Below, in pieces: positions 1 to 64,000 of a DNA stretch of 64,000 nucleotides. The stretch comes from an uncultured Acidimicrobiaceae bacterium (lineage in GTDB: Bacteria > Actinomycetota > Acidimicrobiia > Acidimicrobiales > Palsa-688): assembly GCA_963823855.1 (NCBI GenBank), contig CAWGNA010000008.1, positions 466,444 to 530,443 of the forward strand. Direction: 5' to 3'. Each line of letters starts with the position of its first letter. The stretch's first letter is position 1. The translations under genes and the position numbers were made by a program. The notes under the pieces are model-generated. The model was not told where the DNA came from and made no database searches. It saw only the letters and a program-made list of their open reading frames with translations.

Positions 1-2310
1 GCGGTACCGCAGGTGGGCCAGGCGGTGACCTATACGGCGACGGTCTCCGACCTCTACGGCTCGGACCCGGCGCCCACCGGCACGGTCAGCTTCACCGGCG
101 GCTCGGCGCAGTGCGACGATGTCAGCTTGTCGTCCACCTCGGGGGGCCCACGGCAACGTGCTCGGTGTCGTACACCTCGACAGGGCGGGAGTCGGTCACC
201 GCCACCTACGCCGGGGACGCAGCCACCTCGGCATCGTCGGGTTCTGTCGCGGTCGATGTGGCTCAAGGCACCCAGACGATCAGCTTCACCGCTCCGGCCC
301 ACGGCACCGCCGGCCACACCACGACCCTCTCCGCCAGCGGCGGGGCATCACCGAACGCAGTAGTCTTCTCGCTCGACCCGTCCTCGGGAGCCGGGGTCTG
401 CACGCTGTCAGGTGAGACTCTGAGGTACACCAGAGCGGGGAACTGCGTGATCGACGCGAACCAGGCCGCCAATGACGACTATTCAGCGGCGCCGCAGGTG
501 ACCCAGACCATTGTCGTCAGATCAGCCACCACGACCACGGCGGTGACGGCGTCGCCGGCAGTGGCGCCGGTGGGCCAGACGGTGAGCTACACCGCCAGAG
601 TCAACGATGGCTCAGGGCCGGCGCCGACCGGTACAGTCACGTTCACCGAGGGGCCGGCGACGGTGTGCGCCAACGTGGCCCTGTCGGCCACGGCCCCTTA
701 CAAGGCAGTGTGCTCGGCCTCGTACACCTCGACGGGGCGCGAATCAGTCACCGCCACCTACAACGGGGACGCAGCCACCTTGGCGTCATCGGGCTCCGCC
801 GTGGTGGACGTCGTCCAGGGTTCCCAGACGATCAGGTTCACCGCTCCCACGACTTTCACCTACGGAGCTAGCTTCTCGCCCTCGGCGACGACCAGTTCGA
901 GCCTGGCGGTGAGCTTCAGCATCGACGCCTCCAGCACGGCCGGCTCCTGTTCGCTGGCCCACACGAGCGGGTTGGTGAGGTTCACCGGGACAGGTACATG
1001 CGTGGTCGATGCCGACCAGGCCGGCACCGCCAACTACCTGTCGGCACCCACTGTCTCACACGCCATCACCGTCACCGCCGCCCCCCTCACGGTCACCGCC
1101 TCCAGCGCCACCGTGCGCTACGGGGCCGCCGCGCCTGCAGTCACCCCGATCTACACCGGCTTCGTGGGCGGCGACAGCGCCTCCTCGCTTACAACAGCGC
1201 CCGCCTGTTCGAGCACCGCAACACGCTCCTCCCCGGTAGGCACCCGGCCCACCAGCTGCTCTGGAGCGGTAGACGCCAACTACGCGATCTCTTATGCGGA
1301 CGGGTCGGTGAGCATCAGCCCAGCACCCCTCGTCGTCACGGCTTCGGACGCCGCAATGACCGGTGGGGGCGCAGCGCCGGTCATAACGCCTAGATATACC
1401 GGCTTCGTGGACGGTGACAGCGCCAGTTCGCTTAGCACCGCCCCAATGTGTTCGACTACCGCCACCAGCTCGTCCCCGACCGGCACCTACCCCTCGAGTT
1501 GCTCGGGCGCGGCGGACGCCAACTACGACATCAGCTACATCGCCGGCACGGTCACGGTCAACCCGGCCATTGCGAGCACTCCGGCCGCTACCGCCGCCAC
1601 CACCGGCACGACCACCGCTACGCCCGCACGACCACCGCTGGCACGACCACCGCTGGCACGACCACCGCTGGCACGACCACCGCTGGCACGACCACCGCTG
1701 GCACGACCACCGCTGGCACGACCACCGCTGGCACAACCACGCAAGGGAGGACGACGACCACTGGGACGGCCAATCCACCTGAGCCCACCGCCTCGAACAA
1801 GCCCAAGCTCATCAGCCTGTCACCGGCGGCTGGGCCTACGGCCGGCGGAACTACCGTGGTCATCAGAGGCGAGTGGTTCGACCACGTGGAGAGGGTCCGC
1901 TTCGGGATGCGCACCGCCCCGTTTAAGGTCGTCTCCGCCGAGGAGGTCATCGCAAGCTTGCCGGCTGGCGCCGGGACGGTGGCTGTCTCGGTGAAGACGG
2001 CAGCGGGGACCTCTCCAGGCGCCAAAGGAGACGACTTCGCCTACCTTGCCAGGAGCGACGTGCTCCAATTGTCCCCGGCGACTGGGCCAAAGCGGGTGGC
2101 ACCACTGTGGTCATCCTGGGCAAGCGGTTCGTGGACGTGGAGCGGGTCCACTTCGGCCAGCACACTGCCCGCTTCAAGGTGGTCTCCGCCGAGGAGGTCA
2201 TTGCCCATTCACCTCCTGGCAGCGGGACCGTGACTGTCTTAGTGACGACCGCGGGAGGGACCTCTGCCCGTATCAGGCCAGACAATTTCACCTACAGGGA
2301 AAGGAAATAG
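1..2310 (+). pseudogene. Large secreted/surface repeat protein (Ig-like repeats, MBG-like repeats, Thr-rich linker, two IPT/TIG domains); 5' end outside window; frame broken at least 3 times
   Basis: Repeated Ig-like units (VGQxVxYTAxV..PTGTVxFT..SYTSTGRESVTATYxGDAAT). Two MBG-like units (YGAAAPxVTPxYTGFVxGDSASSL..ANYxISYxxGxVxI). Then two IPT/TIG-like units (LSPAxGPxAGGTTVVIxGxxFxxVERVxFG..FKVVSAEEVIA). Continuity needs frame changes at 141-146 (G6 run), ~1624 and 2089-2091 (A run). Confidence 0.7.
1626..1730 (+). repeat. 15-bp tandem repeat x7 (gcacgaccaccgctg), coding (TTTAG)n linker in the downstream frame
   Basis: Seven perfect head-to-tail copies read directly, with degenerate copies on both flanks. 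It translates as TTTAG in the frame continuous with the IPT/TIG domains, and as PPLAR in the upstream frame. Confidence 0.9.
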
Positions 2311-2728
2311 AGCCACACGACGGCTGCTCAGGAGGTGCGCGCCGTGGCCGAGGTCGGAGCCCACCGCCACCACCGTCCCGTCAGCCACCCCGGCGCACCA
2401 GGCCGCGCCGAGCATCGCACCAACCTCCGGCCGCGGCACGAGCCTGGCCGAGACGGGGACCGCAAGCCCGTGGACAGCGCCCAAGTCGCGTACCGCCGCC
2501 GCCGAGAGCAGTGTGCGCGCCTCCCGGCCCACGATGTCGTGAGGGGCGCCTACATGGTCGAGATGACCAATCGGTTCAACCCGGCGTCAAGGCGGAGCCG
2601 GCGGCTCTCGAACCGAGGATCAGCGGGGACCGGTCCCACCGTTCGTGGCTCGCTTCCCATTGGTGGAAAGCTGGCGCACGGGCCCTACGCCGCGTCCGCT
2701 ACTGCGCTGACCAGTTTCGACCGATGCC

Positions 2729-4495
2729 TTAGTCGTTGATGGCCAAGGCGAGCCAAGACTCCTCGGCCGTTTCGAGGGCGGCTTGCGCGTCGGCCAGGTT
2801 GTGGCCCAGCGTGGCCATGTCCTTGTAATCAGACGCTGAAGCCAAAGCCTCAGTAATGCGGGTCACTTCGCCCTGTAGCCGAGCCATCTCTCTTTCTGTG
2901 TCCCGGAGGAGCCGGGCCTGCCGCGAGGGGTTCACGGGTGCTCGCCCCCGGACGCTTGGGCTGCCGGCGCCGGCGATGCTCACGGCCGTGGACCTGGCAG
3001 GAACAACGCGTGAGCTTTGCTTTTCGTTGAGCCGAGCCTGCCCCCCCACCGCCCGGTCAACCCAGCCGGCCACGCCGCCCGGGACTTCGGCAACGGCGCC
3101 CTCTGGCCCCACTTCCACCACTCGGTCCGTGACCCGCTCCAGGAACGTGCGGTCATGGCTGACGACCAACAGCGCCCCCGGCCAATCCTCTAAAAAATCT
3201 TCCAGGGCTCGCAGCGCATCCAGGTCAAGGTCGTTGGTGGGCTCGTCGAGGAATAGGACATTGGGCCGGGCCGCGGTGAGCAGCAGGATTTGCAACCGGC
3301 GTCTTTCACCTCCGGACAATGACCCTACGCGGGCGAAGGGTAGGTCGCCGTTGAAAAGGAACCGTTTCATAAGGTTAATGTCCTCGGGTGACCCCGGCGG
3401 CCGGTACGGGCCGGCAACTAGGTCCCTCACTGTGGCATCAGCGTCGAGGTCGGCCGTCAGCTGATCGTGGTACCCCACCACGACTGTTGGCCCCGTCTCG
3501 ACCACGCCTTCAGTCGGTTGGATCCGCCCGGCCAGGAGCTGGAGCAGGGTCGTCTTGCCCGCACCGTTGGCGCCCACCACGCCGAGGCGCTCCCGCCGCC
3601 CGACGACCAGGTCGACGCCGGAGAGCACGGTAGGCCCGTGTTCGTAGCGGAAACCCGCTCCAATGCACTCCACGACCTTGTCTCCCAGGCGAGGGACGCC
3701 GAAGTTGCCTTGGAACTCGGCCGTCCCCGCTGCGGGGGCCGGTCGTCGCTCGATCAAACGCAAGGCCGCCTCGACCCGGGCGTGCGGCTTGCGGGACCGG
3801 GCCTGGGCGCCCCGGCGCAGCCAAGCAAGTTCCCTGCGGGCAAGGTTGCGCCGAGTTGACTCAGCTGTCGCGGCCTGAGCTTCGCGCTCGGCTCTGGCTG
3901 CCAGGTAGAGCTCGTAGCCTCCGTCGTGAAAATAAGCGTGCCCCCGGTCCAGTTCCAACACCATCGTTGTGAGCCGGTTCAACAAGTGCCGGTCGTGGGT
4001 CACCAGTACGAGGCCACCGCGGAACGAGCTCAGGTTGTCTTCCAACCACGCCGCTGCGCCCAAATCGAGGTGGTTGGTTGGCTCGTCGAGGACGAGGAGC
4101 TCGACGGGATGAGCCAGTACCCGGGCCAGCGCCACACGTTTTTTCTGGCCGCCGGAAAGGGCCCTGGTACTGGTACCCATTTGAGGGCCCAGGCCCAAGC
4201 GGCTCAGGGCGGCTTCGGCCTCCCAACCTTCGCCCACGGCGTCTCGCACCGTCCCCTCAGGCAGTTCAGGCTCCTGGTCTAAGAACCCGATCCGCGTGCC
4301 TCGCCCGCGGCGCACGACCCCGGCGTCAGGGACGTCCTTCCCGGCCAGGACCCTGAGGAGAGTGGACTTGCCTGCACCGTTCGCACCCACAACGCCCACC
4401 CGTTCACCGTCGGCAACCGTCATCGACAGCCCTTCAAAGAGCATGCGCCCCACTCGGCCGACGGCTACCTGTTCCATGTCCACGAGAACAGCCAC
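2729..4495 (-). CDS. ABC-F family ATPase (two ABC domains plus C-terminal coiled coil, Uup/EttA-like)
   Basis: 588-aa ORF with two Walker A motifs (GANGAGKST, GANGAGKTT) and two signature motifs (LSGGQKKR, LSGGERRR). No TM segments. Charged helical tail. Confidence 0.9.
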   Translation of the reverse strand: MAVLVDMEQVAVGRVGRMLFEGLSMTVADGERVGVVGANGAGKSTLLRVLAGKDVPDAGVVRRGRGTRIGFLDQEPELPEGTVRDAVGEGWEAEAALSRLGLGPQMGTSTRALSGGQKKRVALARVLAHPVELLVLDEPTNHLDLGAAAWLEDNLSSFRGGLVLVTHDRHLLNRLTTMVLELDRGHAYFHDGGYELYLAARAEREAQAATAESTRRNLARRELAWLRRGAQARSRKPHARVEAALRLIERRPAPAAGTAEFQGNFGVPRLGDKVVECIGAGFRYEHGPTVLSGVDLVVGRRERLGVVGANGAGKTTLLQLLAGRIQPTEGVVETGPTVVVGYHDQLTADLDADATVRDLVAGPYRPPGSPEDINLMKRFLFNGDLPFARVGSLSGGERRRLQILLLTAARPNVLFLDEPTNDLDLDALRALEDFLEDWPGALLVVSHDRTFLERVTDRVVEVGPEGAVAEVPGGVAGWVDRAVGGQARLNEKQSSRVVPARSTAVSIAGAGSPSVRGRAPVNPSRQARLLRDTEREMARLQGEVTRITEALASASDYKDMATLGHNLADAQAALETAEESWLALAIND

Positions 4496-4831
4496 GAGGC
4501 CATCAAGATACCCGCCGGGCCACTTGTGACAGAAGACAGGGGCGGACGCCAGAGCTAAGGGCGGACGGCTCGGAGCTGCCCGTGGCCTCTATGAGGAGGC
4601 GATCGCCGCGGCCGAGGGAGCTCGGCTCCCCCCGGTTGCTGGGGGATTCGTGGGACCGCCTCGGCTTTGTCCTCCTCCTCCAGGGAGCGCCGGTGGAGGC
4701 AGCCCCCTGTGCTGCCGCAAGTCGCTGGTCTTATCCCGGCGCACGGGCCGGCGCAAGGACGCAAACACCGCCATCTTCAAAGCTTTCCTGTTGTGCGAGC
4801 GGGATAGGGCGACTACCTGCTGGCAGCCCGG

Positions 4832-5167
4832 TTGACCCGTGCCCACGACGTCATGCACGCCGGCCACATAAACGAAGACGTTACCCCCGAAATGGCTTAC
4901 AGGTGGAACAAGTGGGGCCCATTGGAGCAGAAGGTGCGGGACGAAAACCGAGAGTGGCTTCGCCAGTTCCTCGCCGAGTGCGAGTTCGAGCGCGCCTACA
5001 CCGGATCCATCATGGCGGTCTTCAGTCTCTACCACACCTTGCGCTTGCACCTGAGTCATCCTGGTGCCAGGCACGTTGTGATTTTCGTTGTCAGCCTGCT
5101 TGCCTATGGGACCGAGCTTTGCTTAGCCGTCGCGTTCGCCCTGAGCCCCCAAGGTAGACCCTCGTGA
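4832..5167 (+). CDS. Hypothetical protein (possible C-terminal membrane helices)
   Basis: 111-aa ORF with protein-like composition (WNKWGPLEQKVRDENREWLRQFLAECEFERAY) and a hydrophobic tail. No recognised family. Alternative start codon. Confidence 0.3.
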   Translation: MTRAHDVMHAGHINEDVTPEMAYRWNKWGPLEQKVRDENREWLRQFLAECEFERAYTGSIMAVFSLYHTLRLHLSHPGARHVVIFVVSLLAYGTELCLAVAFALSPQGRPS

Positions 5168-5343
5168 CCTGGGTGGCCCGAGTACCATGCCCGCGAGCGC
5201 GCCACGATGGTCTTCGACCTCCCTCCTCACGTCGAGTACGATCCTGCGGCGCTGGAGCTCGAGCTGTGGGGTCAAGCACATGAAGACGGCATTTAAGGAC
5301 AGCACGGTCGCATCGTTATTGCGTCGGAAGGTAGGGATCTAGG

Positions 5344-6327
5344 GTGCATATCGGGTCAGGGGATCTTCAATTCGAGCTCGTCACCGGCTGGCAGCGGCGG
5401 CCCTCAGGATGGCCACTCGAAGACATTGCAGGGGTTTGCACCGACGTCGACGACAACGTCTACCTCTATCCGCGCGGTGACCATCCGGTGAGCACGTACT
5501 CCGAGGCCGGCAGCTTCTTGGGCACTTGGAGCGAAGGCCAGTTCAGCCCCCGCAGCCACGGTGCGTTCATGTCGCGCCACGGCGACCTGTACCTGGTCGA
5601 TGACGGGCTCGGCCGCGTCGGGCGGTACTCGCTCGAGGGCAAGCTGTTGGCCACCATCGGGCCGGTAGGCGTGTTCAGCGACACCGGCCACCAAGCCGGC
5701 GTTGAGGACTCGGTGGCCCGCGGCGGGCCGCCGTACAACAGGCCCACGAATCTGTCGGTGGGCCCCAATGGTGACCTCTACGTATCGGACGGGTACGGTA
5801 ACGCTCGAGTGCACCGTTTCGACCCGGCCGGCATGCTCGTGCAGTCATGGGGTGAGCCCGGTTCCAGCCCCGGCGAGTTCCGTACCCCGCACGGGCTCAC
5901 CGTTCACCGCGACGGGCGCGTGTTCGTCGCCGACCGTCAGAACGACAGGATACAGGTGTTCAGCGCTGATGGCGACTACCTGGCGGAGTGGACTGACGTG
6001 CAACGGCCGCAAGACATATTCATAGACGGGGACGACCTCGTCTATGTTGCAGAGCTCAGCTGGTTCCCCGGCGAGCGGTCGCGTCGGCTTGGCGCCGTTA
6101 CCGAGTTCCTCCCGGCTCGCCTGAGTATTTACGACATCGAGGGCAGCCTGCTGCTTCGCTGGGCTGACGCGGACCCGACGAAGGATGGCTACTTCACTGC
6201 TCCTCACGGGATCTGGGTCGACAGCGAGGGGTCAATTTACCTCGCCGAGGTGGCGGGTATCTGGTCGATAGCGCGCGGGTACGCACCGGCGGAAGCGAAC
6301 CGGCTGCAAAAATTTGCTCGCGTATGA
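5344..6327 (+). CDS. NHL-repeat six-bladed beta-propeller protein (peptidylglycine amidating-lyase-like fold)
   Basis: 327-aa ORF with repeated motifs GDLYVSDGYGNARVHRFD, GRVFVADRQNDRIQVFS, DLVYVAE and GSIYLAEV. GTG start preceded by GGAAGGTAGGGA. Confidence 0.8.
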   Translation: MHIGSGDLQFELVTGWQRRPSGWPLEDIAGVCTDVDDNVYLYPRGDHPVSTYSEAGSFLGTWSEGQFSPRSHGAFMSRHGDLYLVDDGLGRVGRYSLEGKLLATIGPVGVFSDTGHQAGVEDSVARGGPPYNRPTNLSVGPNGDLYVSDGYGNARVHRFDPAGMLVQSWGEPGSSPGEFRTPHGLTVHRDGRVFVADRQNDRIQVFSADGDYLAEWTDVQRPQDIFIDGDDLVYVAELSWFPGERSRRLGAVTEFLPARLSIYDIEGSLLLRWADADPTKDGYFTAPHGIWVDSEGSIYLAEVAGIWSIARGYAPAEANRLQKFARV

Positions 6328-6500
6328 GCCCGCACTGATTGGAGGCACAGGCGACCGCTCGGAGGGTTTTCCGGTAGGCCGGCCACGACTGTCCCCAATC
6401 CGTAAGGGACATTCTGCAACTTGTGGCGACGCATGTCCGCCTTCGGCCAAAAGAGCCGCCCGTTATGTGGCATGAGAACCGATGACTACTCGATAACTAC

Positions 6501-6737
6501 GTGGGCCACCCAGTCCACAGCGAGTTGGCAGGGTGGGCCGCATCCCGCGGCTGTGAGTTCATGGTCTTCGACTACGACCTGGGTACGGCAACCGCCACGT
6601 GCCAACCGGCCTGACCATACGGCTGGGTGAACGCCGTGGCCTTTGGGGCCTTGGGGTACGGCCGGGTCGTGCTGACCTCCGGCAGCGAGGACTATACGGT
6701 GAGGTTGTGGGACCCTGAATTTCGTTGGCCAAGCTAA
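6501..6737 (+). pseudogene. WD40-repeat gene remnant with an in-frame stop
   Basis: Translation gives VFDYDLGTATATCQPA*PYGWVNAVAFGALGYGRVVLTSGSEDYTVRLWDP. This matches the WD40 consensus (GHTGWVNAVAF...SGSxDxTVRLWD) but has an internal TGA and no start or remainder. Confidence 0.45.
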
Positions 6738-6911
6738 CCCAGTCGAGACTACCGTCGGTCTGGAATGGCGTGCAGAGATTCGAGAACACCACACGCCAGG
6801 TTTGTGCGGGACTAAGACCCACCCCTGTCCGATATCGGCACTCCGTCTACTGCTGGCACATCTCTCACGTCAGAACCACCGTAGTTCGTCATTTGCGCTA
6901 CTGGGTGACGT

Positions 6912-7643
6912 TCAGGACCGAGCGGCTTCGAGCTCATGGTGGAGCGAAGTCCGGAGCACAGCCTTGTCCATCGCAGCAGTGACAATCGTCGCTCCGGCGC
7001 GCCGGTAACGCCCTGCGCCCGCGCCATCATTGCTGTGTACCCCGACGGGCATCCGGGCGGCAAGGCAACGATCAAGGATCGATGAAACAATCTCGGACAT
7101 CTCCACTAGGTCATCTTCCCCTGCTTTGCCGAGCGATAACGCCAAGTCTCGAGAGCCCACGTAGATCCCGTCTATCCCCTCGAGGGCCAGTATGCCATCG
7201 AGTTGATCGAGCGCCTGGGCCGTTTCGAGCACAAGGAAACACAGGGGCGTTTCGGAGCCACCAGAGAGCCGGCCTATAGAGCGGGTCCCCACCGGGCCGT
7301 ACCGGCAACTCGAAAGGACTTCGGCGGCGTGGTGAACGCCGCGGACGTTCGGTACGAACACCCCATCCGCTCCGAGGTCCAAGGGACGGCCGATGTCCGG
7401 AAAGCTGGGACTGCGCACCCGCACTAAGGGAGCGACACCGTTGGCTCGTACGGCGGCTAGCAGCCCCGGGAGCTCATGTTCGGCCGTCGGTCCGTGCTGG
7501 AGATCGACCACCACGTAGTCCGGGCCGCACGACGCCAACAGCTCTGCTGTCGCCGCTCCAGCTATCGCGCTCCATATCCCGACGACGGGCTCGCCGCGCT
7601 GGAGACGGGCCCGGATAGTCGACGCTTTGTCAATAAACACCAT
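6912..7643 (-). CDS. HpcH/HpaI family aldolase
   Basis: 243-aa ORF with motifs GIWSAIAGAATAELLASCGPDYVVVDLQHG, APLVRV and GADGVFVPNV. GGAGGAG RBS upstream of the ATG. Confidence 0.85.
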   Translation of the reverse strand: MVFIDKASTIRARLQRGEPVVGIWSAIAGAATAELLASCGPDYVVVDLQHGPTAEHELPGLLAAVRANGVAPLVRVRSPSFPDIGRPLDLGADGVFVPNVRGVHHAAEVLSSCRYGPVGTRSIGRLSGGSETPLCFLVLETAQALDQLDGILALEGIDGIYVGSRDLALSLGKAGEDDLVEMSEIVSSILDRCLAARMPVGVHSNDGAGAGRYRRAGATIVTAAMDKAVLRTSLHHELEAARS

Positions 7644-7707
7644 GGTAGTCTCCTCCGCGTCCCCAACCAGAGGGGGACTCCCTCACGGGAGATCACGAAG
7701 CAGGCGG

Positions 7708-8050
7708 TCATTTCCCGTGCGGGGTGATCCATCGCTCATCTGCGTATGCGGCAACATTGTTTCTCTGACCGCCGCGCCCTGACGTGTTGCCTGACTGACG
7801 CATTCCTCCATACGGAGTTTGGGGGACGTCATTGAAGGTCTGACCTTGTGGACCACACCGGTTGGAACCTGCTCGGCGAGTTCGAGTCCTGCTGTGATGT
7901 CGGCACGGAGAATGCCAAGCACCGGACCAAATTCACGGTCGGCGGCAAGGGTCGCGGCCTCGTCTATGGTGGCGAACTATGTAACTGCAGCAATCGGGCC
8001 GAACGCCCGCTGGGTACCGCGGTCAGTGGCCAGCACGTGGGTCTCGGTGC
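7708..8050 (-). pseudogene. C-terminal remnant of an aldehyde dehydrogenase (frameshifted, in-frame stop, N-terminus missing)
   Basis: The minus strand reads ..RAFGPIAAVT*FATIDEAATLAADREFGPVLGILRADITAGLELAEQVPTGVVH. A shifted frame then reads NDVPQTPYGGMRQSGNTSGRGGQRNNVAAYADERWITPHGK*. This is the ALDH C-terminal pattern (EEIFGPV..DEAIxLAN..GLxAxVxT...PFGGxKxSG). Confidence 0.55.
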
Positions 8051-8081
8051 TCAACCGGGTGCGCCATGGCCTACGGGTGAT

Positions 8082-8549
8082 CTAAGCGTGCGTTGCCTGT
8101 TGGGCGGGCTCCGTCGTGGTCACGCCCAGCTTGGTCAAGAAGCTGCGGTAGTCGGTCTGCACCCATTCCTCGGCCAGCCGGCCCTCGTCGTCGTACCTGA
8201 AGGTACCGATCACCTCCCACTCTAGGTGTTGCCCAGTGGGCTCGACTGGACCGATAGGCGAGTAGGTAAAGACCTCGGTGAAGTCACCGGCGAAAGTGGT
8301 GCGCGCCGCCAGGAAGTTGCCGTCCACGATGATCTGCTCACGGACGATTCGCAGATCGCTGAAAGCGGCGCGCAAGGACGCGAAGTAAGCGCGCAATTGA
8401 TCGAAGCTCAGGTCGCCTCCGGGCCCGTGGAAAACGTAGTCCTCACTGAAATAGGCGCGGAGCGCGACATCGTCCTCACGAGCGATCGCTTCGTCGCCGA
8501 TGCGGACCAGATCGCGGGCCAGCGGACTGTCAGAGATGAAGCCTGGCAT
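8082..8549 (-). CDS. SnoaL-like / predicted ester cyclase (NTF2-fold)
   Basis: 155-aa ORF, YFSEDYVFHGPGGDLSFDQLRAYFASLRAAFSDLRIVREQIIVDGNFLAARTTFAGDF, typical of the ester cyclase family. Divergent from a TetR gene. Confidence 0.75.
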   Translation of the reverse strand: MPGFISDSPLARDLVRIGDEAIAREDDVALRAYFSEDYVFHGPGGDLSFDQLRAYFASLRAAFSDLRIVREQIIVDGNFLAARTTFAGDFTEVFTYSPIGPVEPTGQHLEWEVIGTFRYDDEGRLAEEWVQTDYRSFLTKLGVTTTEPAQQATHA

Positions 8550-8566
8550 TGGTGCTCCTTGATGCT

Positions 8567-8597
8567 AGACTAGTAATACTACTAGTATATAGTAATA
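8567..8597. promoter_or_regulatory. AT-rich repeat/palindrome block, candidate TetR operator in the divergent promoter
   Basis: TAGTAATACT occurs twice (8569-8578, 8588-8597). Palindrome TACTAGTA at 8578-8585. ACTAGT occurs twice. The ~30 bp of ~20% GC lie between the two divergent start codons (8549 and 8622). Confidence 0.4.
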
Positions 8598-8621
8598 CTG
8601 CGTGTCAAGTAGGATGGCCCC

Positions 8622-9263
8622 ATGACCGCGGAGATGATCGATCGACAGGAGCGACGAAAGAGCCGTACCCGGCAGGCGATCCAGAAGGCCGCGCTCGAGC
8701 TCTTTGCCGAGCGTGGCTACCGCGAGTCCACGATCAACGACATCGCCGAACGGGCTGAGGTCGCACCCAGAACCGTGACTGTGCACTTCCCCGCCAAGGA
8801 GGAGCTGCTCCTCGATGCCGAACCATTCACGCTCGACAGCATGAGCGAACGTCTGTCTGCCCGACGACCAAACGAATCTGCGCTTGAAGCACTGCGCGAC
8901 TGGATGGCAACCACAATGACGGAGGTTGAGACCAACGCTTCTGAGCTGGACGGACGCTTCTGGGAACGGCGCGCCTTGCGAGCGCACATCATCAACAACG
9001 AACCCGAGCTTCGGGGCCGCAGCCGCGCCAGCTACTACCCATTCGAGCGCGCCCTCGCGGAGGCCATCGGCAAAGACATCGGCCGATCCGGCAACAGCCT
9101 GATCCCGCGCCTAGCGGCGTTGTCGGCGGTTGCCGGCTTGCGCGAACTCTACGAGAGCGATGAAGCCCAAGCGCTAGCGGCTCCGCCGAGCGCCGCCGAA
9201 CTGCTCAAGCTCGTGGACAGAGTGATTCGCTTCGCCCAGGCTGGCCTCGAAAGAGGCCAGTGA
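8622..9263 (+). CDS. TetR family transcriptional regulator
   Basis: 213-aa ORF with the N-terminal TetR HTH (RTRQAIQKAALELFAERGYRESTINDIAERAEVAPRTVTVHF). Confidence 0.9.
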   Translation: MTAEMIDRQERRKSRTRQAIQKAALELFAERGYRESTINDIAERAEVAPRTVTVHFPAKEELLLDAEPFTLDSMSERLSARRPNESALEALRDWMATTMTEVETNASELDGRFWERRALRAHIINNEPELRGRSRASYYPFERALAEAIGKDIGRSGNSLIPRLAALSAVAGLRELYESDEAQALAAPPSAAELLKLVDRVIRFAQAGLERGQ

Positions 9264-9272
9264 CCGGGCCCG

Positions 9273-10151
9273 TTAAGACTCACGGGGCGCTGGACGTCCG
9301 CTAATTTCGTAGGTGCGTTGTTCGCGAAGTGTGCGCAGATGAACTGCCGCCCAGGTGCGGAACGGCCGCCACATCTCAGACACGTCGGCGAGGTTGTGGT
9401 CGGGGCCGTACCGGACGGTGATCTCGTCCTCTAGCCTGCGGTCGTGCAGGGGAACGGTGTCCGGAGAGTTGGCGCCCCGGATAACGATGAGTTCGGCTGC
9501 GAACGGCCCGAGCCCTTTCACTTCTTGAACGGTGCGCACGGCGTCGTCGGGTTCCATCGAGCGCAGCGTGGCTCCGTCAAGTCGTCCGTCTAGGGCAGCA
9601 TCCGCGACCGCGTGCAGATATTCGGTTTTGTGCCCGGGCAGATCGAGATCGAGGATGCGCAGCACGTCGGGAGCGGGGAATGCACCGTCATGGCCGTGGC
9701 GGCGGACGAGATCGGCTCGCAACCGTGCGGTCTGCACGATCCGTAACCGCTGGGACAGCACGGCCCACGCTGCCGCCTCGTATGGCGAATGAAACCCGCA
9801 CGGACGGAGGCCGGGAAGTCGCTGTTGGGCGTCGGCTATGACGGGGTCAAGCCGAGCGATATCGGGCCAGCCGCGGGCGTCGATGTCCAGAGACAGGAAC
9901 CGGCATACTTGTGCAGCTGCCTGGTCGAGGTCACCGTCACCCAGCACGGTTAGGGAGGCAGTGCAGCCCTGCTGGGTCACGTGGACTTCGGCCGGGCTCC
10001 AGTCGCCCTCGACAAGGAACACCGTCTGCAATGCATCGGGCTGCTGCGGGGTGGCCAGCTCGGCAGGCGCAAATCCCTCCCAGAACCTTCTGCTCGTCTC
10101 GAGTAACCAGGGGCCGAGCACCTCGACGACGATCTCCCGGCGCCTCATCAT
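9273..10151 (-). CDS. DNA-3-methyladenine glycosylase II family protein (AlkA-like, HhH-GPD)
   Basis: 292-aa ORF with an HhH motif (VQEVKGLGPFAAELIVIRG) and an AlkA-like middle region (FHSPYEAAAWAVLSQRLRIVQTARLRADLVRRHG). Confidence 0.8.
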   Translation of the reverse strand: MMRRREIVVEVLGPWLLETSRRFWEGFAPAELATPQQPDALQTVFLVEGDWSPAEVHVTQQGCTASLTVLGDGDLDQAAAQVCRFLSLDIDARGWPDIARLDPVIADAQQRLPGLRPCGFHSPYEAAAWAVLSQRLRIVQTARLRADLVRRHGHDGAFPAPDVLRILDLDLPGHKTEYLHAVADAALDGRLDGATLRSMEPDDAVRTVQEVKGLGPFAAELIVIRGANSPDTVPLHDRRLEDEITVRYGPDHNLADVSEMWRPFRTWAAVHLRTLREQRTYEISGRPAPRES

Positions 10152-10166
10152 CTCGCCCCCCCGTTG

Positions 10167-10330
10167 TCAGGCTCGGTCGTGGATCGTGAGTGCATACCCG
10201 TCGGGGTCTAGGAAGGTGAACATTCGGCCGAACGGACCATCCGCCGGCGATGTCAAGATCCTGACATCGACGACTCCAAAACGCAAGCGCGGAGGTGCGC
10301 TCCCGTGGAAAAACAGATGCTCACCTCGTT
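10167..10330 (-). pseudogene. C-terminal fragment of a VOC/glyoxalase family gene
   Basis: The minus-strand frame reads GEHLFFHGSAPPRLRFGVVDVRILTSPADGPFGRMFTFLDPDGYALTIHDRA*. The upstream part lies in another frame with no convincing intact ORF. Confidence 0.35.
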
Positions 10331-10539
10331 CTCCCCTACCCAGGGGCGCCGCCTGTGCCGAGACCTCACCGCTTGCATCGCCGCACTCTCACCCCCGCCT
10401 CCTGGAGCAAGCTTGCGCTAAGAGCTCGCCGAGACCGTGAGCCCGTTCGCGATCAACCGAAATGAGCTCGCTCTCCGAGAGCCCATTGGCGCTGACCACC
10501 AGGTCGAGTTCCATATGGCCTGCCTGAACGGCACCTTGG

Positions 10540-11667
10540 CTACGGGTGGATGCCGAAGGGCCCGAGATTCCCGGAGTCAATGCGCAACGATTCAGTCAGC
10601 GTGTAGGCGTTTGTTTGGGTGTACACGTCGGCCCCGCCCAGACGGTCAACCCAGTTGGGTGTGACGGCGTCCGCAGCTTGCGACGCGACACCGTCAAGGT
10701 ACCCTTGGAAAATCGCCCATGGGTTGGCCGGGTCAACGGTGGCGTAAACGCTGTCGACGTTGAATGTGGCGATCGCGTTAGCAGCTGCAGCCCTGAGTTC
10801 ACCGACGTATTCCTGCTGGATCATCACATCGTCTCGGGTCCCGAGACGAGTGAGATGGCCCCCAACAAGGGTCTCGAACGGGTAGTTCAACGCTTTGGCG
10901 GGTGCCTCGATCCAGCCAAGAATGTCTTGAGACTCTGCAAGGTAAGCAAACGGCACCCAGCCAGGGAACACGATGTCTACGAGCATCAGGACCCGTTGGG
11001 ACGGCAAGTACACAAAGGTATTGCCGGGCGAGTGGTTCGCCCCGTGATAGGCAAGGTCGAGCGTGTCGTCCCCGACCTTGAGTTTCATCGAGTCGACAAA
11101 CGTAGTCTTCGGTACAGGCCGGTTCGGGTCGTTATCGCGCTCGAGTAAGCCTGCGACTTCCTCTTGCGCGTAAAGCGCTGCCCCCTCGTACAGCACCATG
11201 GCGCCTGTGTGGTCGGCGTGGTGATGGCTGTAGATCGCGTGCGTGACTCCCGAGTTCGTCACCCCCTTGATCGCCCGAAGGATGTTGTTGCCAATTGTCG
11301 GGGGTGCATCGACCGCGACCACGCCTTCGCCGGTCACCAGAAAGATCATCTGATAGAGACCGTCAGTCAGCCAGAACACTCGATCCTCGATTTCTTCGAC
11401 GAGATAGCCCGACTTCGGAATCGCGGGGCCTTTTGCTGGTGGTGGCACCGGGGCAGTCGCGGCCAGACCGTCCAGCCCTTTGACGCTGTTCACACGCAGT
11501 GCGGCCGAGGCTGGGAGCGGTCTGAGAAACGAAGCGGCGGGTACTGTCACGGCCGCAATGCCCGCTGAGACGAGGATGCTCCGACGGGAGATCTGTGGCG
11601 CTTCCTCTTGTCCAATGATGTCTTGCCTTGAGTTGTGCATTGATCTATCCCCTTGATCTCTGGTCAT
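10540..11667 (-). CDS. Secreted MBL-fold metallo-hydrolase with a Tat-type signal (start 11667 or 11640)
   Basis: 375-aa ORF. Twin-arginine signal (SRRSILVSAGIAAVTVPAASFLRPLPASA) and metallo-beta-lactamase motif (YSHHHADHTG). Confidence 0.85.
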   Translation of the reverse strand: MTRDQGDRSMHNSRQDIIGQEEAPQISRRSILVSAGIAAVTVPAASFLRPLPASAALRVNSVKGLDGLAATAPVPPPAKGPAIPKSGYLVEEIEDRVFWLTDGLYQMIFLVTGEGVVAVDAPPTIGNNILRAIKGVTNSGVTHAIYSHHHADHTGAMVLYEGAALYAQEEVAGLLERDNDPNRPVPKTTFVDSMKLKVGDDTLDLAYHGANHSPGNTFVYLPSQRVLMLVDIVFPGWVPFAYLAESQDILGWIEAPAKALNYPFETLVGGHLTRLGTRDDVMIQQEYVGELRAAAANAIATFNVDSVYATVDPANPWAIFQGYLDGVASQAADAVTPNWVDRLGGADVYTQTNAYTLTESLRIDSGNLGPFGIHP

Positions 11668-11774
11668 CTGTTTCAGAAGGACGGAACCGAGGCGGCGACC
11701 TCGGTAACGGCCAGATACTTGCTTGCGCAGACAGTTTACATACAGTTGACTGCGCAGTCAACTACATTTGGGAT

Positions 11775-12269
11775 GTGGCTCAGAAACTCACCGAACCCCT
11801 CAAGAGAAAGGAAGAGCGCGTGTGGAGAGACCTGGCTCGGTTCTTCGTCGTCGCGCCGCGTCTCCTCGACGAGGATCTCCAACGTGGCGCCAACATCTCC
11901 CTCAGTGACTACACCGTGCTCATGAACCTCTCGGAAGCTCCGACCGGCCGGCTTCGCCTCTCCGAACTGGCCGATCGCGCCTATCTCTCAGGAAGCCGGA
12001 TGACGCGGCTGGTCGAGCAACTGGCATCTGATCAGCTCGTCCTCAAGAGCCGAAGCGAGGACGACGGACGGGGCATTGATGTCAGCATCACCGACGCGGG
12101 CCTGTCACGCCTACGCGAGGCGTACCCCATCCACCTCTCGAGTGTTCGTAACCGAATCATGAACCATGTCGGTACACAGGTCTTGGGATGCCTCGGGACG
12201 GCAATGGCGTCGATAGTCGTAGGTCTTCAGCCCGATGAGCGTGACGTGGCCGGGAAAGGAGCGCGATGA
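11775..12269 (+). CDS. MarR family transcriptional regulator (GTG start proposed at 11775)
   Basis: Winged-helix core LSDYTVLMNLSEAPTGRLRLSELADRAYLSGSRMTRLVEQLASDQLVLKSRSEDDGRGIDVSITDAGL. The ORF track start (11628) overlaps the divergent MBL gene, so it was trimmed. Confidence 0.8.
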   Translation: MAQKLTEPLKRKEERVWRDLARFFVVAPRLLDEDLQRGANISLSDYTVLMNLSEAPTGRLRLSELADRAYLSGSRMTRLVEQLASDQLVLKSRSEDDGRGIDVSITDAGLSRLREAYPIHLSSVRNRIMNHVGTQVLGCLGTAMASIVVGLQPDERDVAGKGAR

Positions 12270-12367
12270 CGGATGCCTTTGTGCTCGGTGGGTACGCGCT
12301 CCGGCCCGCAAGTGCGGAGGGTCGCGTTGACCCGGTCCCCGCTACCGGACGCGCAAACGGTAAATGG

Positions 12368-13090
12368 TCATCGAAGGATAAGTCCGCCGTCCGCGCAGAG
12401 AATTTGCCCCGTCATCGCCGCCCCGCCGTCGGACGCTAGGTAGGCGACCGCTGACGCCGTGTCTTCGGGCGTAAGGCGACGCTTGAGCGCCTGATGTTCG
12501 ACCACGGCGTCGAAGTTGGAGCCCGAGTTCACGGTGCGCGAGGCGGGCGTGTCGGTGAGGCCCGGAGCTACTGCCGAGACCGCGATCCCGTCCCGCCCGA
12601 GCGCGACCGCGAGCGTGCGCATGACGCCGATGAGCGCTCCCTTGCTGGCCACGTACGGCAGCATCGCCGGGCCTGGCGGTGACCACACCGTGTCCGAGGT
12701 GACGAAGATGATCCGTCCGAAGCCCCGCTCTGCCATGCCGGGCACGAACGACTGGGCCAGCCAGAGCGCGGACTCGACGTTGACCGCGAGCACGTGCCGC
12801 CACGTCGCCGAATCAAGCTCGCCGAGCGACGCTTGGTCGAAGGCGGCCGCGGAATGGACGAACACGTCGCAGCGGCCGTACTGCTCCAGCACGGCCGCGG
12901 CCGCCTCCCGGGTGGACGACTCCGACCCGAGGTCGCACGCGATGGCCCCGGTCCGGTCGATCACTACGGCGCGATGTCCGGACTCTTCGAGCGACCGGCA
13001 AATCGCGGCGCCGATCGCCCCGGCTCCCCCGGTTACGACGGCGACGCGTCGGGGATATGGTGTGTCGTGCTCAGACAGCGGGCCCACCAC
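12368..13090 (-). CDS. Short-chain dehydrogenase/reductase (FabG-like)
   Basis: 240-aa ORF with TGGAGAIG cofactor motif, NVES, YVASKGAL catalytic motif and PGLTDTP. Confidence 0.9.
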   Translation of the reverse strand: MVGPLSEHDTPYPRRVAVVTGGAGAIGAAICRSLEESGHRAVVIDRTGAIACDLGSESSTREAAAAVLEQYGRCDVFVHSAAAFDQASLGELDSATWRHVLAVNVESALWLAQSFVPGMAERGFGRIIFVTSDTVWSPPGPAMLPYVASKGALIGVMRTLAVALGRDGIAVSAVAPGLTDTPASRTVNSGSNFDAVVEHQALKRRLTPEDTASAVAYLASDGGAAMTGQILCADGGLILR

Positions 13091-13138
13091 CCTGCAACAC
13101 CCCCTCCACTTCGAGGTTGAGGGTGTCGAATTATCTGT

Positions 13139-13912
13139 TCATCCTTTGATGGCACGACGGTCCTGCTTTCTGTGCACGTCGTCCGACCGTGCTTTTGTGC
13201 CGGCGGCGGGCGACGGCGGGCCGGGCGCTTCGTACGCCGTCGAGAACAGGTAGCTCGTGGCCACAGTGCGGTACGGCCGCCATTTCTCGGCGATGGCCAA
13301 CACCTCGGCCTGGCTGGGGAGGTGGTCTAGCTCGTAGGCACGCTGGACGGCCTTTCGCAATGCCAGGTCACCGGGGAGGACCACGTCTTCTCGTCCGAAC
13401 GCGAGGACCAGTGCACCTTGAGCGGTCCATGGGCCGATACCGGGGACGGTCGTCAATGCGGCGATGACCTCGTCGTCGGGCCGCTGGCTCAAGCTGTCGG
13501 GGTCCAACCGGCCGTCGGCAAGGCGCTCGGCCAGGTCGCGTAGGGTGGCAACTTTTCGCCACGACAGGCCAGCCTGGCGGAGGTTGTCTGGTGGCACCTC
13601 GAGCAGCTCGGCCGGCGACGGGAGGCGGCCACCGAACAGCACCTCGATGCGCCCCAGGGTGCGGCGGGTGGCGGCTACGGACAACTGTTGGCCCGCCACC
13701 TGGAACAGCAGGGCCCCGAACAGGTCCATGGCCGGGAGCTCGGCCACCCACCCTTGGGGGTCGAAGTCCGACTGGGCGTCAATGAGGCGCGCCAGCACCG
13801 GGTCGGCCTGGCGGAGCTGGGCGCGCACCCGGTCGAGCGGCGCCCCCCGCTCCGGCTCGGCCGAGCCCGGTGGCCGTCCGGCCGGTGGCGGGCCGGCTCG
13901 CTCAGGCGCCAT
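13139..13912 (-). CDS. HhH-GPD DNA glycosylase (3-methyladenine glycosylase II-like)
   Basis: 257-aa ORF with QQLSVAATRRTLGRI, LRQAGLSWRKVATLRDLA and LTTVPGIGPWTAQGALVLAFGREDVVLPGDLALRKA. Confidence 0.85.
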   Translation of the reverse strand: MAPERAGPPPAGRPPGSAEPERGAPLDRVRAQLRQADPVLARLIDAQSDFDPQGWVAELPAMDLFGALLFQVAGQQLSVAATRRTLGRIEVLFGGRLPSPAELLEVPPDNLRQAGLSWRKVATLRDLAERLADGRLDPDSLSQRPDDEVIAALTTVPGIGPWTAQGALVLAFGREDVVLPGDLALRKAVQRAYELDHLPSQAEVLAIAEKWRPYRTVATSYLFSTAYEAPGPPSPAAGTKARSDDVHRKQDRRAIKG

Positions 13913-14608
13913 ATGCGGGGATGACCGCTCCGCTAATGGGCGCGGCCGCCTCGCTTACCAAGAAGGCGACCACTTCGGCGATCGCCTCGGGGGCGACGGC
14001 GTGGGCCAGTACCTCTTTCGGCAATGAGGCCCGTGCCCAGGCGGTGTCGAGCAACTGGGGGGCGACGCTGTTGACCCGGATCCCGAGGGGCCGCAGCTCG
14101 AGGTCGAGGATGCGGGTCAAGTGGACGAGGGCGGCCTTGCTCACCGAGTACGCCGCCATGCCGGCCGAGGGCTCGATCCCGGGGCGGGCGGCGATGTGCA
14201 CGATGGCGCCTGAGCCGTTGCTCTGCATGTACGGCGCCACGGCCTGGCTAAGCCACAGGGCGGGGCCGAGGTTGACGTCGACCATCAGGTGCAACAGCTC
14301 CGGTGTGGTCGTCAACACGTCCCCGGTTTGGAACGCACCGATGGTGTTGACCAGGGCGTCGGGAGGGCCACGTCGCGGGCCACCCGTTCGACCATTGAAG
14401 CGGTAGCCTTCGGGTCGGTGGCATCGGCCAGTTGGCGGGCCATGCCGTCGGGGAGCTGTCCCAAGCCCGCCCCGTCCCGGTCGACCGCCACCACGGTGAA
14501 GCCGCGCTCGGCCAGCTTGACGGCCGTGGCCCGGCCGAGCTCGCCCGCGGCGCCGACCACGATCGCTACACGGCCCGGCGGGAGCCTGTCGTTGGTCATG
14601 CTGTGCAC
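13902..14608 (-). pseudogene. Short-chain dehydrogenase/reductase interrupted by one frameshift (~14358)
   Basis: N-terminal part in ORF 14312..14608 (VAIVVGAAGELGRATAVKLAERGFTVVAVDRD). C-terminal part in ORF 13902.. (DALVNTIGAF...YSVSKAALVHLTRILDLELRPLGIRVNSVAPQ). The join needs +1 nt in a GG/CC run. Confidence 0.75.
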
Positions 14609-14611
14609 CTT

Positions 14612-14701
14612 CCTTTCTCAGACCATTGGCCTTTCTCGGCCCATTGGCCCTTCTCAGTCCATTGGCCTTTCTCAGGCCATTGGCCTTTCTCAGCCCGCTG
14701 G
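14612..14701. repeat. 18-bp tandem repeat x5 in the divergent SDR/MarR intergenic region
   Basis: Units cctttctcag[a/g/t][c]ccattgg read head to tail. Each carries the dyad CCA-T-TGG, extended to GGCCA-T-TGGCC in unit 4. Confidence 0.9.
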
Positions 14702-14790
14702 GCCAGGTGCCCATCGAGACGGAGGGTGGTGGCGGTGGGCCGCGTCAACGGCCCAGGTATTGCTTGGTGAAGCAAGTTAGCCTAGCGGGC

Positions 14791-15273
14791 ATGGCCACCG
14801 GCACGCCGCTCTCCCCGGTCGAGGAAACGCTCTGGCGCGCAGTTATGCGAATCGTCAAAGTCATGCCCCGACATCTCGACAGCGACCTGACGAGAGGGGC
14901 TGGCCTGACGGCGAGCGAGTACACGACGATCATGGTCCTTTCTGAGGCCCCCAATCGCGAGTTGCGGATGGCGGACCTGGCCAACGCCACCGACTTGTCG
15001 GCGAGCCGGGTGACCCGCCTGGTGGACGACCTCCAGTCGCGTGGCCTCGTGACGAAGACGACCAGCTCGTCGGACGCACGGGGCAACGTTGCGAGGCTCA
15101 CTCCTCGGGGCATGGCCAAACTGAAGTCCGCATGGCCGGTCCACCTGGCCAGCGTCCGGCACCGCTTCCTCGACAGCATCGACCCAGGGGCCGTTGAGGG
15201 AGTGGCAAAAGCCTTGGCCGAGGTGGCCGTCCACCTCGACGACACGTCTGCCGAACCCCGAGGGCGGAGTTAG
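14791..15273 (+). CDS. MarR family transcriptional regulator (paralog of 11775..12269)
   Basis: ATG at 14791. Core sequence LTASEYTTIMVLSEAPNRELRMADLANATDLSASRVTRLVDDLQSRGLVTKTTSSSDARGNVARLTPRG. Confidence 0.85.
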   Translation: MATGTPLSPVEETLWRAVMRIVKVMPRHLDSDLTRGAGLTASEYTTIMVLSEAPNRELRMADLANATDLSASRVTRLVDDLQSRGLVTKTTSSSDARGNVARLTPRGMAKLKSAWPVHLASVRHRFLDSIDPGAVEGVAKALAEVAVHLDDTSAEPRGRS

Positions 15274-15372
15274 GGCCTCCAGTCCCATACAAACTCTACA
15301 TGTAATTGAATTTTTTTGGGGTCGAAACGCACGAGCTCGCCAGCCCGGTGCCCGATAGGTGAGGAGCACGTC

Positions 15373-15912
15373 ATGACATCACCCGCCGCCACCGCAGGTC
15401 CCGTTCTGTCCGACTACGTGCCCGTCCCTCCGTCGTCACTGGGCCCGCCCCTGAACGAGCAGGGTTACTACGTCGGGCGAGTTGAGCGGAACCTGTTCTG
15501 GGTCACCGACGGTACCTACCAGTCGGCGTTTTTGGCGACACGAGAAGGGATTGTGCTCTTCGACGCTCCGCCGACCATCGGCCACAATCTCCGCCGTGCG
15601 GTGGACGAAATCGCCGAGGCTGAAGGCGTCCGCAACACCGTCACGCATCTCGTTTACTCCCATCACCATGCCGATCACGCCGGTGCTGCCGACCTTTTCG
15701 GCAACGACCTCGTCCGGATTGGCCACGAGGACACACGACGCCTCCTCGAGCGCGACAACGATCCGACCAGGCCTGCCCCAGAGATAACTTCCGGGACACC
15801 TACACCCTGAGGGTCGGCGGCGAACGTGTGGAGTTGGCCTTTCACGGTCCCAACCACACCCCAGACAACATCTTCATCCACTTTCCGGACCACGACGTGC
15901 TGATGCTGATCC
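15373..15912 (+). pseudogene. MBL-fold metallo-hydrolase paralog, frameshifted (~15790) and 3'-truncated (~15912)
   Basis: Aligns by eye to 10540..11667 (WVTDGTYQ.., YSHHHADHAG, ERDNDPTRPAPEI). It continues in another frame (TFRDTYTLRVGGERVELAFHGPNHTPDNIFIHFPDHDVLMLI), then homology stops. It has no signal peptide. GAGGAG RBS before the ATG at 15373. Confidence 0.75.
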
Positions 15913-16342
15913 GCACGCACCCCTACCCACCGGCCACCTGCGCCAGGCCTTCGTGTCGCGGTCGAGCCCGTAGGCTGAGACGGCCCTTACGATCTCGCGC
16001 CAAGTAAACCCCTTACAAACTTCGGGGGCGCACGAAGGCTTACTCAGCAGTGTCTTCCCGGGAATGAGCACGCGAAAGAGGGTTCTCCTTAGTACGGTTT
16101 TCAACGGGCTGAGCCTCCCGACTCAGGTCAGCGTTTGGCCCACCCTGCCGGCGGCGTAACCTCACCCAACGACCACTTCAGGGCCGAACTTCTTTTCTCG
16201 ACCGTTGCCTGCGGCTCGGCCCTCACGCTTGCTGCGAAGCCTGCAACTCCTGAGTGTCAACTCCTGGGCGCTTCGCGGACGAATCGCGCACGCCCGCTAA
16301 GCAATCCTAATCCCCGCCATGCAGTTATTGCCACCTGAACTG

Positions 16343-16389
16343 CGTTTATTAACGGTGGAGGTGATGGGACTTGTACCCACGACTTCTAC
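16343..16389 (-). repeat. Partial copy of the tRNA-Ala 3' half (att-like direct repeat)
   Basis: 46 of 47 nt are identical to 24419..24465 in the same orientation. The single mismatch falls in the T-loop (TTC to TAC). Confidence 0.9.
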
Positions 16390-16920
16390 GATGCGAACGT
16401 GCGTAGCCGCCTAACGATGAAGAGCGCAGATGCTTATTTCGGCACGTCAGCTTGCGTTTTTGATTGACCGCTTATGACAGGCCGAGACCGTAAATGCACT
16501 CCGTTGTGGTGCAGGTGTGGTAGAGGCTCGGGTTGGGCCAACGTCGCCGTGCGGCGGGCGCGCAGTGATGGGGGTTGCGTTGTGGAGGCGACAAGCTCCT
16601 TGGCGGTCGCTTTGGTGCTCGGGTTGCCAATCTCGCCGTTGCAGCGAGCAACCGCTTCGCTAGCGGGCCGGACCGACAAGGCTGGTCTACCAAGGCCTCT
16701 CCCTGGACGGCGCCCCCAGCTGCCGGTATGCTACGGGTGGCGCGTTACGCCTGGTGTTACAAGCGATATTAGCGAGGACCGACCGTCCGATAACTGTCGA
16801 TCGGGGTGCGGCGCGAACTTGCAGTTGTGGGTTCTGCGTAGCAGTTCTGGGCGTTCCCGAACGATCAGGCTCTTATCCCAGACCAGAGTGGGGATGCCAG
16901 CGAGCATCGGGTCTGGCGGA

Positions 16921-17882
16921 TCATCTAGCGGAGGCGGGCGCTGAGCTGAACGCGCCGAGCGCCTCGACGATCGAGCTGGGCGAGCAGTCTTTCACCTTCA
17001 CCGACGCGTTGAGCCTCCCGTGCGGGAGTTGCGTGACTGCGGCGACAGCTGTTGCAGACAGTGTTCCGTCCGGTCCAGCGTTGCCGACGGCGAAGATTGG
17101 GCTGCCGGCCTGGAGCTGGCCCGGGTTGGCGTCGGGAACTATGACGAGGGTGGCGGGTGAGGTGGTTACCGGAACCCGGGCTCCGCTGGACGTCACGAGG
17201 CTGAAGCCGGCGGTGCTCACGTCCGACACGGTTCCCTGGACGGGGACGAAGCCGCTTGGGTTTACTGCGCTGAACGGCTGTCCGACGGTGACGATGGCCG
17301 CGTCGATCGTTCCGTTGGAGCTGTAGCCCCGGACCATGACTGACGCCCCGTCGGTGATGTAGCCCAGCAGGGCCCGGACGCGCTCACGAAGGTCGATGCC
17401 GTCGTGGTCACGGTCACCATTTGGCCGCTGGCGGTCTGGATGACCAGACTGCTGCCGTCCACCTGCTTGAGGGTCCCATCGGCCTGTTCGAGCTGGCTGC
17501 ACCCGCCGACTGAGGTGAGGACCATCCCGCCGTGGCGGCCGGACAGCTGCACGTGCACGGTCCCGGTCAAAATGCCTCCCCCGACGAGCAGGACGAGCGC
17601 TGCTGCCGCGCTGGCGACCACCCAGATGGCACGTTTCCACGGGCGCCCGACGTGCTGAGGGGTGCGCTGCGACCAGAGGGGCTGGGGCGCCTCCGAAGCG
17701 CCGGCTGCCAGACCTCGGACCCCGTCGGCAACAAGGTTCCACCGGCTCGCCTCGCGTTGGCAGTGTTCACAGTTGGCCAGGTGCTCCCTGGCCCGGTCGC
17801 GTACTGGCTGGCCGGCGGCGCCGGCGATCAGGTCGTCGAGGTCCAGGTGCGGGTTGTGAGTGTCGGCAGAGTCCGCGTTCAT
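16921..17882 (-). pseudogene. Anti-sigma factor (zf-HC2 type, one TM helix, extracytoplasmic domain), one frameshift at ~17372
   Basis: N-terminus has the HLANCEHCQREASRW zinc-finger motif and a TM helix (AIWVVASAAAALVLLVGGGIL). The C-terminal half continues in ORF 16921..17742 after a CCC run. ATGA overlap with the upstream sigma factor gene. Confidence 0.7.
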
Positions 17883-18481
17883 AGGTTCTGGTCCTTCTCG
17901 TGAAGTATCTGGTTCAAGGCGGTGCGCGCTGCGGCCAGGCGGCTCTTTACCGTCCCGAGCGGGACGTCCAGCACGTGGGCGACTTCGGGCAGGCTGAGCC
18001 CGGAGCCGAAGGCAAGGCCCAAGACTTCCCGGTGGGCTGGAGCGAGCTCCCGGATCGCACCCCGCACCTCAGCCAGCTCAGCCCGGTCCAGGGCCATGAC
18101 GTCCGGTCCAGGACCTGAGCCCGGCTGTTCAGCCAGCAAAGTGTCATCCACGAGCCGTAGCCGGCGGGCCCGCAGCCGGTCCCGGGTCCTCCGGCGCGCC
18201 ACGGCGATGACCCAGGAACGCACCGACGAGTCGCCACGAAAGGAGCCCGCCCCGCGCCAGACAGCGAGCATCGTGTCCTGCAGGATCTCCTCAGCTATCA
18301 CCCGGTCACCGACCACCAGCAGGACCTGCGCCAAAACAATCCGGCCGTGCTCGCGGTAAAAGCAGGCCATCGCGTCCGCATCGCCTTGCCCGATCCTGCG
18401 CAGCAGCTCAGTATCGTCACAGGCAGGATCGCGGCTGGGGACGGAGGCGGCGGTACCGAGGTCCCGTTCCAGCTCGTTCAC
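17879..18481 (-). CDS. ECF (group 4) sigma-70 family RNA polymerase sigma factor
   Basis: 200-aa ORF with region 2 (EEILQDTMLAVWRGAGSFRGDSSVRSWVIAVARRRTRD) and region 4 HTH (REVLGLAFGSGLSLPEVAHVLDVPLGTVKSRL). Confidence 0.9.
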   Translation of the reverse strand: MNELERDLGTAASVPSRDPACDDTELLRRIGQGDADAMACFYREHGRIVLAQVLLVVGDRVIAEEILQDTMLAVWRGAGSFRGDSSVRSWVIAVARRRTRDRLRARRLRLVDDTLLAEQPGSGPGPDVMALDRAELAEVRGAIRELAPAHREVLGLAFGSGLSLPEVAHVLDVPLGTVKSRLAAARTALNQILHEKDQNL

Positions 18482-18875
18482 CTACGACTCCCCAGATCCA
18501 TTCGCACATCAAGTAAGTAGCAACAAGACGCGGCGCGGATCGTTTCGCTAGCGAAATTTCTCACGAGCCGAGCGCGCCATATTAAGCAGCAATACGTTGC
18601 GGACCTGCCTTCGACTTCGGTTATAGAGCGGACGGCGAGGAGTAAGGCGAGCGCGGTCCCAAGTGCGATGAGCCTTCCGCCTGTGGAGAGCGGAGAGTAA
18701 AGCCACACCGCGGAGAGGGAGAGCGGGTTCACTTGGCACAACAACGCCGTGCCGCTCTCATATGAGTGCAACTACGTGGACTTCGCCGGGGCGTGCCGGT
18801 GCCGCCGGTTCATACCCATCTCACCCGAGGCCCCAGTTGAAACCCCGGTGGTAGAGGGGGCATCATTGGAGGCAG

Positions 18876-19208
18876 ATGGAGCCTCGCTACCACCACACCT
18901 GGAGGGCTCACAAGCCCGTCAACGCCAGCCCCGAGCAGAAGGACCTGGGCTGGAAGGTGGTCAACGCCGCCTCGGTGGCCGTGGCCGCCATCGTGACCCA
19001 GCGCCTGCTCACCATGGCCTGGCGCCTGGTGCGCCACCAGCCCCCTCCGAGCGGACCGGCGGACCGCAAAGCTACCTGGGGCGCCGCCCTCACCTGGGCC
19101 ACCTCCATGGCCGTGGGCATCGCCGTGTCCCGAGTGGTGGCCGTGCGCCTGTCCGGCAAGGTCTGGGAGGCCGCCGTGCACGAGCCGCCCCCAGAAGCGC
19201 CCTCCTAG
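18876..19208 (+). CDS. DUF4235-like small membrane protein
   Basis: 110-aa ORF (LGWKVVNAASVAVAAIVTQRLLTMAWRLV...WGAALTWATSMAVGIAVSRVVAVRLSGKVWE), matching the DUF4235 pattern as I recall it. Start uncertain. Confidence 0.6.
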   Translation: MEPRYHHTWRAHKPVNASPEQKDLGWKVVNAASVAVAAIVTQRLLTMAWRLVRHQPPPSGPADRKATWGAALTWATSMAVGIAVSRVVAVRLSGKVWEAAVHEPPPEAPS

Positions 19209-19519
19209 GCCCGAGGGCCTCTGTGTGCCCCGCAAGGGCTCCTTCCCTAGCATTGCGCAGTGAACACTCCGCTCCCGCCGATAGGAGCCATGTCGGGCCC
19301 GAGGCTGCAGCCGCCGCTGTCATCGGGAGATTCAACGGCAAGACGCGCCGACTTTCAAACCCCCGAGGCATTAACTTCGGCACTTATCTGGCGCCCCAAT
19401 AAAGTTGATCACGTCCTTCGTGATCCAGGCTCAGGCCCCACCGCCTCAAGGCACACAGAACAACGGTCACCGGTGGCTACAGCACCGCGCCAGATTCGGC
19501 TAGGAGTATAAGCACTACC

Positions 19520-20199
19520 TACATAAATAGGGGTCCACCACTGCCGAAATCGAGCCTGGTACGTCAGTCTCACCGGGTCCCGGCCTGGCTCGAGAATCGG
19601 CTGACGGTCAGCCTGTCTTGGGATTCGATCTGTCGACCGGGGCCAGGTGTTCAGTGGCACGAACTCGCTCCCACGCCTCCCACAGGACGTCGCTCCTGTG
19701 GGCACGGTCGTACAGGGCGTGGAAACGCCTACCCTTTGACTGCTTGGCCGCAGCCCATAGCCGGTTCTAGAGTTGTCGCAGTTTGGCGGCGGGCATATGC
19801 CCGCCGGGGTAATTGGGCTGGGCGGCCCCAGCCATGCCCTCGCGCTTACCTCTGCTCCCGGCGTGACCGGAAGTCGGGGCCTTTCCCTGGTCGGCGGGCC
19901 TGTGCAGCCCTCCCAGGTACTATGGCCCCGTCGGACTCCCGCTCCACTCCGTCGGACTTCACCACTGGCTTATACCGACGGTCTTTGCTGACAAGGCTGT
20001 GGAGACGGGTCTCTCCAGTCCCGAGCCCAACCCTTGCGTACGTGCCGCCCCCCGTACCCCGGAGGGGACCTGGCCAAGGGCATGTCCGGACGCCATTTAG
20101 GCCAGGTGCTGCCTTCGCCGTGACATGAGCGGCTCGGCTCCCCCGTTGTGGATTTGACGAGGCTGCAGGGCTCACGCCTGGTGGCGCTATGGCCCGCAC
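19520..20199 (-). mobile_element. Group II intron, 5' fragment (domains I-III plus the first ~40-70 codons of the RT ORF), truncated
   Basis: The minus strand starts GTGCGGGCC at 20199. A long ORF-free GC-rich structured stretch follows (..GGTATAAGCCAGTGGTGAAGTCCGACGG..). Then comes the RT N-terminal signature KGRRFHALYDRAHRSDVLWEAWERVRA, which degenerates by frameshifts. No domain V/VI follows. Confidence 0.7.
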
Positions 20200-20353
20200 G
20201 CTTGCTCCCTCCAAAGAGGCTCTTGACGCCCCGCTTAGCACGCCGCCTCTCGATGACGGGCCGGGGCCTGCTACCGGGCTCTCCGGCGTTTACCCGGACG
20301 GGACTCTCACCCGCTGGGCTGGTCCAGTCTTCAGGACGCAACATGGCCTGACC

Positions 20354-22051
20354 TTAGGCACCTCCCCAGACGTTTAGGGTGATGTTTGACAAAGTTTCGC
20401 CGTTGTCGCCCGAACAGGTGAGGCTGACGGTACTGCCGGCCGGCAACGAAGTCCAATAGCCGGTGACCGCCAGCGAGGCGATGAGAATGTTGCTGCCCAC
20501 CTGGCCCTCGCCAATGAAGTGGTTCGGGAGAACTATGGGGTTCAGCTCACACCTGATAGTCCCTTGCGGGGCGCGGCCGTCGACGACGTTATTAGCGGTC
20601 ACCACGCCGGTGGCAGTAGCCATCAGCTTCGAGGTGGCATTCGGGATGGTCACGCTCACAACGGTCACTGCGGTGGTGGGGGGCACCCGTCCGGCGCTGT
20701 AGTTGCTTTCCATATCCGTTGCACCCGACCCCGCCGGCCCCTGCGGCCCTTGTACCCCTTGTACCCCCGGGTCCCCTTGGGGGCCTTTTTCCCCTGGCGT
20801 CCCGGGAGGGCCAGCAGGTCCGGCAGGTCCTTGCGGCCCAACAGACCCCGCAGGTCCGGCAGGTCCTTCCGGCCCAACAGACCCCGCAGGTCCGGCAGGT
20901 CCGGCACCGCCCGTATCGCCCTTATCGCCCGCAGGTCCTTGCGGCCCAACAGACCCCGCAGGTCCGGCAGGCCCGGTAACGCCGTCAGCACCAGCAATCC
21001 CGGTTGCCCCCGCAGGTCCAGCCGGCCCAATAGCTCCGGTCGGCCCGGTAGGACCAGTCGACCCGATCGCACCCGTAGCCCCAGTAGTTCCAGCTCCGGT
21101 AGGGCCAGGAACTCCGGTTGCTCCAGTCGGCCCGGTCGGCCCAGTAACCCCGGTAGCCCCGGTAGCCCCAGTTCCAGCCGGCCCCGTAAGGCCCATCGGC
21201 CCCGTCGGCCCAGTGGCGCCAATCGTTCCGGCGGCACCCATGGGGCCGTCGTTACCGGTGGCGCCAGTAACCCCCGTGGCCCCTGCCGGGCCCATCTCGC
21301 CAGTGGCTCCAGTTGGGCCGATGGCTCCAGTGCCGCCCGTGGCGCCAGTTGGGCCGGTGCCGCCCGTTGCTCCGGGCAGCCCATCCTTGCCAATTGGGCC
21401 CGTTGCGCCGATTGCGCCTGCCGAGCCAGTGGCCCCAGGCCTGCCATCCGAGCCCGTCGGCCCTGCAGGCCCTGTGGCGCCCGTCGGACCGCTGGCGCCC
21501 GTAGCGCCGGTAGGACCGGGCGCCCCCGTTGGCCCTGTAGCCCCGACAGACCCACTCCCGCTCCCACTTCCGGTGGGCCCGGTCCGGCCCGTTGGCCCGG
21601 GAGGACCAGCCGGGCCAATTGGCCCTCCCACACCGAGGCCCGCGGGCGTGGCGACGCCGACGACGTTGTCTTCATGGATATTCAAGGCGGGCAGGGAGCC
21701 GTAGAACTGGGCGGAACCAAAGGGGAACACGCCACCGTCCCTGGCGACCAACCAGTACCCCTTCCCGTCCGGTGCAGAGGCGATCCCGACAATCGGGGAG
21801 TTGAGGTGCATATTCGTCAGGCTCCCGTAGTAGGAAACGCCCCCAAAGGCGTACACCTCGCCATCGGAATCGGTAAGCCAGTACCCACTACCAACGGGGT
21901 CGGCGGCCTTGGCGACGGCCAGGTCCGGCAGGGGCACCGCCACCGTCGGGGTACTGCCCGAGAGGAGCAACACGCCGGCGGCGGCCGTCCCGAGCATGGT
22001 CCCCCTGGCCGCCCGCTTCCAGCCTTTACGGGGCATTGCATCGTTACTCAT
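20354..22051 (-). CDS. Secreted collagen-like protein: signal peptide, GYW-type repeat N-domain, ~300-aa Gly-X-Y tract, globular C-terminal domain
   Basis: 565-aa ORF. Signal-like N-terminus ([16 protein letters not shown]). Repeats [22 protein letters not shown] and [22 protein letters not shown]. An almost uninterrupted GXY tract ([13 protein letters not shown]...). A ~130-aa C-terminal non-repeat domain. Confidence 0.85.
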
Positions 22052-22269
22052 CGCAATTTCCTCCTAACTGCTAGTGCCATGGCATTGAAACTTAGTTCCG
22101 GCGCAGCGCCGACTGTGCCACGCCGCTAACCCAACGCCTCGCTCGCCGTGTCGGGTATGCGCTGGTCACAATCGGTGATCTTGCGCCGGGCGCTTTCCTG
22201 CCCCAGCTTCCCGAACCAACCCATGGCGGCCGGCGGGAGCGGCGCTCAACTGGGAACCAGGAAAGGCCG

Positions 22270-22720
22270 CATGTGACCGCCGGTGAGGCACTTCGGGGCC
22301 TGGTCACCTCACCAAAACCAGAGGAAGTGCTCCACGGTACCTGGTGCCACCTATTGGCCGGCATCCCGCCAGGTGACAATTACCTCTGCTACACCGCTGA
22401 GAGAGGGCATCCAGACCCTGTCTTCAAGTGGCGGAGCCGCTGCTTACCCGGCGCACCGAAGCGCCCTTACCGATGTGGCCAAGCTCCGATCATCCGGCTT
22501 TCGTTGCCACTTGGGCATCCTCATTTATGGTGTCGGGTTGCGCATCAACGAAGGAGTACTTGCACAGTTGTGTGAGGTTCGGCCGGCATCGCCAATGGGT
22601 GGGCGGATTGAAGCGCCTCTGCTCATGATTTGGCCTTGGAACCAATTGGTCGATCACCGTCGGGTGGGGTTCACCCCAGTAAATCAGCGCTCTGGTCCAG
22701 CGGATCCGGTGTGCCATGCC
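22270..22720 (+). pseudogene. Possible heavily decayed DNA (cytosine-5) methyltransferase remnant
   Basis: Scattered frame-hopping matches: IPPGDNYLCYTAERGHPDPVFKWRSR, RINEGVLAQL (cf. RxTxRExAxLQ) and HRQWVGG (cf. YRQIGNAV). No intact ORF. Confidence 0.3.
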
Positions 22721-23503
22721 TCCTGCATTTTCCGGGCCGGCAACTTCTGTTGTGATGAAGGTTTACCCACCAGCGCATGACTAGCTCAGTAATAGAACGG
22801 CTTTTGATCCCTGGGGGTAGACCGGGCTTCACCACAAGCCTCTAGAAAGCCCCCAGGAGCGGCGATAGCCTCGGGCGGCCCTTCCCCTACAGGGGTCTCT
22901 CAGAGGACACCCGCTGAAAACCCCAGTGGAACAAGGGCTCTTGAGCGGCCTTGGACAAAAGAGGAGCAAGAAGGTGCTCAGGTACTGGAGTTGAAGGACG
23001 TTCATGGCCAAAGTACGCATATATATGGGGAGCCGAAGATCGCCCGGCAGTGCTTTAGCTTCCCTTGGCCGGCTCCTTCATGGCCCGGTCGTAACCCTCG
23101 ACATACCCCCCGTCCAGGCGTAGGTAGGCAGGTGGAGAAGAGCGCCTTCGAGGTCGGCGCCGGCATCATCGGACCCTCAGGAGCGCATTTCGTTGACAGG
23201 CACCGATTCGAGTACGAGGACGCGGCAATCAAACCGAAATCAGCAGCCGGTATGTCCGTGCTAGGCGGCCAAACGAGATCGTCGTTCATGTCCAGCGGCC
23301 AGCATTTCGTAAGGCGAACATCGGGGATCGGAAACGCTACCTCAATAGGGTATGGCTCTGCCCACGCACCCATGAGAACCTGAACGAGGAGCTGCCCGAA
23401 GGCGAAGGTTACCATGACGATGTTCATTTCGGGCTTCTCTGGGGTAGCTCGGTCTCCCGTGAGGAAACGGCCTCACGGGAGCAATGTTCCTTGCCTTAGC
23501 GAC

Positions 23504-23983
23504 CTATAGTGCCCGAGGGCGGCAAGGGAATTCCTTAGTGGTTGATGGCTGGAGTAAAACTCGTGCGAGAGATATTTTGGGCAGGTGTTGTACTTCATCG
23601 GGGACGTCACGGTAGTAGGCATCGAGAGTCAGACATTTCAGCTGGCCCCACGCAGCGATTTGTCGTCGATCTCCTGATGTCAGAGTCACGGGAACACCGC
23701 GGATCAGGGGCTCCAGGATCGGTCTGGTCGAGTCCTCCAACCGTGACATCCAGGCGCCGTTGCAGTCGACACAAGTCCGTGGGAGCTTGAGGGTCGCCAA
23801 ATTCCCGAACTGCTTGGTGTGCCGGACTATTGGCTGACCGGGTACCTCCGTGAGAAAATCGGTGCTGATGGAACCCACTGGCTCCAGTTCTTTGGACACC
23901 CAGCGGCTGATGATGTCCTCCTCAGCCCGGGGGCCGGCCTGATCACAGAACATGCAGCGGACCCTTTTACGACTTGTACTCAC
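23504..23983 (-). CDS. Hypothetical Cys-rich protein (CxxC...CxxC, HNH_5-like layout)
   Basis: 159-aa ORF with CMFCDQAGPRAEEDIISRWV...CVDCNGAWMSRLE. It resembles the small HNH/zinc-ribbon family, but the expected His is Asp. Confidence 0.45.
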   Translation of the reverse strand: MSTSRKRVRCMFCDQAGPRAEEDIISRWVSKELEPVGSISTDFLTEVPGQPIVRHTKQFGNLATLKLPRTCVDCNGAWMSRLEDSTRPILEPLIRGVPVTLTSGDRRQIAAWGQLKCLTLDAYYRDVPDEVQHLPKISLARVLLQPSTTKEFPCRPRAL

Positions 23984-23987
23984 CTCA

Positions 23988-24326
23988 TCAGCGCTTCTGT
24001 TTGTTGCCCGGTGAAACCCTCCGTGAATGGGAGTCGATGAGGGTCAGCCGGCCCCAGAGTTTTGCCTGCCCGGGCTCGGGCACGAGACGCAAAGCCTCGT
24101 CGATCCGGGTGCGCCGATCGGCTCGATCCGGGCTAGTTGCCATCAAGTTGTACTCGGGTCGGTCAGTCGCCAACCTCGGCCCGTAGCGCCGGGTCAAATC
24201 CCTGGAAAGCTCATCGTCGAACACCAGGTCGATCTTGCCAGCTCCTTCGGAGCGTGAGGCAGGTTTTACCGACCTGGTCCTCCAGGAGCCTCGGCGTGCC
24301 ATCGTCGTGCCATCTTGAGCGGGCAC
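23988..24326 (-). CDS. Hypothetical protein
   Basis: 112-aa ORF immediately upstream of 23504..23983 on the same strand (4-nt gap). No recognisable motifs. Confidence 0.35.
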   Translation of the reverse strand: MPAQDGTTMARRGSWRTRSVKPASRSEGAGKIDLVFDDELSRDLTRRYGPRLATDRPEYNLMATSPDRADRRTRIDEALRLVPEPGQAKLWGRLTLIDSHSRRVSPGNKQKR

Positions 24327-24406
24327 GAGGGGTCACTAGGTCGTGAATGAGGCTTCCCAAGTCCGGGCAACAGCGCCCTTGAGCTGCTCTAATGGTGTCC
24401 AGGCTG

Positions 24407-24430
24407 GTGGAGGTGATGGTGGAGGTGATG
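24407..24430. repeat. 12-bp tandem duplication (ggtggaggtgat x2) at the tRNA-Ala 3' end
   Basis: Read directly. The second copy is the tRNA acceptor/T-stem 3' strand. The first copy lies just outside the gene. Confidence 0.85.
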
Positions 24431-24493
24431 GGACTTGAACCCACGACTTCTACGATGCGAACGTAGCGCTCTTCCGGGCTGAGCTACACCCCC
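24417..24493 (-). tRNA. tRNA-Ala(CGC): tRNA-Ala (anticodon CGC), CCA encoded
   Basis: 77-nt cloverleaf folded by hand: acceptor GGGGGTG/CACCTCC with the G3:U70 Ala identity pair, D stem GCTC/GAGC, anticodon stem CTACG/CGTAG, loop TTCGCAT, T arm GTGGG-TTCAAGT-CCCAT, ACCA end. Confidence 0.95.
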
Positions 24494-24956
24494 GACGGTG
24501 ACCAAGCCTAGCGTCTGGGCCGACGCGTGGATTGGGGCTAGCCGGGACCTGGTCGCCGGAGCCGAGCCAGCGTGGGAACCGACGGGAGCTAGTCGCCCCG
24601 AGCCAGTGGGCCGTACAGGACTGCCGTCGGGCGGCCGACTGGGAGGGCTTCGTCAGTGCCCAGGGCTTTTTCGGGTGCCTCTAGGGGTAGCTGGTGCACG
24701 GGGCGACAAAGATAGCGCGCCACCGCACCGGGAAAGCCTCATGGCACCGAGAAGCTCGGACCAGTGCGCACGACCCCGCCGGTCGACAGGCATAGACAGA
24801 GACCGGCAGAGCAGAGACCGGCAGAACAGCGGCAGAGACCAGCTCGGAGAGACGGCGGGAAAGCGACCGGCGGGAAAGCGACCGGCGGCATGGACCTGCC
24901 TGCCGCGTGCAAACCTGCGAACAGGCCGAAACGCGCAATACCGTCCGGTGCCCGGT

Positions 24957-26312
24957 CTAGGCGCCGGCCCGGGCCCCGCCCCGGCGTGCGACAGAATCGA
25001 CGGTGAGGGCGACGAGCAACACGATCCCGGTGACGATGTACGTGGCTGCTGCGCCTAGGCCGATCAAGTAAATGCCGTTGTAGACGGCCGCGATCACGAG
25101 CCCGCCGAGGACTGCATGCAGAGGCTTGCCACGGCCTCCATAAAGGCTCGTGCCGCCAATGACAGCAGCAGCAATGGCATAAAGCACGTAGGTGGGGTCG
25201 ATATCAGTAGCGATCGAGCCGATCTGCGAGAGGTACATGAGGCCCGCTACGCCCGCCATCAGACCCGATATACCAAAAGCGATCGTCCGTACCAGCCTGA
25301 CGTCGATACCAGCCCGGCGAGCGGCTTCCGCATTGCCGCCGATGGCGTAAATGTAACGGCCGTAGCGGGTACGAGCGAGCAGAAAGCTGGTGAGGATGAA
25401 CACGACCAGAAGGCAAGGAATGGACCACGGGACGCCACTGACCCGCTGGCTCCCGGTCCCGCGGTTCACGTTACATATGAGGACCAGGACGACGCCGGCT
25501 GCGGCGACCACGCCCACCTTCACGAGGGTTAATCCCATCGGCGGCGTGACGAGCCCTTGCGAGCGCCTGTGAATGTCGCGCCACACGGTGAATACCCCGA
25601 ACGCGCCCACCACCACGATCATGACTATCCAGCTGGCGGCCGGGCTCAAACTGCCGCCCACAATGTCGAGCAGGACCCGGTTGGAGATCGAGATCACGCC
25701 GCCGACCGCGATCGGGAAGGTATCGAACATCCAGATCATCACGCCTTGCCACGCAATGTAGCCAGCCAGGGTCACGATGAACGACGGCAGCTTGAGGCGC
25801 GTAATGAGCACGCCCTGAAGGAGCCCGATCGCAGTGGTGGCGCCGCAACCGGCCATGATCGCCAGCCACCAGGGCAGGTTGTACGGCGGGGCGACCAGGG
25901 CAGCCATAAGTCCGGCGCCGATACCGGCGACGAACACCATGGACAAGTCGATCCCGCCGAGCAAAAGGACGAAGACCTCCCCGATCGCGAACGCGATGAA
26001 GACAACGGCCTGGTTGAACAGGTTGACGATGTTGCCGGCCGAGAGGTACAGCGAGGTCCGGATCTCGAAAACGACGACGATTACTACTAGTCCGACAACA
26101 ACCGGGAGCACACCGCTGTCACCGGCCTTGACCTTCTGCCACCAGGCTTTTACATAGTCCCCAAGGTTGTTCGCCAGTATCTCCGGAGCGGCAACGACGG
26201 CAGACTCGGCCGCCGGCATCTCTTCGGGCGGTGCATCGGTTGCGACCGCACCCCTCGGGCCGGGTGCCTCGCCGCTTCCGCTACCTGCTGAGGGTTGTTG
26301 GCCAACAGCCAT
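24957..26312 (-). CDS. Sugar ABC transporter permease (CUT2 family, XylH-like)
   Basis: 451-aa ORF with ~10 hydrophobic helices and a Gly/Ala-rich core. 4-nt gap to the upstream ATPase gene. Confidence 0.9.
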   Translation of the reverse strand: MAVGQQPSAGSGSGEAPGPRGAVATDAPPEEMPAAESAVVAAPEILANNLGDYVKAWWQKVKAGDSGVLPVVVGLVVIVVVFEIRTSLYLSAGNIVNLFNQAVVFIAFAIGEVFVLLLGGIDLSMVFVAGIGAGLMAALVAPPYNLPWWLAIMAGCGATTAIGLLQGVLITRLKLPSFIVTLAGYIAWQGVMIWMFDTFPIAVGGVISISNRVLLDIVGGSLSPAASWIVMIVVVGAFGVFTVWRDIHRRSQGLVTPPMGLTLVKVGVVAAAGVVLVLICNVNRGTGSQRVSGVPWSIPCLLVVFILTSFLLARTRYGRYIYAIGGNAEAARRAGIDVRLVRTIAFGISGLMAGVAGLMYLSQIGSIATDIDPTYVLYAIAAAVIGGTSLYGGRGKPLHAVLGGLVIAAVYNGIYLIGLGAAATYIVTGIVLLVALTVDSVARRGGARAGA

Positions 26313-26315
26313 TGC

Positions 26316-27155
26316 TCAGGCCTCCTCGGCCCCGTTACCGCTGGTAGGAGCGGCTGTCGTAGCCGCGGCCGCTGCCGGCAGCGTCGCCCCGACGGTTCCC
26401 GCCAGCGTCCCGAGGGTCATGTACTCGACGACACTTTGCGCGTCGAAGTCCGCAATGGGCCCCTGCGCCACCATCTTGCCCAGCCGCAATATCGATACGC
26501 GATCTGCGACCTCGAAGACGTCGTTGAGGTTGTGCGAGACGAGCATTACGCCATAGCCTTGGTCCGCCAGTCGTCTCACCAGCTGGAGGACCTGCGCGGT
26601 CTGGGCTACGCCTAGCGCCGCCGTGGGCTCGTCGAGGATCATGAGTTGCGAGTTCCACAGCACCGCCCTGGCTACAGCCACGGACTGTCTCTGACCTCCT
26701 GACAAGGACGCGACGGGCTGGCGGATCGAACGGACCGTGGTGACGTGCAAGTCGGCCAGGGTGCGCCGCGCCGCCATCTCCATAGGCGGCTCGTTCAGCT
26801 CTCCGAATTTGGTGATCTCGCGCCCCAGGAACATGTTCTGGACGATATCGAGGTTGTCGCAGAGGGCCAGGTCCTGGTAAACGGTGGCGATACCGAGCTC
26901 AGCCGAGTCCTTGGGCGAACGTATGTGCACCGGCTGGCCCCGCCACAGGATCTCGCCGCCGTCAGGTGGGACTATGCCTGAAATTATTTTGATGGTCACG
27001 CTCTTGCCGGCGCCGTTGTCGCCGACCAGCGCGGTTACCAGGCCTGCCTCGACCGTGAGGTCAACGCCCATCAAGGCCCTGACAGGCCCGAAGTTCTTCT
27101 CTACCCCGCGCAGCTCGAGCAACGTTTGCCCTCGCTCGAGCGAAGCCTGAGGCAT
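26316..27155 (-). CDS. Sugar ABC transporter ATP-binding protein, single NBD (CUT2-type)
   Basis: 279-aa ORF with Walker A GDNGAGKS, Q-loop VYQD, signature LSGGQRQ, Walker B LMILDEPTAAL, H-loop LVSHN and an Ala/Thr-rich tail. Confidence 0.9.
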   Translation of the reverse strand: MPQASLERGQTLLELRGVEKNFGPVRALMGVDLTVEAGLVTALVGDNGAGKSVTIKIISGIVPPDGGEILWRGQPVHIRSPKDSAELGIATVYQDLALCDNLDIVQNMFLGREITKFGELNEPPMEMAARRTLADLHVTTVRSIRQPVASLSGGQRQSVAVARAVLWNSQLMILDEPTAALGVAQTAQVLQLVRRLADQGYGVMLVSHNLNDVFEVADRVSILRLGKMVAQGPIADFDAQSVVEYMTLGTLAGTVGATLPAAAAATTAAPTSGNGAEEA

Positions 27156-27420
27156 CTAAAATCCCTTCCCTCTCCCGGTAGCAGGACCTTTATGAGGATC
27201 GGCCGATTCCGACCTTAGTCGTTTGTCCTCGTTCGGGTTAGTGTTAGCGACATCGGCTCCTATTAGGGCCGACTTCGGCATCCCACCGGCCCCTAATGGC
27301 GTCTGGGCGATGCCCGGGTTAGGGGCCGACATTCAAGTAAGACCTTGGCTCACGCAATCCCGGCACCCGCTGTCGGCCCGCCCAAAACGAACGCTTCCTT
27401 ATCGTCATTCGGGGCCCTTT

Positions 27421-27473
27421 GGGCCGAAAATAACGCAAGCGCCTGGGCCCTGTGAAGAGGCCCAGGCGCTTGC
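27421..27473 (-). terminator. Intra-operon rho-independent-type hairpin after the binding-protein gene
   Basis: 15-bp perfect stem (gcaagcgcctgggcc / ggcccaggcgcttgc) with a 9-nt loop. On the minus strand it is followed by GTTATTTTCGG. Confidence 0.65.
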
Positions 27474-27503
27474 ATGTTGGCTCAGCTTTGTAGCTCTATG
27501 GGG

Positions 27504-28712
27504 CTACGGGTTGACGCCAGCTGCCTTGCAAGCGGCGGCGGTTGCGTAAGGCGCGGCGCACAGCTGAGCCGGTGGCACGAACTTGTCTGAGATGACAGTC
27601 GAGTTCATGTTCTTGGCGGTAACCCATTCGGGCGTCAGCAGGACGGACGGGACGGACTTGTGCTCGGTCGAGTCAGGAGTCGTGCCGTTGACCAGAGCGG
27701 ACGGCGGGGTCATGCCGGCCCGCAGGTAGACGGCCAGGGCCACGGCGGCCTGGGCCTCGAGGTAAATCGGCTTGTACACGGTGCCGCACTGGTAGCCAGT
27801 GAGGATGTTGCCAAGGCCGGTCAAAGTGGCGTCCTGGCCGGTGACCGGGAAGGTCTTGGGCCCAATGCCCTTGGACTTCAAGTAGGTGATGATGGGGGCG
27901 CCGTTCTCGTCATTGGGCATGAGCACGGCGTTGATGGTTGAGTGGGCGGTGTACTCCTGTTGGAACTCGGTCAGGGCGGTGCTCGGGGTCCAGGTGCCGG
28001 CCGGCACTTCGTTGGGCTGGAGCTTGCCCACCAGCGTCCACTTGTGCGATGAGAAGTAGGGCTGGAGCACTGCGTCGTAACCGTTGGCGAACAACGTGGC
28101 GTTGTTATCGGTGACGGCGCCGTGCATGACCAGCACGACCGGCTTGCTCACGTGTTCGGTGGCGATGCAGCTCACCAGGCCGTTGCCGAGGAGCGTGCCC
28201 ACGTAGGTGTTGTTGAAGCTGTCGTAGTACGCACGGCTACCGCCGAGGGTCAGGCGGTCGTAGTCGACCACCTTCACGCCATGAGCACCGGCATACGACT
28301 CGATCTTGGCGCCCACGCCGGAGTCCAGCGGGTCCATGATGAGGACCTTGTCGCCCTTGGTGATGTCGGCCTGGGCGTCGGAGTACTCGGTGGCGTCGCT
28401 GCCGTGAGCGTTGACGACAGAGATCTGAGACGAGGTGAGGCCGGCGTCCTTCATGGCCGTGGTCAGGTACGGGGCGTCGAACTCGACGTACCGGGTCGAG
28501 GACACCGTGTCGGGCAGGATGACGCCGACGCCACCCGAACCCTTGGCCGTGATCGACTTGAGCAGCGACATGGTCGTGAAGTTGCGGTTGAAGGTGGTAG
28601 CAGAGACCGTCTGGGCGGAAGCAGGGGCGACCTGGAGGGCCATGCCCGCAAGTAGCGCCGTTATGGCAACCGACGCAGTTCCCAGCGTCTTGACTCGATT
28701 CGAAATTTCCAT
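27504..28712 (-). CDS. Sugar ABC transporter substrate-binding protein (Peripla_BP_4, XylF-like)
   Basis: 402-aa ORF with a signal peptide ending ASAQ. VTGQDATLTGLGNILTGYQCGTVYKPIYLEAQAAVALAVYL matches the xylose-binding-protein pattern. Confidence 0.9.
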   Translation of the reverse strand: MEISNRVKTLGTASVAITALLAGMALQVAPASAQTVSATTFNRNFTTMSLLKSITAKGSGGVGVILPDTVSSTRYVEFDAPYLTTAMKDAGLTSSQISVVNAHGSDATEYSDAQADITKGDKVLIMDPLDSGVGAKIESYAGAHGVKVVDYDRLTLGGSRAYYDSFNNTYVGTLLGNGLVSCIATEHVSKPVVLVMHGAVTDNNATLFANGYDAVLQPYFSSHKWTLVGKLQPNEVPAGTWTPSTALTEFQQEYTAHSTINAVLMPNDENGAPIITYLKSKGIGPKTFPVTGQDATLTGLGNILTGYQCGTVYKPIYLEAQAAVALAVYLRAGMTPPSALVNGTTPDSTEHKSVPSVLLTPEWVTAKNMNSTVISDKFVPPAQLCAAPYATAAACKAAGVNP

Positions 28713-28860
28713 GTAGTTCCCCTTTTGGTACTTCCGATGAAGTGGAGCAGTTGAAGTTACGAGTCGACGACAACGAGAACTTGCGCTGTCGCCTGCCCGA
28801 ACAAGGCGTCGGAGTGGTTGTCAGGTCTGCTCCGGCGAACAAAACCGTACGCCTGACGTT

Positions 28861-28878
28861 GTGAACGGGTTCGTGAAC
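28861..28878 (-). promoter_or_regulatory. Direct repeat GTGAAC-N6-GTGAAC (GTTCAC-N6-GTTCAC on the coding strand), candidate OmpR-family regulator site
   Basis: Two hexamers with 12-bp periodicity, ~150 bp upstream of the SBP start codon, inside a 944-bp leader. Confidence 0.3.
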
Positions 28879-29656
28879 AGGGCCCTCTGCCGTAAATATT
28901 CCGTGAAGAAACTATCAACGATCCGTTCAACGGCTCCGCCGGCAGCTATCCCCCCTGAGAGAGCATAGAACGATCAGGCCGGGGCGCCCGGGATTGGTCT
29001 CGGCTAGCCCTTCGAGCTGCCCACGCGTTGAATGATCGGTCCCAGAAACGACCAACCCGAGACAGGCGCCGAGAATTGGCGAGGTGGCGCTCGGAGCACG
29101 CTCGCACACGGTGGCCACATTGGGGAGCCATACGATGCTTGGTGAAAGCTTGTCGCTCGACTCCATCAGAAGTGCCGAATTCTTACGCACAACGTGGGCG
29201 GGGAAACGTGCCGCGTGGCAAGTATGGCGGCGCCAACATGTCCGCGCCTGCGGGTTGAGACTTTCCCGGTGTCACAAGGGTTTCTCGTTGCGTTTTCAGC
29301 ACACTCGAGTCATCACAGCGCAACCGGAACCACAAAACGCAACGGGAAAGGCTCTATTTCCGGGCAATGTAACCACACCCGTGCCACCGAATAGCGGCTT
29401 GACCACTCCTTGTGCCGGCCCGGATGCTTCCAGTCGCCGATACGGGGGTCAGGGCGGAAAGACGACAGCGACAACGGCGCCTGTTCGCTCAGCGCACCAA
29501 CCGGAGCAACCGGAGCAACCACCATGAACACTCGTGTGGCCGGACGGCTCGTACGCGAGCTCGGGCGGGCGCCAGGGGAGCGGCCATGTCGGAATGGAGC
29601 TGGAACAGGCCATCAACCCGGCACGAAGCGGTAGCCGGCTCTCGGCTGGGTGATGA

Positions 29657-30307
29657 TCAAGGGCGGGCCCCGCCGCTTTCCAGCTTGGCCCGCAAGCGCC
29701 TGATGTAAACCCGCACGTACTCGGTCTCGGTGGCATAGCCCGGGCCCCACACCCGCCGCAATAGCTGAGCGTGGGTTAACAACTTGCCCCTGTTTATGGC
29801 GAGCTCCCGCAAGAGAGCGAACTCGGTCGGGGTCAGGTGGACTACTTCGCCGCCCCGGGTCACCAGGCTCATTTCCAGGTCGATCACGAGGTCACCGACT
29901 TCTATCTTGAGCGGTGAGGCCTCGACCGGTTCGATGGGACGGGTGCGGCGCAGCGTAGCTGCGATCCTGGCGAGGAGCTCTTCGATCCCGAACGGTTTGG
30001 TCATGTAGTCGTCAGCCCCGAAATTCAGAGCCGCTACCTTGTCCTGCTGGCCCCCACGGGCCGAGACGACGATGATGCCGACTGTCGAGCGCTCTCTCAT
30101 CTCCCGGCACAGCTCGAAGCCGTCTATTTCCGGCAGCATCAGGTCCAAAAGGACGATGTCAGGGCCTTCCGTCTCGAGCAGCTCCAGGGCGCGGCGGCCG
30201 TCGAGGGACACGCTGGTGTCAAACCCCCTGACCGCCAGGTTGCTGCGTACGAGGTCGACGATGTTGGGGTCGTCCTCGACCAGGAGCGCCTTAGTACGCC
30301 GGTCCAT
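29657..30307 (-). CDS. OmpR/PhoB-family response regulator (KdpE-like)
   Basis: Start trimmed to the ATG at 30307 (MDRRTKALLVEDDPNIV..). Receiver motifs DLMLPEIDG and VVSARGGQQDKVAALNFGADDYMTKPFGIEELLARI. Winged-helix C-terminus. The ATG overlaps the kinase TGA (ATGA). Confidence 0.9.
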   Translation of the reverse strand: MDRRTKALLVEDDPNIVDLVRSNLAVRGFDTSVSLDGRRALELLETEGPDIVLLDLMLPEIDGFELCREMRERSTVGIIVVSARGGQQDKVAALNFGADDYMTKPFGIEELLARIAATLRRTRPIEPVEASPLKIEVGDLVIDLEMSLVTRGGEVVHLTPTEFALLRELAINRGKLLTHAQLLRRVWGPGYATETEYVRVYIRRLRAKLESGGARP

Positions 30308-31434
30308 CACCCCTGCTCCGCCGGTCCTTCCGCCGACAGCTGGACGAGGAAGCAGGCGCCGACGCCTCGGTCGTCCTCGAGACTGATCAGCCCGAAGTGG
30401 GCCTGCACGATCCCACGTGCGATAGACAGTCCCAGCCCCGCCCCCGGGGAGGTGGTGTTGCCCCGCTCCCGGGGCTCGAAGATGTCGTCCCTCAGTTCGG
30501 CGGGGATGCCCACCCCGTCGTCGTAGACCCTGATGGCGACGCGGCCGGACGGCTCGAGCGAGACGTCCAGCGTCACGTGCACTCCCGGGGGGTTGTGGCG
30601 GAATGCGTTTTCGAGCAGGTTTACAAAGACCTGTTCCAGCCGGTCGTGGTCGGCCCACACTGGCCCGATGCCGGGGGGGCAGTTCACCGTGACGGCGGCG
30701 GCCCATTCGGGCGGCAAACAGGAAACGGCCGCCTCCAACACCAGCGCCAGGTCGCACCAGTCGTGCTCCAGACGCAAGAGCCCGGACTCGATGGCCGAAA
30801 AGTCCAGCAGGTCCCCGACCAGCCGGCCCATCCGCGCCGACTCGCTCGATATCCGGTTGAGGAACCGGTTCTTGGACTCGTCGTCCCAGGTCACATCCGA
30901 GGCGAGGAGGCTGCTGGCGTAGCCCCGAATGGCCGTTAGCGGTGTGCGCAACTCGTGGCTCAGCCGGGAGAAGAACTCCCGCTGCAGCTGGTGCGAACGG
31001 CGCAGGCCCTCGGCCTGTTGGCGGGCTTGCTCTGCTTCTTCACGCTCGAGTGCCAGGCGGAGCGAATTGGCCGCGTCGCCCAGCAACGCGACCGCGTCGT
31101 CCGGAGGGCCCGAAACGGCCCAACGGGCGACCAGCGCAGCCCTACCCGCGGGCACGTCGAACGACGTAGCGATCACCTGGCCCACCCGGCCCTCCTGGCC
31201 CAGCCCCTCGGGTTGAAGGCAAAGAGGGCCTTCGAGGTTGGCGAGGAACGCTCCCGATAGCGCCATGGCGGCGTCGGCGCCGTCAGTACCGCCGTCAGTA
31301 CCGGGGGGTTCGGGGTAGGCCCGGTTGTCGATGTCGACAGAAACAACGCAGCGGGCTGGCGCTGCCGGCGGTTTCACCCAGAGCTCGATCTGAGCGGCCC
31401 CCAACCCCCGCTGCAACGACTCCAGCGCCTGCAC
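30307..31434 (-). CDS. C-terminal part of the sensor histidine kinase: degenerate GAF, HisKA, HATPase_c (KdpD-like core); continuous with 31295..32836 after one indel
   Basis: H-box FFSRLSHELRTPLTAIRGYASSL, N-box VFVNLLENAFRH and G-boxes DDGVGIP / GAGLGLSIA. The frame is open upstream to ~31441 (GPVSRGLVQALESLQRGL) with no credible own start. Confidence 0.85.
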   Translation of the reverse strand: MQALESLQRGLGAAQIELWVKPPAAPARCVVSVDIDNRAYPEPPGTDGGTDGADAAMALSGAFLANLEGPLCLQPEGLGQEGRVGQVIATSFDVPAGRAALVARWAVSGPPDDAVALLGDAANSLRLALEREEAEQARQQAEGLRRSHQLQREFFSRLSHELRTPLTAIRGYASSLLASDVTWDDESKNRFLNRISSESARMGRLVGDLLDFSAIESGLLRLEHDWCDLALVLEAAVSCLPPEWAAAVTVNCPPGIGPVWADHDRLEQVFVNLLENAFRHNPPGVHVTLDVSLEPSGRVAIRVYDDGVGIPAELRDDIFEPRERGNTTSPGAGLGLSIARGIVQAHFGLISLEDDRGVGACFLVQLSAEGPAEQG

Positions 31435-32836
31435 CAGCCCCCGAGAAACGGGCCCGCAGCAGTGTTTCGAGTACTTCGCGGATCGTCTCGAGCACCCGGT
31501 TGCGCCCTGTCACCTCGCTGAACAGGCGATCGCGCTCGATGGCCCCGGCTGCGTAACCCGCATAGAGCGAAACAAGGTCCATCTGGTCACGGTGCGGGCG
31601 GCCAACTACGGGCTGGCACCCTGTCAACACCCCGATGAGCCCGGTGGGCCCGACCAGCGGCACCGACCAGGAGCTGCGTACGCCAGCCAACTTGCCGAGG
31701 ACCGAGAACCCGCCCCACGCGGAGCTCTTGTCGATGTCCTCGTCGATCACAACGTGACCGGTGCCAGCAGCTATGCCCATCGGGCCCCCGGCGCTGCCCA
31801 CGGGGACAGTGGCCAGGGCCTCCAGCAACGGACGAGGGAAGCCAGCCGCCGCGACGCAGCGCAAGCTCCTGTCCTCGAGCAGATGTATGCACAGCTGCTC
31901 GGTGCGCAGGGCCGCCCCCAGAGCCGAGATTATGAGCGGGAGGCTGGAGTTCGGTTTGGCAGAAGCGAGCTGGTCGACAAGGTTTTGCAAGCGGCTCAGC
32001 TGGTGCCTGGCGGTGGCCTCCGGCTCGTGGCCAGACATGATAGCGACGACGTCGTCTGGGTGGCTCTCAGAAGGCACCAGGTCGGCGACCACCTTGCCGT
32101 AGCGCAGCACGAGGATGCGGTCGGACAGGTTGAAGACCTGTTCGACGTCGTGAGAAACAAGGAGGATCGTCGTGCCTTCGGCTTTGACTTTTGCGATGAG
32201 GTCTTCGACTTGTCTGGTCTCGATGACGCCGAGGGAGGCCGTCGGTTCGTCCAGGACCAGCAGACGAGGGTCGCTCTGCATGGCCCTGGCGACGGCCACC
32301 AACTGCCTTTGCCCGGTGGACAACGCAGCAATTGTCGGGACATCGCTCACCTTGATCCCGTAGGAAGCGAGGATCCGACTAGTGGCGAGTTTCGCCTTGT
32401 CGTCTGATACCCACCAGCGGCCCACTTCCCGGCCGAGAAAGAGGTTGGCAGCGACATCGAGGTTGTCGCAGAAGGCACCGTCCTGCCATACAACCGACAG
32501 GCCGCTGCCGACTGCTCCGGCGTTGGAGCGGACCCGAGTGCCCGCGATCTTGACCTCTCCACTGTCAGGGACGAGGTCCCCAGCGATGCAGCGAACGATC
32601 GTCGACTTACCAGCCCCGTTGTCGCCGATCAGAGCCACGAGCTGGCCAGGCCAAACGTCGAAGTCGGCACCGTTCAGCACCGGCAAACGTCCGAAGGACA
32701 CCGAAAGGCGCCGCACAGTCAACAACGGCGGCGCGACGGGACCACCCGGTCCGGACAGCTGGAGGGTGGACGCAGCCATTACCTCCAGTGTGGTCCACGT
32801 CCGGGGCCTGTGAAGATCAAGCGCCTTGATCCACAA
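31295..32836 (-). CDS. N-terminal part of the same gene: complete ABC-transporter ATPase domain followed by a GAF domain
   Basis: Walker A GDNGAGKST, Q-loop VWQD, signature LSTGQRQ, Walker B LLVLDEPTASL, H-loop LVSHD. GAF-like region follows (LCIHLLEDRSLRCVAAAG...SSWSVPLVGPTGLIGVLTG). The last ~45 aa of the ORF are out-of-frame read-through after a G5/C5 run at ~31441. Start at 32836 (TTG) or 32779 (ATG). Confidence 0.8.
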   Translation of the reverse strand: MWIKALDLHRPRTWTTLEVMAASTLQLSGPGGPVAPPLLTVRRLSVSFGRLPVLNGADFDVWPGQLVALIGDNGAGKSTIVRCIAGDLVPDSGEVKIAGTRVRSNAGAVGSGLSVVWQDGAFCDNLDVAANLFLGREVGRWWVSDDKAKLATSRILASYGIKVSDVPTIAALSTGQRQLVAVARAMQSDPRLLVLDEPTASLGVIETRQVEDLIAKVKAEGTTILLVSHDVEQVFNLSDRILVLRYGKVVADLVPSESHPDDVVAIMSGHEPEATARHQLSRLQNLVDQLASAKPNSSLPLIISALGAALRTEQLCIHLLEDRSLRCVAAAGFPRPLLEALATVPVGSAGGPMGIAAGTGHVVIDEDIDKSSAWGGFSVLGKLAGVRSSWSVPLVGPTGLIGVLTGCQPVVGRPHRDQMDLVSLYAGYAAGAIERDRLFSEVTGRNRVLETIREVLETLLRARFSGAGAGAGVVAAGVGGRSDRALGETAGSASPLRCFCRHRQPGLPRTPRY

Positions 32837-32982
32837 GGGTCGCCTGCTGGCATTGACCGAGCGACGGAAAGTGAGGGAAAGGAGTTGCGAGCGGACAAGG
32901 CAGCAATGTCCGACTTGCTTCGCACAGTGGCTCGCCCTAGCTCATGCGCGCCCGACTTTAGGGCGCCCAGCGCACTACGCCG

Positions 32983-33657
32983 TCAGGTCTGCGGCTCGGC
33001 AGGTGCAAAGGGCGAGAACCGACCGGTCGCGCCGTCCAGGGACGCTTGGAGGCGCAACTGGAGAGCGGTTGTGGTCAGGTCGGAGCGCGTGCGCTCGAGC
33101 ACGGCCCGGAGCGCATCGGCGCTCCTGCGCAAACCTCCAGTGATGGCGTCAGGGAAATCGACGACCATGACCAGCTCATAGACGCCGTCCATCGCTTGGA
33201 AGAGCACCTCGGCGCCCTCTGAACCGCCCTCCCGCAACCGGTCCAGGACGTCACGGCGCAGCTCCGAGGCGGCCTCGCACAACCCGTTGAGCCAGGGCGC
33301 TAAGCCGATGGAGAGATCCTCCCAGGTCGGCAGGCGGCCTCCCTCCACCAGGGCACGGGTGAGGGCGGCCTCGCCGTACTCTTTTTCGGCGTCCTGAAGG
33401 AAGCCGGCGTAGCGAACGGACGGGTACGCGCCCAGCGCCTCCTGGGCTTCTCGCAGCGCGCGTTCGGACTCTGCAAGGAGCGCCTCCCAGCGCGAAGGCT
33501 CCCCCCTATGGACGGCTCGCACCGCGCTGCCCGCAGCCCTGATAGCCCGTCTACACCCCGAAAGAGCCACCTCGCGAGCAGACTGCATCGACTGCAGCTC
33601 AGACGACAGCTTCTCGATTGCACTAGCCGGCAGGCGGAGGGCCTCCCCAGCGGTCAC
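32983..33657 (-). CDS. Translin-family-like protein (GTG start proposed at 33657)
   Basis: AGFLQDAEKEYGEAALTRALVEG...WLNGLCEAASELRRDVLDRL...FPDAITGGLRRSADALRAVLERTRSDL resembles the bacterial translin family. The upstream part of ORF 32983..33825 overlaps the preceding gene and was trimmed. Confidence 0.55.
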   Translation of the reverse strand: MTAGEALRLPASAIEKLSSELQSMQSAREVALSGCRRAIRAAGSAVRAVHRGEPSRWEALLAESERALREAQEALGAYPSVRYAGFLQDAEKEYGEAALTRALVEGGRLPTWEDLSIGLAPWLNGLCEAASELRRDVLDRLREGGSEGAEVLFQAMDGVYELVMVVDFPDAITGGLRRSADALRAVLERTRSDLTTTALQLRLQASLDGATGRFSPFAPAEPQT

Positions 33658-33667
33658 GAACGGTGGC

Positions 33668-34345
33668 TCAATTGGCCCGTGAGACAGCCAGGCTCGCGTA
33701 ACTTTGGAAGTCCCCGTAGCTGGGTTGCTCCCAGCCGTCGCTGGTGTGCCCGTTGGTATGGCCGTTGGTGTGCCCGTTGGTGTGCGCGTTGGCCTCACCA
33801 TTGGCGTGACCATTGGCCGGCACATAACTGGCCGTGCTCATTTGGGTCGAAAGCGCGGCTGTGGGGACCCCGCTCCCGGCCTGCGCCCCGACGCTCGGCC
33901 GGGCACCGCTGCGCTGCACACTGGTCGTCCTTATGAGGACGAGTACGTACACGAATAGGACTATGTCGATGACAGCCTGCAGGCCAAACGCCAGAGCAGA
34001 ATGCGTCAACAACGCAACGAGAAGGCTGAGGAGGACCATGGCGAACAAAACCTCAATGACGTCACGGCGTCTGCGGCGCAGTTCCTCGCGCTTGTGGTTG
34101 CGAGCAGCCGCAGCCACCGAGACCGGGTCGCCGAATACGTCCTTCGGCGCCGGGCCCGCAAACGGCGGCGCACCCGGGCGGCGACGGTTTGCAGGAGCCA
34201 CAACTGGCGCCGGCATAGCGTGCTCCAATACGCGAAGCTCGCGGCGGAATGAACCAACCGTATCCCCCAGGGCAGGACGCTTCGACCAAAGCCAGTAGAT
34301 GAGCGCTACGCACCAAAGGCTCGCGATCAAAAGCTCTGGACCCAT
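33668..34345 (-). CDS. Membrane protein with a His/Asn/Gly/Thr-repeat tail
   Basis: 225-aa ORF with an N-terminal TM helix (LLIASLWCVALIYWLW), two central TM helices, and the C-terminal repeat NGHANGEANAHTNGHTNGHTNGHT, encoded by ~12-bp tandem repeats. Confidence 0.55.
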   Translation of the reverse strand: MGPELLIASLWCVALIYWLWSKRPALGDTVGSFRRELRVLEHAMPAPVVAPANRRRPGAPPFAGPAPKDVFGDPVSVAAAARNHKREELRRRRRDVIEVLFAMVLLSLLVALLTHSALAFGLQAVIDIVLFVYVLVLIRTTSVQRSGARPSVGAQAGSGVPTAALSTQMSTASYVPANGHANGEANAHTNGHTNGHTNGHTSDGWEQPSYGDFQSYASLAVSRAN

Positions 34346-34422
34346 CGACGCAACTCCTCGGCTTGTCGTGTTTCATGTGAGGGTAGCCGGCACAAACGCC
34401 GGAGAGGTGGATGGTCGTCCGT

Positions 34423-35004
34423 TTAGCTGAATGGACCCGGGCTTGCGCCGCCTATCAAGCCGTCTATTTCCTCTTCGATCGGTAAGACCCTACCCACTTC
34501 TGTCGTTGCAGCATTCAGAAGCGGCGCGCCCTCCCTCCGCCAATGCCCGGTCCGGCCGCCGGTCTTTTCCCAAAGGGCAAGATCCCCAATCACCATCGCG
34601 CGATCGAACGATTTGCACATGTCGTAGACGGTAAGAGCCGCTACAGCGCAAGCTGTAAGGGCCTCCATTTCTACACCGGTCCTGTCAACAGTCTCGACTT
34701 GTGTCTCGACCTCGACATAATCGTCGCCGATAGTGAAATTGATTGTGACGGCACCAACCAAAAGAGGATGGCAAAGTGGAATGAGCTGAGCCGCTTGCTT
34801 GGCGGCCTGTATCCCGGCAACTCGAGAAACAGCCAGCACGTCACCCTTGCTGATGGCGTTGCTGGCTACCTTCGAAGTTGTCTCGGGCTGCATATGTACT
34901 CGGCAGCGTGCCATTGCCCGTCGGTGTGTGGCCTCCTTGGGCGTGACGTCGACCATCCGCGCACGTCCCAGGGGGTCGGTGTGAGTCAGGCCGCGTTCAG
35001 ACAC
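34423..35004 (-). CDS. moaC: Cyclic pyranopterin monophosphate synthase MoaC
   Basis: 193-aa ORF with MVDVTPKEATHRRA, GDVLAVSRVAGIQAAKQAAQLIPLCHPL, GVEMEALTACAVAALTVYDMCK and a short C-terminal extension. Confidence 0.9.
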   Translation of the reverse strand: MSERGLTHTDPLGRARMVDVTPKEATHRRAMARCRVHMQPETTSKVASNAISKGDVLAVSRVAGIQAAKQAAQLIPLCHPLLVGAVTINFTIGDDYVEVETQVETVDRTGVEMEALTACAVAALTVYDMCKSFDRAMVIGDLALWEKTGGRTGHWRREGAPLLNAATTEVGRVLPIEEEIDGLIGGASPGPFS

Positions 35005-35074
35005 GAAGGCAAGTCTACGCCAAACGCTCTTCGGGGCACATTTGTAGCGCCACCGCAGCTCAGCGCGTGAGCCT

Positions 35075-36103
35075 TCAACCGCCGATCTGGCTCATGGTGC
35101 GGGCGGGGCGCACGAAGTTGACCCGGCCGATGGCATGGCCCGCCCACTTGCTCGCCACCTCTTCGACCATCGCAAGGGCAAGGTCGTCGTCAGTCCCCCC
35201 ACTGCGCAGGACCGCACGCAGGTCGCGCTCACGCACAGCGAACAAACAGCTCCTCAACGACCCCTCCGCTGTCAAACGGACCCGGTCGCAACTCGCGCAG
35301 AAAGGCCTCGTCACGCTGGCTATTACGCCCACGTGCCCGGCCCCGTCTAGGTACCGGTAACGGTCGGCGGGCTCGGGGCCGCGCCCTACACCCGAACTGT
35401 TGGCGGCCGCCCCGGCTGCTGCCGACGCGACAGCCGGTTCAAGGGGGTAGACCGCGTTTATGTGCGCGACGATCTCGCTCGCTGGCACTACCCGCTGGGC
35501 CGACCACTCCCCCGCGCCATCGAGCGGCATGAACTCGATGAAACGGACCTCGACGCCTCGTTCCCGGCCGAAGCAGGCCAGGTCGAGCACTTCGTCGTCG
35601 TTCAGATCCCGGACCAGCACGGTGTTGACCTTCACGGGGTGCAGGCCGGCGGCCAGTGCCGCGTCCAGGCCGTTGAGGACTTCTGCCAGCATGTCCCTGC
35701 CCGTAATGGCGGCGAAACGCTCAGGGCGCAACGAGTCGCACGAAATCGTGACCCGGTGCAAACCGGCCTGCTTCAACGGCACGGCCAGGCGGTCGAGGGT
35801 AGCGCCGTTGGTGGTCATCGACAGCTCTACTGGGAGCCGGGCCAGCCGGCTCACGAGCTCGGGCAGATGAGCTCTCACCGTCGGCTCGCCGCCAGTGATG
35901 CGGACCGAACTGATGCCAAAGCGGGAGACGAAGATCCTCGCGATCCGCTCGATCTCTTCGAAGGTCAGTACCTCGGACCTGGGCAGCCAACGGATGTCCT
36001 CCCTTGGCATGCAATAAGTGCAGCGGAAGTTGCAACGATCGGTAATAGAGAGGCGCAAGTCATGGACCTGCCGGCCGAAGCCGTCCATCAGCACATCAAC
36101 CAC
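35075..36103 (-). CDS. moaA: GTP 3',8-cyclase MoaA (radical SAM)
   Basis: 342-aa ORF with LRLSITDRCNFRCTYCMP radical-SAM cluster motif, ITGGEPT, and C-terminal CASCDRVRLTAEG. Confidence 0.9.
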   Translation of the reverse strand: MVDVLMDGFGRQVHDLRLSITDRCNFRCTYCMPREDIRWLPRSEVLTFEEIERIARIFVSRFGISSVRITGGEPTVRAHLPELVSRLARLPVELSMTTNGATLDRLAVPLKQAGLHRVTISCDSLRPERFAAITGRDMLAEVLNGLDAALAAGLHPVKVNTVLVRDLNDDEVLDLACFGRERGVEVRFIEFMPLDGAGEWSAQRVVPASEIVAHINAVYPLEPAVASAAAGAAANSSGVGRGPEPADRYRYLDGAGHVGVIASVTRPFCASCDRVRLTAEGSLRSCLFAVRERDLRAVLRSGGTDDDLALAMVEEVASKWAGHAIGRVNFVRPARTMSQIGG

Positions 36104-36108
36104 AGTGG

Positions 36109-37014
36109 TTACGAGGTTAGGTCGTTGCGGTAGCTAGGGTCCCCCCGTCCCAGACGTTGTACCAGGAAGTCGCGGAAAGCCGGGCCAATGTCCTCGCGTT
36201 CAAGCGCCAGCTCCACCGTGGCCTGCAAATAGTCAAGCTTGTTCCCTACATCGAAACGCCCATTGCGGAACGTCCAACCGTAAACGGGCTCCTGCTCAGC
36301 CAGGGTCTTGATGGCGTCGGTGAGCTGGATCTCCCCGCCTCGCCCGGGCTTGGTCTCCGCCAACACTTCGAATATCTTTGGACCGAATACGTACCGTCCC
36401 ATGACAGCCAGGTTGGAGGGCGCTTCCTCTGGGGAGGGCTTCTCGATGAGGTCTACCACTTGTACGACGTTGCCCTCGAGGGCGTTGACGGCAGCACAGC
36501 CGTAAGAAGAGATGTCTTGCGGCGGGACCTCCTTCAGCGCAATGACGCTGTGGCCATAGCGCTCGAACACGCCGAGCATCCCACCCAGGACGCCGGCGTC
36601 GGGGTGCATGATGTCGTCGCCCAGGAGGACAACGAAGGGCAGGTCGCCAACATGCTCGGACGCCACCAGCACGGCGTGGCCGAGGCCCCGTGGCTCGCCC
36701 TGGCGGACGTAGTGGATGTCGGCCATTTCCGCGATCCGGCGCATCTCTTCCAGCTCGGCCACCTTGCCGCCCTCTGCGAGGTAGTACTCGAGTTCGAACG
36801 AACGGTCGAAGTGGTCCTCGAGGCTACGTTTGCCGCGCCCGGTGATGACGAGTATGTCTGTGATACCAACCGACACAGCCTCCTCCACCACGTACTGGAT
36901 GGCCGGCTTGTCGACGAGTGGGAGCATCTCTTTTGGCTGTGCTTTACTCGCAGGAAGGAAGCGCGTGCCCAGGCCTGCGGCGGGGATGACTGCCTTGCGA
37001 ACGGGCTGTGTCAT
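36109..37014 (-). CDS. galU: UTP--glucose-1-phosphate uridylyltransferase
   Basis: 301-aa ORF with KAVIPAAGLGTRFLPASKAQPKEMLPLVDKPAIQYVVEEA and VLLGDD motifs. Confidence 0.9.
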   Translation of the reverse strand: MTQPVRKAVIPAAGLGTRFLPASKAQPKEMLPLVDKPAIQYVVEEAVSVGITDILVITGRGKRSLEDHFDRSFELEYYLAEGGKVAELEEMRRIAEMADIHYVRQGEPRGLGHAVLVASEHVGDLPFVVLLGDDIMHPDAGVLGGMLGVFERYGHSVIALKEVPPQDISSYGCAAVNALEGNVVQVVDLIEKPSPEEAPSNLAVMGRYVFGPKIFEVLAETKPGRGGEIQLTDAIKTLAEQEPVYGWTFRNGRFDVGNKLDYLQATVELALEREDIGPAFRDFLVQRLGRGDPSYRNDLTS

Positions 37015-37251
37015 GAGGGGGCCTCCCGTGGTCCATGTGGCTTACAAGGGCCGGTCGGGGGCCCAGAGATTTTGTTGCTCGGCACTGCGTGCACCTGTTC
37101 TACCATTGTGGGGGCCACTTTGGCCTGGGCGCCTTCGCCGGTGCGTTGACTTCGGCCCGTTTGCCGGCTCTGGCTGGTGCGCTCAACCTGGCCGGCCCGG
37201 GACGATGCCGCCGGACGCTGGCCGTCGCGACTCCCGGACTTCCCGCTACAA

Positions 37252-37278
37252 TTAGCACTGTCGCCTGAAGAGTGCTAA
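37252..37278 (+). promoter_or_regulatory. CIRCE element (HrcA operator)
   Basis: TTAGCACTG-N9-GAGTGCTAA against the consensus TTAGCACTC-N9-GAGTGCTAA (1 mismatch). It sits 21 nt upstream of the ATG at 37299. Confidence 0.8.
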
Positions 37279-37298
37279 GGAAAGGGCAAGCTTCATAA

Positions 37299-37676
37299 AT
37301 GCCAACCTACGAGTACACCTGCAAGGCCTGCGGCGAGCATCTCGAAGTGGTCCAGTCGTTCAAGGACAGCCCCTTGACTGAGTGCGCCGCGTGCGGGGGC
37401 CAGCTGCGCAAGGTGTTCGGCAACATCGGCATCACTTTCAAAGGCAGTGGCTTCTACAAGACCGACAGCCGCTCCGACGGCCGGCGGGCCAGCGCTAAGA
37501 GCACGGAAACCAAGTCCGGGGAGGCATCCGGTACCGGGACAGGCAAGAGCGCAGAAGCGACATCCGGCTCATCGAGCTCCTCTGGCTCCTCGACGACGAC
37601 ATCTGAGAGCTCTTCCAAGTCCGGTTCGGATACGGGGGGAAAGAAGAGCTCACCATCGGTAGCGGCTGCGTCTTAG
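37299..37676 (+). CDS. ruc: FmdB-family zinc-ribbon protein with a disordered Ser/Gly/Thr tail (Ruc/Rv0991c-like redox-regulated chaperone)
   Basis: MPTYEYTCKACGEHLEVVQSFKDSPLTECAACGGQLRKVFGNIGITFKGSGFYKTDSR has four Cys in a CxxC..CxxC layout, then a low-complexity tail. Next to galU, as in mycobacteria. Confidence 0.8.
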   Translation: MPTYEYTCKACGEHLEVVQSFKDSPLTECAACGGQLRKVFGNIGITFKGSGFYKTDSRSDGRRASAKSTETKSGEASGTGTGKSAEATSGSSSSSGSSTTTSESSSKSGSDTGGKKSSPSVAAAS

Positions 37677-37838
37677 GTCTAAGGGCCTAGCGCTCGACGC
37701 CGAAAACCCGGGAAGGCCGAGGCGCACGACCGGAGGCTGCGCGCAGGGCCGACAAGTTTAGGACAATGGGGCCGGCCGGAGTCTCCCGGCCAGAGCCTGG
37801 CCTGCTAGCGGTCGGTTAGAACGTCCTGGCTGCCAGTT

Positions 37839-39166
37839 TCAGGCTCCGCTCATCGACATTTCGGCAATCGCCACCGTCATCCCCCCGGCATGGGACGGCA
37901 GCCACTCGAGGTCGTTGCCAACTGCGACCACCCCCAGCAGCATTCGCTGGATGCTCGACGCGATCGTGATCTCCCTGACCGGGTCGGCCAGCTGGCCGTC
38001 GCGCACTAACAGGCCCTCGGCCCCGACCGAGAAGTCCCCGCTCACCGCGTTCACGCCCGAATGCAGCCCGGTCACAGACTGCACCAAGACGCCCTCACCC
38101 ACCTCTCCGAGTATCTGTTCGGGGCTCAAGTCCCCAGGCACCAGGTAGACAGCGCGGGTGCCGACGCCCGGCGCGCTCTTGTACCCGGCCCGGACAGCGC
38201 TTGCCGTTGATGAGGTCCCGGCGCGGCGAGCCGAAGTGCTGTCATAGAGAAAGCTCCGGAGAACACCGCCTTCGATCATGGTGTTGCGTCGGCACGCCAG
38301 ACCCTCGTCGTCGAAGGCGGCGGCGCCCCACGCCGCTGGCTCTGTCGGGTCGTCCACCAGGGTGAACCCGGGCGCGGCCACCGCCTCGCCCAGCCGATCG
38401 GAGAACAACGATATGCCCTTCAGCACTCTCTCCCCGCTCAACACCGAGCCGAGCAGGCCCAGCAGTTGGGCGCTGACCCGAGGCTCGAAGACTGCTGTCA
38501 GGCGGGCAGAGCGAGGCTTCTTGGCCCCGAGCATCCTGGCGGCGCGAGTTACCGCGTCGTCAACCGCCTTGGAAGGCACCAGATCGGACGGCGACCGGCC
38601 GACGGTGTAACCATTCGCGATCTGGCTCTCCGTACCCTCGCCGGCGACGGCGAGCGCCGACAGGTAGCAGGCCGTAGAACGGTCCTCCGCCGCGACCCCG
38701 AGCGTGCTCACCAGGGCCATCTCAACCGAGGAGTCGCCCCAGTTGGCAGTTTCTACTTTGCGGACCCGGGGGTCTCGGGCGAGCACCGCCCGCTCGAGTT
38801 CGAGGGCGGCGTCCACCTTCTGCTGCGTCGGGCAGCCGGCCAGCTCCTCACGCCACAGGTCCAGGCCCGCCGGGGTGGTGCCGTCTGGTACGGGCAGGCC
38901 AACCCACGTCTCCGCGGTCGTGAACTCGGCGTTGCTCGCGCGCCTCGTCCAGGGTCTCGCTTGAGCACGTGTTCTTCGAGCGACCCGGCGTACGCAAAGC
39001 CCTGCCGCCCGCCGGACACCACCCTGACGCCGGCGCCAGCCGACGTAGCCGACGAAAGCGACTCGACTTCGCCTTCGTAAACGCGGATCTGGGTCCCAGT
39101 ACCTCTTGACAGGTAGACCTCCACGTCTTCGCCCTCACGAGACCATCCGGCCACCCGGGTCGCCAA
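37839..39166 (-). pseudogene. pmbA: PmbA/TldE metalloprotease subunit, frame broken around 38930-38960
   Basis: N-terminal ORF 38753..39166 (VYLSRGTGTQIRVYEGEVESLSSATSAGAGVRVVSGGRQGFAYAGSL). The remainder is in ORF 37839..38816 and its upstream open frame (ASNAEFTTAETWVGLPVPDG...). It follows tldD with a 15-nt gap. Confidence 0.8.
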
Positions 39167-39181
39167 GCTCGGCCAACTCGC

Positions 39182-40600
39182 TCAAGCTGCCGTCCCGCCG
39201 ATTGTCAGCGCCCGCACTCTCAAGGTCGGTTGGCCCATACCTACCGGGACACCCTGGCCCTGCTTGCCGCAGGTGCCCGGCCACCCCATCGAAAAGTCGT
39301 TGCCGATCACATCGATGTCTCGCAGCACCTGAGGCCCGTTACCAATGAGGTTCGCGTCCCTGATCGGTTCGGTGAGCCGGCCGTCTTCGATCAAGTAGGC
39401 CTCTGTCATACCGAACACGAAATCTCCCGTAGTGGTGTTGACCTGGCCCCCGCCGAGCTTGGCCACATAGACGCCACGCGGGGTCTGGCGGACAATTTCC
39501 TCGGGGTCCTCTTCGCCGTTCACGAGGAACGTGTTGGTCATGCGGACCATGGGCAGGTGCTTGTAGCTCTCGCGCCTGCCGTTCGTCGACATCGGCCGGC
39601 CCTCCTTGCGAGCACGCAACCAGTCCCACATGTAGTCGGTCAGGACCCCGTTCTCGATGAGGACGTTGCGTGAGGTCGGGTGGCCCTCGTCATCAATGGC
39701 CAGCGCGCCCCACTCGTGGCTCATAGTGCCGTCGTCAACCAGCGTCACCAGAGAGCTGGCCACCTCCTCACCGACGCGTCCAGTGAAGACCGACGTCGCT
39801 TTGGCGATGTGGTCGGCTTCGAGCCCGTGCCCGCAAGCTTCGTGAAAGAGCACCCCTCCGCTCCCTGACTTGATCACTACGGGCATCGTGCCAGAGGGCG
39901 CGGGCCTCGCCCGTAACTTCAAGAGGGCACGCTCCCCGGCGGAACGGGCCAGCGCTTCGACGTTTTGACGGTCGAACATCTCGAACCCCATGGTCGCCCC
40001 GACCGACTCGCCTCCGGTCTGCATGCCCGTATCACCATTGGCTACCGCGGAAACAGCGAAGCGGACCCGGACCTGGTCGTCTGCTACGAAGACCCCTTCG
40101 GAGTTCGCCACCAGCACCTGGCGACGGCCATCCCGGTAGTTGGCGTTCACTTGCCTTATGGCGCCGCCGGCGGCCCGGGCGGCGTCGTCCGCCTTGCGCA
40201 GGAGGTCCACTTTGTCGGCCTTCGCCACGCTGGCAGGCAGGATTTCGGTGGGCGAGGGGCTTGGTGTGTGAGACCTCGACAGCGCCACCTCGCGCCTGCC
40301 ACCCCCTCCGCCCCGAGCGGCGGCAGATGCGGCCTCAGCGGCGGCCAACAGGCCCCGTTCGGTGAGATCGGCAGTGTGCGCAAACCCGGTCGTATTGCCC
40401 ACCACGACACGGATCCCGGCCCCCCGCTCCCAGCCCGAACTGATGTCTTCGACCCGTCCGTCGTCCAGGGCAAGTACCGAGCCCCGCCTGTCCTCGGCGA
40501 ACACCTCTGCGAACTCACCGCCAGTGGCCAGGGCTTGTTGTAGCGCCCGGGTGACTACGGCTTCATCAATTAGCGTGTCAGCGCCCTGGGTGACAGTCAC
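39182..40600 (-). CDS. tldD: TldD metalloprotease
   Basis: 472-aa ORF with HEACGHGLEADH zinc motif and GGQVNTTTGDFVFG. Confidence 0.9.
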   Translation of the reverse strand: MTVTQGADTLIDEAVVTRALQQALATGGEFAEVFAEDRRGSVLALDDGRVEDISSGWERGAGIRVVVGNTTGFAHTADLTERGLLAAAEAASAAARGGGGGRREVALSRSHTPSPSPTEILPASVAKADKVDLLRKADDAARAAGGAIRQVNANYRDGRRQVLVANSEGVFVADDQVRVRFAVSAVANGDTGMQTGGESVGATMGFEMFDRQNVEALARSAGERALLKLRARPAPSGTMPVVIKSGSGGVLFHEACGHGLEADHIAKATSVFTGRVGEEVASSLVTLVDDGTMSHEWGALAIDDEGHPTSRNVLIENGVLTDYMWDWLRARKEGRPMSTNGRRESYKHLPMVRMTNTFLVNGEEDPEEIVRQTPRGVYVAKLGGGQVNTTTGDFVFGMTEAYLIEDGRLTEPIRDANLIGNGPQVLRDIDVIGNDFSMGWPGTCGKQGQGVPVGMGQPTLRVRALTIGGTAA

Positions 40601-40697
40601 GGCGACTCAGGCTACAGTCAATGGGCTACTGTCAATGGGCACGGTGTGGCCCCGACGTCTGGGGGTGCTCTAGCCCGGCAGGAGGTACGGTTTAGGG

Positions 40698-42539
40698 ATG
40701 CTCCTCGAGAGGATCAACGGCCCGAGCGACCTGCGTCGGCTCGATTACGAGCAACTGACAGCGTTGGCCGCCGAAATCCGCGAGTTCATCGTGCAGGCCG
40801 TCTCCTCGGCCAACTCCGGGCATCTTGGGAGCAACCTCGGGGTCGTGGAGCTGACGCTGGCGATGCACAGGGTGTTCAGTTCGCCCCGTGACTACCTCAT
40901 CTGGGACACCGGTCACCAGGCCTACGTGCACAAGATCGTGACAGGCCGGCGGGAGATGTTCACCACACTGCGCCAGGCGGAGGGCCTCTCCGGCTACCCC
41001 TCACAAGCGGAGTCCGTGCACGACTGGGTCGAGAACAGCCACGCCTCGACCGCCCTGTGCTACGCCCACGGTCTCGCCGCGGCCGTAAAACGGAGCAGCA
41101 ACCCGAGCCGCCACGTGGTCGCGGTCGTCGGCGACGGCGCCCTCACCGGAGGCATGACATATGAGGGCCTCAACAATTTGGGCCACAGCGGTTCCCGGGT
41201 GATCGTGATATTGAACGACAATGGGCGTTCTTACGCACCAACTGTTTCCCGGCTCTCCGAAAGCCTCACCCGGTTGCGCCTCCACCCGGGGGTCAGCTCC
41301 GCCAGGCGGCGCCTCGAAACTGCTGTACGGGAGCTGCCACACGTCGGGAGCTTGGCGTATTCGAGCCTGCAGGGCTTCTACTCTGCGGTTAGAGAAGTCA
41401 TCGAGCCGCCGGCGTTTTTCGAAACGCTGGGCGTTCGCTACGTCGGGCCCCTCGATGGTCACGATATTGCCGGGATGGAACAGGCTTTTGGTCAAGCCGC
41501 GGCGCACGACGGGCCGATAGTTGTGCACGTCCTGACCCAAAAGGGTCGAGGCTACACGCCGGCCCTGGAGGACGAGGAGAGATGTCTACACGACGCCGGT
41601 TCGTTCGACCCCGCTACCGGGCCCACTGAATCCTCCCGAGCGCTCAAGGGTTACACGCTCGCCTTTAGCGACGCAATGGTGGAAATAGGTGCGCGTCGAG
41701 AGGACGTCGTCGCACTAACCGCCGCCATGCCCGGGCCGACCGGCTTGCTCCCCTTCGAACAACGGTGGCCTGATCGCTTTTTCGACGTCGGGATCGCCGA
41801 ACAGGCAGCCGTGACTTCCGCCGCCGGTATGGCGATGGGCGGGCTGAGGCCGGTCGTAGCTGTTTATTCGACTTTTTTCAGCCGGGCTTTCGACCAGGCG
41901 AACCTGGACGTCGGCCTCCACGGCCTTCCAGTTGTTTTTGCCCTCGACCGGGCCGGGATAACCGGGGACGACGGCCCGAGCCACCACGGGATCCTGGACA
42001 TGGCCCTGTGCCTCAAGATCCCTGGGATGACCATTTTTGCACCCTCATCAGCACAAGAACTGAATGTCATGCTGAGCTCGGCTCTCGAACTGTCCGGCCC
42101 GGCCGTAGTGCGCTACCCCAAGACTGCCGCCCGTCAGGTGAGCCCGGACCAGGTCGGCAGCGGCCTTTCGGCCCGCCTCGTGCGCACCGGGGACGGATCC
42201 GTCTGCATCCTGGCGGTGGGCAAAATGGTCGAAGCCGCCGAGGAAGCCGCGGTCCTTCTCGCCGACGAGGGCGTCGAGCCCACCTTGTGGGACGTCCGGG
42301 TTGTACGCCCGCTCGACCCGGTCATGGTGGCTGACGCCGGAGAGCACAATTTCGTGGTAACCGTGGAAGACGGCATTCGCAATGGGGGCGCAGGCAACTT
42401 CATGGCGGACGCTATTGCCGATTTGAAGGCCAACCGCCAGAGCCCCCCGGTGCTGAGCCTGGGAGTGCCGACGGCGTACATCGCTCACGCCAAGGCAGAC
42501 CGGGTACTCGGCCAGCTTGGGCTTGACGGGCCGGAATAG
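40698..42539 (+). CDS. dxs: 1-deoxy-D-xylulose-5-phosphate synthase
   Basis: 613-aa ORF with GHLGSNLGVVELTLAMH, WDTGHQAYVHKI, GDGALTGGMTYEGLNN and IAEQAAV motifs. Confidence 0.95.
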   Translation: MLLERINGPSDLRRLDYEQLTALAAEIREFIVQAVSSANSGHLGSNLGVVELTLAMHRVFSSPRDYLIWDTGHQAYVHKIVTGRREMFTTLRQAEGLSGYPSQAESVHDWVENSHASTALCYAHGLAAAVKRSSNPSRHVVAVVGDGALTGGMTYEGLNNLGHSGSRVIVILNDNGRSYAPTVSRLSESLTRLRLHPGVSSARRRLETAVRELPHVGSLAYSSLQGFYSAVREVIEPPAFFETLGVRYVGPLDGHDIAGMEQAFGQAAAHDGPIVVHVLTQKGRGYTPALEDEERCLHDAGSFDPATGPTESSRALKGYTLAFSDAMVEIGARREDVVALTAAMPGPTGLLPFEQRWPDRFFDVGIAEQAAVTSAAGMAMGGLRPVVAVYSTFFSRAFDQANLDVGLHGLPVVFALDRAGITGDDGPSHHGILDMALCLKIPGMTIFAPSSAQELNVMLSSALELSGPAVVRYPKTAARQVSPDQVGSGLSARLVRTGDGSVCILAVGKMVEAAEEAAVLLADEGVEPTLWDVRVVRPLDPVMVADAGEHNFVVTVEDGIRNGGAGNFMADAIADLKANRQSPPVLSLGVPTAYIAHAKADRVLGQLGLDGPE

Positions 42540-42760
42540 CGGCGTCGATATTCAAAGCCATCGAGCCTGGGCCCGAGCCTGTTGGGGCGGGGGAACTGCG
42601 AGCGGCTGATCTCGGGGTCGGGACGAGGGCCCGGACCGGGACCGGGACCGGGTTCGGGACCGCTTCGGCCGTCGAAGCTGGAATCGGCACCGCTGAGGTG
42701 CCGGGGGCGACGGTTGCGGGGCGGGAGATGCCAGCTATCGACGTGGCCGTTGCCGAGATA

Positions 42761-42949
42761 GAGATGGCCGGCGCCGAGATGGCCGGCGCCGAGAGGCGAG
42801 AAGAGATGGCCGAGATAGAGATGGCCGAGATAGAGATGGCCGAGATAGAGATGGCCGAGATAGAGATGGCTGGGGTTGAAATGACAGGCGCCGAGAACGG
42901 CAACGGCGGCGCCGAGAACGGCAACGGCGGCGCCGAGAACGGCAACGGC
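42761..42949 (+). repeat. Three adjacent tandem-repeat families (15 bp x2, 15 bp x4, 21 bp x3) downstream of dxs
   Basis: gagatggccggcgcc x2 (42761-42790). gagatagagatggcc x4 (42812-42870). ggcgccgagaacggcaacggc x3 (42887-42949). Confidence 0.9.
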
Positions 42950-43354
42950 GGCGCAGGCTCGGACGAGCACCTGACTGTCGAAGTCGACACGGCCCGACTC
43001 GGCTAGGGGCGGCGGCTCGAGCCGCCGTCGTCCCGTTTTTGTCGCCTGCGATTGCAGGGTAATTGGCTTTCTTGGCGCAAAACGGTGAATTGGGTTGCTT
43101 TTCGCGCCCCTTTTGACCCGCCACTACAACGAGTTACGGCGGGCGCACCGAGAAGGCGCTGTGGACGTCGCCGGCCGGGCGGGGACCGACGCGTTTACAC
43201 CGCCGCCAGGGCCGCTCGCTTCGCGCTCCCCCACGGTGCAACCCCTGTCGCTCGCGCCGGCACAGGCGCCCAGCCACTGGAAGCCTCTGGAAGCCGCTGG
43301 CCGCTATCGTGCCACCGGCTTGAGCATGCACGGCGAGATCACCTCTTGTGCTAT

Positions 43355-43409
43355 GAAAAGGGGTGAAGTATGTTGTTGTAGCAGCAAGTGCTTGAACTTC
43401 CCCTTTTTC
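43355..43409 (+). other. Low-GC hairpin with a U-tract just upstream of the next ORF (attenuator, terminator or sRNA 3' end?)
   Basis: Stem gaaaaggggtgaagt / acttcccctttttc (one bulge), 26-nt loop, T5 run. It ends 27 nt before the ATG at 43437. Confidence 0.35.
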
Positions 43410-43436
43410 GACGTCAGTCACGGCCGGGAGGTCCAC

Positions 43437-44147
43437 ATGCGCCCGCAACTCTTGTTCGCCCCTGAAATCCTGCACGTCCGGCACTGGCCCGACGAGGTCA
43501 TCGACCATCTTGGCTGGGATCCCCGGTCGAGCTATGTGGAGGACTACTGGCTTGGGATCCTGGGGCCGTCCACAACATGGCTTCTCCGTCGGTTGGCTGC
43601 AGGCTTCGACTACAGCCCAGAGGGCTTTGACCTCGACCTTGGTGAGACGGCTCGCTCGCTCGGGCTGGGCGACAGGAGCGGAAGGCACTCGCCGTTCATC
43701 CGTTCCATTAACCGCACCGTACAGTTCGGCCTTGCGCAGCTCTCAGGCCCGGCCGAGCTGTCAGTGCGACGTCGAGTCCCGCCACTCAACCGAGCTCAGC
43801 TGAGCCGCCTCTCGCCAGCTTTGCGGGCCCGTCACGCGGCCTGGCAGGAGGAGCAGTCGCGGCTGCCTGCGGGCGAACTGCAACTTCGCCGCGCCCGCCA
43901 ACTCGCCCTGTCTCTGCTCGAACTGGGCGACGGTTACGACTCGGCAGAGCGCCAACTCCTCCGCTGGCGTTACCCTTCGGCGCTAGCGCGAGAGGCCGTG
44001 GCGTGGGCCGGAGCCCAGATGAGGTCGGGGCCGCTGGACGATCCCGGTGCTGAGACGGGCGCCGCGATGCAGGAGCGAGCTGGCGAACCCAGCACTTGCA
44101 CGACCATGTGGCATGCAAAAACGTCAGCGGGAGCGGCCACGGCATAA
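43437..44147 (+). CDS. Hypothetical protein (start trimmed to the ATG at 43437)
   Basis: Protein-like region MRPQLLFAPEILHVRHWPDEVIDHLGWDPRSSYVEDYWLGILGPSTTWLLRRLA... No family recognised. The upstream 114 codons of ORF 43095.. look non-coding. Confidence 0.5.
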   Translation: MRPQLLFAPEILHVRHWPDEVIDHLGWDPRSSYVEDYWLGILGPSTTWLLRRLAAGFDYSPEGFDLDLGETARSLGLGDRSGRHSPFIRSINRTVQFGLAQLSGPAELSVRRRVPPLNRAQLSRLSPALRARHAAWQEEQSRLPAGELQLRRARQLALSLLELGDGYDSAERQLLRWRYPSALAREAVAWAGAQMRSGPLDDPGAETGAAMQERAGEPSTCTTMWHAKTSAGAATA

Positions 44148-44200
44148 CGGCCAGCCAAGCCCCGGCATTAACGGCGACGGCTAGATGACGACCGCGCCGA

Positions 44201-45259
44201 TTGACCCGTCGAACTAACATGACGCTCGCCAACCAACTGCACGGAGGTGGCACCACCGTTTCAGAACCCGATCGCGCCATCACAGCCCGGCCCCAAGGCA
44301 GGGTCGTCCGCTCGGCAACTGGCGTCAGCACCTGGACCTGGGAGATCGAGGGACCTCCAGGTGCTCCCGCTGTGCTTTTGCTGCACGGCTGGATGGCGAC
44401 TGCGGCACTCAACTGGTACGGTTCCCTCGATTTCCTCGGTCGTTCCTTCAACGTCATAGCGCCAAATTTGCGCGGGCACGGCAGACAGGGCCGCGGTGCA
44501 CCACCGTTCAGCGTCGAGGCATGTGCGGACGACCTCGCCGCGCTTATTAGCGAGCTTTCGATCGGACGAGCCATCGTGGTCGGCTATTCGATGGGTGGGG
44601 CAATCGCACAAATGCTGGCGAGGCGGCACAGGGATGCAGTACATGGTCTGGTGCTCTGCGCCACAGCAGCGTCATTCGCCAGGAGGCTGAAACTCCGCCC
44701 AGCGGTGCGCGTGGTCGGGAGGTTTAGCGCGGGCGCAGCCCGAAAATGGCCCGACGCCGCACACCACTTTTTGGACTGGCGGATCGCTCGCCACGATCGT
44801 CTGGTCGAAAAACGGCGCCAGCAGGACAACAAGCAGCTCACTGTTTCGGGCCTGGGCGGGCTTCATGCGATCGGCGACGGCCTGGCCCGGGAAGTGGTTG
44901 GCGACGAAGTCACGGCCGTCGAGCCCTCCTTTGAACGAGAAGTCATGGAAGGTAGGCCGGATTGGGCCTTCGAAGAACGGGCCATGTCTGACCTGGCGGC
45001 CTTTATCGAGGCAGGAGCAGAGCTCAATGCGTACGACAGCAGTTCGTGGTTGCCGGAGCTGGAGCTACCCGCCGCGGTCCTCGTGACCGCCCGCGATCAG
45101 GTAGTGGCACCGTGGCGCCAGGATGCTATGGCCGCGCTGATCCCCGGCGCCCGCCGTTATGTAGTCGACGCTGGGCACGACGCTGTGGTTGCACATCCTG
45201 GAGTTTTCCTTCCCGTCCTCCGCGACGCGTGCGCAGATCTCGCCAAGTTATCGTCCTGA
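44201..45259 (+). CDS. Alpha/beta hydrolase
   Basis: 352-aa ORF with LLLHGWMATAALNW and the nucleophile elbow VGYSMGG, plus C-terminal DAGHDAVVAHP. Start 44201 (TTG) or 44219 (ATG). Confidence 0.8.
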   Translation: MTRRTNMTLANQLHGGGTTVSEPDRAITARPQGRVVRSATGVSTWTWEIEGPPGAPAVLLLHGWMATAALNWYGSLDFLGRSFNVIAPNLRGHGRQGRGAPPFSVEACADDLAALISELSIGRAIVVGYSMGGAIAQMLARRHRDAVHGLVLCATAASFARRLKLRPAVRVVGRFSAGAARKWPDAAHHFLDWRIARHDRLVEKRRQQDNKQLTVSGLGGLHAIGDGLAREVVGDEVTAVEPSFEREVMEGRPDWAFEERAMSDLAAFIEAGAELNAYDSSSWLPELELPAAVLVTARDQVVAPWRQDAMAALIPGARRYVVDAGHDAVVAHPGVFLPVLRDACADLAKLSS

Positions 45260-45394
45260 TCGCGCGCGCCCTGTGCGATTACACCCCAAATACCGAACAG
45301 AAGTGCGGGTCGCCGACGCACAAGTATTAGGCCACCGACAAGGCCCTCACTGACGGCGCGGATGGTCGTTTTGCACCGGGCACGCCTGCGGTAA

Positions 45395-46051
45395 TTAATT
45401 GAGCGCTGAGGACACTTCGAGAGCGGCCCGGACGACCAGGGAGGCATAGCGTTGGCCGGGCGATCTCGATGTTCGCTCTATCGGGCCCGACACTGAGACA
45501 GCGGCCACTACCCGGTCATCAAGGTAGACAGGAGCGCTAACTGATGCCACGCCAAGCTCGCGCTCCTCGACGCTTTCGCACCAGCCTCTCTTCAGTGTGC
45601 CGGGGTCGCCGGCGAGCACGTGCCCGGCCGAGCCTTTGTCCATCGGCAGTGAGGCCCCCACCACCACGATCGTCCGCAGGCTATGTGGTGATTCGAGGGA
45701 AACGATGCAAACTCGTCGTTCGCCCTCAGCCACGAATACCTGCACACTTTCACCGGTGAGTTCTCGGAGCCGCTCGAGTGCGGGTGCCGCCGCTTCGGCG
45801 AGACCGCGGCGGCGCTGGCCCGCCAGCCGGCCCAGCTCTACGAGCCGCCCACCCAGCCGGTACGTGCCGTCCGGGCCCTTGTCGACGAGCCGGTACGCGG
45901 CGAGGGCCGTTGCCAGCCGGTACACGGTAGCTCGCGGGATCCCTGTAGCCGAGACCAGGCCGGCAAGGGTCAAGGGCCCCGCCGACGCCAAGCTGTCCAG
46001 CACCGAAACGGCCTTGCCTAGCGAAGCAGCGCCTTGTAGGCTGTCTCCCAT
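45395..46051 (-). CDS. IclR family transcriptional regulator (LtbR-like, divergent from leuCD)
   Basis: Trimmed to the ATG at 46051 (218 aa). HTH LTLAGLVSATGIPRATVYRLATALAAYRLV and an IclR effector domain (ESVQVFVAEGERRVCIVSLESPHSLR). Confidence 0.85.
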   Translation of the reverse strand: MGDSLQGAASLGKAVSVLDSLASAGPLTLAGLVSATGIPRATVYRLATALAAYRLVDKGPDGTYRLGGRLVELGRLAGQRRRGLAEAAAPALERLRELTGESVQVFVAEGERRVCIVSLESPHSLRTIVVVGASLPMDKGSAGHVLAGDPGTLKRGWCESVEERELGVASVSAPVYLDDRVVAAVSVSGPIERTSRSPGQRYASLVVRAALEVSSALN

Positions 46052-46127
46052 AGCGAGATGATATCCCACTATGTGAGACACACTGTGTGAGACACGCAGA
46101 GACGTACTGTGCTGAAGGAGGCCCGCA

Positions 46128-47543
46128 ATGAGCACTGCTGGCACGCCGGCCACGATGGCGGAAAAAGTCTGGCAACGCCACGTCGTCCGCGCCCAATCTG
46201 GAGAGCCTGACCTCCTGTACATAGATCTCCATTTGGTCCACGAGGTCACCTCACCGCAAGCGTTCGACGGGCTTCGGCTAGCGGGAAGAAGCGTGCGCCG
46301 CCCCGACCTGACGGTAGCCACGATGGACCACAACGTGCCGACGACAGCGCTCGACAAGCCCCTGAGCGACCCAATTTCAGCCCGCCAGATCGAAGTCCTC
46401 GCTACCAATTGTGCCGAGTTCGGCATCCGGTTGTTCCCGATGGGCGACGTCAACCAGGGCATCGTCCACATCATCGGGCCCGAACTTGGCCTTACACAGC
46501 CGGGCATGGTTGTCGTATGCGGCGACAGCCACACCTCTACCCACGGCGCTTTTGGCGCACTGGCCTTCGGTATTGGCACGAGTGAGGTGGAGCACGTGCT
46601 CGCAACTCAAACGCTCCCCCAGGCACGGCCAAAGACAATGGCCGTCACGGTCGAGGGAAAAACGCCAGCGGCAGTAACTGCCAAAGACATAGTGCTCGCC
46701 ATAATCGGGCGCATCGGTACGGGCGGCGGGATCGGGCACGTGATCGAATATCGCGGTTCGGCGATCAGTTCCCTTTCCATGGAAGGACGGATGACCCTCT
46801 GTAATATGTCAATAGAGGCGGGTGCCAGGGCGGGAATGGTGGCGCCAGACGACACGACTTTTTCCTACATCGAGGGACGACAATTCGCTCCGAAGGGAAA
46901 GAAATGGGAAACTGCGCTCGATTACTGGCAGTCGCTCGTGACCGACGAGGGTGCCGTATTTGACAAACAGGTCCACATTGAAGCAGACCAGTTGGCTCCG
47001 CACGTTACCTGGGGCACAAACCCGGGGCACGTAGTCCGCCTCGACCAAGTAGTGCCCAACCCCGACAACTTCGCTGAGCCGGCTGCCCGGGAGTCTGGTC
47101 AGCGTGCCCTGACCTATATGGGCCTCAAGGCCGGCACGCCGATGAGGGAGATCAAGGTCGATACGGTTTTTATCGGATCCTGTACTAACTCGCGGATAGA
47201 GGACCTTCGCGCCGCCGCCGCAGTGCTAGAGGGGAGGACGGTGGCGGCTGGCTTGCGGGCTCTGGTCGTGCCCGGGTCCGCTCAGGTCAAAGTGCAGGCA
47301 GAGAGCGAGGGATTGGACGCTATTTTTAGCCAGGCGGGCTTCGAATGGCGGAACCCAGGGTGCTCCATGTGCCTGGCGATGAACCCTGACAAGCTCTCTC
47401 CGGGAGAGCGCTGTGCCTCTACTTCCAACCGCAATTTCGAGGGTCGCCAGGGCAGGGGCGGGAGGACCCACCTGGTCTCGCCTGCAGTTGCCGCAGCCAC
47501 CGCTATCACTGGCCACCTCGCGTCTCCGGAGGACCTTCAATGA
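46128..47543 (+). CDS. leuC: 3-isopropylmalate dehydratase large subunit
   Basis: 471-aa ORF with the aconitase-family motifs VCGDSHT, GSCTNSR and CSMCLAMN. Confidence 0.95.
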
Positions 47544-48136
47544 AACCAATACGGGTCATCACGGGCACGGCCGTTCCCCTGGACCGCAGCGACGTGGACA
47601 CCGACCAGATCATCCCGGCCACCTGGCTGAAACGGGTGGAGCGGACGGGGTTCGGGCAGGGCTTGTTCTCTGAGTGGCGCGATGACAGGGACTTCGTGTT
47701 CAACAAGCCCCAGTATGCGGGCGCCACAATATTGGTCGCTGGTGCCAATTTCGGGATCGGCTCGTCGCGCGAGCACGCCGTCTGGGCGCTCATGGACTAC
47801 GGCTTCGAAGCAGTGATTTCGCCGCGGTTCGGCGACATCTTCCGCAACAACTCCACCAAGGCCGGCCTCCTGCCGATCGAGGTGAGCCCTGAGGTTGGCG
47901 TGGCATTGTTGAAGGCGGTCACCGAGGACCCGTCCCTCGAGATAACGGTCGACCTCGAGCGGCTCCGACTGGAAGCGCCCGCGGCTGGCATCGAGGCCAA
48001 CTTCCCCCTCGATGCGTTCACTCAGCACCGGCTGCTGGAGGGCCTGGACGACATCGGCCTGACCTTGCGGTCTGCCGATGCGATAGCCGAGTTCGAGGCA
48101 GGCCGGCCGTCCTGGCTCCCGACGCTAACTACCTAG
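47540..48136 (+). CDS. leuD: 3-isopropylmalate dehydratase small subunit
   Basis: 198-aa ORF with [21 protein letters not shown] overlap with leuC. Confidence 0.95.
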
Positions 48137-48200
48137 CGGCCACGAGCAAGCTCTGGTCTCCGGCACCGCCATGGCAGCGAAGCTGGTATGCTGACCGACC

Positions 48201-48277
48201 AGCGGGGTGGAGCAGTCAGGTAGCTCGTTGGGCTCATAACCCAGAGGTCGCTGGTTCAAATCCAGCCCCCGCCACCA
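48201..48277 (+). tRNA. tRNA-fMet(CAT): Initiator-type tRNA-Met (anticodon CAT), CCA encoded
   Basis: 77 nt: AGCGGGG TG GAGC..GCTC, anticodon arm TTGGG-CTCATAA-CCCAG with three consecutive G:C pairs next to the loop, an unpaired 1:72 position (A/C), T arm GCTGG-TTCAAAT-CCAGC. Closely resembles the E. coli tRNA-fMet layout. Confidence 0.9.
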
Positions 48278-48293
48278 CAAAAGCCCTGGTTAG

Positions 48294-48325
48294 AGCCCTC
48301 CCGCTCGGGAGGGCTTTCTCTTTTG
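48294..48325 (+). terminator. Rho-independent terminator after tRNA-fMet
   Basis: Stem agccctccc / gggagggct, loop gctc, followed by ttctcttttg. Confidence 0.65.
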
Positions 48326-48380
48326 TCCAAGCCATCCCTACCGGCATCCCTACTTTCGTCCAAAGCCACCCGCTAGCGTT

Positions 48381-49565
48381 GTGAGCCGTGCGGGGACCAA
48401 GCGCAAACGTCGGGAGGGAGTCTGGGAGGTCCGCGTGTACCTGGGTCCGTGACCCGGTCACGGGCAAGGAAAAGCAGCTCTCGAAGACCGTTTACGGCGG
48501 CGCCAAGGCGGCCGACGAGGTACTGCGGGACCTGATCGGGAACCGGGCGCCCCGTACGGACGGAATGGGGGTGTCGTTTGGGCAGCTCCTCGATCAGTGA
48601 CTGGAAGAGTGCGAGCGGCTCGACCTGTCCCCGACAACACTCCGGGCGTACCGGTCCGAGATCGAGCAGAACATCCGCCCCGCCCTGGGCAAGATACCGC
48701 TGACCCGGCTAAGCGCCAAGCACATCGACGACCTTTACGGGGCGATGAAGGACGCCGGCAAGAGTCCTAAGACCATCCGTAACCACCACGCCATCATCTC
48801 GTCGGCGTTACACCAGGCGGCCCGGTGGGGGTGGGTGCGTACCAACGTCGCCGAGCTGGCCAAGCCGCCCCGCATCGCACAGCGCCGGGTCAAAGCTCCA
48901 TCTGTGGATGCGGTCCGCGTCTGTCATACAGGCGCTGCGGAACGCGACCCGCGCCTTGCCGCCCTGTTTATGCTCGGCGCCGCTGACCGGCATGAGGCGT
49001 GGAGAGCTCTGCGCACTCAAGTGGTCCGACGTGGACTTCGAACACGCCGAGCTTGAGGTCTCCCGAGCGCTAATCCTCGTCCCCGGTGGGCTGGCCGAAA
49101 AGAGCACCAGACCGGCCGGGTGCGGCCAGTGGCCCTAGACGACGTGGGCATTGCCCTGCTCGTCGAGTACCGGGCCACGGGTCGACGAGTGGGCAGGACA
49201 GGCGGACGCAGTAATGGGCAGCGACAGCATACGTCTTTTCGCCCTACGTTGACGGATCAAAGCCCTTCCGACCAGACAACGTGACCGGCTTTTTTGTGCG
49301 GGTCCGCGACAGCCTCGGTCTACATGGCGTCCGTCTGCATGACCTTCGCCACTTCACCGCTACTCAATTGATTGGCGCAGGCGTCGACGTACGCACAGTC
49401 GCCGAACGGCTTGGGCACTCGGACGCTTCGCTGACACTGCGCGTGTACTCCCACGCCATACGGGACCGTGACCGCGCTGCAGCAGAGGTCATTGGGCGCG
49501 TCCTCAGCCCGGTTCGACGGCCATTGGTCAGTCTTGAGACCAGCCAGGTCGCGCCCTCCGTGTGA
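48381..49565 (+). pseudogene. Tyrosine (phage-type) integrase, at least 4 frameshifts
   Basis: Fragments in three frames: VSRAGTKRKRREGVWEVRVYLG / RDPVTGKEKQLSKTVYGG.. / LSPTTLRAYRSEIEQNIRPALGKIPLTRL..KTIRNHHAIISSAL / LTGMRRGELCALKWSDVDF / LHDLRHFTATQLIGAGVDVRTVAERLGHSDASLTLRVYSH. Confidence 0.8.
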
Positions 49566-50042
49566 TTGTCGTCGCTCCGGATCCACTTAACCCCTTGCCG
49601 CGGGATGGGTGGTATGGAAGCCCGTTCCTCGTTCGCCGCCCTGGCGGGCGCCTGTACGCACCCGGCCTGGCGACCAGGAATCCAAACCTTCGTCGTCGTT
49701 GAGCGAGCGAAGCTCTCTAGGGACAGAGGAGTCAGCTACTTGTATTCGGAAGCCTCGTCACCCGAGAGTGGAAGGAACATCAGGCGTCTCGGATTCAAGT
49801 TCGCAACCACCTCGGCCGCCTACATCTGGACGCGTTCGGTATGAGACCTCGGGCTACGCTTCATCGAACCTCAGCGCCGGTTGTACGCACGGGCCCGTCC
49901 GACTTCGCCAGTCGCAAACTCGTGGTACAGCGCGATGGGCCTGTCAACACGCACTGGGTAACGTGGCGATGGCCAGGAGCCCACTGGGAGCCCAAGGGTT
50001 GTCAGCGACGACCCCGACGAGATCATAGCACCGGAAAGTGAC

Positions 50043-50090
50043 TGTGACCCCGCACGAAGTTGTCAGCGCGGATCGCTCACGAAGTTGTCA
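50043..50090 (+). repeat. Left terminal inverted repeat
   Basis: TGTGACCCCGCACGAAGTTGTCAGCGCGGATCGCTCACGAAGTTGTCA. It contains two direct copies of CACGAAGTTGTCAG. Confidence 0.8.
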
Positions 50091-50117
50091 GCTCGGCCTT
50101 CTTCATCCCGCCTTCGG

Positions 50118-50658
50118 CTACAGGTGGCGATAGATGGTCGGCCGGGAGACCCCGAACTCGGCGGCGATCTCGGCTACGGTTTGGCCCGGCGCCCATCGGG
50201 CCCAGTTCTTCGCAGGTGTCATGGGCGATCTTGGCCTGGAGGGAGGTGAGCTTGGCCGCGGCCCCGTGCCCGGGCCGCGGCCAGGCCGTCACGGGTGCGC
50301 TCGGACAGGAGGTCGTGCTCGAACTCGGCAATGGCCCCGAGGAACTGGAAGAACATCCGCCCGAGGGCCGTAGAGGTCTCGATGCCCTGGTCGAGCACCA
50401 CCAGGTCGCGCCCCGGCCTGAAGCTCGTCGGAAGAGCGATCAGGTGCTCAAGCGAGCGCCCGAGCCGGTCCAGCTTGGTGATGACCAACTGGTCGCCATC
50501 CCTGGCCTCGAGCAGGGCCTTGTCCAGCTCCGGCTGCCGGGCCAGCTTGCCGCTGGCCTTGTCGATGAGGACTTGGTCGCTGCGGGCGGCCACGAGGGCA
50601 TCTCGCCGGGCGTCGGGTTCTGGTCGAATGTCGAAACCCGTCCGTAGCCAACCCGCAT
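50118..50658 (-). pseudogene. Serine recombinase (resolvase/invertase family), multiple frameshifts
   Basis: MRVGYGRVSTFDQN (catalytic Ser region), LVITKLDRLGRSLEHLI, GIETSTALGRMFFQFLGAIAEFEHDLLSERTRDGLAAARARG, and C-terminal HTH TVAEIAAEFGVSRPTIYRHL* are spread over three frames. Confidence 0.8.
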
Positions 50659-51423
50659 TGGCTAACTGAAGCACAAACAGAGATTGGCGTTACATAGGTC
50701 TGTACACGGGTAACGTTACACAGCTCACCTGGAAAACTCCTCGTAGAGCAGCCGCGTCCGCCAACGATCGTTTGTGAGCTGGGTCGCATCCCGGCGCTGC
50801 CCACTTGAGCCCGAACACCTATGTATATGTCCGCTAGTCCACCCTCACCCAGGTACGCGAGCACACCGAGAGCCTGGAGCGCCAATTCATGACGGCCGCG
50901 AGGCGCCGGCGCTTTTACAACCGGCAAAGCCGACGTGGAGCCTTTGAGCGGCGCGGCAGCCGAGCGGCGTTTGCCGGCTCGCCGACGGCACAACGGGAAC
51001 CTTCTTCTTCAACGGTGATCATCCGTGGGTTGTCGTGCCGGGACTCCGAGAGCTCGCAATCGGCAAGGCTCAGATACGGATCACCGCCTCTAAAGCAACA
51101 ATCCGTGGCGGGGGACCTCCTCGGCTCGGGCATGCAAGCCGGCGACGTGGCGGAGCTGCTCGGCATCACGGAGAGGGAGCTGCGGGCATTTCGCGGCACG
51201 ACGACCGAGGGGTCGAGGAAGACGAACGGCACGGCGGACGAGGCGGAGACGCTCGGAACAGGAGCCGCGCGTCTCGCGAGCTGAGCCCTGCGCGCAGACC
51301 GGAGGCGAGGAGCTGTGGTGAACGATGCTGATGACTGCCCGAGCGTGGAGGAGCTCCTGGAGACCCTTCGCCACGTCCGGGAGGACAAAGCCCGGCGGGA
51401 GCGGGAGGAAGCGGCCGAGCCGG

Positions 51424-51540
51424 GCCGTCATCGACCGGCGCTACCCGCTGGAGCAGGTGGTCGAAGCAACCAAGTACGTCGAAACGAAGCAGGAAGACCG
51501 GGAACGTCGTCCTGGCCGTCAGCCGCGACGGCGGGACCTG
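51424..51540 (+). pseudogene. C-terminal scrap of a zinc-type alcohol dehydrogenase/quinone oxidoreductase (MDR family)
   Basis: AVIDRRYPLEQVVEATKYVETKQ, then after a frameshift TGNVVLAVSRDGGT*. This is the typical MDR C-terminal ending. Nothing lies upstream. Confidence 0.4.
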
Positions 51541-51846
51541 ACCACGCTGTCACTTAATGCTCGGGCAAATGACGCCGAGCGTGGCTCTCGAGTCGTCGAG
51601 GATGCCCACCGCCGTTCATCTTTACCGGCCGAGCCCGCGCTTAGATGAAGCTTTTTCCTAGAAATGTTTTGCTAGTTTTCTGCAACCAGAGTAGGCTGCT
51701 TAGCAGCAGTCGAGGCCCCGCAATTAGCCCTGACCCGGGCGGCGACGGTGAGAACCACCTTCAAGGCGTGTTTTGGTTGTGGTCGGCTGTGACCATGAAC
51801 GCCAGCAACCGGCTAGCGAGCTATGACCCACGACCAGGAGGACGCA

Positions 51847-52676
51847 ATGCCCTACGTCACTGTCGGTAAGGAGAACTCGGGACGATCGAGATGTACTACG
51901 AAGACCACGGCTCGGGGCAGCCGGTGGTGCTGATCCACGGCTACCCCCTCGACGGCCACTCGTGGGAAAAGCAGGTGCCCGTGCTGCTCGAAGCCGGCAA
52001 ACGCGTCATCACCTATGACCGGCGCGGCTTCGGCCACTCCAGCCAGCCCACGACCGGCTACGACTACGACACCTTCGCCGCCGACCTGAAGGCCCTGGTC
52101 GACAAGCTCGACCTGCGGGACATGGTTCTCGCCGGCTTCTCCATGGGGACGGGCGAGGTCACCCGCTACCTCGGGACCTACGGCTCTGAGCGGGTGGCCA
52201 AGGCGGCACTTGTTCGGACCGATCCCGCCCTTCTTGCTCCAGACGACGACAACCCCAAGGGAGTGCCCCAGAGCGTCTTCGACGGGTTCAAGGAGACGAT
52301 CACCAAGGACCGCTACGCCTGGTTCAAGTTCTTCTTCGACAACTTCTACAACGTCGACAAGCTCGGCGGTACCCGCATCAGCGACCAGGCCTGGAACGCC
52401 AGTTTCCAGGTGGCGGCCGGCTCGTCGGCTTATGCCACGCTGGCTTGCGTGCACACCTGGCTGACCGACTTCCGCGCCGACCTGCCCAAGATCGACGTGC
52501 CGATGCTCGTGATCCAGGGCACCGAGGACCGCATCCTGCCGATCGACGCTACCGGTCGGCGCCTCCCTGACCTGGTGAAGGACATCGAGTTCATCGAGAT
52601 CGAGGGTGGGCCGCACAACGTCGGCTGGACGCATGCCGACGAGGTGAACGAGGCCCTGATCAAGTTCATCGGGTAG
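51847..52676 (+). pseudogene. Alpha/beta hydrolase (non-haem chloroperoxidase/aryl-esterase-like), 1-nt indel near the 5' end (~51880)
   Basis: The ATG at 51847 gives MPYVTVGKENSG. The main ORF from 51891 gives (IE)MYYEDHGSGQPVVLIHGYPLDGHSWEKQ...GFSMGTGE. The two are in different frames, separated at a GGG run. Confidence 0.8.
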
Positions 52677-52703
52677 TGGGCCGAAGTGCTCGTCGGGCTA
52701 GCA

Positions 52704-52741
52704 GGGGTTGCCTGAGTAGCGGCGAAATTTCCGTTGTTTAG
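52704..52741 (+). repeat. Candidate Tn3-family 38-bp terminal inverted repeat
   Basis: GGGGTTGCCTGAGTAGCGGCGAAATTTCCGTTGTTTAG has the GGGG start, an internal CGAAA and a ..TTTAG end, like Tn3-family IRs. It lies 97 nt upstream of the tnpA-like ATG. No partner copy was found in the window. Confidence 0.45.
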
Positions 52742-52838
52742 GAACTCCACTTAGGCTCTCAGCTGCCCACTAGCAGCCAATTTGCCTGTCCGGTAGGGTC
52801 GGCGCCAGCTCTCAAACACAGACGGCCCGGAGGCGGCC

Positions 52839-53255
52839 ATGCCCACGAGGTTCCTGTCTGAAGCTGAGTTCGCTCAGCTGGCTGGCTTCCCCGCCGCTGT
52901 CGCCGCCGAAGACTCGTTACCTACTTCTCTCTCGAGGGGGACGACCTGCGGTGGGTGACCAGGAAGCACCAAGGTGAAGCCAACCCGCCTCGGCGTGGTG
53001 GTACAGCTGTGCGCGCTGCCGTGGGTGGGCTTCGTGCCCGACGACTTGACCGCGGCTCCAGTAGCGGTGGTGCGCAGGCTGGCTGGTCGTTTCGAGGGTC
53101 GACCCCGCTGCCCTTGCCGACTATGGAGGGTGGACGAGCGGACCCGGACCGAGCACCTGCGGGACGTGCTGGCCCGCTTGGGTTGGCGGACAGCCGAGGG
53201 CAGTGACGTCAGAGCCCTGGAAGACTTCGTTGCAGAGCGCGCCATGGACGGGTAG
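52839..53255 (+). pseudogene. Tn3-family transposase N-terminal (DUF4158) fragment, frameshifted and truncated
   Basis: MPTRFLSEAEFAQLAGFP.. / LVTYFSLEGDDLRWVTRKHQGEAN / RLGVVVQLCALPWVGFVPDDLTAAPVAVVRRLA...RTEHLRDVLARLGWRTA...LEDFVAERAM are spread over three frames. Homology ends at ~53255. Confidence 0.65.
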
Positions 53256-53452
53256 CCGTATTAGCGGACTAAAACCCGACGCGAATCGTTGGCGGCCGAC
53301 GGCGGCAACTCGCTCGCTGGGCGGCGAGGGCACCATGGACCGCAGACGGAAGCCCTGCTCAGGCCACGATTCACGAGGGACAGCAACCGAGCGACGTCGT
53401 ACGTCGCGCTCGTACGGAGAGTCAGAAAGCGCGTCAAAGTTGGCCGAGGTTG

Positions 53453-53528
53453 ACCGCAAAGGACCGCCTTGAGCAGCGAGAACGCGCCACACCGCAAAGG
53501 ACCGCCTTGAGCAGCGAGAACACGCCAC
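53453..53528 (+). repeat. 38-bp tandem duplication (1 mismatch)
   Basis: accgcaaaggaccgccttgagcagcgagaac[g/a]cgccac occurs twice, head to tail. Confidence 0.9.
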
Positions 53529-53947
53529 ACCGTCAGCCGTTAGTCCACTACACGCCTACCCCGACTTCAAAGCTAGCGCCGAGGCCTCGGCCCCGCTGTG
53601 TTCCAGTGGCTCGTCATGCGCCAAAGCACCGACACAGTCAAACCGGACGTACACGCGACCGCTTCGCCGCTGAGGCGCTAGGCCGCCGCTCAGCGACACC
53701 GATGTCGTCGAGGTGACCGTTGCCGCTGTCCGCCGGCTCGGCCGGCCGGCGCACCGGCTGGACAGGGCGATCTGGGAGGCCGGGCGCCGTGGGGCCGCCG
53801 GCACCACATCAGGCCGGTACCCGAAGGAGCCTCGGATGATCAAACCGCGTCCCAGAGGCCCCCGCAGGCGTCCTCAGCGGACGGCATCGAACGACTCTAT
53901 GACCCTGCAGTTGACCTTCGATTAAATATTTATTTATTTTTGGGTTT

Positions 53948-54733
53948 GTGTGGTTGCTCTCGATGCGGCATTGCAGGTTCGCAACCGTTCATGTTCACCG
54001 GGTCTTTCGTGACTCGGATAATCGAGCCGGCAGCAGGTGGCAACCCCGGCATCGTGGCTGCCCCGCTGTTTGGGCGGCTCACCTGATGCTGCACCACATC
54101 GCCTTTTTCAACGCCATCTTCGCTACGACCCAGCTGCTGATAGCGGTCGGGCTGCTGGTGCCTCGTACCCGCAAGCTCGCCCTGGCCGGCTCGGTTGGCT
54201 ACGCCCTGTCGGTTTGGTGGCTAGGTGAGGGTCTGGGCGGGATCTTCACCGGGGCGAGCCCACTTGCGGGCTTTCCAGGAGGAGTGGTCCTCTACGCCGT
54301 GATCGCCATCCTCCTCTGGCCGGCAACGGCCCGCGACCGTGGCGAGCTCACCGTCCCGGCGGCACGGGGCAGGTTCGGCGCGAGGGGCGCCGGTCTGTTC
54401 TGGGCGGCCCTGTGGGGCAGCTTCGCTTGTTACCTCCTGCTTCCTGCGAACCGTGGGGCCAGGGCTCTGGCTCAAATCTTCACGACCAGCGCCTCGGACG
54501 AGCCGGGCTGGCTCAGGTCGGTCGAGGGCGCGGCCGCCAACCTAATCGGCAGCCACGGCACGGTGGTCTCGGCCCTGTTGGCACTGGCGTGCGCTTTCGC
54601 GGCCCTGGGTATCTTCAAGCCCTCCGTTATGAAACCGGCGGTGCTGGTGGCGGCAGCCTTCGCCCTGGTCATCTGGGTGGCCGAGGCCTTGGGGGGCATC
54701 CTCACGGGTACGGGGACCAACCCCTGTTTCTGA
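53948..54733 (+). CDS. Integral membrane protein (start uncertain)
   Basis: ORF with ~6 hydrophobic helices (FFNAIFATTQLLIAVGLLV, VVLYAVIAILLWPA, LFWAALWGSFACYLLL, VVSALLALACAFAALGIF, AVLVAAAFALVIWVAEALGGIL). Confidence 0.55.
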   Translation: MWLLSMRHCRFATVHVHRVFRDSDNRAGSRWQPRHRGCPAVWAAHLMLHHIAFFNAIFATTQLLIAVGLLVPRTRKLALAGSVGYALSVWWLGEGLGGIFTGASPLAGFPGGVVLYAVIAILLWPATARDRGELTVPAARGRFGARGAGLFWAALWGSFACYLLLPANRGARALAQIFTTSASDEPGWLRSVEGAAANLIGSHGTVVSALLALACAFAALGIFKPSVMKPAVLVAAAFALVIWVAEALGGILTGTGTNPCF

Positions 54734-54739
54734 ATGGTC

Positions 54740-55847
54740 AGGCCGCCCTCGCCGGGCCCGTGGCCAATGCCGGCGTCGAAGGCGTCAGCCCCGTCACTGC
54801 CTCGTGCACGTTCACCGATGCCAACCCGGGGGCTACTTCCGCCGACTTCACCATTATCAACGGCGGCTTGACCCTCATCATCTGGGGTGACGGGACAACC
54901 ACCATCGGCACGGTGAGCGGGCCGACAGGAGGCTCCTTCACGGTCACCGGCAGCCATCAGTACACCGAAGAAGGCACGTGCCCAGCGCAGGTGCAAGTCT
55001 TCGACGACGGCGGCGCCGCCACCTTCTGCAAGGGCCCGGCCATCGTGGCCGACGCCCCGCTCACTGCCGGCCCGCTCGCCTTGCCCTCGACGACTTTCCT
55101 CGGGAGCCCGACTGCGGCCACCTTCACGTTCAGCGACGCCAACCCGGGGGCTAGGACCGCCGACTACACCTCCGTCGCCAGCGGGGGCAACGGCGGCTCG
55201 GCCACCGTCAACTGGGGGACGGGACAACCAGCACCGGCACGGTGAGCGGGCCGACAGGAGGCCTCTTCACGGTCACCGGCAGCCACACCTACGCGGCCAT
55301 CTGTGCCTACACCGTGACGGTGAAGGTCACCGACGACGGCGGGGCCACGACCTCGGCGACGGGCACGACGTACGCCGTCATCGCCTGCCCGGCGAGCGGC
55401 AAGGTCAACACCCGCTGGCACTACAGCGCCAACGGCTCCTCGGGCTCTTGGAGCGGGACGACGTCGACCAGCTGCACGAACGGCTCCGTCAAGATCGGCC
55501 CCCAGGCCATGGAGGGTGACCTAAAGGTGAACCCGGGCACAACGCTCAAGGCTGGGTACGACTTCACCCTCCCCGGCAACCACAACGCCTACACGGCGCT
55601 CGTGGTCAACCCGCAGGTCGTGTTCCAGGCAGACTGCGTCTCGGGCGCCCCTGCGTCGCCGGCCACGTTCAGCGTAGCGATGGCCAACCAGATGTACCAG
55701 GTCACCGACGACAGTTGGTACCCAAGCGGCGACCAGTCGAGTTCGCTCGTGTACCAGGGGTCGACCTCGGTCCCGAACGTCTGCAGCGGAGGGCAGGTGA
55801 GGCTCGACAAGGGCGGCACCTTCTCGGCGACGATCGTGCTGTACTAG
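54740..55847 (+). pseudogene. PKD/Ig-like repeat protein fragment (no N-terminus or signal peptide; frameshift at the G-run 55214-55218)
   Basis: Two PKD-like units (TFTDANPGATSADFT..IWGDGTTTIGTVSGPTGGSFTVTGSHQYTEEGT..VQVFDDGG and FTFSDANPGARTADYT..VNWG/DGTTSTGTVSGPTGGLFTVTGSHTYAA..VKVTDDGG), then a ~170-aa C-terminal domain. Confidence 0.6.
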
Positions 55848-56089
55848 GTCCGTCCTGTTACTGCCAAAGGGGGCGCGCCGGTGGGCGTGCCCCCTTTGCG
55901 CGGAATTGGCCTTGGCGCCGGTGGTAGCGCCCGACGGTTCGAAGGTCCGCTCTAACGGGGGCCCAGACACCTATAAGGACGCTCGCCTGTCTGCGGTCGG
56001 GGGCGCATGGGGTAATCGCCTGGTCGGAGAGTGGGGCGAATTGTGGGAGGCGGGTAGACGCTGGTCGTCCTCGCCGGGCATCTGGCGAC

Positions 56090-56420
56090 GTGACAACACA
56101 GCCGGAGCGGCCCACACCAGAGCTGCCGTACCTCGAGGCAAAGTTCGCCGGGCTCACCTGCTACGGGCTGTCGGCCCAGCTGCTGGCCGAGGTTCCGCCC
56201 ACCGGTCGTCCTCTGCACGGCACGGTCCTCCGCCGCCAGGTACAGGGCGTGGCCCAGCGCTTGGAGGACGAGCTGGGAGAAGAGCGCTCCAGCTTCATCG
56301 AAGGTTGCCCGGCCACCGGGGGGAGCTGCCACGCCCCGACCTGCCCTTCGTCGTCGGCCTGGACGGCGGTTATGTCCCCGGCGCGGACGACTACCTCGGG
56401 GAACCGTTTCACTTCCCTTA
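56090..56420 (+). pseudogene. Transposase fragment (ISKra4-like?)
   Basis: LPYLEAKFAGLTCYGLSAQLLAEVPPTGRPLHGTVLRRQVQGVAQRLEDELGEE, then in a shifted frame DLPFVVGLDGGYV. This resembles my recollection of ISKra4-family N-terminal regions. Truncated. Confidence 0.35.
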
Positions 56421-56428
56421 ACTGGTCC

Positions 56429-56749
56429 TCAGGGTTCGCGCCCTGGCCCGTCCCCAACCCCGACGTGGTAAGTTGAGTCGCTCAGCTCAAAGTGCGGTTG
56501 GGGCTTGCGGACCGCCCGACCTTCCTCGGCGGCGCTCGACAGCCAGCGCCACACGCTTCGGCCCGTAACCTCGAGCCCACTGGCTACGCCCTCCACATGG
56601 GCGGCCGTAAGCGGGCCACGCAGGCTGACAAGGCTTGCCACAGCGCCCTCCCGGGTCTCCGGCCGTAGATGGGGCTTTCGGCGCCTCGGGATGATGCTAC
56701 CTTCATATCGGCTTCCCCTTCCCGGGCCCGACGATGGCCGGTGGGTCAC
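56429..56749 (-). pseudogene. N-terminal HTH fragment of a Mu/TniA-type (rve) transposase, adjacent to the right IR
   Basis: LTAAHVEGVASGLEVTGRSVWRWLSSAAEEGRAVRKPQPHFELSD. No catalytic domain follows. Confidence 0.3.
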
Positions 56750-56800
56750 GGCACGCGTCCCGTCCGCCCTTAACAGGCCCTACGCCCGGCCGAGCCCTAC

Positions 56801-56848
56801 CGACAACTTCGTCAGCGATCCGCACTGACAACTTCGTGCGGGGTCACA
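56801..56848 (-). repeat. Right terminal inverted repeat
   Basis: The reverse complement reads TGTGACCCCGCACGAAGTTGTCAGTGCGGATCGCTGACGAAGTTGTCG, with 3 mismatches to 50043-50090. Confidence 0.8.
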
Positions 56849-57149
56849 AGTGAGGGAGGCTCGGAGTTGTCCCGGGGGCCTGAGCTACTTACCATAATGT
56901 ACGTTCTCTTTACCTTAACGGCTAAAAGCCCAGGTAAGGGACCACCTTTACGTCGTGCACATGTCGCCGACTGTGGTCACGGTCGGGTGACGCTGTCCGC
57001 TCGCTGAGCGCCGAGGAGACGGGCGAGCTGGTCGTTGAGGACCTGGTTCTCGGCTCGTAGACGGGCGATTCTCCTCGCGGTAGGCGTGGAACTGTTGGCG
57101 GTGGGACTCCACGATGGCTGACTGGTCCGGTGGCCTCTTCCGGGGCGCG

Positions 57150-57356
57150 GCGGGGCTCGACCAACTACAACCCCTATGGGCACAAGTCATGGCTAAACGC
57201 CGCCGCAAGTCCCTTGTGGTCTGCTGTGGTGGCTGCCATGGCCTTATACATAGGCACTCTGTCAACGCCCCCACCGGGTAGGTCATCGCAGAGCCCGTTG
57301 GTAGAAAACTCCCACGACGGGCGCGGAGGGAGGCCTTGCGGAAAAGGACCAGCCCA
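57150..57356 (+). mobile_element. Group II intron, 3' fragment (end of the RT/maturase ORF, domain V, domain VI)
   Basis: IEP C-terminus LDQLQPLWAQVMAKRRRKSLVVCCGGCHGLIHRH..*. A 34-nt domain V at 57291-57324 (GAGCCCGTT GGTAG AAAA CTCCC AC GACGGGCGC) has the AGC triad and a 2-nt bulge. Domain VI hairpin GGCCTT/AAGG-A-CC has a bulged A at 57348. Confidence 0.6.
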
Positions 57357-57953
57357 GACTGGCACCCGCCGCACGGTCCACCCTGCGCGTAGCGAGGACG
57401 AACGACCTTGACGTCGACGAGCGGCGGCACAGAATGCGGCGACGAGTTCCTTGTGGCTCGTAATTATGTTGATGGTGTGTCGGTCACCGTCGAGTGCCGA
57501 CATGGAACAGCGTCCTGCCAACGGCTTTTCAAAATCGTGAACCGTATGCTGTTCCATGATGAATCGGAGCGCTCGGCAGCCTCCCCGGCGTTCCTCAATG
57601 GGAGTCACATGAAGTGCGACCTTAAGCATCGCCGCCGGGAAGAAGGCCGTCATTATGGCGCACTCGATAAGTGCCGAAGTAGCGGGGGAAGCTTGAAACA
57701 CCTGCGCCACAAATCGGCATAAGGTTCTTGAGCCCTCCTCTTCCAGCGACCGGGGCCGTGGGCCCGAAGCCAGACGCCGAGACAGTAACCTCGGTGGTCC
57801 CACCCAAACTGTTATTGGTCTTCTTGCTGGTGCCGCGAAAGGCCCGAGGGCTCAGGCGGCGCTTGCGCGTGGAGTGTTCCCTGCTGCCCTGGCAGCTGCG
57901 TCGCAACGCGCTGCCCGTGGGGCCGGCGTCGTCCAGGTCACGCTCCCCCAGCG

Positions 57954-58226
57954 CTAGGAGTAGAAGTAGGGGTCCAGGACGCGGACCTCGGTGATCCGGT
58001 CGACCGGGAGCTTGTTCGCCGTGGCGCTCTGGCGGACGGCTTCGGGGCTGGGCGCGTCGTAAATGCAGTAAGTCTTGGTCTTGTCAGGCGTCACATAGGA
58101 GTGGGCCCAGGTGACACCGTAATCGAGGTTGGTCCCGACAATTTCGGCGCAAGTCTTGGCCCCCATGGCGTCCACGGGGATGTGCAGCCCTCCGGCGAAG
58201 CTGCGCTCAACGAGGTACCTCGGCAT
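57954..58226 (-). CDS. DUF4242 family protein (small alpha/beta protein)
   Basis: 90-aa ORF MPRYLVERSFAGGLHIPVD...TWAHSYVTPDKTKTYCIYDAPSPEAVRQSA..LPVDRITEVRVLDPYFY. AGGAGGG RBS. Confidence 0.8.
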   Translation of the reverse strand: MPRYLVERSFAGGLHIPVDAMGAKTCAEIVGTNLDYGVTWAHSYVTPDKTKTYCIYDAPSPEAVRQSATANKLPVDRITEVRVLDPYFYS

Positions 58227-58710
58227 GTTGCCCTCCTAAACGGCGGTACTGCATTGGCCGCCATGCTAAAGGCGGTGTCAGTTGCCCGGCATGAGCGCCC
58301 GCTACTCAGATTGGGTTCCGGGGTTGGCCATTTTGGGACCGGTTGTTTTGGGCAAAGCCTCGGCTCCCCGGAAGATACTGACCCAGTGAGCAGCTATTTC
58401 TCCATCGCGGGGCACTTCCTGGCCGGTAGAGGGAAATCTGGCCACCGCTGAAACGCAGCCCGTCCGGGTGCCGGGCGCTGCGAGTAAGTCGCCCCGCCCG
58501 GCAGGTTCGCCGTCGTTCAGGCTTGCCAAATGGCGCTCATACGCGTTCACCACGAGCCGGAACTGGGCCCGGACGTCGGCTCTGAGCTCACCCTCGAGAG
58601 CCCTACCTGCAGCAGCCATCAAGGTGGCGAGCTCATAAGTCGGGCGGCATCACCTGGACGGCGTCCGCTGGCGGCGCTGGGCCTTCACCTCTTGGCGAGC
58701 TCGCCATCAT

Positions 58711-59871
58711 TTACAGGGCGGGCACGGTCTGGAAGACGCCCCCGAAAGCCTGCACCCCCGCTCCGTTGATGCTGGCGGGGTATACCGGGGTGACGAGCGG
58801 CAAGGACGCGTCCTGGGCGAACAAGTACAGGGGGTGACCGTCGAACGTCACCTGGTGGGTGCCGTCAGGCCTCACGATGATCCCGAGCTGGTGTCGGTCA
58901 ACTCCCGGTCCGGCCTCAGGGGACATAGAGGTGAGGACGGGCGCCCAGTACATGGCGCAGGTACCCTGGCACGCGCTCTGGTGCCATCTGTCCAGGCTAA
59001 AGGTGTAGACGGGTACGTTCACTGGGCCATCGGGGACGCCCCCGGCGCCGATCTCCTGGGAAAGGCCGGTGCTCTCGGACGCCGCCAGTACCGTGGCGGA
59101 GGTCCCGGTAGGGGCCCCGTTGTGATAGACGGGCGCGGTTTCCTGCTCAATTAGGGCCTGTCCGGGCGCGGGACGGCCTCGGCTCGGGTCGACGAGGTAC
59201 CACACACCCTGGGGCACGGTCACCGGGTCGAACAGGTTTGCCCCGGCCGTCTGCCCGGGCGCGTCGTCGAAGACCATCCGGTAGAGCGGTAGGCCCCCGT
59301 AGGTCACCTGCTGTACCGGCATGCCGGGAAGGACGTCGGTGCGGGTCACTGTCCCGAGGAGGGTGGGGTTGACCCCGCGCCCGGCGATCGGGGCGCCGTC
59401 GGTCAGCAGCGCCGGCCACAGCACCGTGTCACAAGAAGCCGAGAAAGCATTGTTGGTGGCATCTGAGCATGCGAACGGGGCCTTGCCGGACGAGAGCGTG
59501 TGCAGCTCGTCGGTCGCGAGCACGTAGAGAGAGCAGCCCGCGTAGTCGCCCGAGCCGATGACCAGCACCCTGCCATAGGCGCTTGACGCCGCCGATACGG
59601 TGGCAGGGCCGTTCTTCGGGGCGGCCGTCACAGGGTCGTGGCAGGAAGGAGTTTGGGCGCTCACCGCCGAACTGAGCTGGGGAGCCACGATCACCAGTGC
59701 GAAACTGAGCATGGCGACAGCAGCAGGAACTGCGAGCACCCGCCTCAGCCAACCCGGAGCCGCCGCCGAGGGTGAGCCCGGCGACGTCGCTCGTAGAGAT
59801 GAGCCTTCCGGTGGTGGCAGGAACCTTGGGGTTACGGCCTTTGATGATCTGCGCATAAGTAGACACCTCAC
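58711..59871 (-). CDS. Secreted protein with COG4315/Lipoprotein_15-like repeats (start uncertain)
   Basis: Hydrophobic signal (AVAMLSFALVIVAPQLSSAVSAQ). Repeated modules YGRVLVIG..AGCSLYVLATDE..CDTVLWPALL, VTYGGLPLYRMVFDD and VTFDGHPLYLFAQD with CQGTCAMYWAPVL. Confidence 0.6.
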   Translation of the reverse strand: MRCLLMRRSSKAVTPRFLPPPEGSSLRATSPGSPSAAAPGWLRRVLAVPAAVAMLSFALVIVAPQLSSAVSAQTPSCHDPVTAAPKNGPATVSAASSAYGRVLVIGSGDYAGCSLYVLATDELHTLSSGKAPFACSDATNNAFSASCDTVLWPALLTDGAPIAGRGVNPTLLGTVTRTDVLPGMPVQQVTYGGLPLYRMVFDDAPGQTAGANLFDPVTVPQGVWYLVDPSRGRPAPGQALIEQETAPVYHNGAPTGTSATVLAASESTGLSQEIGAGGVPDGPVNVPVYTFSLDRWHQSACQGTCAMYWAPVLTSMSPEAGPGVDRHQLGIIVRPDGTHQVTFDGHPLYLFAQDASLPLVTPVYPASINGAGVQAFGGVFQTVPAL

Positions 59872-60140
59872 ATGTAGGAGTAGGGGTAGAGCACCCGTAC
59901 CCGGGTAACCCGGTCGGCCGGCAGGTGGTTGCGCCCGACGGCTTTTCGGATTTCCTTTTGGGAAGGGCCTTGCAGACGCAAAATGTGCGCCTTTTGTTGT
60001 CGCTCACATAGGAGTGCAGCCAGGTGACATCCCTGCTCGGCGTTTCGTTGGCTCAGCGTGCGGCACAGTGCCGCGCCGTGGGCTGCGACCGGTATGTGCA
60101 GTCCCTCCGGGAAAGTGCGCTCAACGATGTACCGGGGCGT
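59868..60140 (-). pseudogene. DUF4242 paralog: start codon ATG changed to ACG plus two frameshifts
   Basis: AGGAGG then ACG where the paralog has ATG. (T)PRYIVERTFPEGLHIPV..NAEQG / VTWLHSYVSDNKRRTFCVCK / GPSQKEIRKAVGRNHLPADRVTRVRVLYPYSY* are spread over two frames. Confidence 0.65.
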
Positions 60141-60299
60141 TTGGGGTCCTCCTAGATGACCTCCAACCTGTGAACACGAGCCACGGTACGAGCGTCTATA
60201 AGAAGGCACATGGGCAATCTCCACCCATATTGGGACGGGCGGTTACCTATCTTGGGCGTTGACGCCGGGTTTGCGGGGATCGCTGGGACATGGTGGCCA

Positions 60300-60420
60300 A
60301 ACGTTTTTCTCTGAGGTGGTCGAAATAGTCCTGGCGGACCGTCCGCACAAAGCTAGCGGCGAACTCGTTCGCCCCGGGGTTCCAACCTGGCTGGCCGATC
60401 GGCTGGGCCACCCCGGGATA
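60300..60420 (-). pseudogene. Scrap of an rve-type (integrase core) transposase C-terminus
   Basis: The minus-strand frame reads ANEFAASFVRTVRQDYFDHL (cf. NxFAERFVRTVRxECLD). It is isolated. Confidence 0.3.
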
Positions 60421-60777
60421 TAACCCGGACCATCACGAGCCCATCCGAAAGGAACACTTCGGACTGTCGACACGACGCGCTCGACTTTCGACTATTTTAG
60501 CGGTAAAGGCGACTCGTTCCACTTGTGGAGACGGCGAGCCCGGTAACCGGCGAAATGCGGCGCCGCGAGCGCCCATAACACGCGCTCCATAATGCGGGCA
60601 GTGTGTCTGGATTACTGCTTGGAGCGCACTTCGCCGTGCTCTCGGATGATCTTGGGGTGCGTGCGCACAAAATCGGCAGGGCGCCGCTACCTTTTGAGCG
60701 GACCGGCTTGGAGCCTCACTCAACGTGGTGCGGGACCAACTCGGATAGATCCCAAGCCTGCCAGCCGTCAGTGGGCC

Positions 60778-61785
60778 TCAGCCGAGCAGGCCGGCGTCAT
60801 CGAGGGCGGTGATGAGCTGCGTGGACGCGACGGTCGTGTAGATCGACGTGGTCCGGGGATCGGCGTGGCCCATCAGCTGGGAGATGACGCTGCCGGGGAC
60901 GCCTCGCAGCGCCAAGGTGACGCCGTAGTGGTGGCGGAAGGCATGGGCCGCCGCACCGGCAGGAAGGACGACCCCGGCCCGTCCCGCCAGGCCGCGCACC
61001 AACCGGTCGAGGGCCTGGGGGGACAAGGCGCTGCCGCCAGGCCGCACGAACAGTGGATCGGTCGGCCGGGCCGGGAGAGCGCTACGGCCCTTTGCGGGCT
61101 GGGCCCGCTCTGCGAGCCACTCGTCGATGGCCTCGACGGTGCTGCGAGGCAGGGGGACGTCACGGGTCTTGTCGCCCTTCGAACGCCCGACCCTCCAGAT
61201 GGGCCGCTCGGCGCGCCGGTCGAGCTCGCCGATGGTCGCCCCGCAGACCTCCTCGGCCCGGGCGCCGGTGCTGGCCAGGAACCGCACCAGCGCCGCGTCC
61301 CGGGCAGGCCAGAACATCCGCTGGCGGCCACGGGGCTCCTCGCTGGCTGCCGCCCGGATCCTCTCGACGTCGTCGTCCTCAGGGGCTCTCGGGCGGCGCT
61401 GCGGCCGTGGCGGCGCCTGGAACAGGTCGGCGTCGAGGGGGTCCGCCGCCAGGTGGCCACGGCGGTGGGCCCAGCGGGTGAACCCCCGGAGCGTCGACAG
61501 CATGCGGGCCACGGTCGCGTCCGACCAGCGGCTCTTGGCCACCGCCATCGCTTGGACGAGTACCTCTTCTGAGAGGTCGCTCAGAGCAAGCGCCGAGACG
61601 AGGGGCTCGTCGCCCGACGGTGCAAGGCCTTGGGCCTCGCCGATCGCAATGGCCCAGCGCTCCAGGTCCGAGCGTCGGGCCCGGTCCGAGTTGCCCTTCG
61701 CAGCCTGGGCGGCCGACCCCAGCGCACGCTTGGCCGTGAGCCAGTCCTCGACCAGCTCGACGACCGGGACCGGTGTAAGTGCCAC
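60778..61785 (-). CDS. Tyrosine recombinase / phage-type integrase (intact)
   Basis: 335-aa ORF with ARDAALVRFLASTGARAEEV (box I Arg) and HAFRHHYGVTLALRGVPGSVISQLMGHADPRTTSIYT (HxxR..H..Y). Confidence 0.85.
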   Translation of the reverse strand: MALTPVPVVELVEDWLTAKRALGSAAQAAKGNSDRARRSDLERWAIAIGEAQGLAPSGDEPLVSALALSDLSEEVLVQAMAVAKSRWSDATVARMLSTLRGFTRWAHRRGHLAADPLDADLFQAPPRPQRRPRAPEDDDVERIRAAASEEPRGRQRMFWPARDAALVRFLASTGARAEEVCGATIGELDRRAERPIWRVGRSKGDKTRDVPLPRSTVEAIDEWLAERAQPAKGRSALPARPTDPLFVRPGGSALSPQALDRLVRGLAGRAGVVLPAGAAAHAFRHHYGVTLALRGVPGSVISQLMGHADPRTTSIYTTVASTQLITALDDAGLLG

Positions 61786-61951
61786 TCCTCGACCTTAGTC
61801 GGGGATAACGGGCATTATCCCCGGCATTGAGCGGGCTCGGTCGGTGGAGGCGACCACTGCCTCGAGTGCCGCGGCTCTCGGATGGCATGATTTGTCCCGG
61901 TCTCCGTCCGGTGCGTCTAGGTCGGAGGCATTGTTTGGACGTATGTCGACC

Positions 61952-62140
61952 CTAGACGGGGACCTCGTCTTTGAGGTTTTCCCGTAGCCACGTGCGGAGT
62001 TCGTCGTTGTCCTCGTGGCCGTGGACAGTTGCGGCGTGTTGCGCGGCGGCGGCAATAACTTCGTCTTCCTGACCTGAGATGGTCAGGGTGCACCCGCTCT
62101 CGCTCGGGAAGTCCCTGCAGTCTGCGACTTTGCGGCCCAT
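61952..62140 (-). CDS. DUF1059 family small protein
   Basis: Trimmed to the ATG at 62140 (62 aa): MGRKVADCRDFPSESGCTLTISGQEDEVIAAAAQHAATVHGHEDNDELRTWLRENL. Confidence 0.7.
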   Translation of the reverse strand: MGRKVADCRDFPSESGCTLTISGQEDEVIAAAAQHAATVHGHEDNDELRTWLRENLKDEVPV

Positions 62141-62207
62141 GGTCCTGCTCCCTTTTTGTGTGTTCTGGTCTTGTGGTCTGGCGTTGCTCGTTTGGTTTTG
62201 GGCCCGG

Positions 62208-62546
62208 CTACCCCTTGACGTAGGCCAGCTTCTCGCTGATCCTGCCATCCTGCAGTTTGAACAGGTCCACGCCGCGGACATGGCCGCCGCCCCAGTCGTA
62301 GCGCCATCGCTGGACCACCCGGTCGCCGGCGCTGAAGGTCTCCTCGGCCTCGAAACGGGACGACGGGTCCACGAATATGGCTTCCCAGGCCCGACGGATC
62401 TCGTCGTGGCCAACGTGGCGGGTACCGTCAGGGGCAGGGCCGGTGGCACCGAACACGCAGTCGCGGCTCAGGAACGACATGGCGGCGTCCAGTTCGTGAG
62501 CAGCCCAGGCCCGCCCGAAGGCCTCTACAAGATCGAGCGAGGACAT
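62208..62546 (-). CDS. SnoaL-like (NTF2-fold) protein
   Basis: 112-aa ORF LVEAFGRAWAAHELDAAMSFLSRDCVFGAT...RWRYDWGGGHVRGVDLFKLQDGRISEKLAYVKG. Confidence 0.75.
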   Translation of the reverse strand: MSSLDLVEAFGRAWAAHELDAAMSFLSRDCVFGATGPAPDGTRHVGHDEIRRAWEAIFVDPSSRFEAEETFSAGDRVVQRWRYDWGGGHVRGVDLFKLQDGRISEKLAYVKG

Positions 62547-62552
62547 GTTGTC

Positions 62553-62909
62553 CTAGCGGGCGTAATTGCTGGCGCCGAACCAGTCCACCACGACCACAGG
62601 TTCCTCGCCTACCACCCAGGCGTCGTGGCCGCTGGGTAGCGAGGTCACATCACCGGGCCCAGCCTCGAACTCGGTCCCGTCGTCAATACGGATCGCCAGC
62701 CGGCCCGACACGTGGTACTGGAAATTTGGGGCAGTGCAGCTGCCGGTCCCGGCGACGGGTTTGACATCGGTCGACCAGCGCCAGCCGGGCCGGAAGACCA
62801 ACCGCCCGATGTCGGCGCCTCCGACTTTTAGGATCTCAACCCGGCCGTTGGGGAACTCCCTCACCTCGTCGGCTGGCCCGAACCTGTGGTGCTCAGCCTG
62901 TTGCGCCAC
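62553..62909 (-). CDS. Cupin domain protein (GTG start proposed at 62909)
   Basis: REFPNGRVEILKVGGADIGRLVFRPGWRWS...QYHVSGRLAIRIDDGTEFEAGPGDVTSLPSGHDAWVVGEEPVVVVDW. AGGGAGGGG RBS before the GTG. Confidence 0.75.
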   Translation of the reverse strand: MAQQAEHHRFGPADEVREFPNGRVEILKVGGADIGRLVFRPGWRWSTDVKPVAGTGSCTAPNFQYHVSGRLAIRIDDGTEFEAGPGDVTSLPSGHDAWVVGEEPVVVVDWFGASNYAR

Positions 62910-64000
62910 ATCGTCCCCTCCCTGGCCTACCTTGGGCGCCACCCCCGTCGAGTGGCAGGTTACATACTTCCATGACGGTCTGCGCCGGTTCCTCATATTT
63001 GACGTAAGCGAGGCAACCAGCGTGTTGGTGACAGTGTCTGCCCAGGCTGCAGCAACTGACGAGTCGGGTCGATGGGCGAGTGCTATCGCTGCTAGTACAT
63101 CGTTGCCTCGGTCGATCTTCTTGGATCAGCTCAACCAGCTCGTGCCTCAGCTCCTCGACCAGACTAGATTCGTTGCCAACTCCCTCGGCCATAATGACGT
63201 GCGCCCAATGGTGGTAGGCGCCTTCGGCACAGGGTAGGCGTAAGGGGAGCACGGGGTGAACGCCCGGCAAACTAGGGTCCGACCCGGTGGGGTCGCTCCG
63301 GATAACCACCGAGATTCCACTGATGCGTGGACGACCGCGGAGATCACTGATCCGGGCTGCCCAGTCCGCTCCACCTCGGCTCGGCAACACCGAGACGGGC
63401 CGTCCAATTTTTAGCTTGACACGACGACAAATCTATCGCACCACGACACCGGGACCGGGTGGGGAATTACGTTATCGACCCTGTGGAAAATTAGCTGATC
63501 GCCAGCAAAGCCAGCACGGGCTCGCTGGTTTTCACGGATAAAAAGTAGGTCGTGCCGCTCCCGTCCGAGCCGTGGGAGAGGTAGTAGGGGTGGCGGGGTG
63601 TCTGGAAAGTGGGTGGAGGGAGCGAGCTCGAGCTGGAGCTGGCGAGTACCCGGGTGGTGTCGAAATGGCGTGACGAGCTGGAAGAGCGAGTAACTAATTC
63701 GTTTGGGTGGTCAGGAAAGCTTTGGCCAGCTAAAACACCTTCGTCCACCCCAACGCCAACGCCTCCGCCGTAAATGGGTGGGATCCCACACTGTCGCACA
63801 GCCGCTGGGCAGAGTCGCGGCCGTGACTGGGAGAGAAGAGGAACAGCTGTTGCAGTTGCGAGATGCGCTCAAGCAACTCGGCCCTGCTTTAGAGGATTTC
63901 GACAAGCGTCTCCGAGCGCTTGAAAAAGGGGCGAAGGTAGGCCGCCCGGCTTTGCCTGCGCTCAACAAGCTTCGCGCGAGCTGCGCATCGTATACCTGCC

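Follow-up and report, generated by a model that had tools for sequence, protein, structure and literature searches.

The ends of an island in a tRNA gene are marked by the tDNA and by its displaced fragment (PMC4383910). Islander tDNA islands (Hudson, Lau & Williams 2015, PMC4383910; Williams 2002, PMC100330) have a displaced 3' tDNA fragment in direct orientation and a block of identity between the anticodon stem-loop and the 3' end; tyrosine integrases and tandem arrays at the same tDNA are found with them. Cis-mobilizable elements (CIMEs) retain attL and attR and have lost the genes for integration and transfer, and an accretion model has been described for them (PMC5704250). Tandem accretion of related elements is known for the ICESt1/ICESt3-type elements and CIMEs of Streptococcus thermophilus (Pavlovic 2004; Bellanger 2011; reviewed in PMC5704250). 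Integrative mobilizable elements (IMEs) have their own integrase and a relaxase or oriT, and some of them combine a tyrosine integrase with a TrwC-family relaxase (PMC5704250).

In the present study, we analysed a stretch of 64,000 nucleotides (the window) from an uncultured soil Acidimicrobiaceae bacterium. We found that positions 16401-24417 are most probably what is left, after decay, of a composite integrative island that lies in the 3' end of a tRNA-Ala(CGC) gene. On sequence comparison the island has a mosaic structure with three parts (S1, S2, and S3), with contributions from at least two element families and a unique middle.

As in the Islander islands, an intact tRNA gene has a same-orientation 3' fragment downstream, a related genome (L003) has the unoccupied site, and relatives carry tyrosine integrases (a pseudogene in L001 and L087, intact genes in L088 and L089) and tandem arrays at the same tDNA. 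Unlike them, the window island has no integrase, so that the Islander filter would reject it, and its tRNA-proximal part comes from another module family than its distal part. Like the CIMEs, it retains attL and attR (both 47-nt copies), has lost integration and transfer genes, and lies at a site of tandem accretion, where integrase-less modules occur between att copies beside intact elements in relatives (L082/L083 and L089-L092). It differs from the S. thermophilus CIMEs in its phylum (Acidimicrobiia) and target (tRNA-Ala instead of fda), in being known from sequence alone, and in being a hybrid of the ends of two families. The elements of L088 and L089-L093, with their own integrase and relaxase, are like the IMEs of the TrwC type, whereas the window keeps no core gene and is thus a derivative, not a member, of this class. 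The island is most probably a decayed CIME-type island at an integration hot spot; this is an ordinary, known kind of genomic fossil, and no new mechanism is revealed.

The tRNA-Ala repeats and the empty site

The features of the locus are listed in Table 1. The two 47-nt att copies (16354-16400 and 24418-24464) are direct repeats in the same orientation, and their only mismatch (T/A at 16374) is in the T-loop, outside the anticodon stem-loop. By inspection, the identity block extends from ACG of the 5' strand of the anticodon stem, through the loop UUCGCAU, to CC of CCA, and reads as a classical anticodon-centred tDNA site in a canonical sublocation. The tRNA-terminal 12-mer occurs twice in tandem over 24406-24429. 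Neither L088 nor the empty site of L003 has the duplicate; L001 and L087 have it, in L082, L083, and L086 it occurs with a 7-nt spacer, and L094 has three copies. Both repeats had been described in an earlier note on this DNA. The 47-bp repeat was real, with the orientation and single mismatch reported there, but its left copy had been placed 11 nt and its right copy 1 nt off; the 12-bp duplication was present at 24406-24429, not at 24407-24430.

In L003, a congeneric MAG with ~82-87% nucleotide identity, the homolog of window 16124-16353 joins the 3' end of an intact tRNA-Ala directly, with neither the partial tRNA copy nor the 12-mer duplicate. By blastn, L003rc 792-1022 and 9362-9642 matched window 15911-16141 and 16124-16400 at 87%. 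As L003 carries this empty site, 16401-24417 is an insertion. As in L003, the tRNA-derived 47 nt (16354-16400) and the native downstream flank are colinear. The earlier note had suggested a search among relatives for an empty tRNA-Ala site, and the L003 alignment gave such a site. Its attL/attR interpretation held, on the grounds of the empty site, the position of the block, and the integrases at the same tRNA in L001/L087 and L088.

Outside the island lies a pseudogene of an MBL-fold (metallo-beta-lactamase-fold) hydrolase, and homology with L003 begins at 15911. The MBL open reading frame (ORF) covers positions 7-63 of the Lactamase_B profile, and the frameshift-joined sequence covers 43-146 of 196. 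The truncation near 15912, already stated in the earlier note, was supported by Pfam, and there is a frameshift near 15790 as well.

Table 1. Features of the tRNA-Ala(CGC) locus (window positions)
Feature	Position	Strand	Basis or remark
MBL-fold hydrolase pseudogene, outside island	15316..15912	+	Pfam Lactamase_B
Native chromosomal flank downstream of tRNA-Ala	15911..16353		adjoins tRNA directly in L003; blastn, alignment
attR side, displaced tRNA-Ala 3' fragment	16354..16400	-	47 nt, one mismatch
Segment S1, right part of 'A-type' element	16401..18591		common to sister strains L001/L087; blastn
Conserved element end, putative attP arm	16401-16521		within S1
Anti-sigma factor gene	16924..17882	-	weak zf-HC2 match
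ECF-type sigma factor gene, intact	17879..18481	-	Pfam Sigma70_r2, r4, r4_2, ECF; 96% identity to L001
Segment S2	18592..22444		window only; breakpoints from blastn against L001/L087
DUF4235 gene	18876..19208	+	Pfam PF14019, 51 bits; GC3 0.92
Group II intron 5' fragment (~690 nt)	19658..20346	-	D1-D4 RNA and first ~45 codons of reverse transcriptase/maturase
Collagen-like protein gene, 565 aa	20354..22051	-	Pfam Collagen, 125 bits
Segment S3, left end of integrase-less 'B-type' module family	22445..24405		blastn to L082/L083/L086, 76-94%
Pseudogene of ~272-aa protein, two frameshifts	23181..23983	-	phrog_38451-like, conserved CxxC motifs
Remnant of 374-aa gene, 795-bp internal deletion at 24042	23983..24326	-	follows att copy in B-type modules
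Extra tandem copy of tRNA-terminal 12-mer	24406..24417		island side of junction; GGTGGAGGTGAT (ATCACCTCCACC in tRNA sense)
attL side, element-supplied att identity block	24418-24464		tRNA positions 29-75, 3' part of intact gene
Intact tRNA-Ala(CGC) gene	24417..24493	-	ARAGORN; Rfam RF00005, 63.8 bits

Three segments and their genes

In S1, window 16355-16521, which includes the 47-nt att copy, was 76% identical to L088 2032-2199 and L086 8561-8729. The anti-sigma gene (320 aa) is intact in L001 and L087 and is split in the window by the loss of one nucleotide from a run of C near 17373. This homopolymer frameshift, as well as the frameshifts in the L001/L087 integrase described below, could partly be long-read assembly errors.

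We found no counterpart of S2 in any fetched locus. Its group II intron matched Rfam RF02003 (D1-D4-4; 88 bits) at 20182-20316, and a 52-aa fragment from the start of the intron-encoded reverse transcriptase (IEP) matched ltrA at 55-70% identity. Over 690 nt the fragment was 73% identical to an Embleya replicon, whose matching sequence leads on to a 526-aa ORF. Neither D5 nor D6 gave an Rfam match anywhere in the window. The sequence at 19658-20346 is thus classified as a 3'-truncated fragment and not as a full intron with D1-D6 and an intact ORF. The collagen-like protein combines a hydrophobic, signal-like segment at its N terminus with two GYW repeats, a Gly-X-Y region of ~310 aa, and a globular domain at the C terminus; no close relative was found among 5.8 billion proteins.

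S3 has a GC content of 59%, compared with 65% in the window as a whole. A contig obtained independently from short reads (L095) matched window 22097-24303 at 99.8% and confirmed the S2/S3 junction (22445) and the deletion at 24042. The ORFs 23988-24326, 23504-23983, and 23002-23427 are pieces of two genes, both of which other genomes carry in intact form.

Most of the gene content proposed in the earlier note was recovered, namely the ECF sigma/anti-sigma pair and the DUF4235 and collagen-like genes by Pfam (with the zf-HC2 match of the anti-sigma factor weak), and the truncated intron, from which D5/D6 and most of the ORF are missing. Two of its assignments were not borne out: the 'decayed methyltransferase-like stretch' had no Pfam match at E<=1, and the 'orphan ORFs' near the tRNA are fragments of the 374-aa and ~272-aa genes. 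Its statement that neither integrase nor excisionase is present agreed with our searches (Pfam on the ORFs scanned; tblastn with the family integrases over 16354-24464), which gave no remnant of an integrase, excisionase, relaxase, or helicase in the island. Only the ECF sigma factor, DUF4235, and collagen-like genes appear clearly intact. The island would be unable to move by itself and could at most be excised in trans, as a CIME could. Its predicted cargo (the ECF sigma/anti-sigma pair, DUF4235, and the putatively secreted collagen-like protein) may matter to the biology of the strain.

Related elements at the same tRNA gene

L088 has an intact 9-kb element at the same tRNA-Ala, with genes for an integrase, an HTH_17 excisionase, a TrwC relaxase, and a helicase. 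The integrase end is 15 bp from the tRNA, the distal att copy matches at 46 of 47 nt, and the right end is 76% conserved. All the intact relatives (L088 and L089-L093) have this set (the helicase being AAA_30), their cargo includes sigma factors, and no conjugation pore genes were found in the stretch of them that we saw. Intact integrases of 81-85% identity are common. In L089-L092 the order is tRNA, integrase-less island, partial att, and intact IME, with the integrase near the internal partial copy and not near the tRNA. In L082 and L083, B-type modules lie between two partial tRNA-Ala copies and have no integrase.

The sister strains L001 and L087, about 99% identical, have the backbone and S1 in common with the window. 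In place of S2 and S3 they carry 1457 bp with a tRNA-proximal tyrosine integrase pseudogene (PF00589, 58.7 bits once three frameshifts are joined). As this integrase sits exactly at the position of S2 and S3, the change between the strains is a replacement and not a simple deletion.

The tRNA-Ala(CGC) gene is thus an integration hot spot in a poorly studied, uncultured group, the soil Acidimicrobiaceae, and is used by a family of small integrase/relaxase elements and by integrase-less modules. The empty site, the intact element, the element with a dead integrase, and the integrase-less mosaic make up a clean natural series, which can help to annotate MAGs of this kind and to define the att site that the integrase family uses.

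Proposed origin of the mosaic

Our explanation of the island is as follows. IMEs of ~9 kb, with a tyrosine integrase, HTH_17 excisionase, TrwC relaxase, and helicase, would recombine with the tRNA in the anticodon-loop region. Such an element would bring its own copy of tRNA positions 29-75, and owing to this copy the tRNA would be regenerated; the original 3' part of the tRNA would end up beyond the element, at its distal end. S1 would come from one such element and represent its right end, with the ECF sigma/anti-sigma genes as cargo, and S3 would be the left end of a second, integrase-less family of modules with the same att site. The most likely history would be tandem accretion in the order tRNA - B - att - A - att and then internal deletions. 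In the lineage of the window, the middle att may have been deleted along with the integrase of A, and in the lineage of L001 and L087 another deletion may have removed B. The present island has kept both att copies and has lost all genes for integration and transfer. The postulated tandem ancestor, in which B and A would stand together in this species, was not found in any genome.

A possible but less likely course is that the versions in the window and in L001/L087 are alleles of a hypervariable locus, swapped by homologous recombination from a more divergent donor through the conserved flanks and att copies; the mosaic would then have been built elsewhere, with no deletions in situ. The window and L001 differ by 0-0.2% in the backbone, but by 0.7-5.5% across 15911-18591 and by 0.9% in 24403-24956. 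The 12-mer duplicate, with 'AGC' after it, is common to the two variants. These observations speak for a swap. However, no donor was identified, and some of the excess divergence could stem from relaxed constraint on an island in decay, as indels are likewise enriched. A swap would also affect only how the strain obtained the island, not what the island is. The difference between the window and L001 in S1 and the adjacent intergenic flanks (0.7-5%), set beside that in the backbone, fits such an exchange at least as well as two recent deletions from one ancestor.

As to the B-type modules (S3, those of L082, L083, and L086, and by analogy the defence island of L089-L092), we consider it unlikely, though conceivable, that they are hitch-hikers and not mere debris. 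Having only att-proximal sites and cargo, they would accrete beside L088-type IMEs at the Acidimicrobiaceae tRNA-Ala(CGC) and borrow their integrase. If so, the window hybrid, with the left end of B, the right end of A, and two intact att cores, could still be excised in trans, and the variable 12-mer (1 to 3 copies) would be part of the recognition site.

The earlier note had implied a single 8-kb island that was integrated once and later lost its integrase, with all genes being the cargo of one element. A single att pair does bound the whole stretch, with no internal att copy or 12-mer found between the bounding copies. The module family of S3 is, however, set off by its own att copies in L082, L083, and L086, and S1 belongs to an L088-type element. 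The island at the tRNA-Ala att site and the missing integrase stand, and the single origin, now quite improbable, gives way to the three-part mosaic.

A prophage remnant is more improbable still. The relatives have a tyrosine integrase, and one match of unknown function was found in PHROGs; however, there are no phage structural or replication genes, the intact relatives carry TrwC relaxase and helicase genes, and neither 50,697 phage genomes nor, for the att sequence, IMG/VR gave a match.

The idea that the 47-nt copy is a tRNA pseudogene or local duplication in ordinary chromosomal DNA, perhaps of a scattered family as the earlier note had considered, is hardly credible, and the empty site in effect refutes it. 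Related genomes do have further partial tRNA-Ala copies; however, every one found is a tandem-island junction in the correct orientation, the window copy is colinear with the flank that abuts the tRNA in L003, integrases adjoin the tRNA in L001, L087, and L088 (or the internal partial copy in L089-L092), and a 30-nt core of the repeat is present in exactly two copies in the 64-kb window, against 0 expected from 100 shuffles.

Site-specific insertion into the tRNA-Ala gene

The tRNA-Ala(CGC) gene was identified by ARAGORN, and Rfam concurred (63.8 bits). The repeat finder gave a single 47-nt direct repeat at 16354-16400 and 24418-24464, with one mismatch (T for A at 16374) located in the T-loop. 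In the tRNA sense, the repeated block reads ACG-UUCGCAU-CGUAG...CCACC and corresponds to tRNA positions 29-75; its first three bases are the final ones of the anticodon stem's 5' strand, and from there it runs across the anticodon loop to the CC of CCA. The 30-nt core of the repeat occurs at only two sites in the 64-kb window, and at none in 100 shuffles. The earlier note was thus right about the 47-bp direct repeat of the tRNA-Ala 3' half and its single mismatch, but its coordinates were off by 11 nt for the left copy and by 1 nt for the right copy.

Species-representative genomes were scanned with the adjacent ABC permease; the relatives were uncultured Acidimicrobiaceae from the Microflora Danica soil MAGs. 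In the congeneric locus L003 (about 82-87% identity in DNA, 90% amino-acid identity in the permease), the homolog of window 16124-16353 comes directly after an intact tRNA-Ala(CGC), with neither a partial tRNA copy nor the 12-mer duplicate described below. Thus, the tRNA gene's original 3' portion, still joined to its native flank, lies at window 16354-16400, and all of 16401-24417 is inserted DNA. The earlier note had suggested looking for an empty site of this kind, and its presence favours the proposed island. In L002, the DNA past the tRNA is unrelated. The tRNA-Ala locus is an integration hot spot. L003 has its own 8.3-kb insertion (L003 11963-20301), 230 bp farther out downstream of tRNA-Ala. 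This insertion contains a consecutive series of six or seven tyrosine recombinase genes or gene fragments, like recombinase-in-trio elements, as well as IS3-type HTH fragments, and is flanked on both sides by about 18 bp equivalent to window 16124-16141.

An intact element of the integrase-bearing (A-type) family occupies the same site in L088. The integrase stop codon lies 15 bp after the tRNA, followed by an HTH_17 excisionase-type gene, a TrwC relaxase gene, an AAA_30/PIF1-like helicase gene, and cargo; the distal att copy (46/47 nt) is 9.0 kb away. Since about 120 bp inside this distal copy shows about 76% identity to window 16401-16521, the left part of the island terminates in a genuine element end, which is probably an attP arm. 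The island arose by site-specific insertion, by a tyrosine-integrase element family, at an anticodon-centred site in tRNA-Ala.

Two sister strains, L001 (found by an exact-protein look-up of the permease) and L087 (found by an integrase-homolog look-up), have a backbone 99.8-100% identical to that of the window. The three have 11898-18591 and the region from 24403 onward in common; between 18591 and 24403, the sister strains have 1457 bp, whereas the window has 5811 bp. The 1457-bp stretch codes for a tyrosine recombinase read toward the tRNA, with at least three frameshifts in L001 and a 190-aa fragment as the sole call in L087. With the frames joined, the L001 recombinase matches PF00589 (58.7 bits), Phage_int_M, and SAM_3; intact homologs of 376-385 aa with 81-85% identity are common in metagenomes. 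In both sister strains, the distal att copy lacks 7 nt (ACGTTCG) that take in half of the anticodon loop, and their islands can probably no longer be mobilised, even in trans. Both att cores of the window are intact.

In L001, a 1303-bp stretch lying between the permease stop codon and the tRNA-Ala region (L001 11357-12659) is nearly devoid of plus-strand G (A 654, C 405, T 240, G 4). This stretch is missing from the window and L087, and looks like an assembly or read artefact; no convincing match was found that would make this C-poor stretch a C-to-T converted copy of a neighbour.

Genes in and beside the island

The table shows the features. Most of the content listed in the earlier note was recovered: outside the left end, an MBL-hydrolase gene truncated at ~15912, and inside, an ECF sigma/anti-sigma pair, DUF4235, a truncated group II intron, and a collagen-like protein, with no integrase or excisionase. 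Between the att copies, we also found no relaxase or helicase remnant. The note's decayed methyltransferase-like stretch gave no Pfam match at E<=1, and its small orphan ORFs turned out to be fragments: the three ORFs near the tRNA are pieces of two genes.

Features of the island and its borders in the window
Feature	Position	Strand	Remarks
HhH-GPD glycosylase, SDR (short-chain dehydrogenase), MarR regulator	left of island, outside
MBL-fold gene	left of island, outside		frameshift near 15790, cut off near 15912
Anti-sigma gene	16924-17882	-	320 aa, intact in sister strains
ECF sigma gene	17879-18481	-	intact
DUF4235	18876-19208	+
Group II intron, 5' fragment	about 19658-20346	-	Rfam D1-D4-4, 88 bits
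Collagen-like protein gene	20354-22051	-	565 aa
~272-aa protein gene	23181-23983		function unknown; two frameshifts
374-aa protein gene	23983-24326		function unknown; 795-bp internal deletion at 24042
tRNA-Ala(CGC)	24417-24493	-

When its frames are joined, the MBL-fold gene matches positions 43-146 of the 196 in the Lactamase_B profile. The window's anti-sigma gene is split where a run of Cs at about 17373 is one C short, possibly through an assembly error. Upstream of the ECF sigma gene, the sequence changes 110 bp ahead of the ORF. In the intron fragment, the first ~45 reverse transcriptase codons match ltrA (55-70% identity). An Embleya replicon matches the fragment over 690 nt with 73% identity and continues there with a 526-aa ORF; D5/D6 were found nowhere in the window. 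The fragment starts about 8 nt past the stop codon of the collagen-like gene (20346-20356), so the intron was inserted directly downstream of that gene and truncated afterwards.

When the full collagen-like protein was used to look for homologs, Gly-X-Y matches overwhelmed the output, and no close relative or context emerged. Exact-protein look-ups of the sigma factor (two start choices), the collagen-like protein, DUF4235, and a 159-aa ORF, in an index that excludes the window's contig, gave no match. For the small ORFs and the 374-aa and ~272-aa proteins, Pfam, NCBIfam, PHROGs, and PADLOC gave only one PHROG of unknown function. The AlphaFold model of P0002, a homolog of the 272-aa protein, was poor (pLDDT 64), and Foldseek found nothing in the PDB below E 0.07. 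The 374-aa protein had no match in a sequence search of the PDB; by eye it resembles a PD-(D/E)xK nuclease, and the idea that this att-adjacent gene encodes a new recombinase is unsupported by any motif or match.

Unrelated islands at this locus repeatedly carry sigma-factor modules as cargo. The window has an ECF sigma/anti-sigma pair (17262-18481), L089 has sigma together with DUF6596 and YCII (3900-5174), and L083 has ECF sigma together with an anti-sigma of the zf-HC2 type, SCO1, and NicO (2687-3265 and 6380-6856).

A three-part mosaic and its repeats

The island has lost every mobility gene and is a mosaic of three parts, S1 (16401-18591), S2 (18592-22444), and S3 (22445-24405). S3 has a GC content of 59%, compared with 65% for the window, and matches the integrase-less (B-type) modules of L082, L083, and L086 at their left end, with 76-94% identity. 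In L082 and L083, the module is 7.1 kb long with a partial tRNA-Ala 3' half on each side, and a homolog of the window's native flank comes after the second half. As no tRNA was found within 8.6 kb upstream and no integrase in the 20-kb loci, this module is one of the inner units of a tandem array. In L086, the B-type module comes after an A-type right end and att copy.

S2 has no counterpart in any fetched locus, and tblastx against all 96 loci gave only noise; the truncated intron within it shows that S2 itself was rearranged. The short-read contig L095, an independent source, is 99.8% identical to window 22097-24303; thus, the S2/S3 junction, the deletion at 24042, and the broken 272-aa gene are real and not artefacts of the window assembly. 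Unlike this junction, the S1/S2 junction is read from the window assembly alone.

The repeat analysis found three copies of the 12-mer GGTGGAGGTGAT, at 16354, 24406, and 24418; the latter two are the 12-bp tandem duplication of the tRNA terminus that the earlier note had seen at the junction. The direct tandem is present in the window, L001, and L087; in the B-type modules of L082, L083, and L086, a 7-nt spacer separates the two copies. The extra copy is absent from the L003 empty site and from L088. A further contig, L094 (JGI Ga0136633_1118731), has three tandem copies of ATCACCTCCACC at 87-134. The 12-mer is thus an island-side repeat of the acceptor/CCA end that varies in copy number. Slippage would account for it most simply, as the unit consists of two imperfect hexamers; the 12-mer may also be a recombinase-binding repeat, or a scar left when the 12-mers of tandem att copies recombined earlier. 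The reading of the L001/L087 tandem as a scar of B-module deletion is weakened by the three copies in L094, and slippage is equally likely. The L094 copies come after a tRNA-like T-arm/acceptor fragment whose T-stem differs, and lie beside an HTH excisionase-like ORF; ARAGORN detected no tRNA on this contig.

History and mobility

Integrase P0013, which is found on at least 24 contigs, led to a tandem arrangement in L089-L092: tRNA-Ala, a 6.9-kb integrase-less defence-type island (12651-19558; GAP1-N1, two DO-GTPase proteins, and Metallophos, a metallophosphatase), a partial att copy, and an intact A-type element with Fic, int, xis, TrwC, helicase, and sigma/YCII cargo. L093 has the same element and island, with no tRNA gene or second att copy in the stretch covered. 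The tRNA-side end of the 6.9-kb island repeats about 25 nt of the neighbouring element's end.

By analogy with the architecture of L089-L092 and L086, a tandem B + A ancestor is plausible; none was found for the window's species. Accretion at tRNA-Ala would have given the order tRNA - B - att - A - att, after which the window lineage and the L001/L087 lineage would have undergone different internal deletions.

The island region is a sharp local peak of divergence between otherwise near-identical strains. The divergence of the window from L001 is 0.7-5.5% in 15911-18591 and 0.9% in 24403-24956, compared with 0-0.2% in the backbone (17 kb flanking). The island alleles are thus older than the backbone, or they were exchanged through the flanks by homologous recombination. 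That such an exchange supplied this strain's version of the island is a serious possibility, to which the raised divergence at 15911-18591 lends support, though we consider it the less probable course. It is unlikely that the integrase-less modules are hitch-hikers mobilised in trans and that the window hybrid is still excisable. A prophage origin can be dismissed, as there was no phage match and no att match in IMG/VR, and the relatives carry a relaxase.

Whichever history holds, the island fits the definition of a cis-mobilizable element (CIME), in which att sites are retained and the integration and transfer genes are gone (PMC5704250); it is no longer an integrative mobilizable element. 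Decay into CIMEs with accretion has already been described (PMC5704250), as have tDNA islands whose ends are marked by a regenerated tRNA and a displaced fragment, with tandem arrays at hot spots (PMC4383910). The island is thus a textbook kind of object. No account of tRNA-Ala elements in Acidimicrobiia turned up in our literature search; therefore, the element family and its att site appear to be new, though of an already known type.

Elsewhere in the window, tblastn with tyrosine integrases gave weak matches (31-35% identity) to their C-terminal catalytic region at 49272-49493 (+) and 60829-61164 (-). The former lies ~1 kb downstream of tRNA-Met (48201-48277), within no ORF of at least 100 aa, and may belong to another decayed island; no tRNA-Met fragment of at least 25 nt was seen in 40-64 kb. 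Short-period tandem repeats with 15- and 21-nt units occur at 42716-42954, and a 38-nt unit is repeated twice at 53453-53528; both are unrelated to the island.

What the first reader, a model, noticed from the sequence alone, without database searches (positions are those of the whole stretch)
24957..32836. ABC-transporter ATPase domain fused to a GAF-GAF-KdpD-like histidine kinase, paired with a KdpE-like regulator directly upstream of a single-NBD sugar ABC transporter
Seen in sequence:
- ORF 31295..32836 encodes a complete, apparently catalytic ABC nucleotide-binding domain (Walker A GDNGAGKST, Q-loop, LSTGQ signature, Walker B-Glu LLVLDEPT, H-loop LVSHD), followed by a GAF-like domain.
- After a single indel in a C5/G5 run (~31441), the same frame continues (..ETLL / GPVSRGLVQALESLQRGL..) into a second GAF-like region, HisKA (SHELRTPL) and HATPase_c in ORF 30307..31434.
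- There are no TM helices anywhere, so this is a soluble sensor of roughly 840 aa.
- Its stop overlaps the start of an OmpR-family regulator (ATGA at 30307).
- The next genes on the same strand are a XylF-like binding protein, a 279-aa single-NBD ATPase and a XylH-like permease.
- The fused NBD is visibly a paralog of that transporter ATPase (WQDGAFCDNLDVAANLFLGREV vs YQDLALCDNLDIVQNMFLGREI).

Inference: the kinase-borne NBD could dock on the permease, or heterodimerise with the transporter NBD. That would couple transport or ATPase cycling to phosphotransfer, a fused form of transporter-flux sensing. I do not recognise this domain architecture as a described sensor class.
Basis: partly seen in the sequence, partly recalled or inferred. 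Interest (0 to 1): 0.8.

Follow-up and report, generated by a model that had tools for sequence, protein, structure and literature searches.

The report
Sugar-transporter ATPase domain fused to sensor kinase
This is a soluble bacterial sensor kinase whose input end is a complete ABC sugar-transporter ATPase domain; it sits next to the sugar transporter it probably controls in hundreds of actinobacterial species, no paper describing it was found, and the break in this copy is most likely an assembly error.

Summary
On the minus strand, 30307..32779 encodes one ~825-aa cytoplasmic histidine kinase: ABC nucleotide-binding domain (NBD), GAF, a second alpha/beta domain, HisKA, HATPase_c. It has no membrane helix.

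The frame break at 31444..31462 is almost certainly an assembly error:
- Near-identical assemblies break the gene at different places.
- One copy is intact.
- 77 of 81 related loci carry a single ORF.

The fusion is the norm of a large, unnamed family found in at least 509 species-representative genomes, all Actinomycetota MAGs. The five-gene cassette kinase, OmpR-family regulator, binding protein, single-NBD ATPase, permease is conserved almost everywhere.

The fused NBD is a CUT2 sugar-importer type. It keeps all catalytic motifs and the permease-contact segment QDLALCDNLD. Upstream of the binding-protein gene I found a conserved array of 11-12-bp-spaced direct repeats abutting a -10 element, so the regulator probably activates the transporter operon.

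Docking of the kinase NBD on the permease, or pairing with the transporter ATPase, is plausible but untested. Related transporters exist with no kinase encoded nearby, so it is not an obligatory subunit. "KdpD/KdpE-like" is not supported. No literature description was found.

The parts
30307..32779 (-). Sensor histidine kinase gene, ~825 aa when the frame break is repaired. Order: ABC NBD, GAF, second alpha/beta domain, HisKA, HATPase_c. Soluble.
   Evidence: ORFs and translations. Pfam on the repaired protein. More than 100 intact full-length homologues at 54-86% identity. No membrane helix.
32015..32719 (-). ABC nucleotide-binding domain of CUT2 importer type, with intact Walker A, Q-loop, signature, Walker B-Glu and H-loop.
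   Evidence: Pfam ABC_tran 3e-27. NCBIfam best hits YtfR 177 bits, then AraG, XylG and RbsA, all to the N-terminal NBD. Motifs conserved in 78 sequences.
31580..31948 (-). GAF domain (GAF1), flanked by two highly conserved connector helices.
   Evidence: Pfam GAF_2. AF2 pLDDT ~90 for the equivalent residues 280-395 of P0001. Conservation profile.
31444..31462 (-). Frame-break site CTGCTGCGGGCCCGTTTCT. By inference from the protein readings, two 1-nt losses in G and C runs. Judged an assembly error.
   Evidence: DNA alignment to L001. Members of the 90% identity cluster read this spot differently: ETLAAGPVSRGL, ETLAAGPFLGG, ETLAGPARFS, ETLAGQPVSRGL.
31060..31434 (-). Second alpha/beta sensor-type domain, possibly GAF- or PHY-like. 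The least conserved part of the protein.
   Evidence: AF2 strands and helices at 446-545, pLDDT 80-89. Best whole-chain Foldseek hits are full-length bacteriophytochromes. No Pfam hit. No profile similarity to GAF1.
30781..30984 (-). HisKA / DHp domain with H-box SHELRTPL (30937..30960).
   Evidence: Pfam HisKA 1e-18. Most conserved region of the family, mean top-residue frequency 0.90.
30334..30651 (-). HATPase_c catalytic domain with N, G1 and G2 boxes.
   Evidence: Pfam 5e-22. Motif coordinates.
29613..30310 (-). OmpR/PhoB-family response regulator. Its start overlaps the kinase stop (ATGA). It carries a 1-nt deletion in a G run at 29661..29674.
   Evidence: Pfam Response_reg and Trans_reg_C, the latter truncated at profile position 61 of 77. 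The other frame continues as LIITQPRAGYRFVPG*. G4 against G5 in L001. NCBIfam MtrA, PhoB and KdpE all score below cutoff.
28861..28918 (-). Array of five direct repeats: TTGAT, TTCAC, TTTAC at 11-nt spacing, then TTCAC, TTCAC at 12-nt spacing. Putative regulator binding sites.
   Evidence: Coordinates. The same architecture occurs in both clades. GATGTTAA is in 34 of 65 loci against at most 8 in shuffles. The composite motif was found 42 times in the 65 analysed loci (both strands), all in or at this intergenic region.
28844..28849 (-). -10-like hexamer TACGGT (TAnnnT), 11 nt downstream of the last repeat.
   Evidence: Sequence. The conserved TAnnnT is at the same offset in other loci.
28808..28836 (-). 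Conserved 5'-leader hairpin, GCCGGAG-N-CTCCG(G/A)C. The RBS AAAGGGGA lies further downstream at 28718..28725.
   Evidence: RNAalifold on 14 Acidimicrobiales leaders gives 7 pairs, 2 of them with a both-sides change in one sequence. Coordinates. No Rfam match.
27504..28712 (-). Periplasmic sugar-binding protein, ChvE/XylF-like.
   Evidence: Pfam Peripla_BP_4 5e-38. NCBIfam ChvE 2e-40 and XylF 4e-39, both below cutoff.
26316..27155 (-). Single-NBD CUT2 ATPase of the transporter, 279 aa.
   Evidence: Pfam ABC_tran. NCBIfam YtfR, XylG and RbsA N-terminal halves. Homologues are all 260-290 aa.
24957..26312 (-). Permease, BPD_transp_2, GguB/XylH-like.
   Evidence: Pfam. NCBIfam GguB 2e-54. Strong hydrophobic segments.

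Best explanation
A self-contained five-gene sugar-uptake cassette. The kinase is a soluble dimeric histidine kinase whose N-terminal input module is a catalytically competent ABC NBD. That NBD derives from the same single-NBD CUT2 ATPase subfamily that powers the neighbouring transporter.

Shown here:
- The gene is one ORF in the family.
- The NBD keeps its ATP-binding and hydrolysis motifs and its permease-contact Q-loop segment.
- The cassette is conserved across classes of Actinomycetota.
- A Pho-box-like array of direct repeats abuts the -10 element of the binding-protein gene.

Inferred:
- The phosphorylated regulator binds those repeats and activates the binding-protein, ATPase and permease operon.
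- The kinase reads the transporter's state through its NBD. It would either occupy the coupling-helix groove of the permease in place of the cognate ATPase, or form an ATP-sandwich dimer with it.
- Sugar-loaded binding protein closes the NBDs, and that closure would pass through the conserved connector helices and the GAF domains to the DHp helices.
- The GAF domain may add a cytoplasmic metabolite input.
- The frame breaks in this window are assembly errors.
For: Single gene, artefactual break:
- Intact homologues and an intact syntenic L001.
- A 90% identity cluster with breaks at different sites and one intact 846-aa member.
- 77 of 81 loci carry a single ORF.

Distribution and context:
- At least 509 species genomes.
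- Kinase, regulator, binding protein, NBD and permease are adjacent in almost every locus with enough flank.
- Genes outside the cassette are not conserved.

NBD identity and constraint:
- The top NCBIfam hits are CUT2 N-terminal NBDs.
- Catalytic motifs are near-invariant.
- 20 positions are shared with the operon NBD but not with tandem CUT2 NBD1. They cluster in QDLALCDNLD, LSGGQRQ.VAVARA and ALGV.
- The same motifs occur in transporters that have no adjacent kinase.

Regulation:
- The repeat array plus -10 element is conserved and found only in this intergenic region.
- The regulator is OmpR/PhoB family.

Input route: no membrane helix and no periplasmic domain, so there is no direct route to an external signal.
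Against: - No physical-interaction test was possible.
- Transporters 68-70% identical in their ATPase exist with no kinase within 8 kb, so the transporter type works on its own.
- The sister relation between the fused and operon NBDs has only 53% bootstrap support.
- The shared Q-loop segment could be inherited rather than maintained for docking.
- AF2 gives low confidence (below 50) for the helical subdomain, residues 102-124.
- At least one lineage (P0053) has degenerate Walker A, signature and H-loop, so ATP turnover is not universally required.
- No repeat array was found upstream of the kinase gene.
- The substrate is unknown.
Confidence: 0.5

Rival explanations
1. Autonomous ATP or energy switch. 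The two NBDs of the kinase dimer close on each other when ATP binds and never touch the transporter. The GAF domain senses imported sugar or a metabolite. The kinase tunes transporter expression to cellular energy state.
For: - The NBD has complete Walker A and signature motifs, so a symmetric homodimer with two canonical sites is possible.
- Histidine kinases are dimers (established knowledge).
- Transporters of this type with no adjacent kinase show the transporter type is self-sufficient.
- GAF1 is well conserved and confidently folded.
Against: - It does not explain why the permease-contact segment VVWQDLALCDNLD is among the most conserved parts of a soluble protein.
- It does not explain why the kinase is always next to one transporter subfamily.
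Confidence: 0.3
2. Obligate subunit. The kinase NBD is the second ATPase of the transporter, forming a heterodimer with the 279-aa NBD in place of the tandem ATPase usual in CUT2 systems. Transport itself would then need the kinase.
For: - CUT2 ATPases are normally ~500-aa tandem NBDs, whereas this operon encodes only one NBD.
- The D-loop and signature are shared by the two NBDs.
Against: - The same single-NBD operons occur with no kinase within 8 kb.
- Operon-like NBDs also occur as a homotypic tandem, P0143.
- Both NBDs are fully canonical and match the N-terminal half of the tandem ATPases rather than forming a canonical plus degenerate pair.
Confidence: 0.1
3. Decaying two-component system. 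The kinase and regulator are real pseudogenes in this organism.
For: There are two frame breaks within 1.8 kb, in adjacent genes of one system.
Against: - Both breaks lie in G or C runs.
- No further lesions follow the breaks, and the regulator's stop codon is kept in the shifted frame.
- A second assembly whose ORF2 is identical shows a different indel at the same spot, and near-identical ones read through it or break elsewhere.
- Other long-read 'MFD' bins show split genes in unrelated positions.
Confidence: 0.05

Closest known systems
BceRS-BceAB flux-sensing modules (Firmicutes)
   Same: An ABC transporter serves as the sensor for a histidine kinase that has no input domain facing outside. 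The regulator induces the same transporter.
   Different: In Bce, the kinase is a separate membrane protein that contacts the permease BceB, and the transporter is a MacB-like peptide-resistance system. Here the kinase is soluble, is covalently fused to an NBD, and the transporter is a binding-protein-dependent CUT2 sugar importer.
PstSCAB-PhoU-PhoR phosphate signalling
   Same: The state of an ABC importer, through its ATPase PstB, is relayed to a kinase. An OmpR/PhoB-family regulator binds direct repeats that replace the -35 element about 10 bp upstream of the -10.
   Different: Pst needs the adaptor PhoU and a membrane-anchored PhoR with a PAS domain. There is no covalent NBD-kinase link, and the signal is repressive.
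KdpD
   Same: Both have an N-terminal cytoplasmic P-loop nucleotide-binding module, a GAF domain before the transmitter, and control of an adjacent transporter operon.
   Different: KdpD has the KdpD_N, Usp and four-helix membrane domains. None of these is present here. Only the generic transmitter matches: 133 bits against a cutoff of 1123.
CUT2 (TC 3.A.1.2) sugar ABC ATPases such as RbsA, XylG, YtfR, and single-NBD relatives
   Same: The fused NBD scores best against their N-terminal NBD. It shares the ...NLFLGRE helical-subdomain motif and sits beside Peripla_BP_4 and BPD_transp_2 partners.
   Different: It is a single NBD, carries about 570 aa of signalling domains, and forms its own monophyletic clade (100% bootstrap).
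Bacteriophytochrome histidine kinases (GAF-PHY-HK spine)
   Same: They are the best whole-chain structural matches (8upk_A, 9eut_A). Both have tandem alpha/beta sensor domains joined by long helices that run into the DHp.
   Different: Sequence identity is about 18%. The NBD takes the place of the PAS domain. No Pfam PAS or PHY domain was detected, and chromophore-binding residues were not examined.
SLC5/STAC kinases (CbrA, CrbS)
   Same: A transporter module is covalently fused to a histidine kinase as its input.
   Different: There the fused part is a membrane permease of a secondary transporter. Here it is the soluble ATPase of a primary transporter.

Membership tests
HisKA-type (class I) sensor histidine kinase | H-box with phospho-acceptor His in a DHp domain | tested here: met
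   SHELRTPL at 30937..30960. Pfam HisKA 1e-18. Invariant in 59 sequences.
HisKA-type (class I) sensor histidine kinase | HATPase_c domain with N, G1 and G2 boxes | tested here: met
   NLLENAFRHN, DDGVGI, GAGLGLS. Pfam 5e-22.
HisKA-type (class I) sensor histidine kinase | Cognate response regulator encoded alongside | tested here: met
   Receiver plus Trans_reg_C gene with an overlapping start. Conserved in about 75 loci.
ABC ATPase (PF00005) | Walker A, Q-loop, LSGGQ signature, Walker B with catalytic Glu, H-loop | tested here: met
   All are present in the window and near-invariant in the family. In the window the signature is LSTGQ and the D-loop is SLG.
ABC ATPase (PF00005) | ATP hydrolysis activity | not testable with these tools
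   Only motif conservation is available.
CUT2 sugar-importer ATPases (TC 3.A.1.2) | Closest sequence similarity to CUT2 ATPases rather than to other ABC families | tested here: met
   NCBIfam: YtfR 177, AraG 156, XylG 144 and RbsA 140 bits, against DrrA 128 and LivG 117. In the tree it falls with NBD1-type domains.
CUT2 sugar-importer ATPases (TC 3.A.1.2) | Tandem duplicated NBDs in one ~500-aa polypeptide | tested here: not met
   There is one NBD only. The operon ATPase is also single, at 279 aa.
CUT2 sugar-importer ATPases (TC 3.A.1.2) | Functions docked on a BPD_transp_2 permease | not testable with these tools
   Adjacency and a retained Q-loop segment only. A multimer prediction could not be submitted.
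KdpD sensor kinase | KdpD_N, Usp and four-helix membrane domains ahead of the GAF-transmitter | tested here: not met
   Pfam finds none of them. No membrane helix. The NCBIfam KdpD match covers only the transmitter, 133 bits against a cutoff of 1123.
KdpE response regulator | Scores as a KdpE equivalog | tested here: not met
   KdpE 185 bits against a cutoff of 325. MtrA (198) and PhoB (187) score as high or higher.
Bce-type flux-sensing module | Intramembrane-sensing kinase plus a BceB-type permease with a large extracellular domain | tested here: not met
   The kinase is soluble. The permease is BPD_transp_2, and the system has a binding protein.
Tandem-GAF sensor | Second domain recognisable as GAF | tested here: inconclusive
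   No Pfam hit. hhalign against GAF1 gives probability 0.3%. The AF2 alpha/beta fold and the phytochrome-like whole-chain matches are compatible with a GAF or PHY fold.

The most novel reading that the evidence does not exclude
The kinase-borne NBDs sit on the CUT2 permease dimer in place of the ordinary ATPase. This would make a dedicated 'sensor transporter'. Docking of sugar-loaded binding protein would close the NBDs, and that closure would directly drive kinase autophosphorylation. It would be a covalent, adaptor-free link from ABC-importer conformation to two-component signalling, widespread in soil Actinomycetota.
Probability: 0.35. Interest if true: 0.85.

Novelty: new variant of a known kind. 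Interest (0 to 1): 0.62.

Why it matters
How ABC importers report their activity to kinases is still debated; the Pst/PhoU/PhoR relay is the classic case. A natural covalent fusion of a transporter-type ATPase domain to a histidine kinase would make that coupling directly testable. The tests could use one soluble protein, one permease and one binding protein. The family is conserved in hundreds of species, always beside one transporter subfamily, and comes with a recognisable promoter target.

It also flags an abundant, unnamed sensor family in soil Acidimicrobiia and Actinomycetes. Automatic annotation labels it only 'ATP-binding cassette domain-containing protein'.

Finally, it shows that apparent pseudogenes in long-read metagenome bins can be error hotspots. 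One such spot recurs across independent assemblies.

Tried and rejected
- PDB sequence search with the NBD returned only generic ABC exporters and did not help place the family.
- The representative-library search was dominated by ~500-aa tandem ATPases, whose two domains add up in score. It could not rank single-NBD relatives.
I used the 86% identical P0001 instead. For the same reason I did not attempt a chimeric or linker 'multimer'.
- hhalign of GAF1 against the middle domain found no similarity.
- Rfam on 24000..34000 found only a tRNA.
- My first IUPAC repeat pattern had the wrong spacing and found nothing. The first bootstrap script timed out.
- The composite repeat motif was not found upstream of the kinase gene, or anywhere else on either strand of the 65 analysed loci.
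- Neighbouring genes outside the cassette give no clue to the substrate.
- The exact-sequence contig look-up for the window ORF found nothing.
- A frame-plot (GC3) scan for other frameshifts in the window was not decisive.
- Six literature searches found no description of the fusion.

Full report
**What is in the window**

On the minus strand, six features follow one another:
- ORF 31295..32836. Its likely true start is ATG 32779, MAASTLQ.
- ORF 30307..31434, in another frame.
- A receiver plus winged-helix regulator starting at 30310.
- A Peripla_BP_4 binding protein, 27504..28712.
- A 279-aa single ABC ATPase, 26316..27155.
- A BPD_transp_2 permease, 24957..26312.

Pfam on the repaired kinase gives four domains:

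| Domain | Residues |
|---|---|
| ABC_tran | 35-181 |
| GAF_2 | 294-415 |
| HisKA | 599-666 |
| HATPase_c | 710-815 |

All ABC motifs and all kinase boxes are present at the coordinates listed in the parts table. The strongest 19-residue hydropathy mean is 1.34, against 2.66 in the permease. The kinase therefore has no membrane helix.

**Is the gene really broken?**

More than 100 full-length homologues of 810-880 aa (54-86% identity) carry the same four Pfam domains in one protein.

The closest one, P0001, lies in a syntenic contig: MoaA, MoaC, two hypothetical genes, kinase, regulator, gap, binding protein. There the kinase is 814 aa and the regulator is 241 aa, both intact.

Against that contig the window is 5 nt short in CTGCTGCGGGCCCGTTTCT, 31444..31462.

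The 90% identity cluster of the two window ORFs is the decisive evidence. It has 16 members from several long contigs:
- One member is intact at 846 aa (P0125, ETLAGQPVSRGL).
- A ~99% identical copy reads straight through the window's break (P0122, ETLAAGPVSRGL) and breaks further downstream.
- A second assembly has a second ORF identical to the window's, yet shifts one codon later at the break site (P0133, ETLAAGPFLGG).
- Other members show still other indel patterns at the same GGGCCCC spot, or break elsewhere.

A real inherited lesion would be the same everywhere. This pattern is basecalling and assembly noise at a hotspot.

Its frame stops at ESGGARP*, and the winged-helix end LIITQPRAGYRFVPG* continues in another frame. 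The cause is G4 where L001 has G5.

Many related loci come from 'MFD' bins with very long contigs, and they show split genes at unrelated positions. In 77 of 81 related loci a single ORF carries both the Walker A motif and the H-box.

I conclude that the organism has one intact kinase gene and an intact regulator gene. My confidence in this is about 0.9.

**How widespread, and in what context**

The 80 loci listed are all metagenome-assembled Actinomycetota:
- Acidimicrobiales and Acidimicrobiaceae, 62-79% identity.
- Bins labelled Streptosporangiaceae, Actinomycetes, Actinomycetota or Solirubrobacterales, 51-57% identity.

More distant representatives, with 47-51% identity in the NBD, keep the same architecture at 790-820 aa.

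tblastn of the window's neighbours against all loci shows the order kinase, regulator, binding protein, single NBD, permease in practically every locus that has enough flank. There are three exceptions:
- One locus has the transporter inverted.
- One subclade has two permease genes.
- One locus has insertion elements after the regulator.

Genes beyond these five are not conserved. The unit is therefore a self-contained cassette, and the substrate cannot be read from the neighbours.

**What kind of NBD is it**

NCBIfam ranks the fused NBD against the N-terminal NBDs of CUT2 sugar importers:

| Family model | Bits |
|---|---|
| YtfR | 177 |
| AraG | 156 |
| XylG | 144 |
| RbsA | 140 |
| MglA | 135 |
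| DrrA | 128 |
| LivG | 117 |

The operon ATPase behaves the same way. No curated model reaches its cutoff on the fused protein. The binding protein is ChvE/XylF-like and the permease is GguB-like.

A neighbour-joining tree with 100 bootstraps gave these results:
- The fused NBDs are monophyletic (100%).
- The operon NBDs are monophyletic (100%).
- The two are sisters in only 53% of replicates.
- Mean identity is 42% fused to operon, 38% fused to tandem NBD1, and 30% fused to tandem NBD2.

The claim of specific paralogy to the neighbouring ATPase is only weakly supported.

Across 78 sequences the following are near-invariant:
- Walker A GxNGAGK(S/T)T
- Q-loop VVWQD
- signature LSGGQRQ
- Walker B LLxLDEPT
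- H-loop SHD

Twenty positions are identical between the fused and operon consensus but differ from tandem NBD1. They cluster in three places:
- QDLALCDNLD, the Q-loop and the start of the helical subdomain. By established knowledge of ABC importers such as MalK, this segment lines the groove for the permease coupling helix.
- The signature helix.
- The D-loop, ALGV.

The same motifs occur in single-NBD transporters that have no adjacent kinase. They are therefore traits of that ATPase subfamily, which the kinase-borne copy has kept.

**The rest of the protein**

AF2 on P0001 with a 59-sequence alignment gave mean pLDDT 74.7. The model resolves these elements:
- NBD, 20-250
- a helix
- GAF1, 280-395 (pLDDT ~90)
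- a 40-residue helix
- a second alpha/beta domain, 446-545 (pLDDT 80-89)
- DHp
- catalytic domain

The two connector segments, ARxQLxRLxxLxDxL and RNRVLETIREVLETLAG, are among the most conserved parts of the protein.

The best whole-chain Foldseek matches are full-length bacteriophytochromes, which have a sensor-helix-sensor-helix-DHp spine. The second domain has no Pfam hit and no profile similarity to GAF1. 'GAF-GAF' therefore remains plausible but unproven.

KdpD similarity is limited to the generic transmitter. The regulator scores equally with MtrA, PhoB and KdpE, all below cutoff.

**A likely target for the regulator**

The regulator-to-binding-protein intergenic regions of 65 loci are enriched for GATGTTAA, GTTCAC and CGTTAA. 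GATGTTAA occurs in 34 of 65 loci, against at most 8 in shuffles.

Aligned, these sequences form two groups of TT(C/A/T)A(C/T) direct repeats spaced 11-12 nt apart. A TAnnnT hexamer follows 10-11 nt later, in both major clades.

A composite pattern of two repeats plus TAnnnT matched 42 times on the two strands of those 65 loci. Every match lay in or at this intergenic region, which makes up 0.9% of that sequence.

In the window the elements are:
- TTGAT, 28918..28914
- TTCAC, 28907..28903
- TTTAC, 28896..28892
- TTCAC, 28877..28873
- TTCAC, 28865..28861
- TACGGT (the -10-like hexamer), 28849..28844

This geometry matches Pho boxes of OmpR/PhoB-family activators (established knowledge). I infer direct activation of the transporter operon, with confidence about 0.8. 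No such array precedes the kinase gene.

**Mechanism**

The kinase has no route to the outside. It carries a transporter-type NBD under purifying selection, including the permease-contact segment. It is tied to one transporter subfamily.

The best reading is that the NBD couples the kinase to the transporter, on the permease or on the operon ATPase, and that NBD closure is passed down the helical spine.

Three points cut against any stronger claim:
- Transporters with a 68-70% identical single NBD occur with no kinase within 8 kb. Operon-like NBDs also occur as a homotypic tandem, P0143. The kinase NBD is therefore an accessory, not an obligatory half of the transporter.
- One lineage (P0053) has degenerate ATP motifs.
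- No interaction could be computed.

The main rival is an ATP-driven self-dimerising switch with the GAF domain as the ligand sensor.

**Novelty**

Automatic annotation names the protein 'ATP-binding cassette domain-containing protein' or 'histidine kinase/ABC ATPase'. No curated family model covers it. Six full-text searches found no description of it.

Transporter-coupled sensing is a known idea, from Bce, Pst/PhoR and the SLC5/STAC kinases. A covalent fusion of a transporter ATPase to a kinase is, as far as I could find, not described. I rate it a new variant of a known kind, of moderately high interest.

Noticed in passing
window 29661..29674 (minus strand): The response-regulator gene has a 1-nt deletion in a G run (G4 against G5 in L001). 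This truncates the winged helix, and the real stop is at 29613..29615.
   Followed up: yes
window 28808..28836 (minus strand): A conserved hairpin, GCCGGAG-N-CTCCGGC, lies early in the binding-protein leader in Acidimicrobiales loci. It has 7 pairs, 2 of them with a both-sides change in one sequence, and no Rfam family. A short CTTC...GAAG inverted repeat sits just before the RBS AAAGGGGA.
   Followed up: partly
window 28920..29612: About 690 nt of lower-GC spacer lie between the regulator and the repeat array. It is not conserved even in the 86% identical relative, and it has no similarity elsewhere in the window or the fetched loci. Most relatives have only about 150-400 nt here.
   Followed up: partly
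window 20354..22051 (minus strand): A 565-aa ORF has a signal-like N-terminus and a long collagen-like Gly-X-Y repeat ([10 protein letters not shown]...).
   Followed up: no
window 24420..24493 (minus strand): A tRNA gene lies just downstream of the permease (Rfam tRNA, 63.8 bits).
   Followed up: no
L083 3323..4315; L085 3352..4344; L086 407..1399: Another NBD-sensor fusion: a 330-aa ABC_tran plus cNMP_binding protein encoded next to an FtsX-type permease, in Acidimicrobiia contigs.
   Followed up: no
P0143 (578 aa, from the representative search): A tandem fusion of two operon-type NBDs (ETVYQDLALA..., LSGGQ twice). It groups with the single-NBD transporter ATPases at 87% bootstrap.
   Followed up: partly
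P0053 (alignment A3): This family member has degenerate ATP motifs: Walker A GENESGKT, signature LSSVELK, and H-loop His replaced by Arg. Some lineages may have lost hydrolysis.
   Followed up: no
L026, L033, L046, L052, L059, L063, L066: This subclade of the cassette carries two permease genes after the single NBD. Its binding protein is more divergent, at 46-49% identity.
   Followed up: no
L088 13317..16042: Two transposase genes lie directly after the regulator, where the transporter operon normally sits.
   Followed up: no
L006, L015, L019, L028, L038 (MFD bins): tblastn hits to MoaA, the regulator or the permease are split into pieces. This is consistent with frequent indel errors in these long-contig assemblies.
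   Followed up: partly
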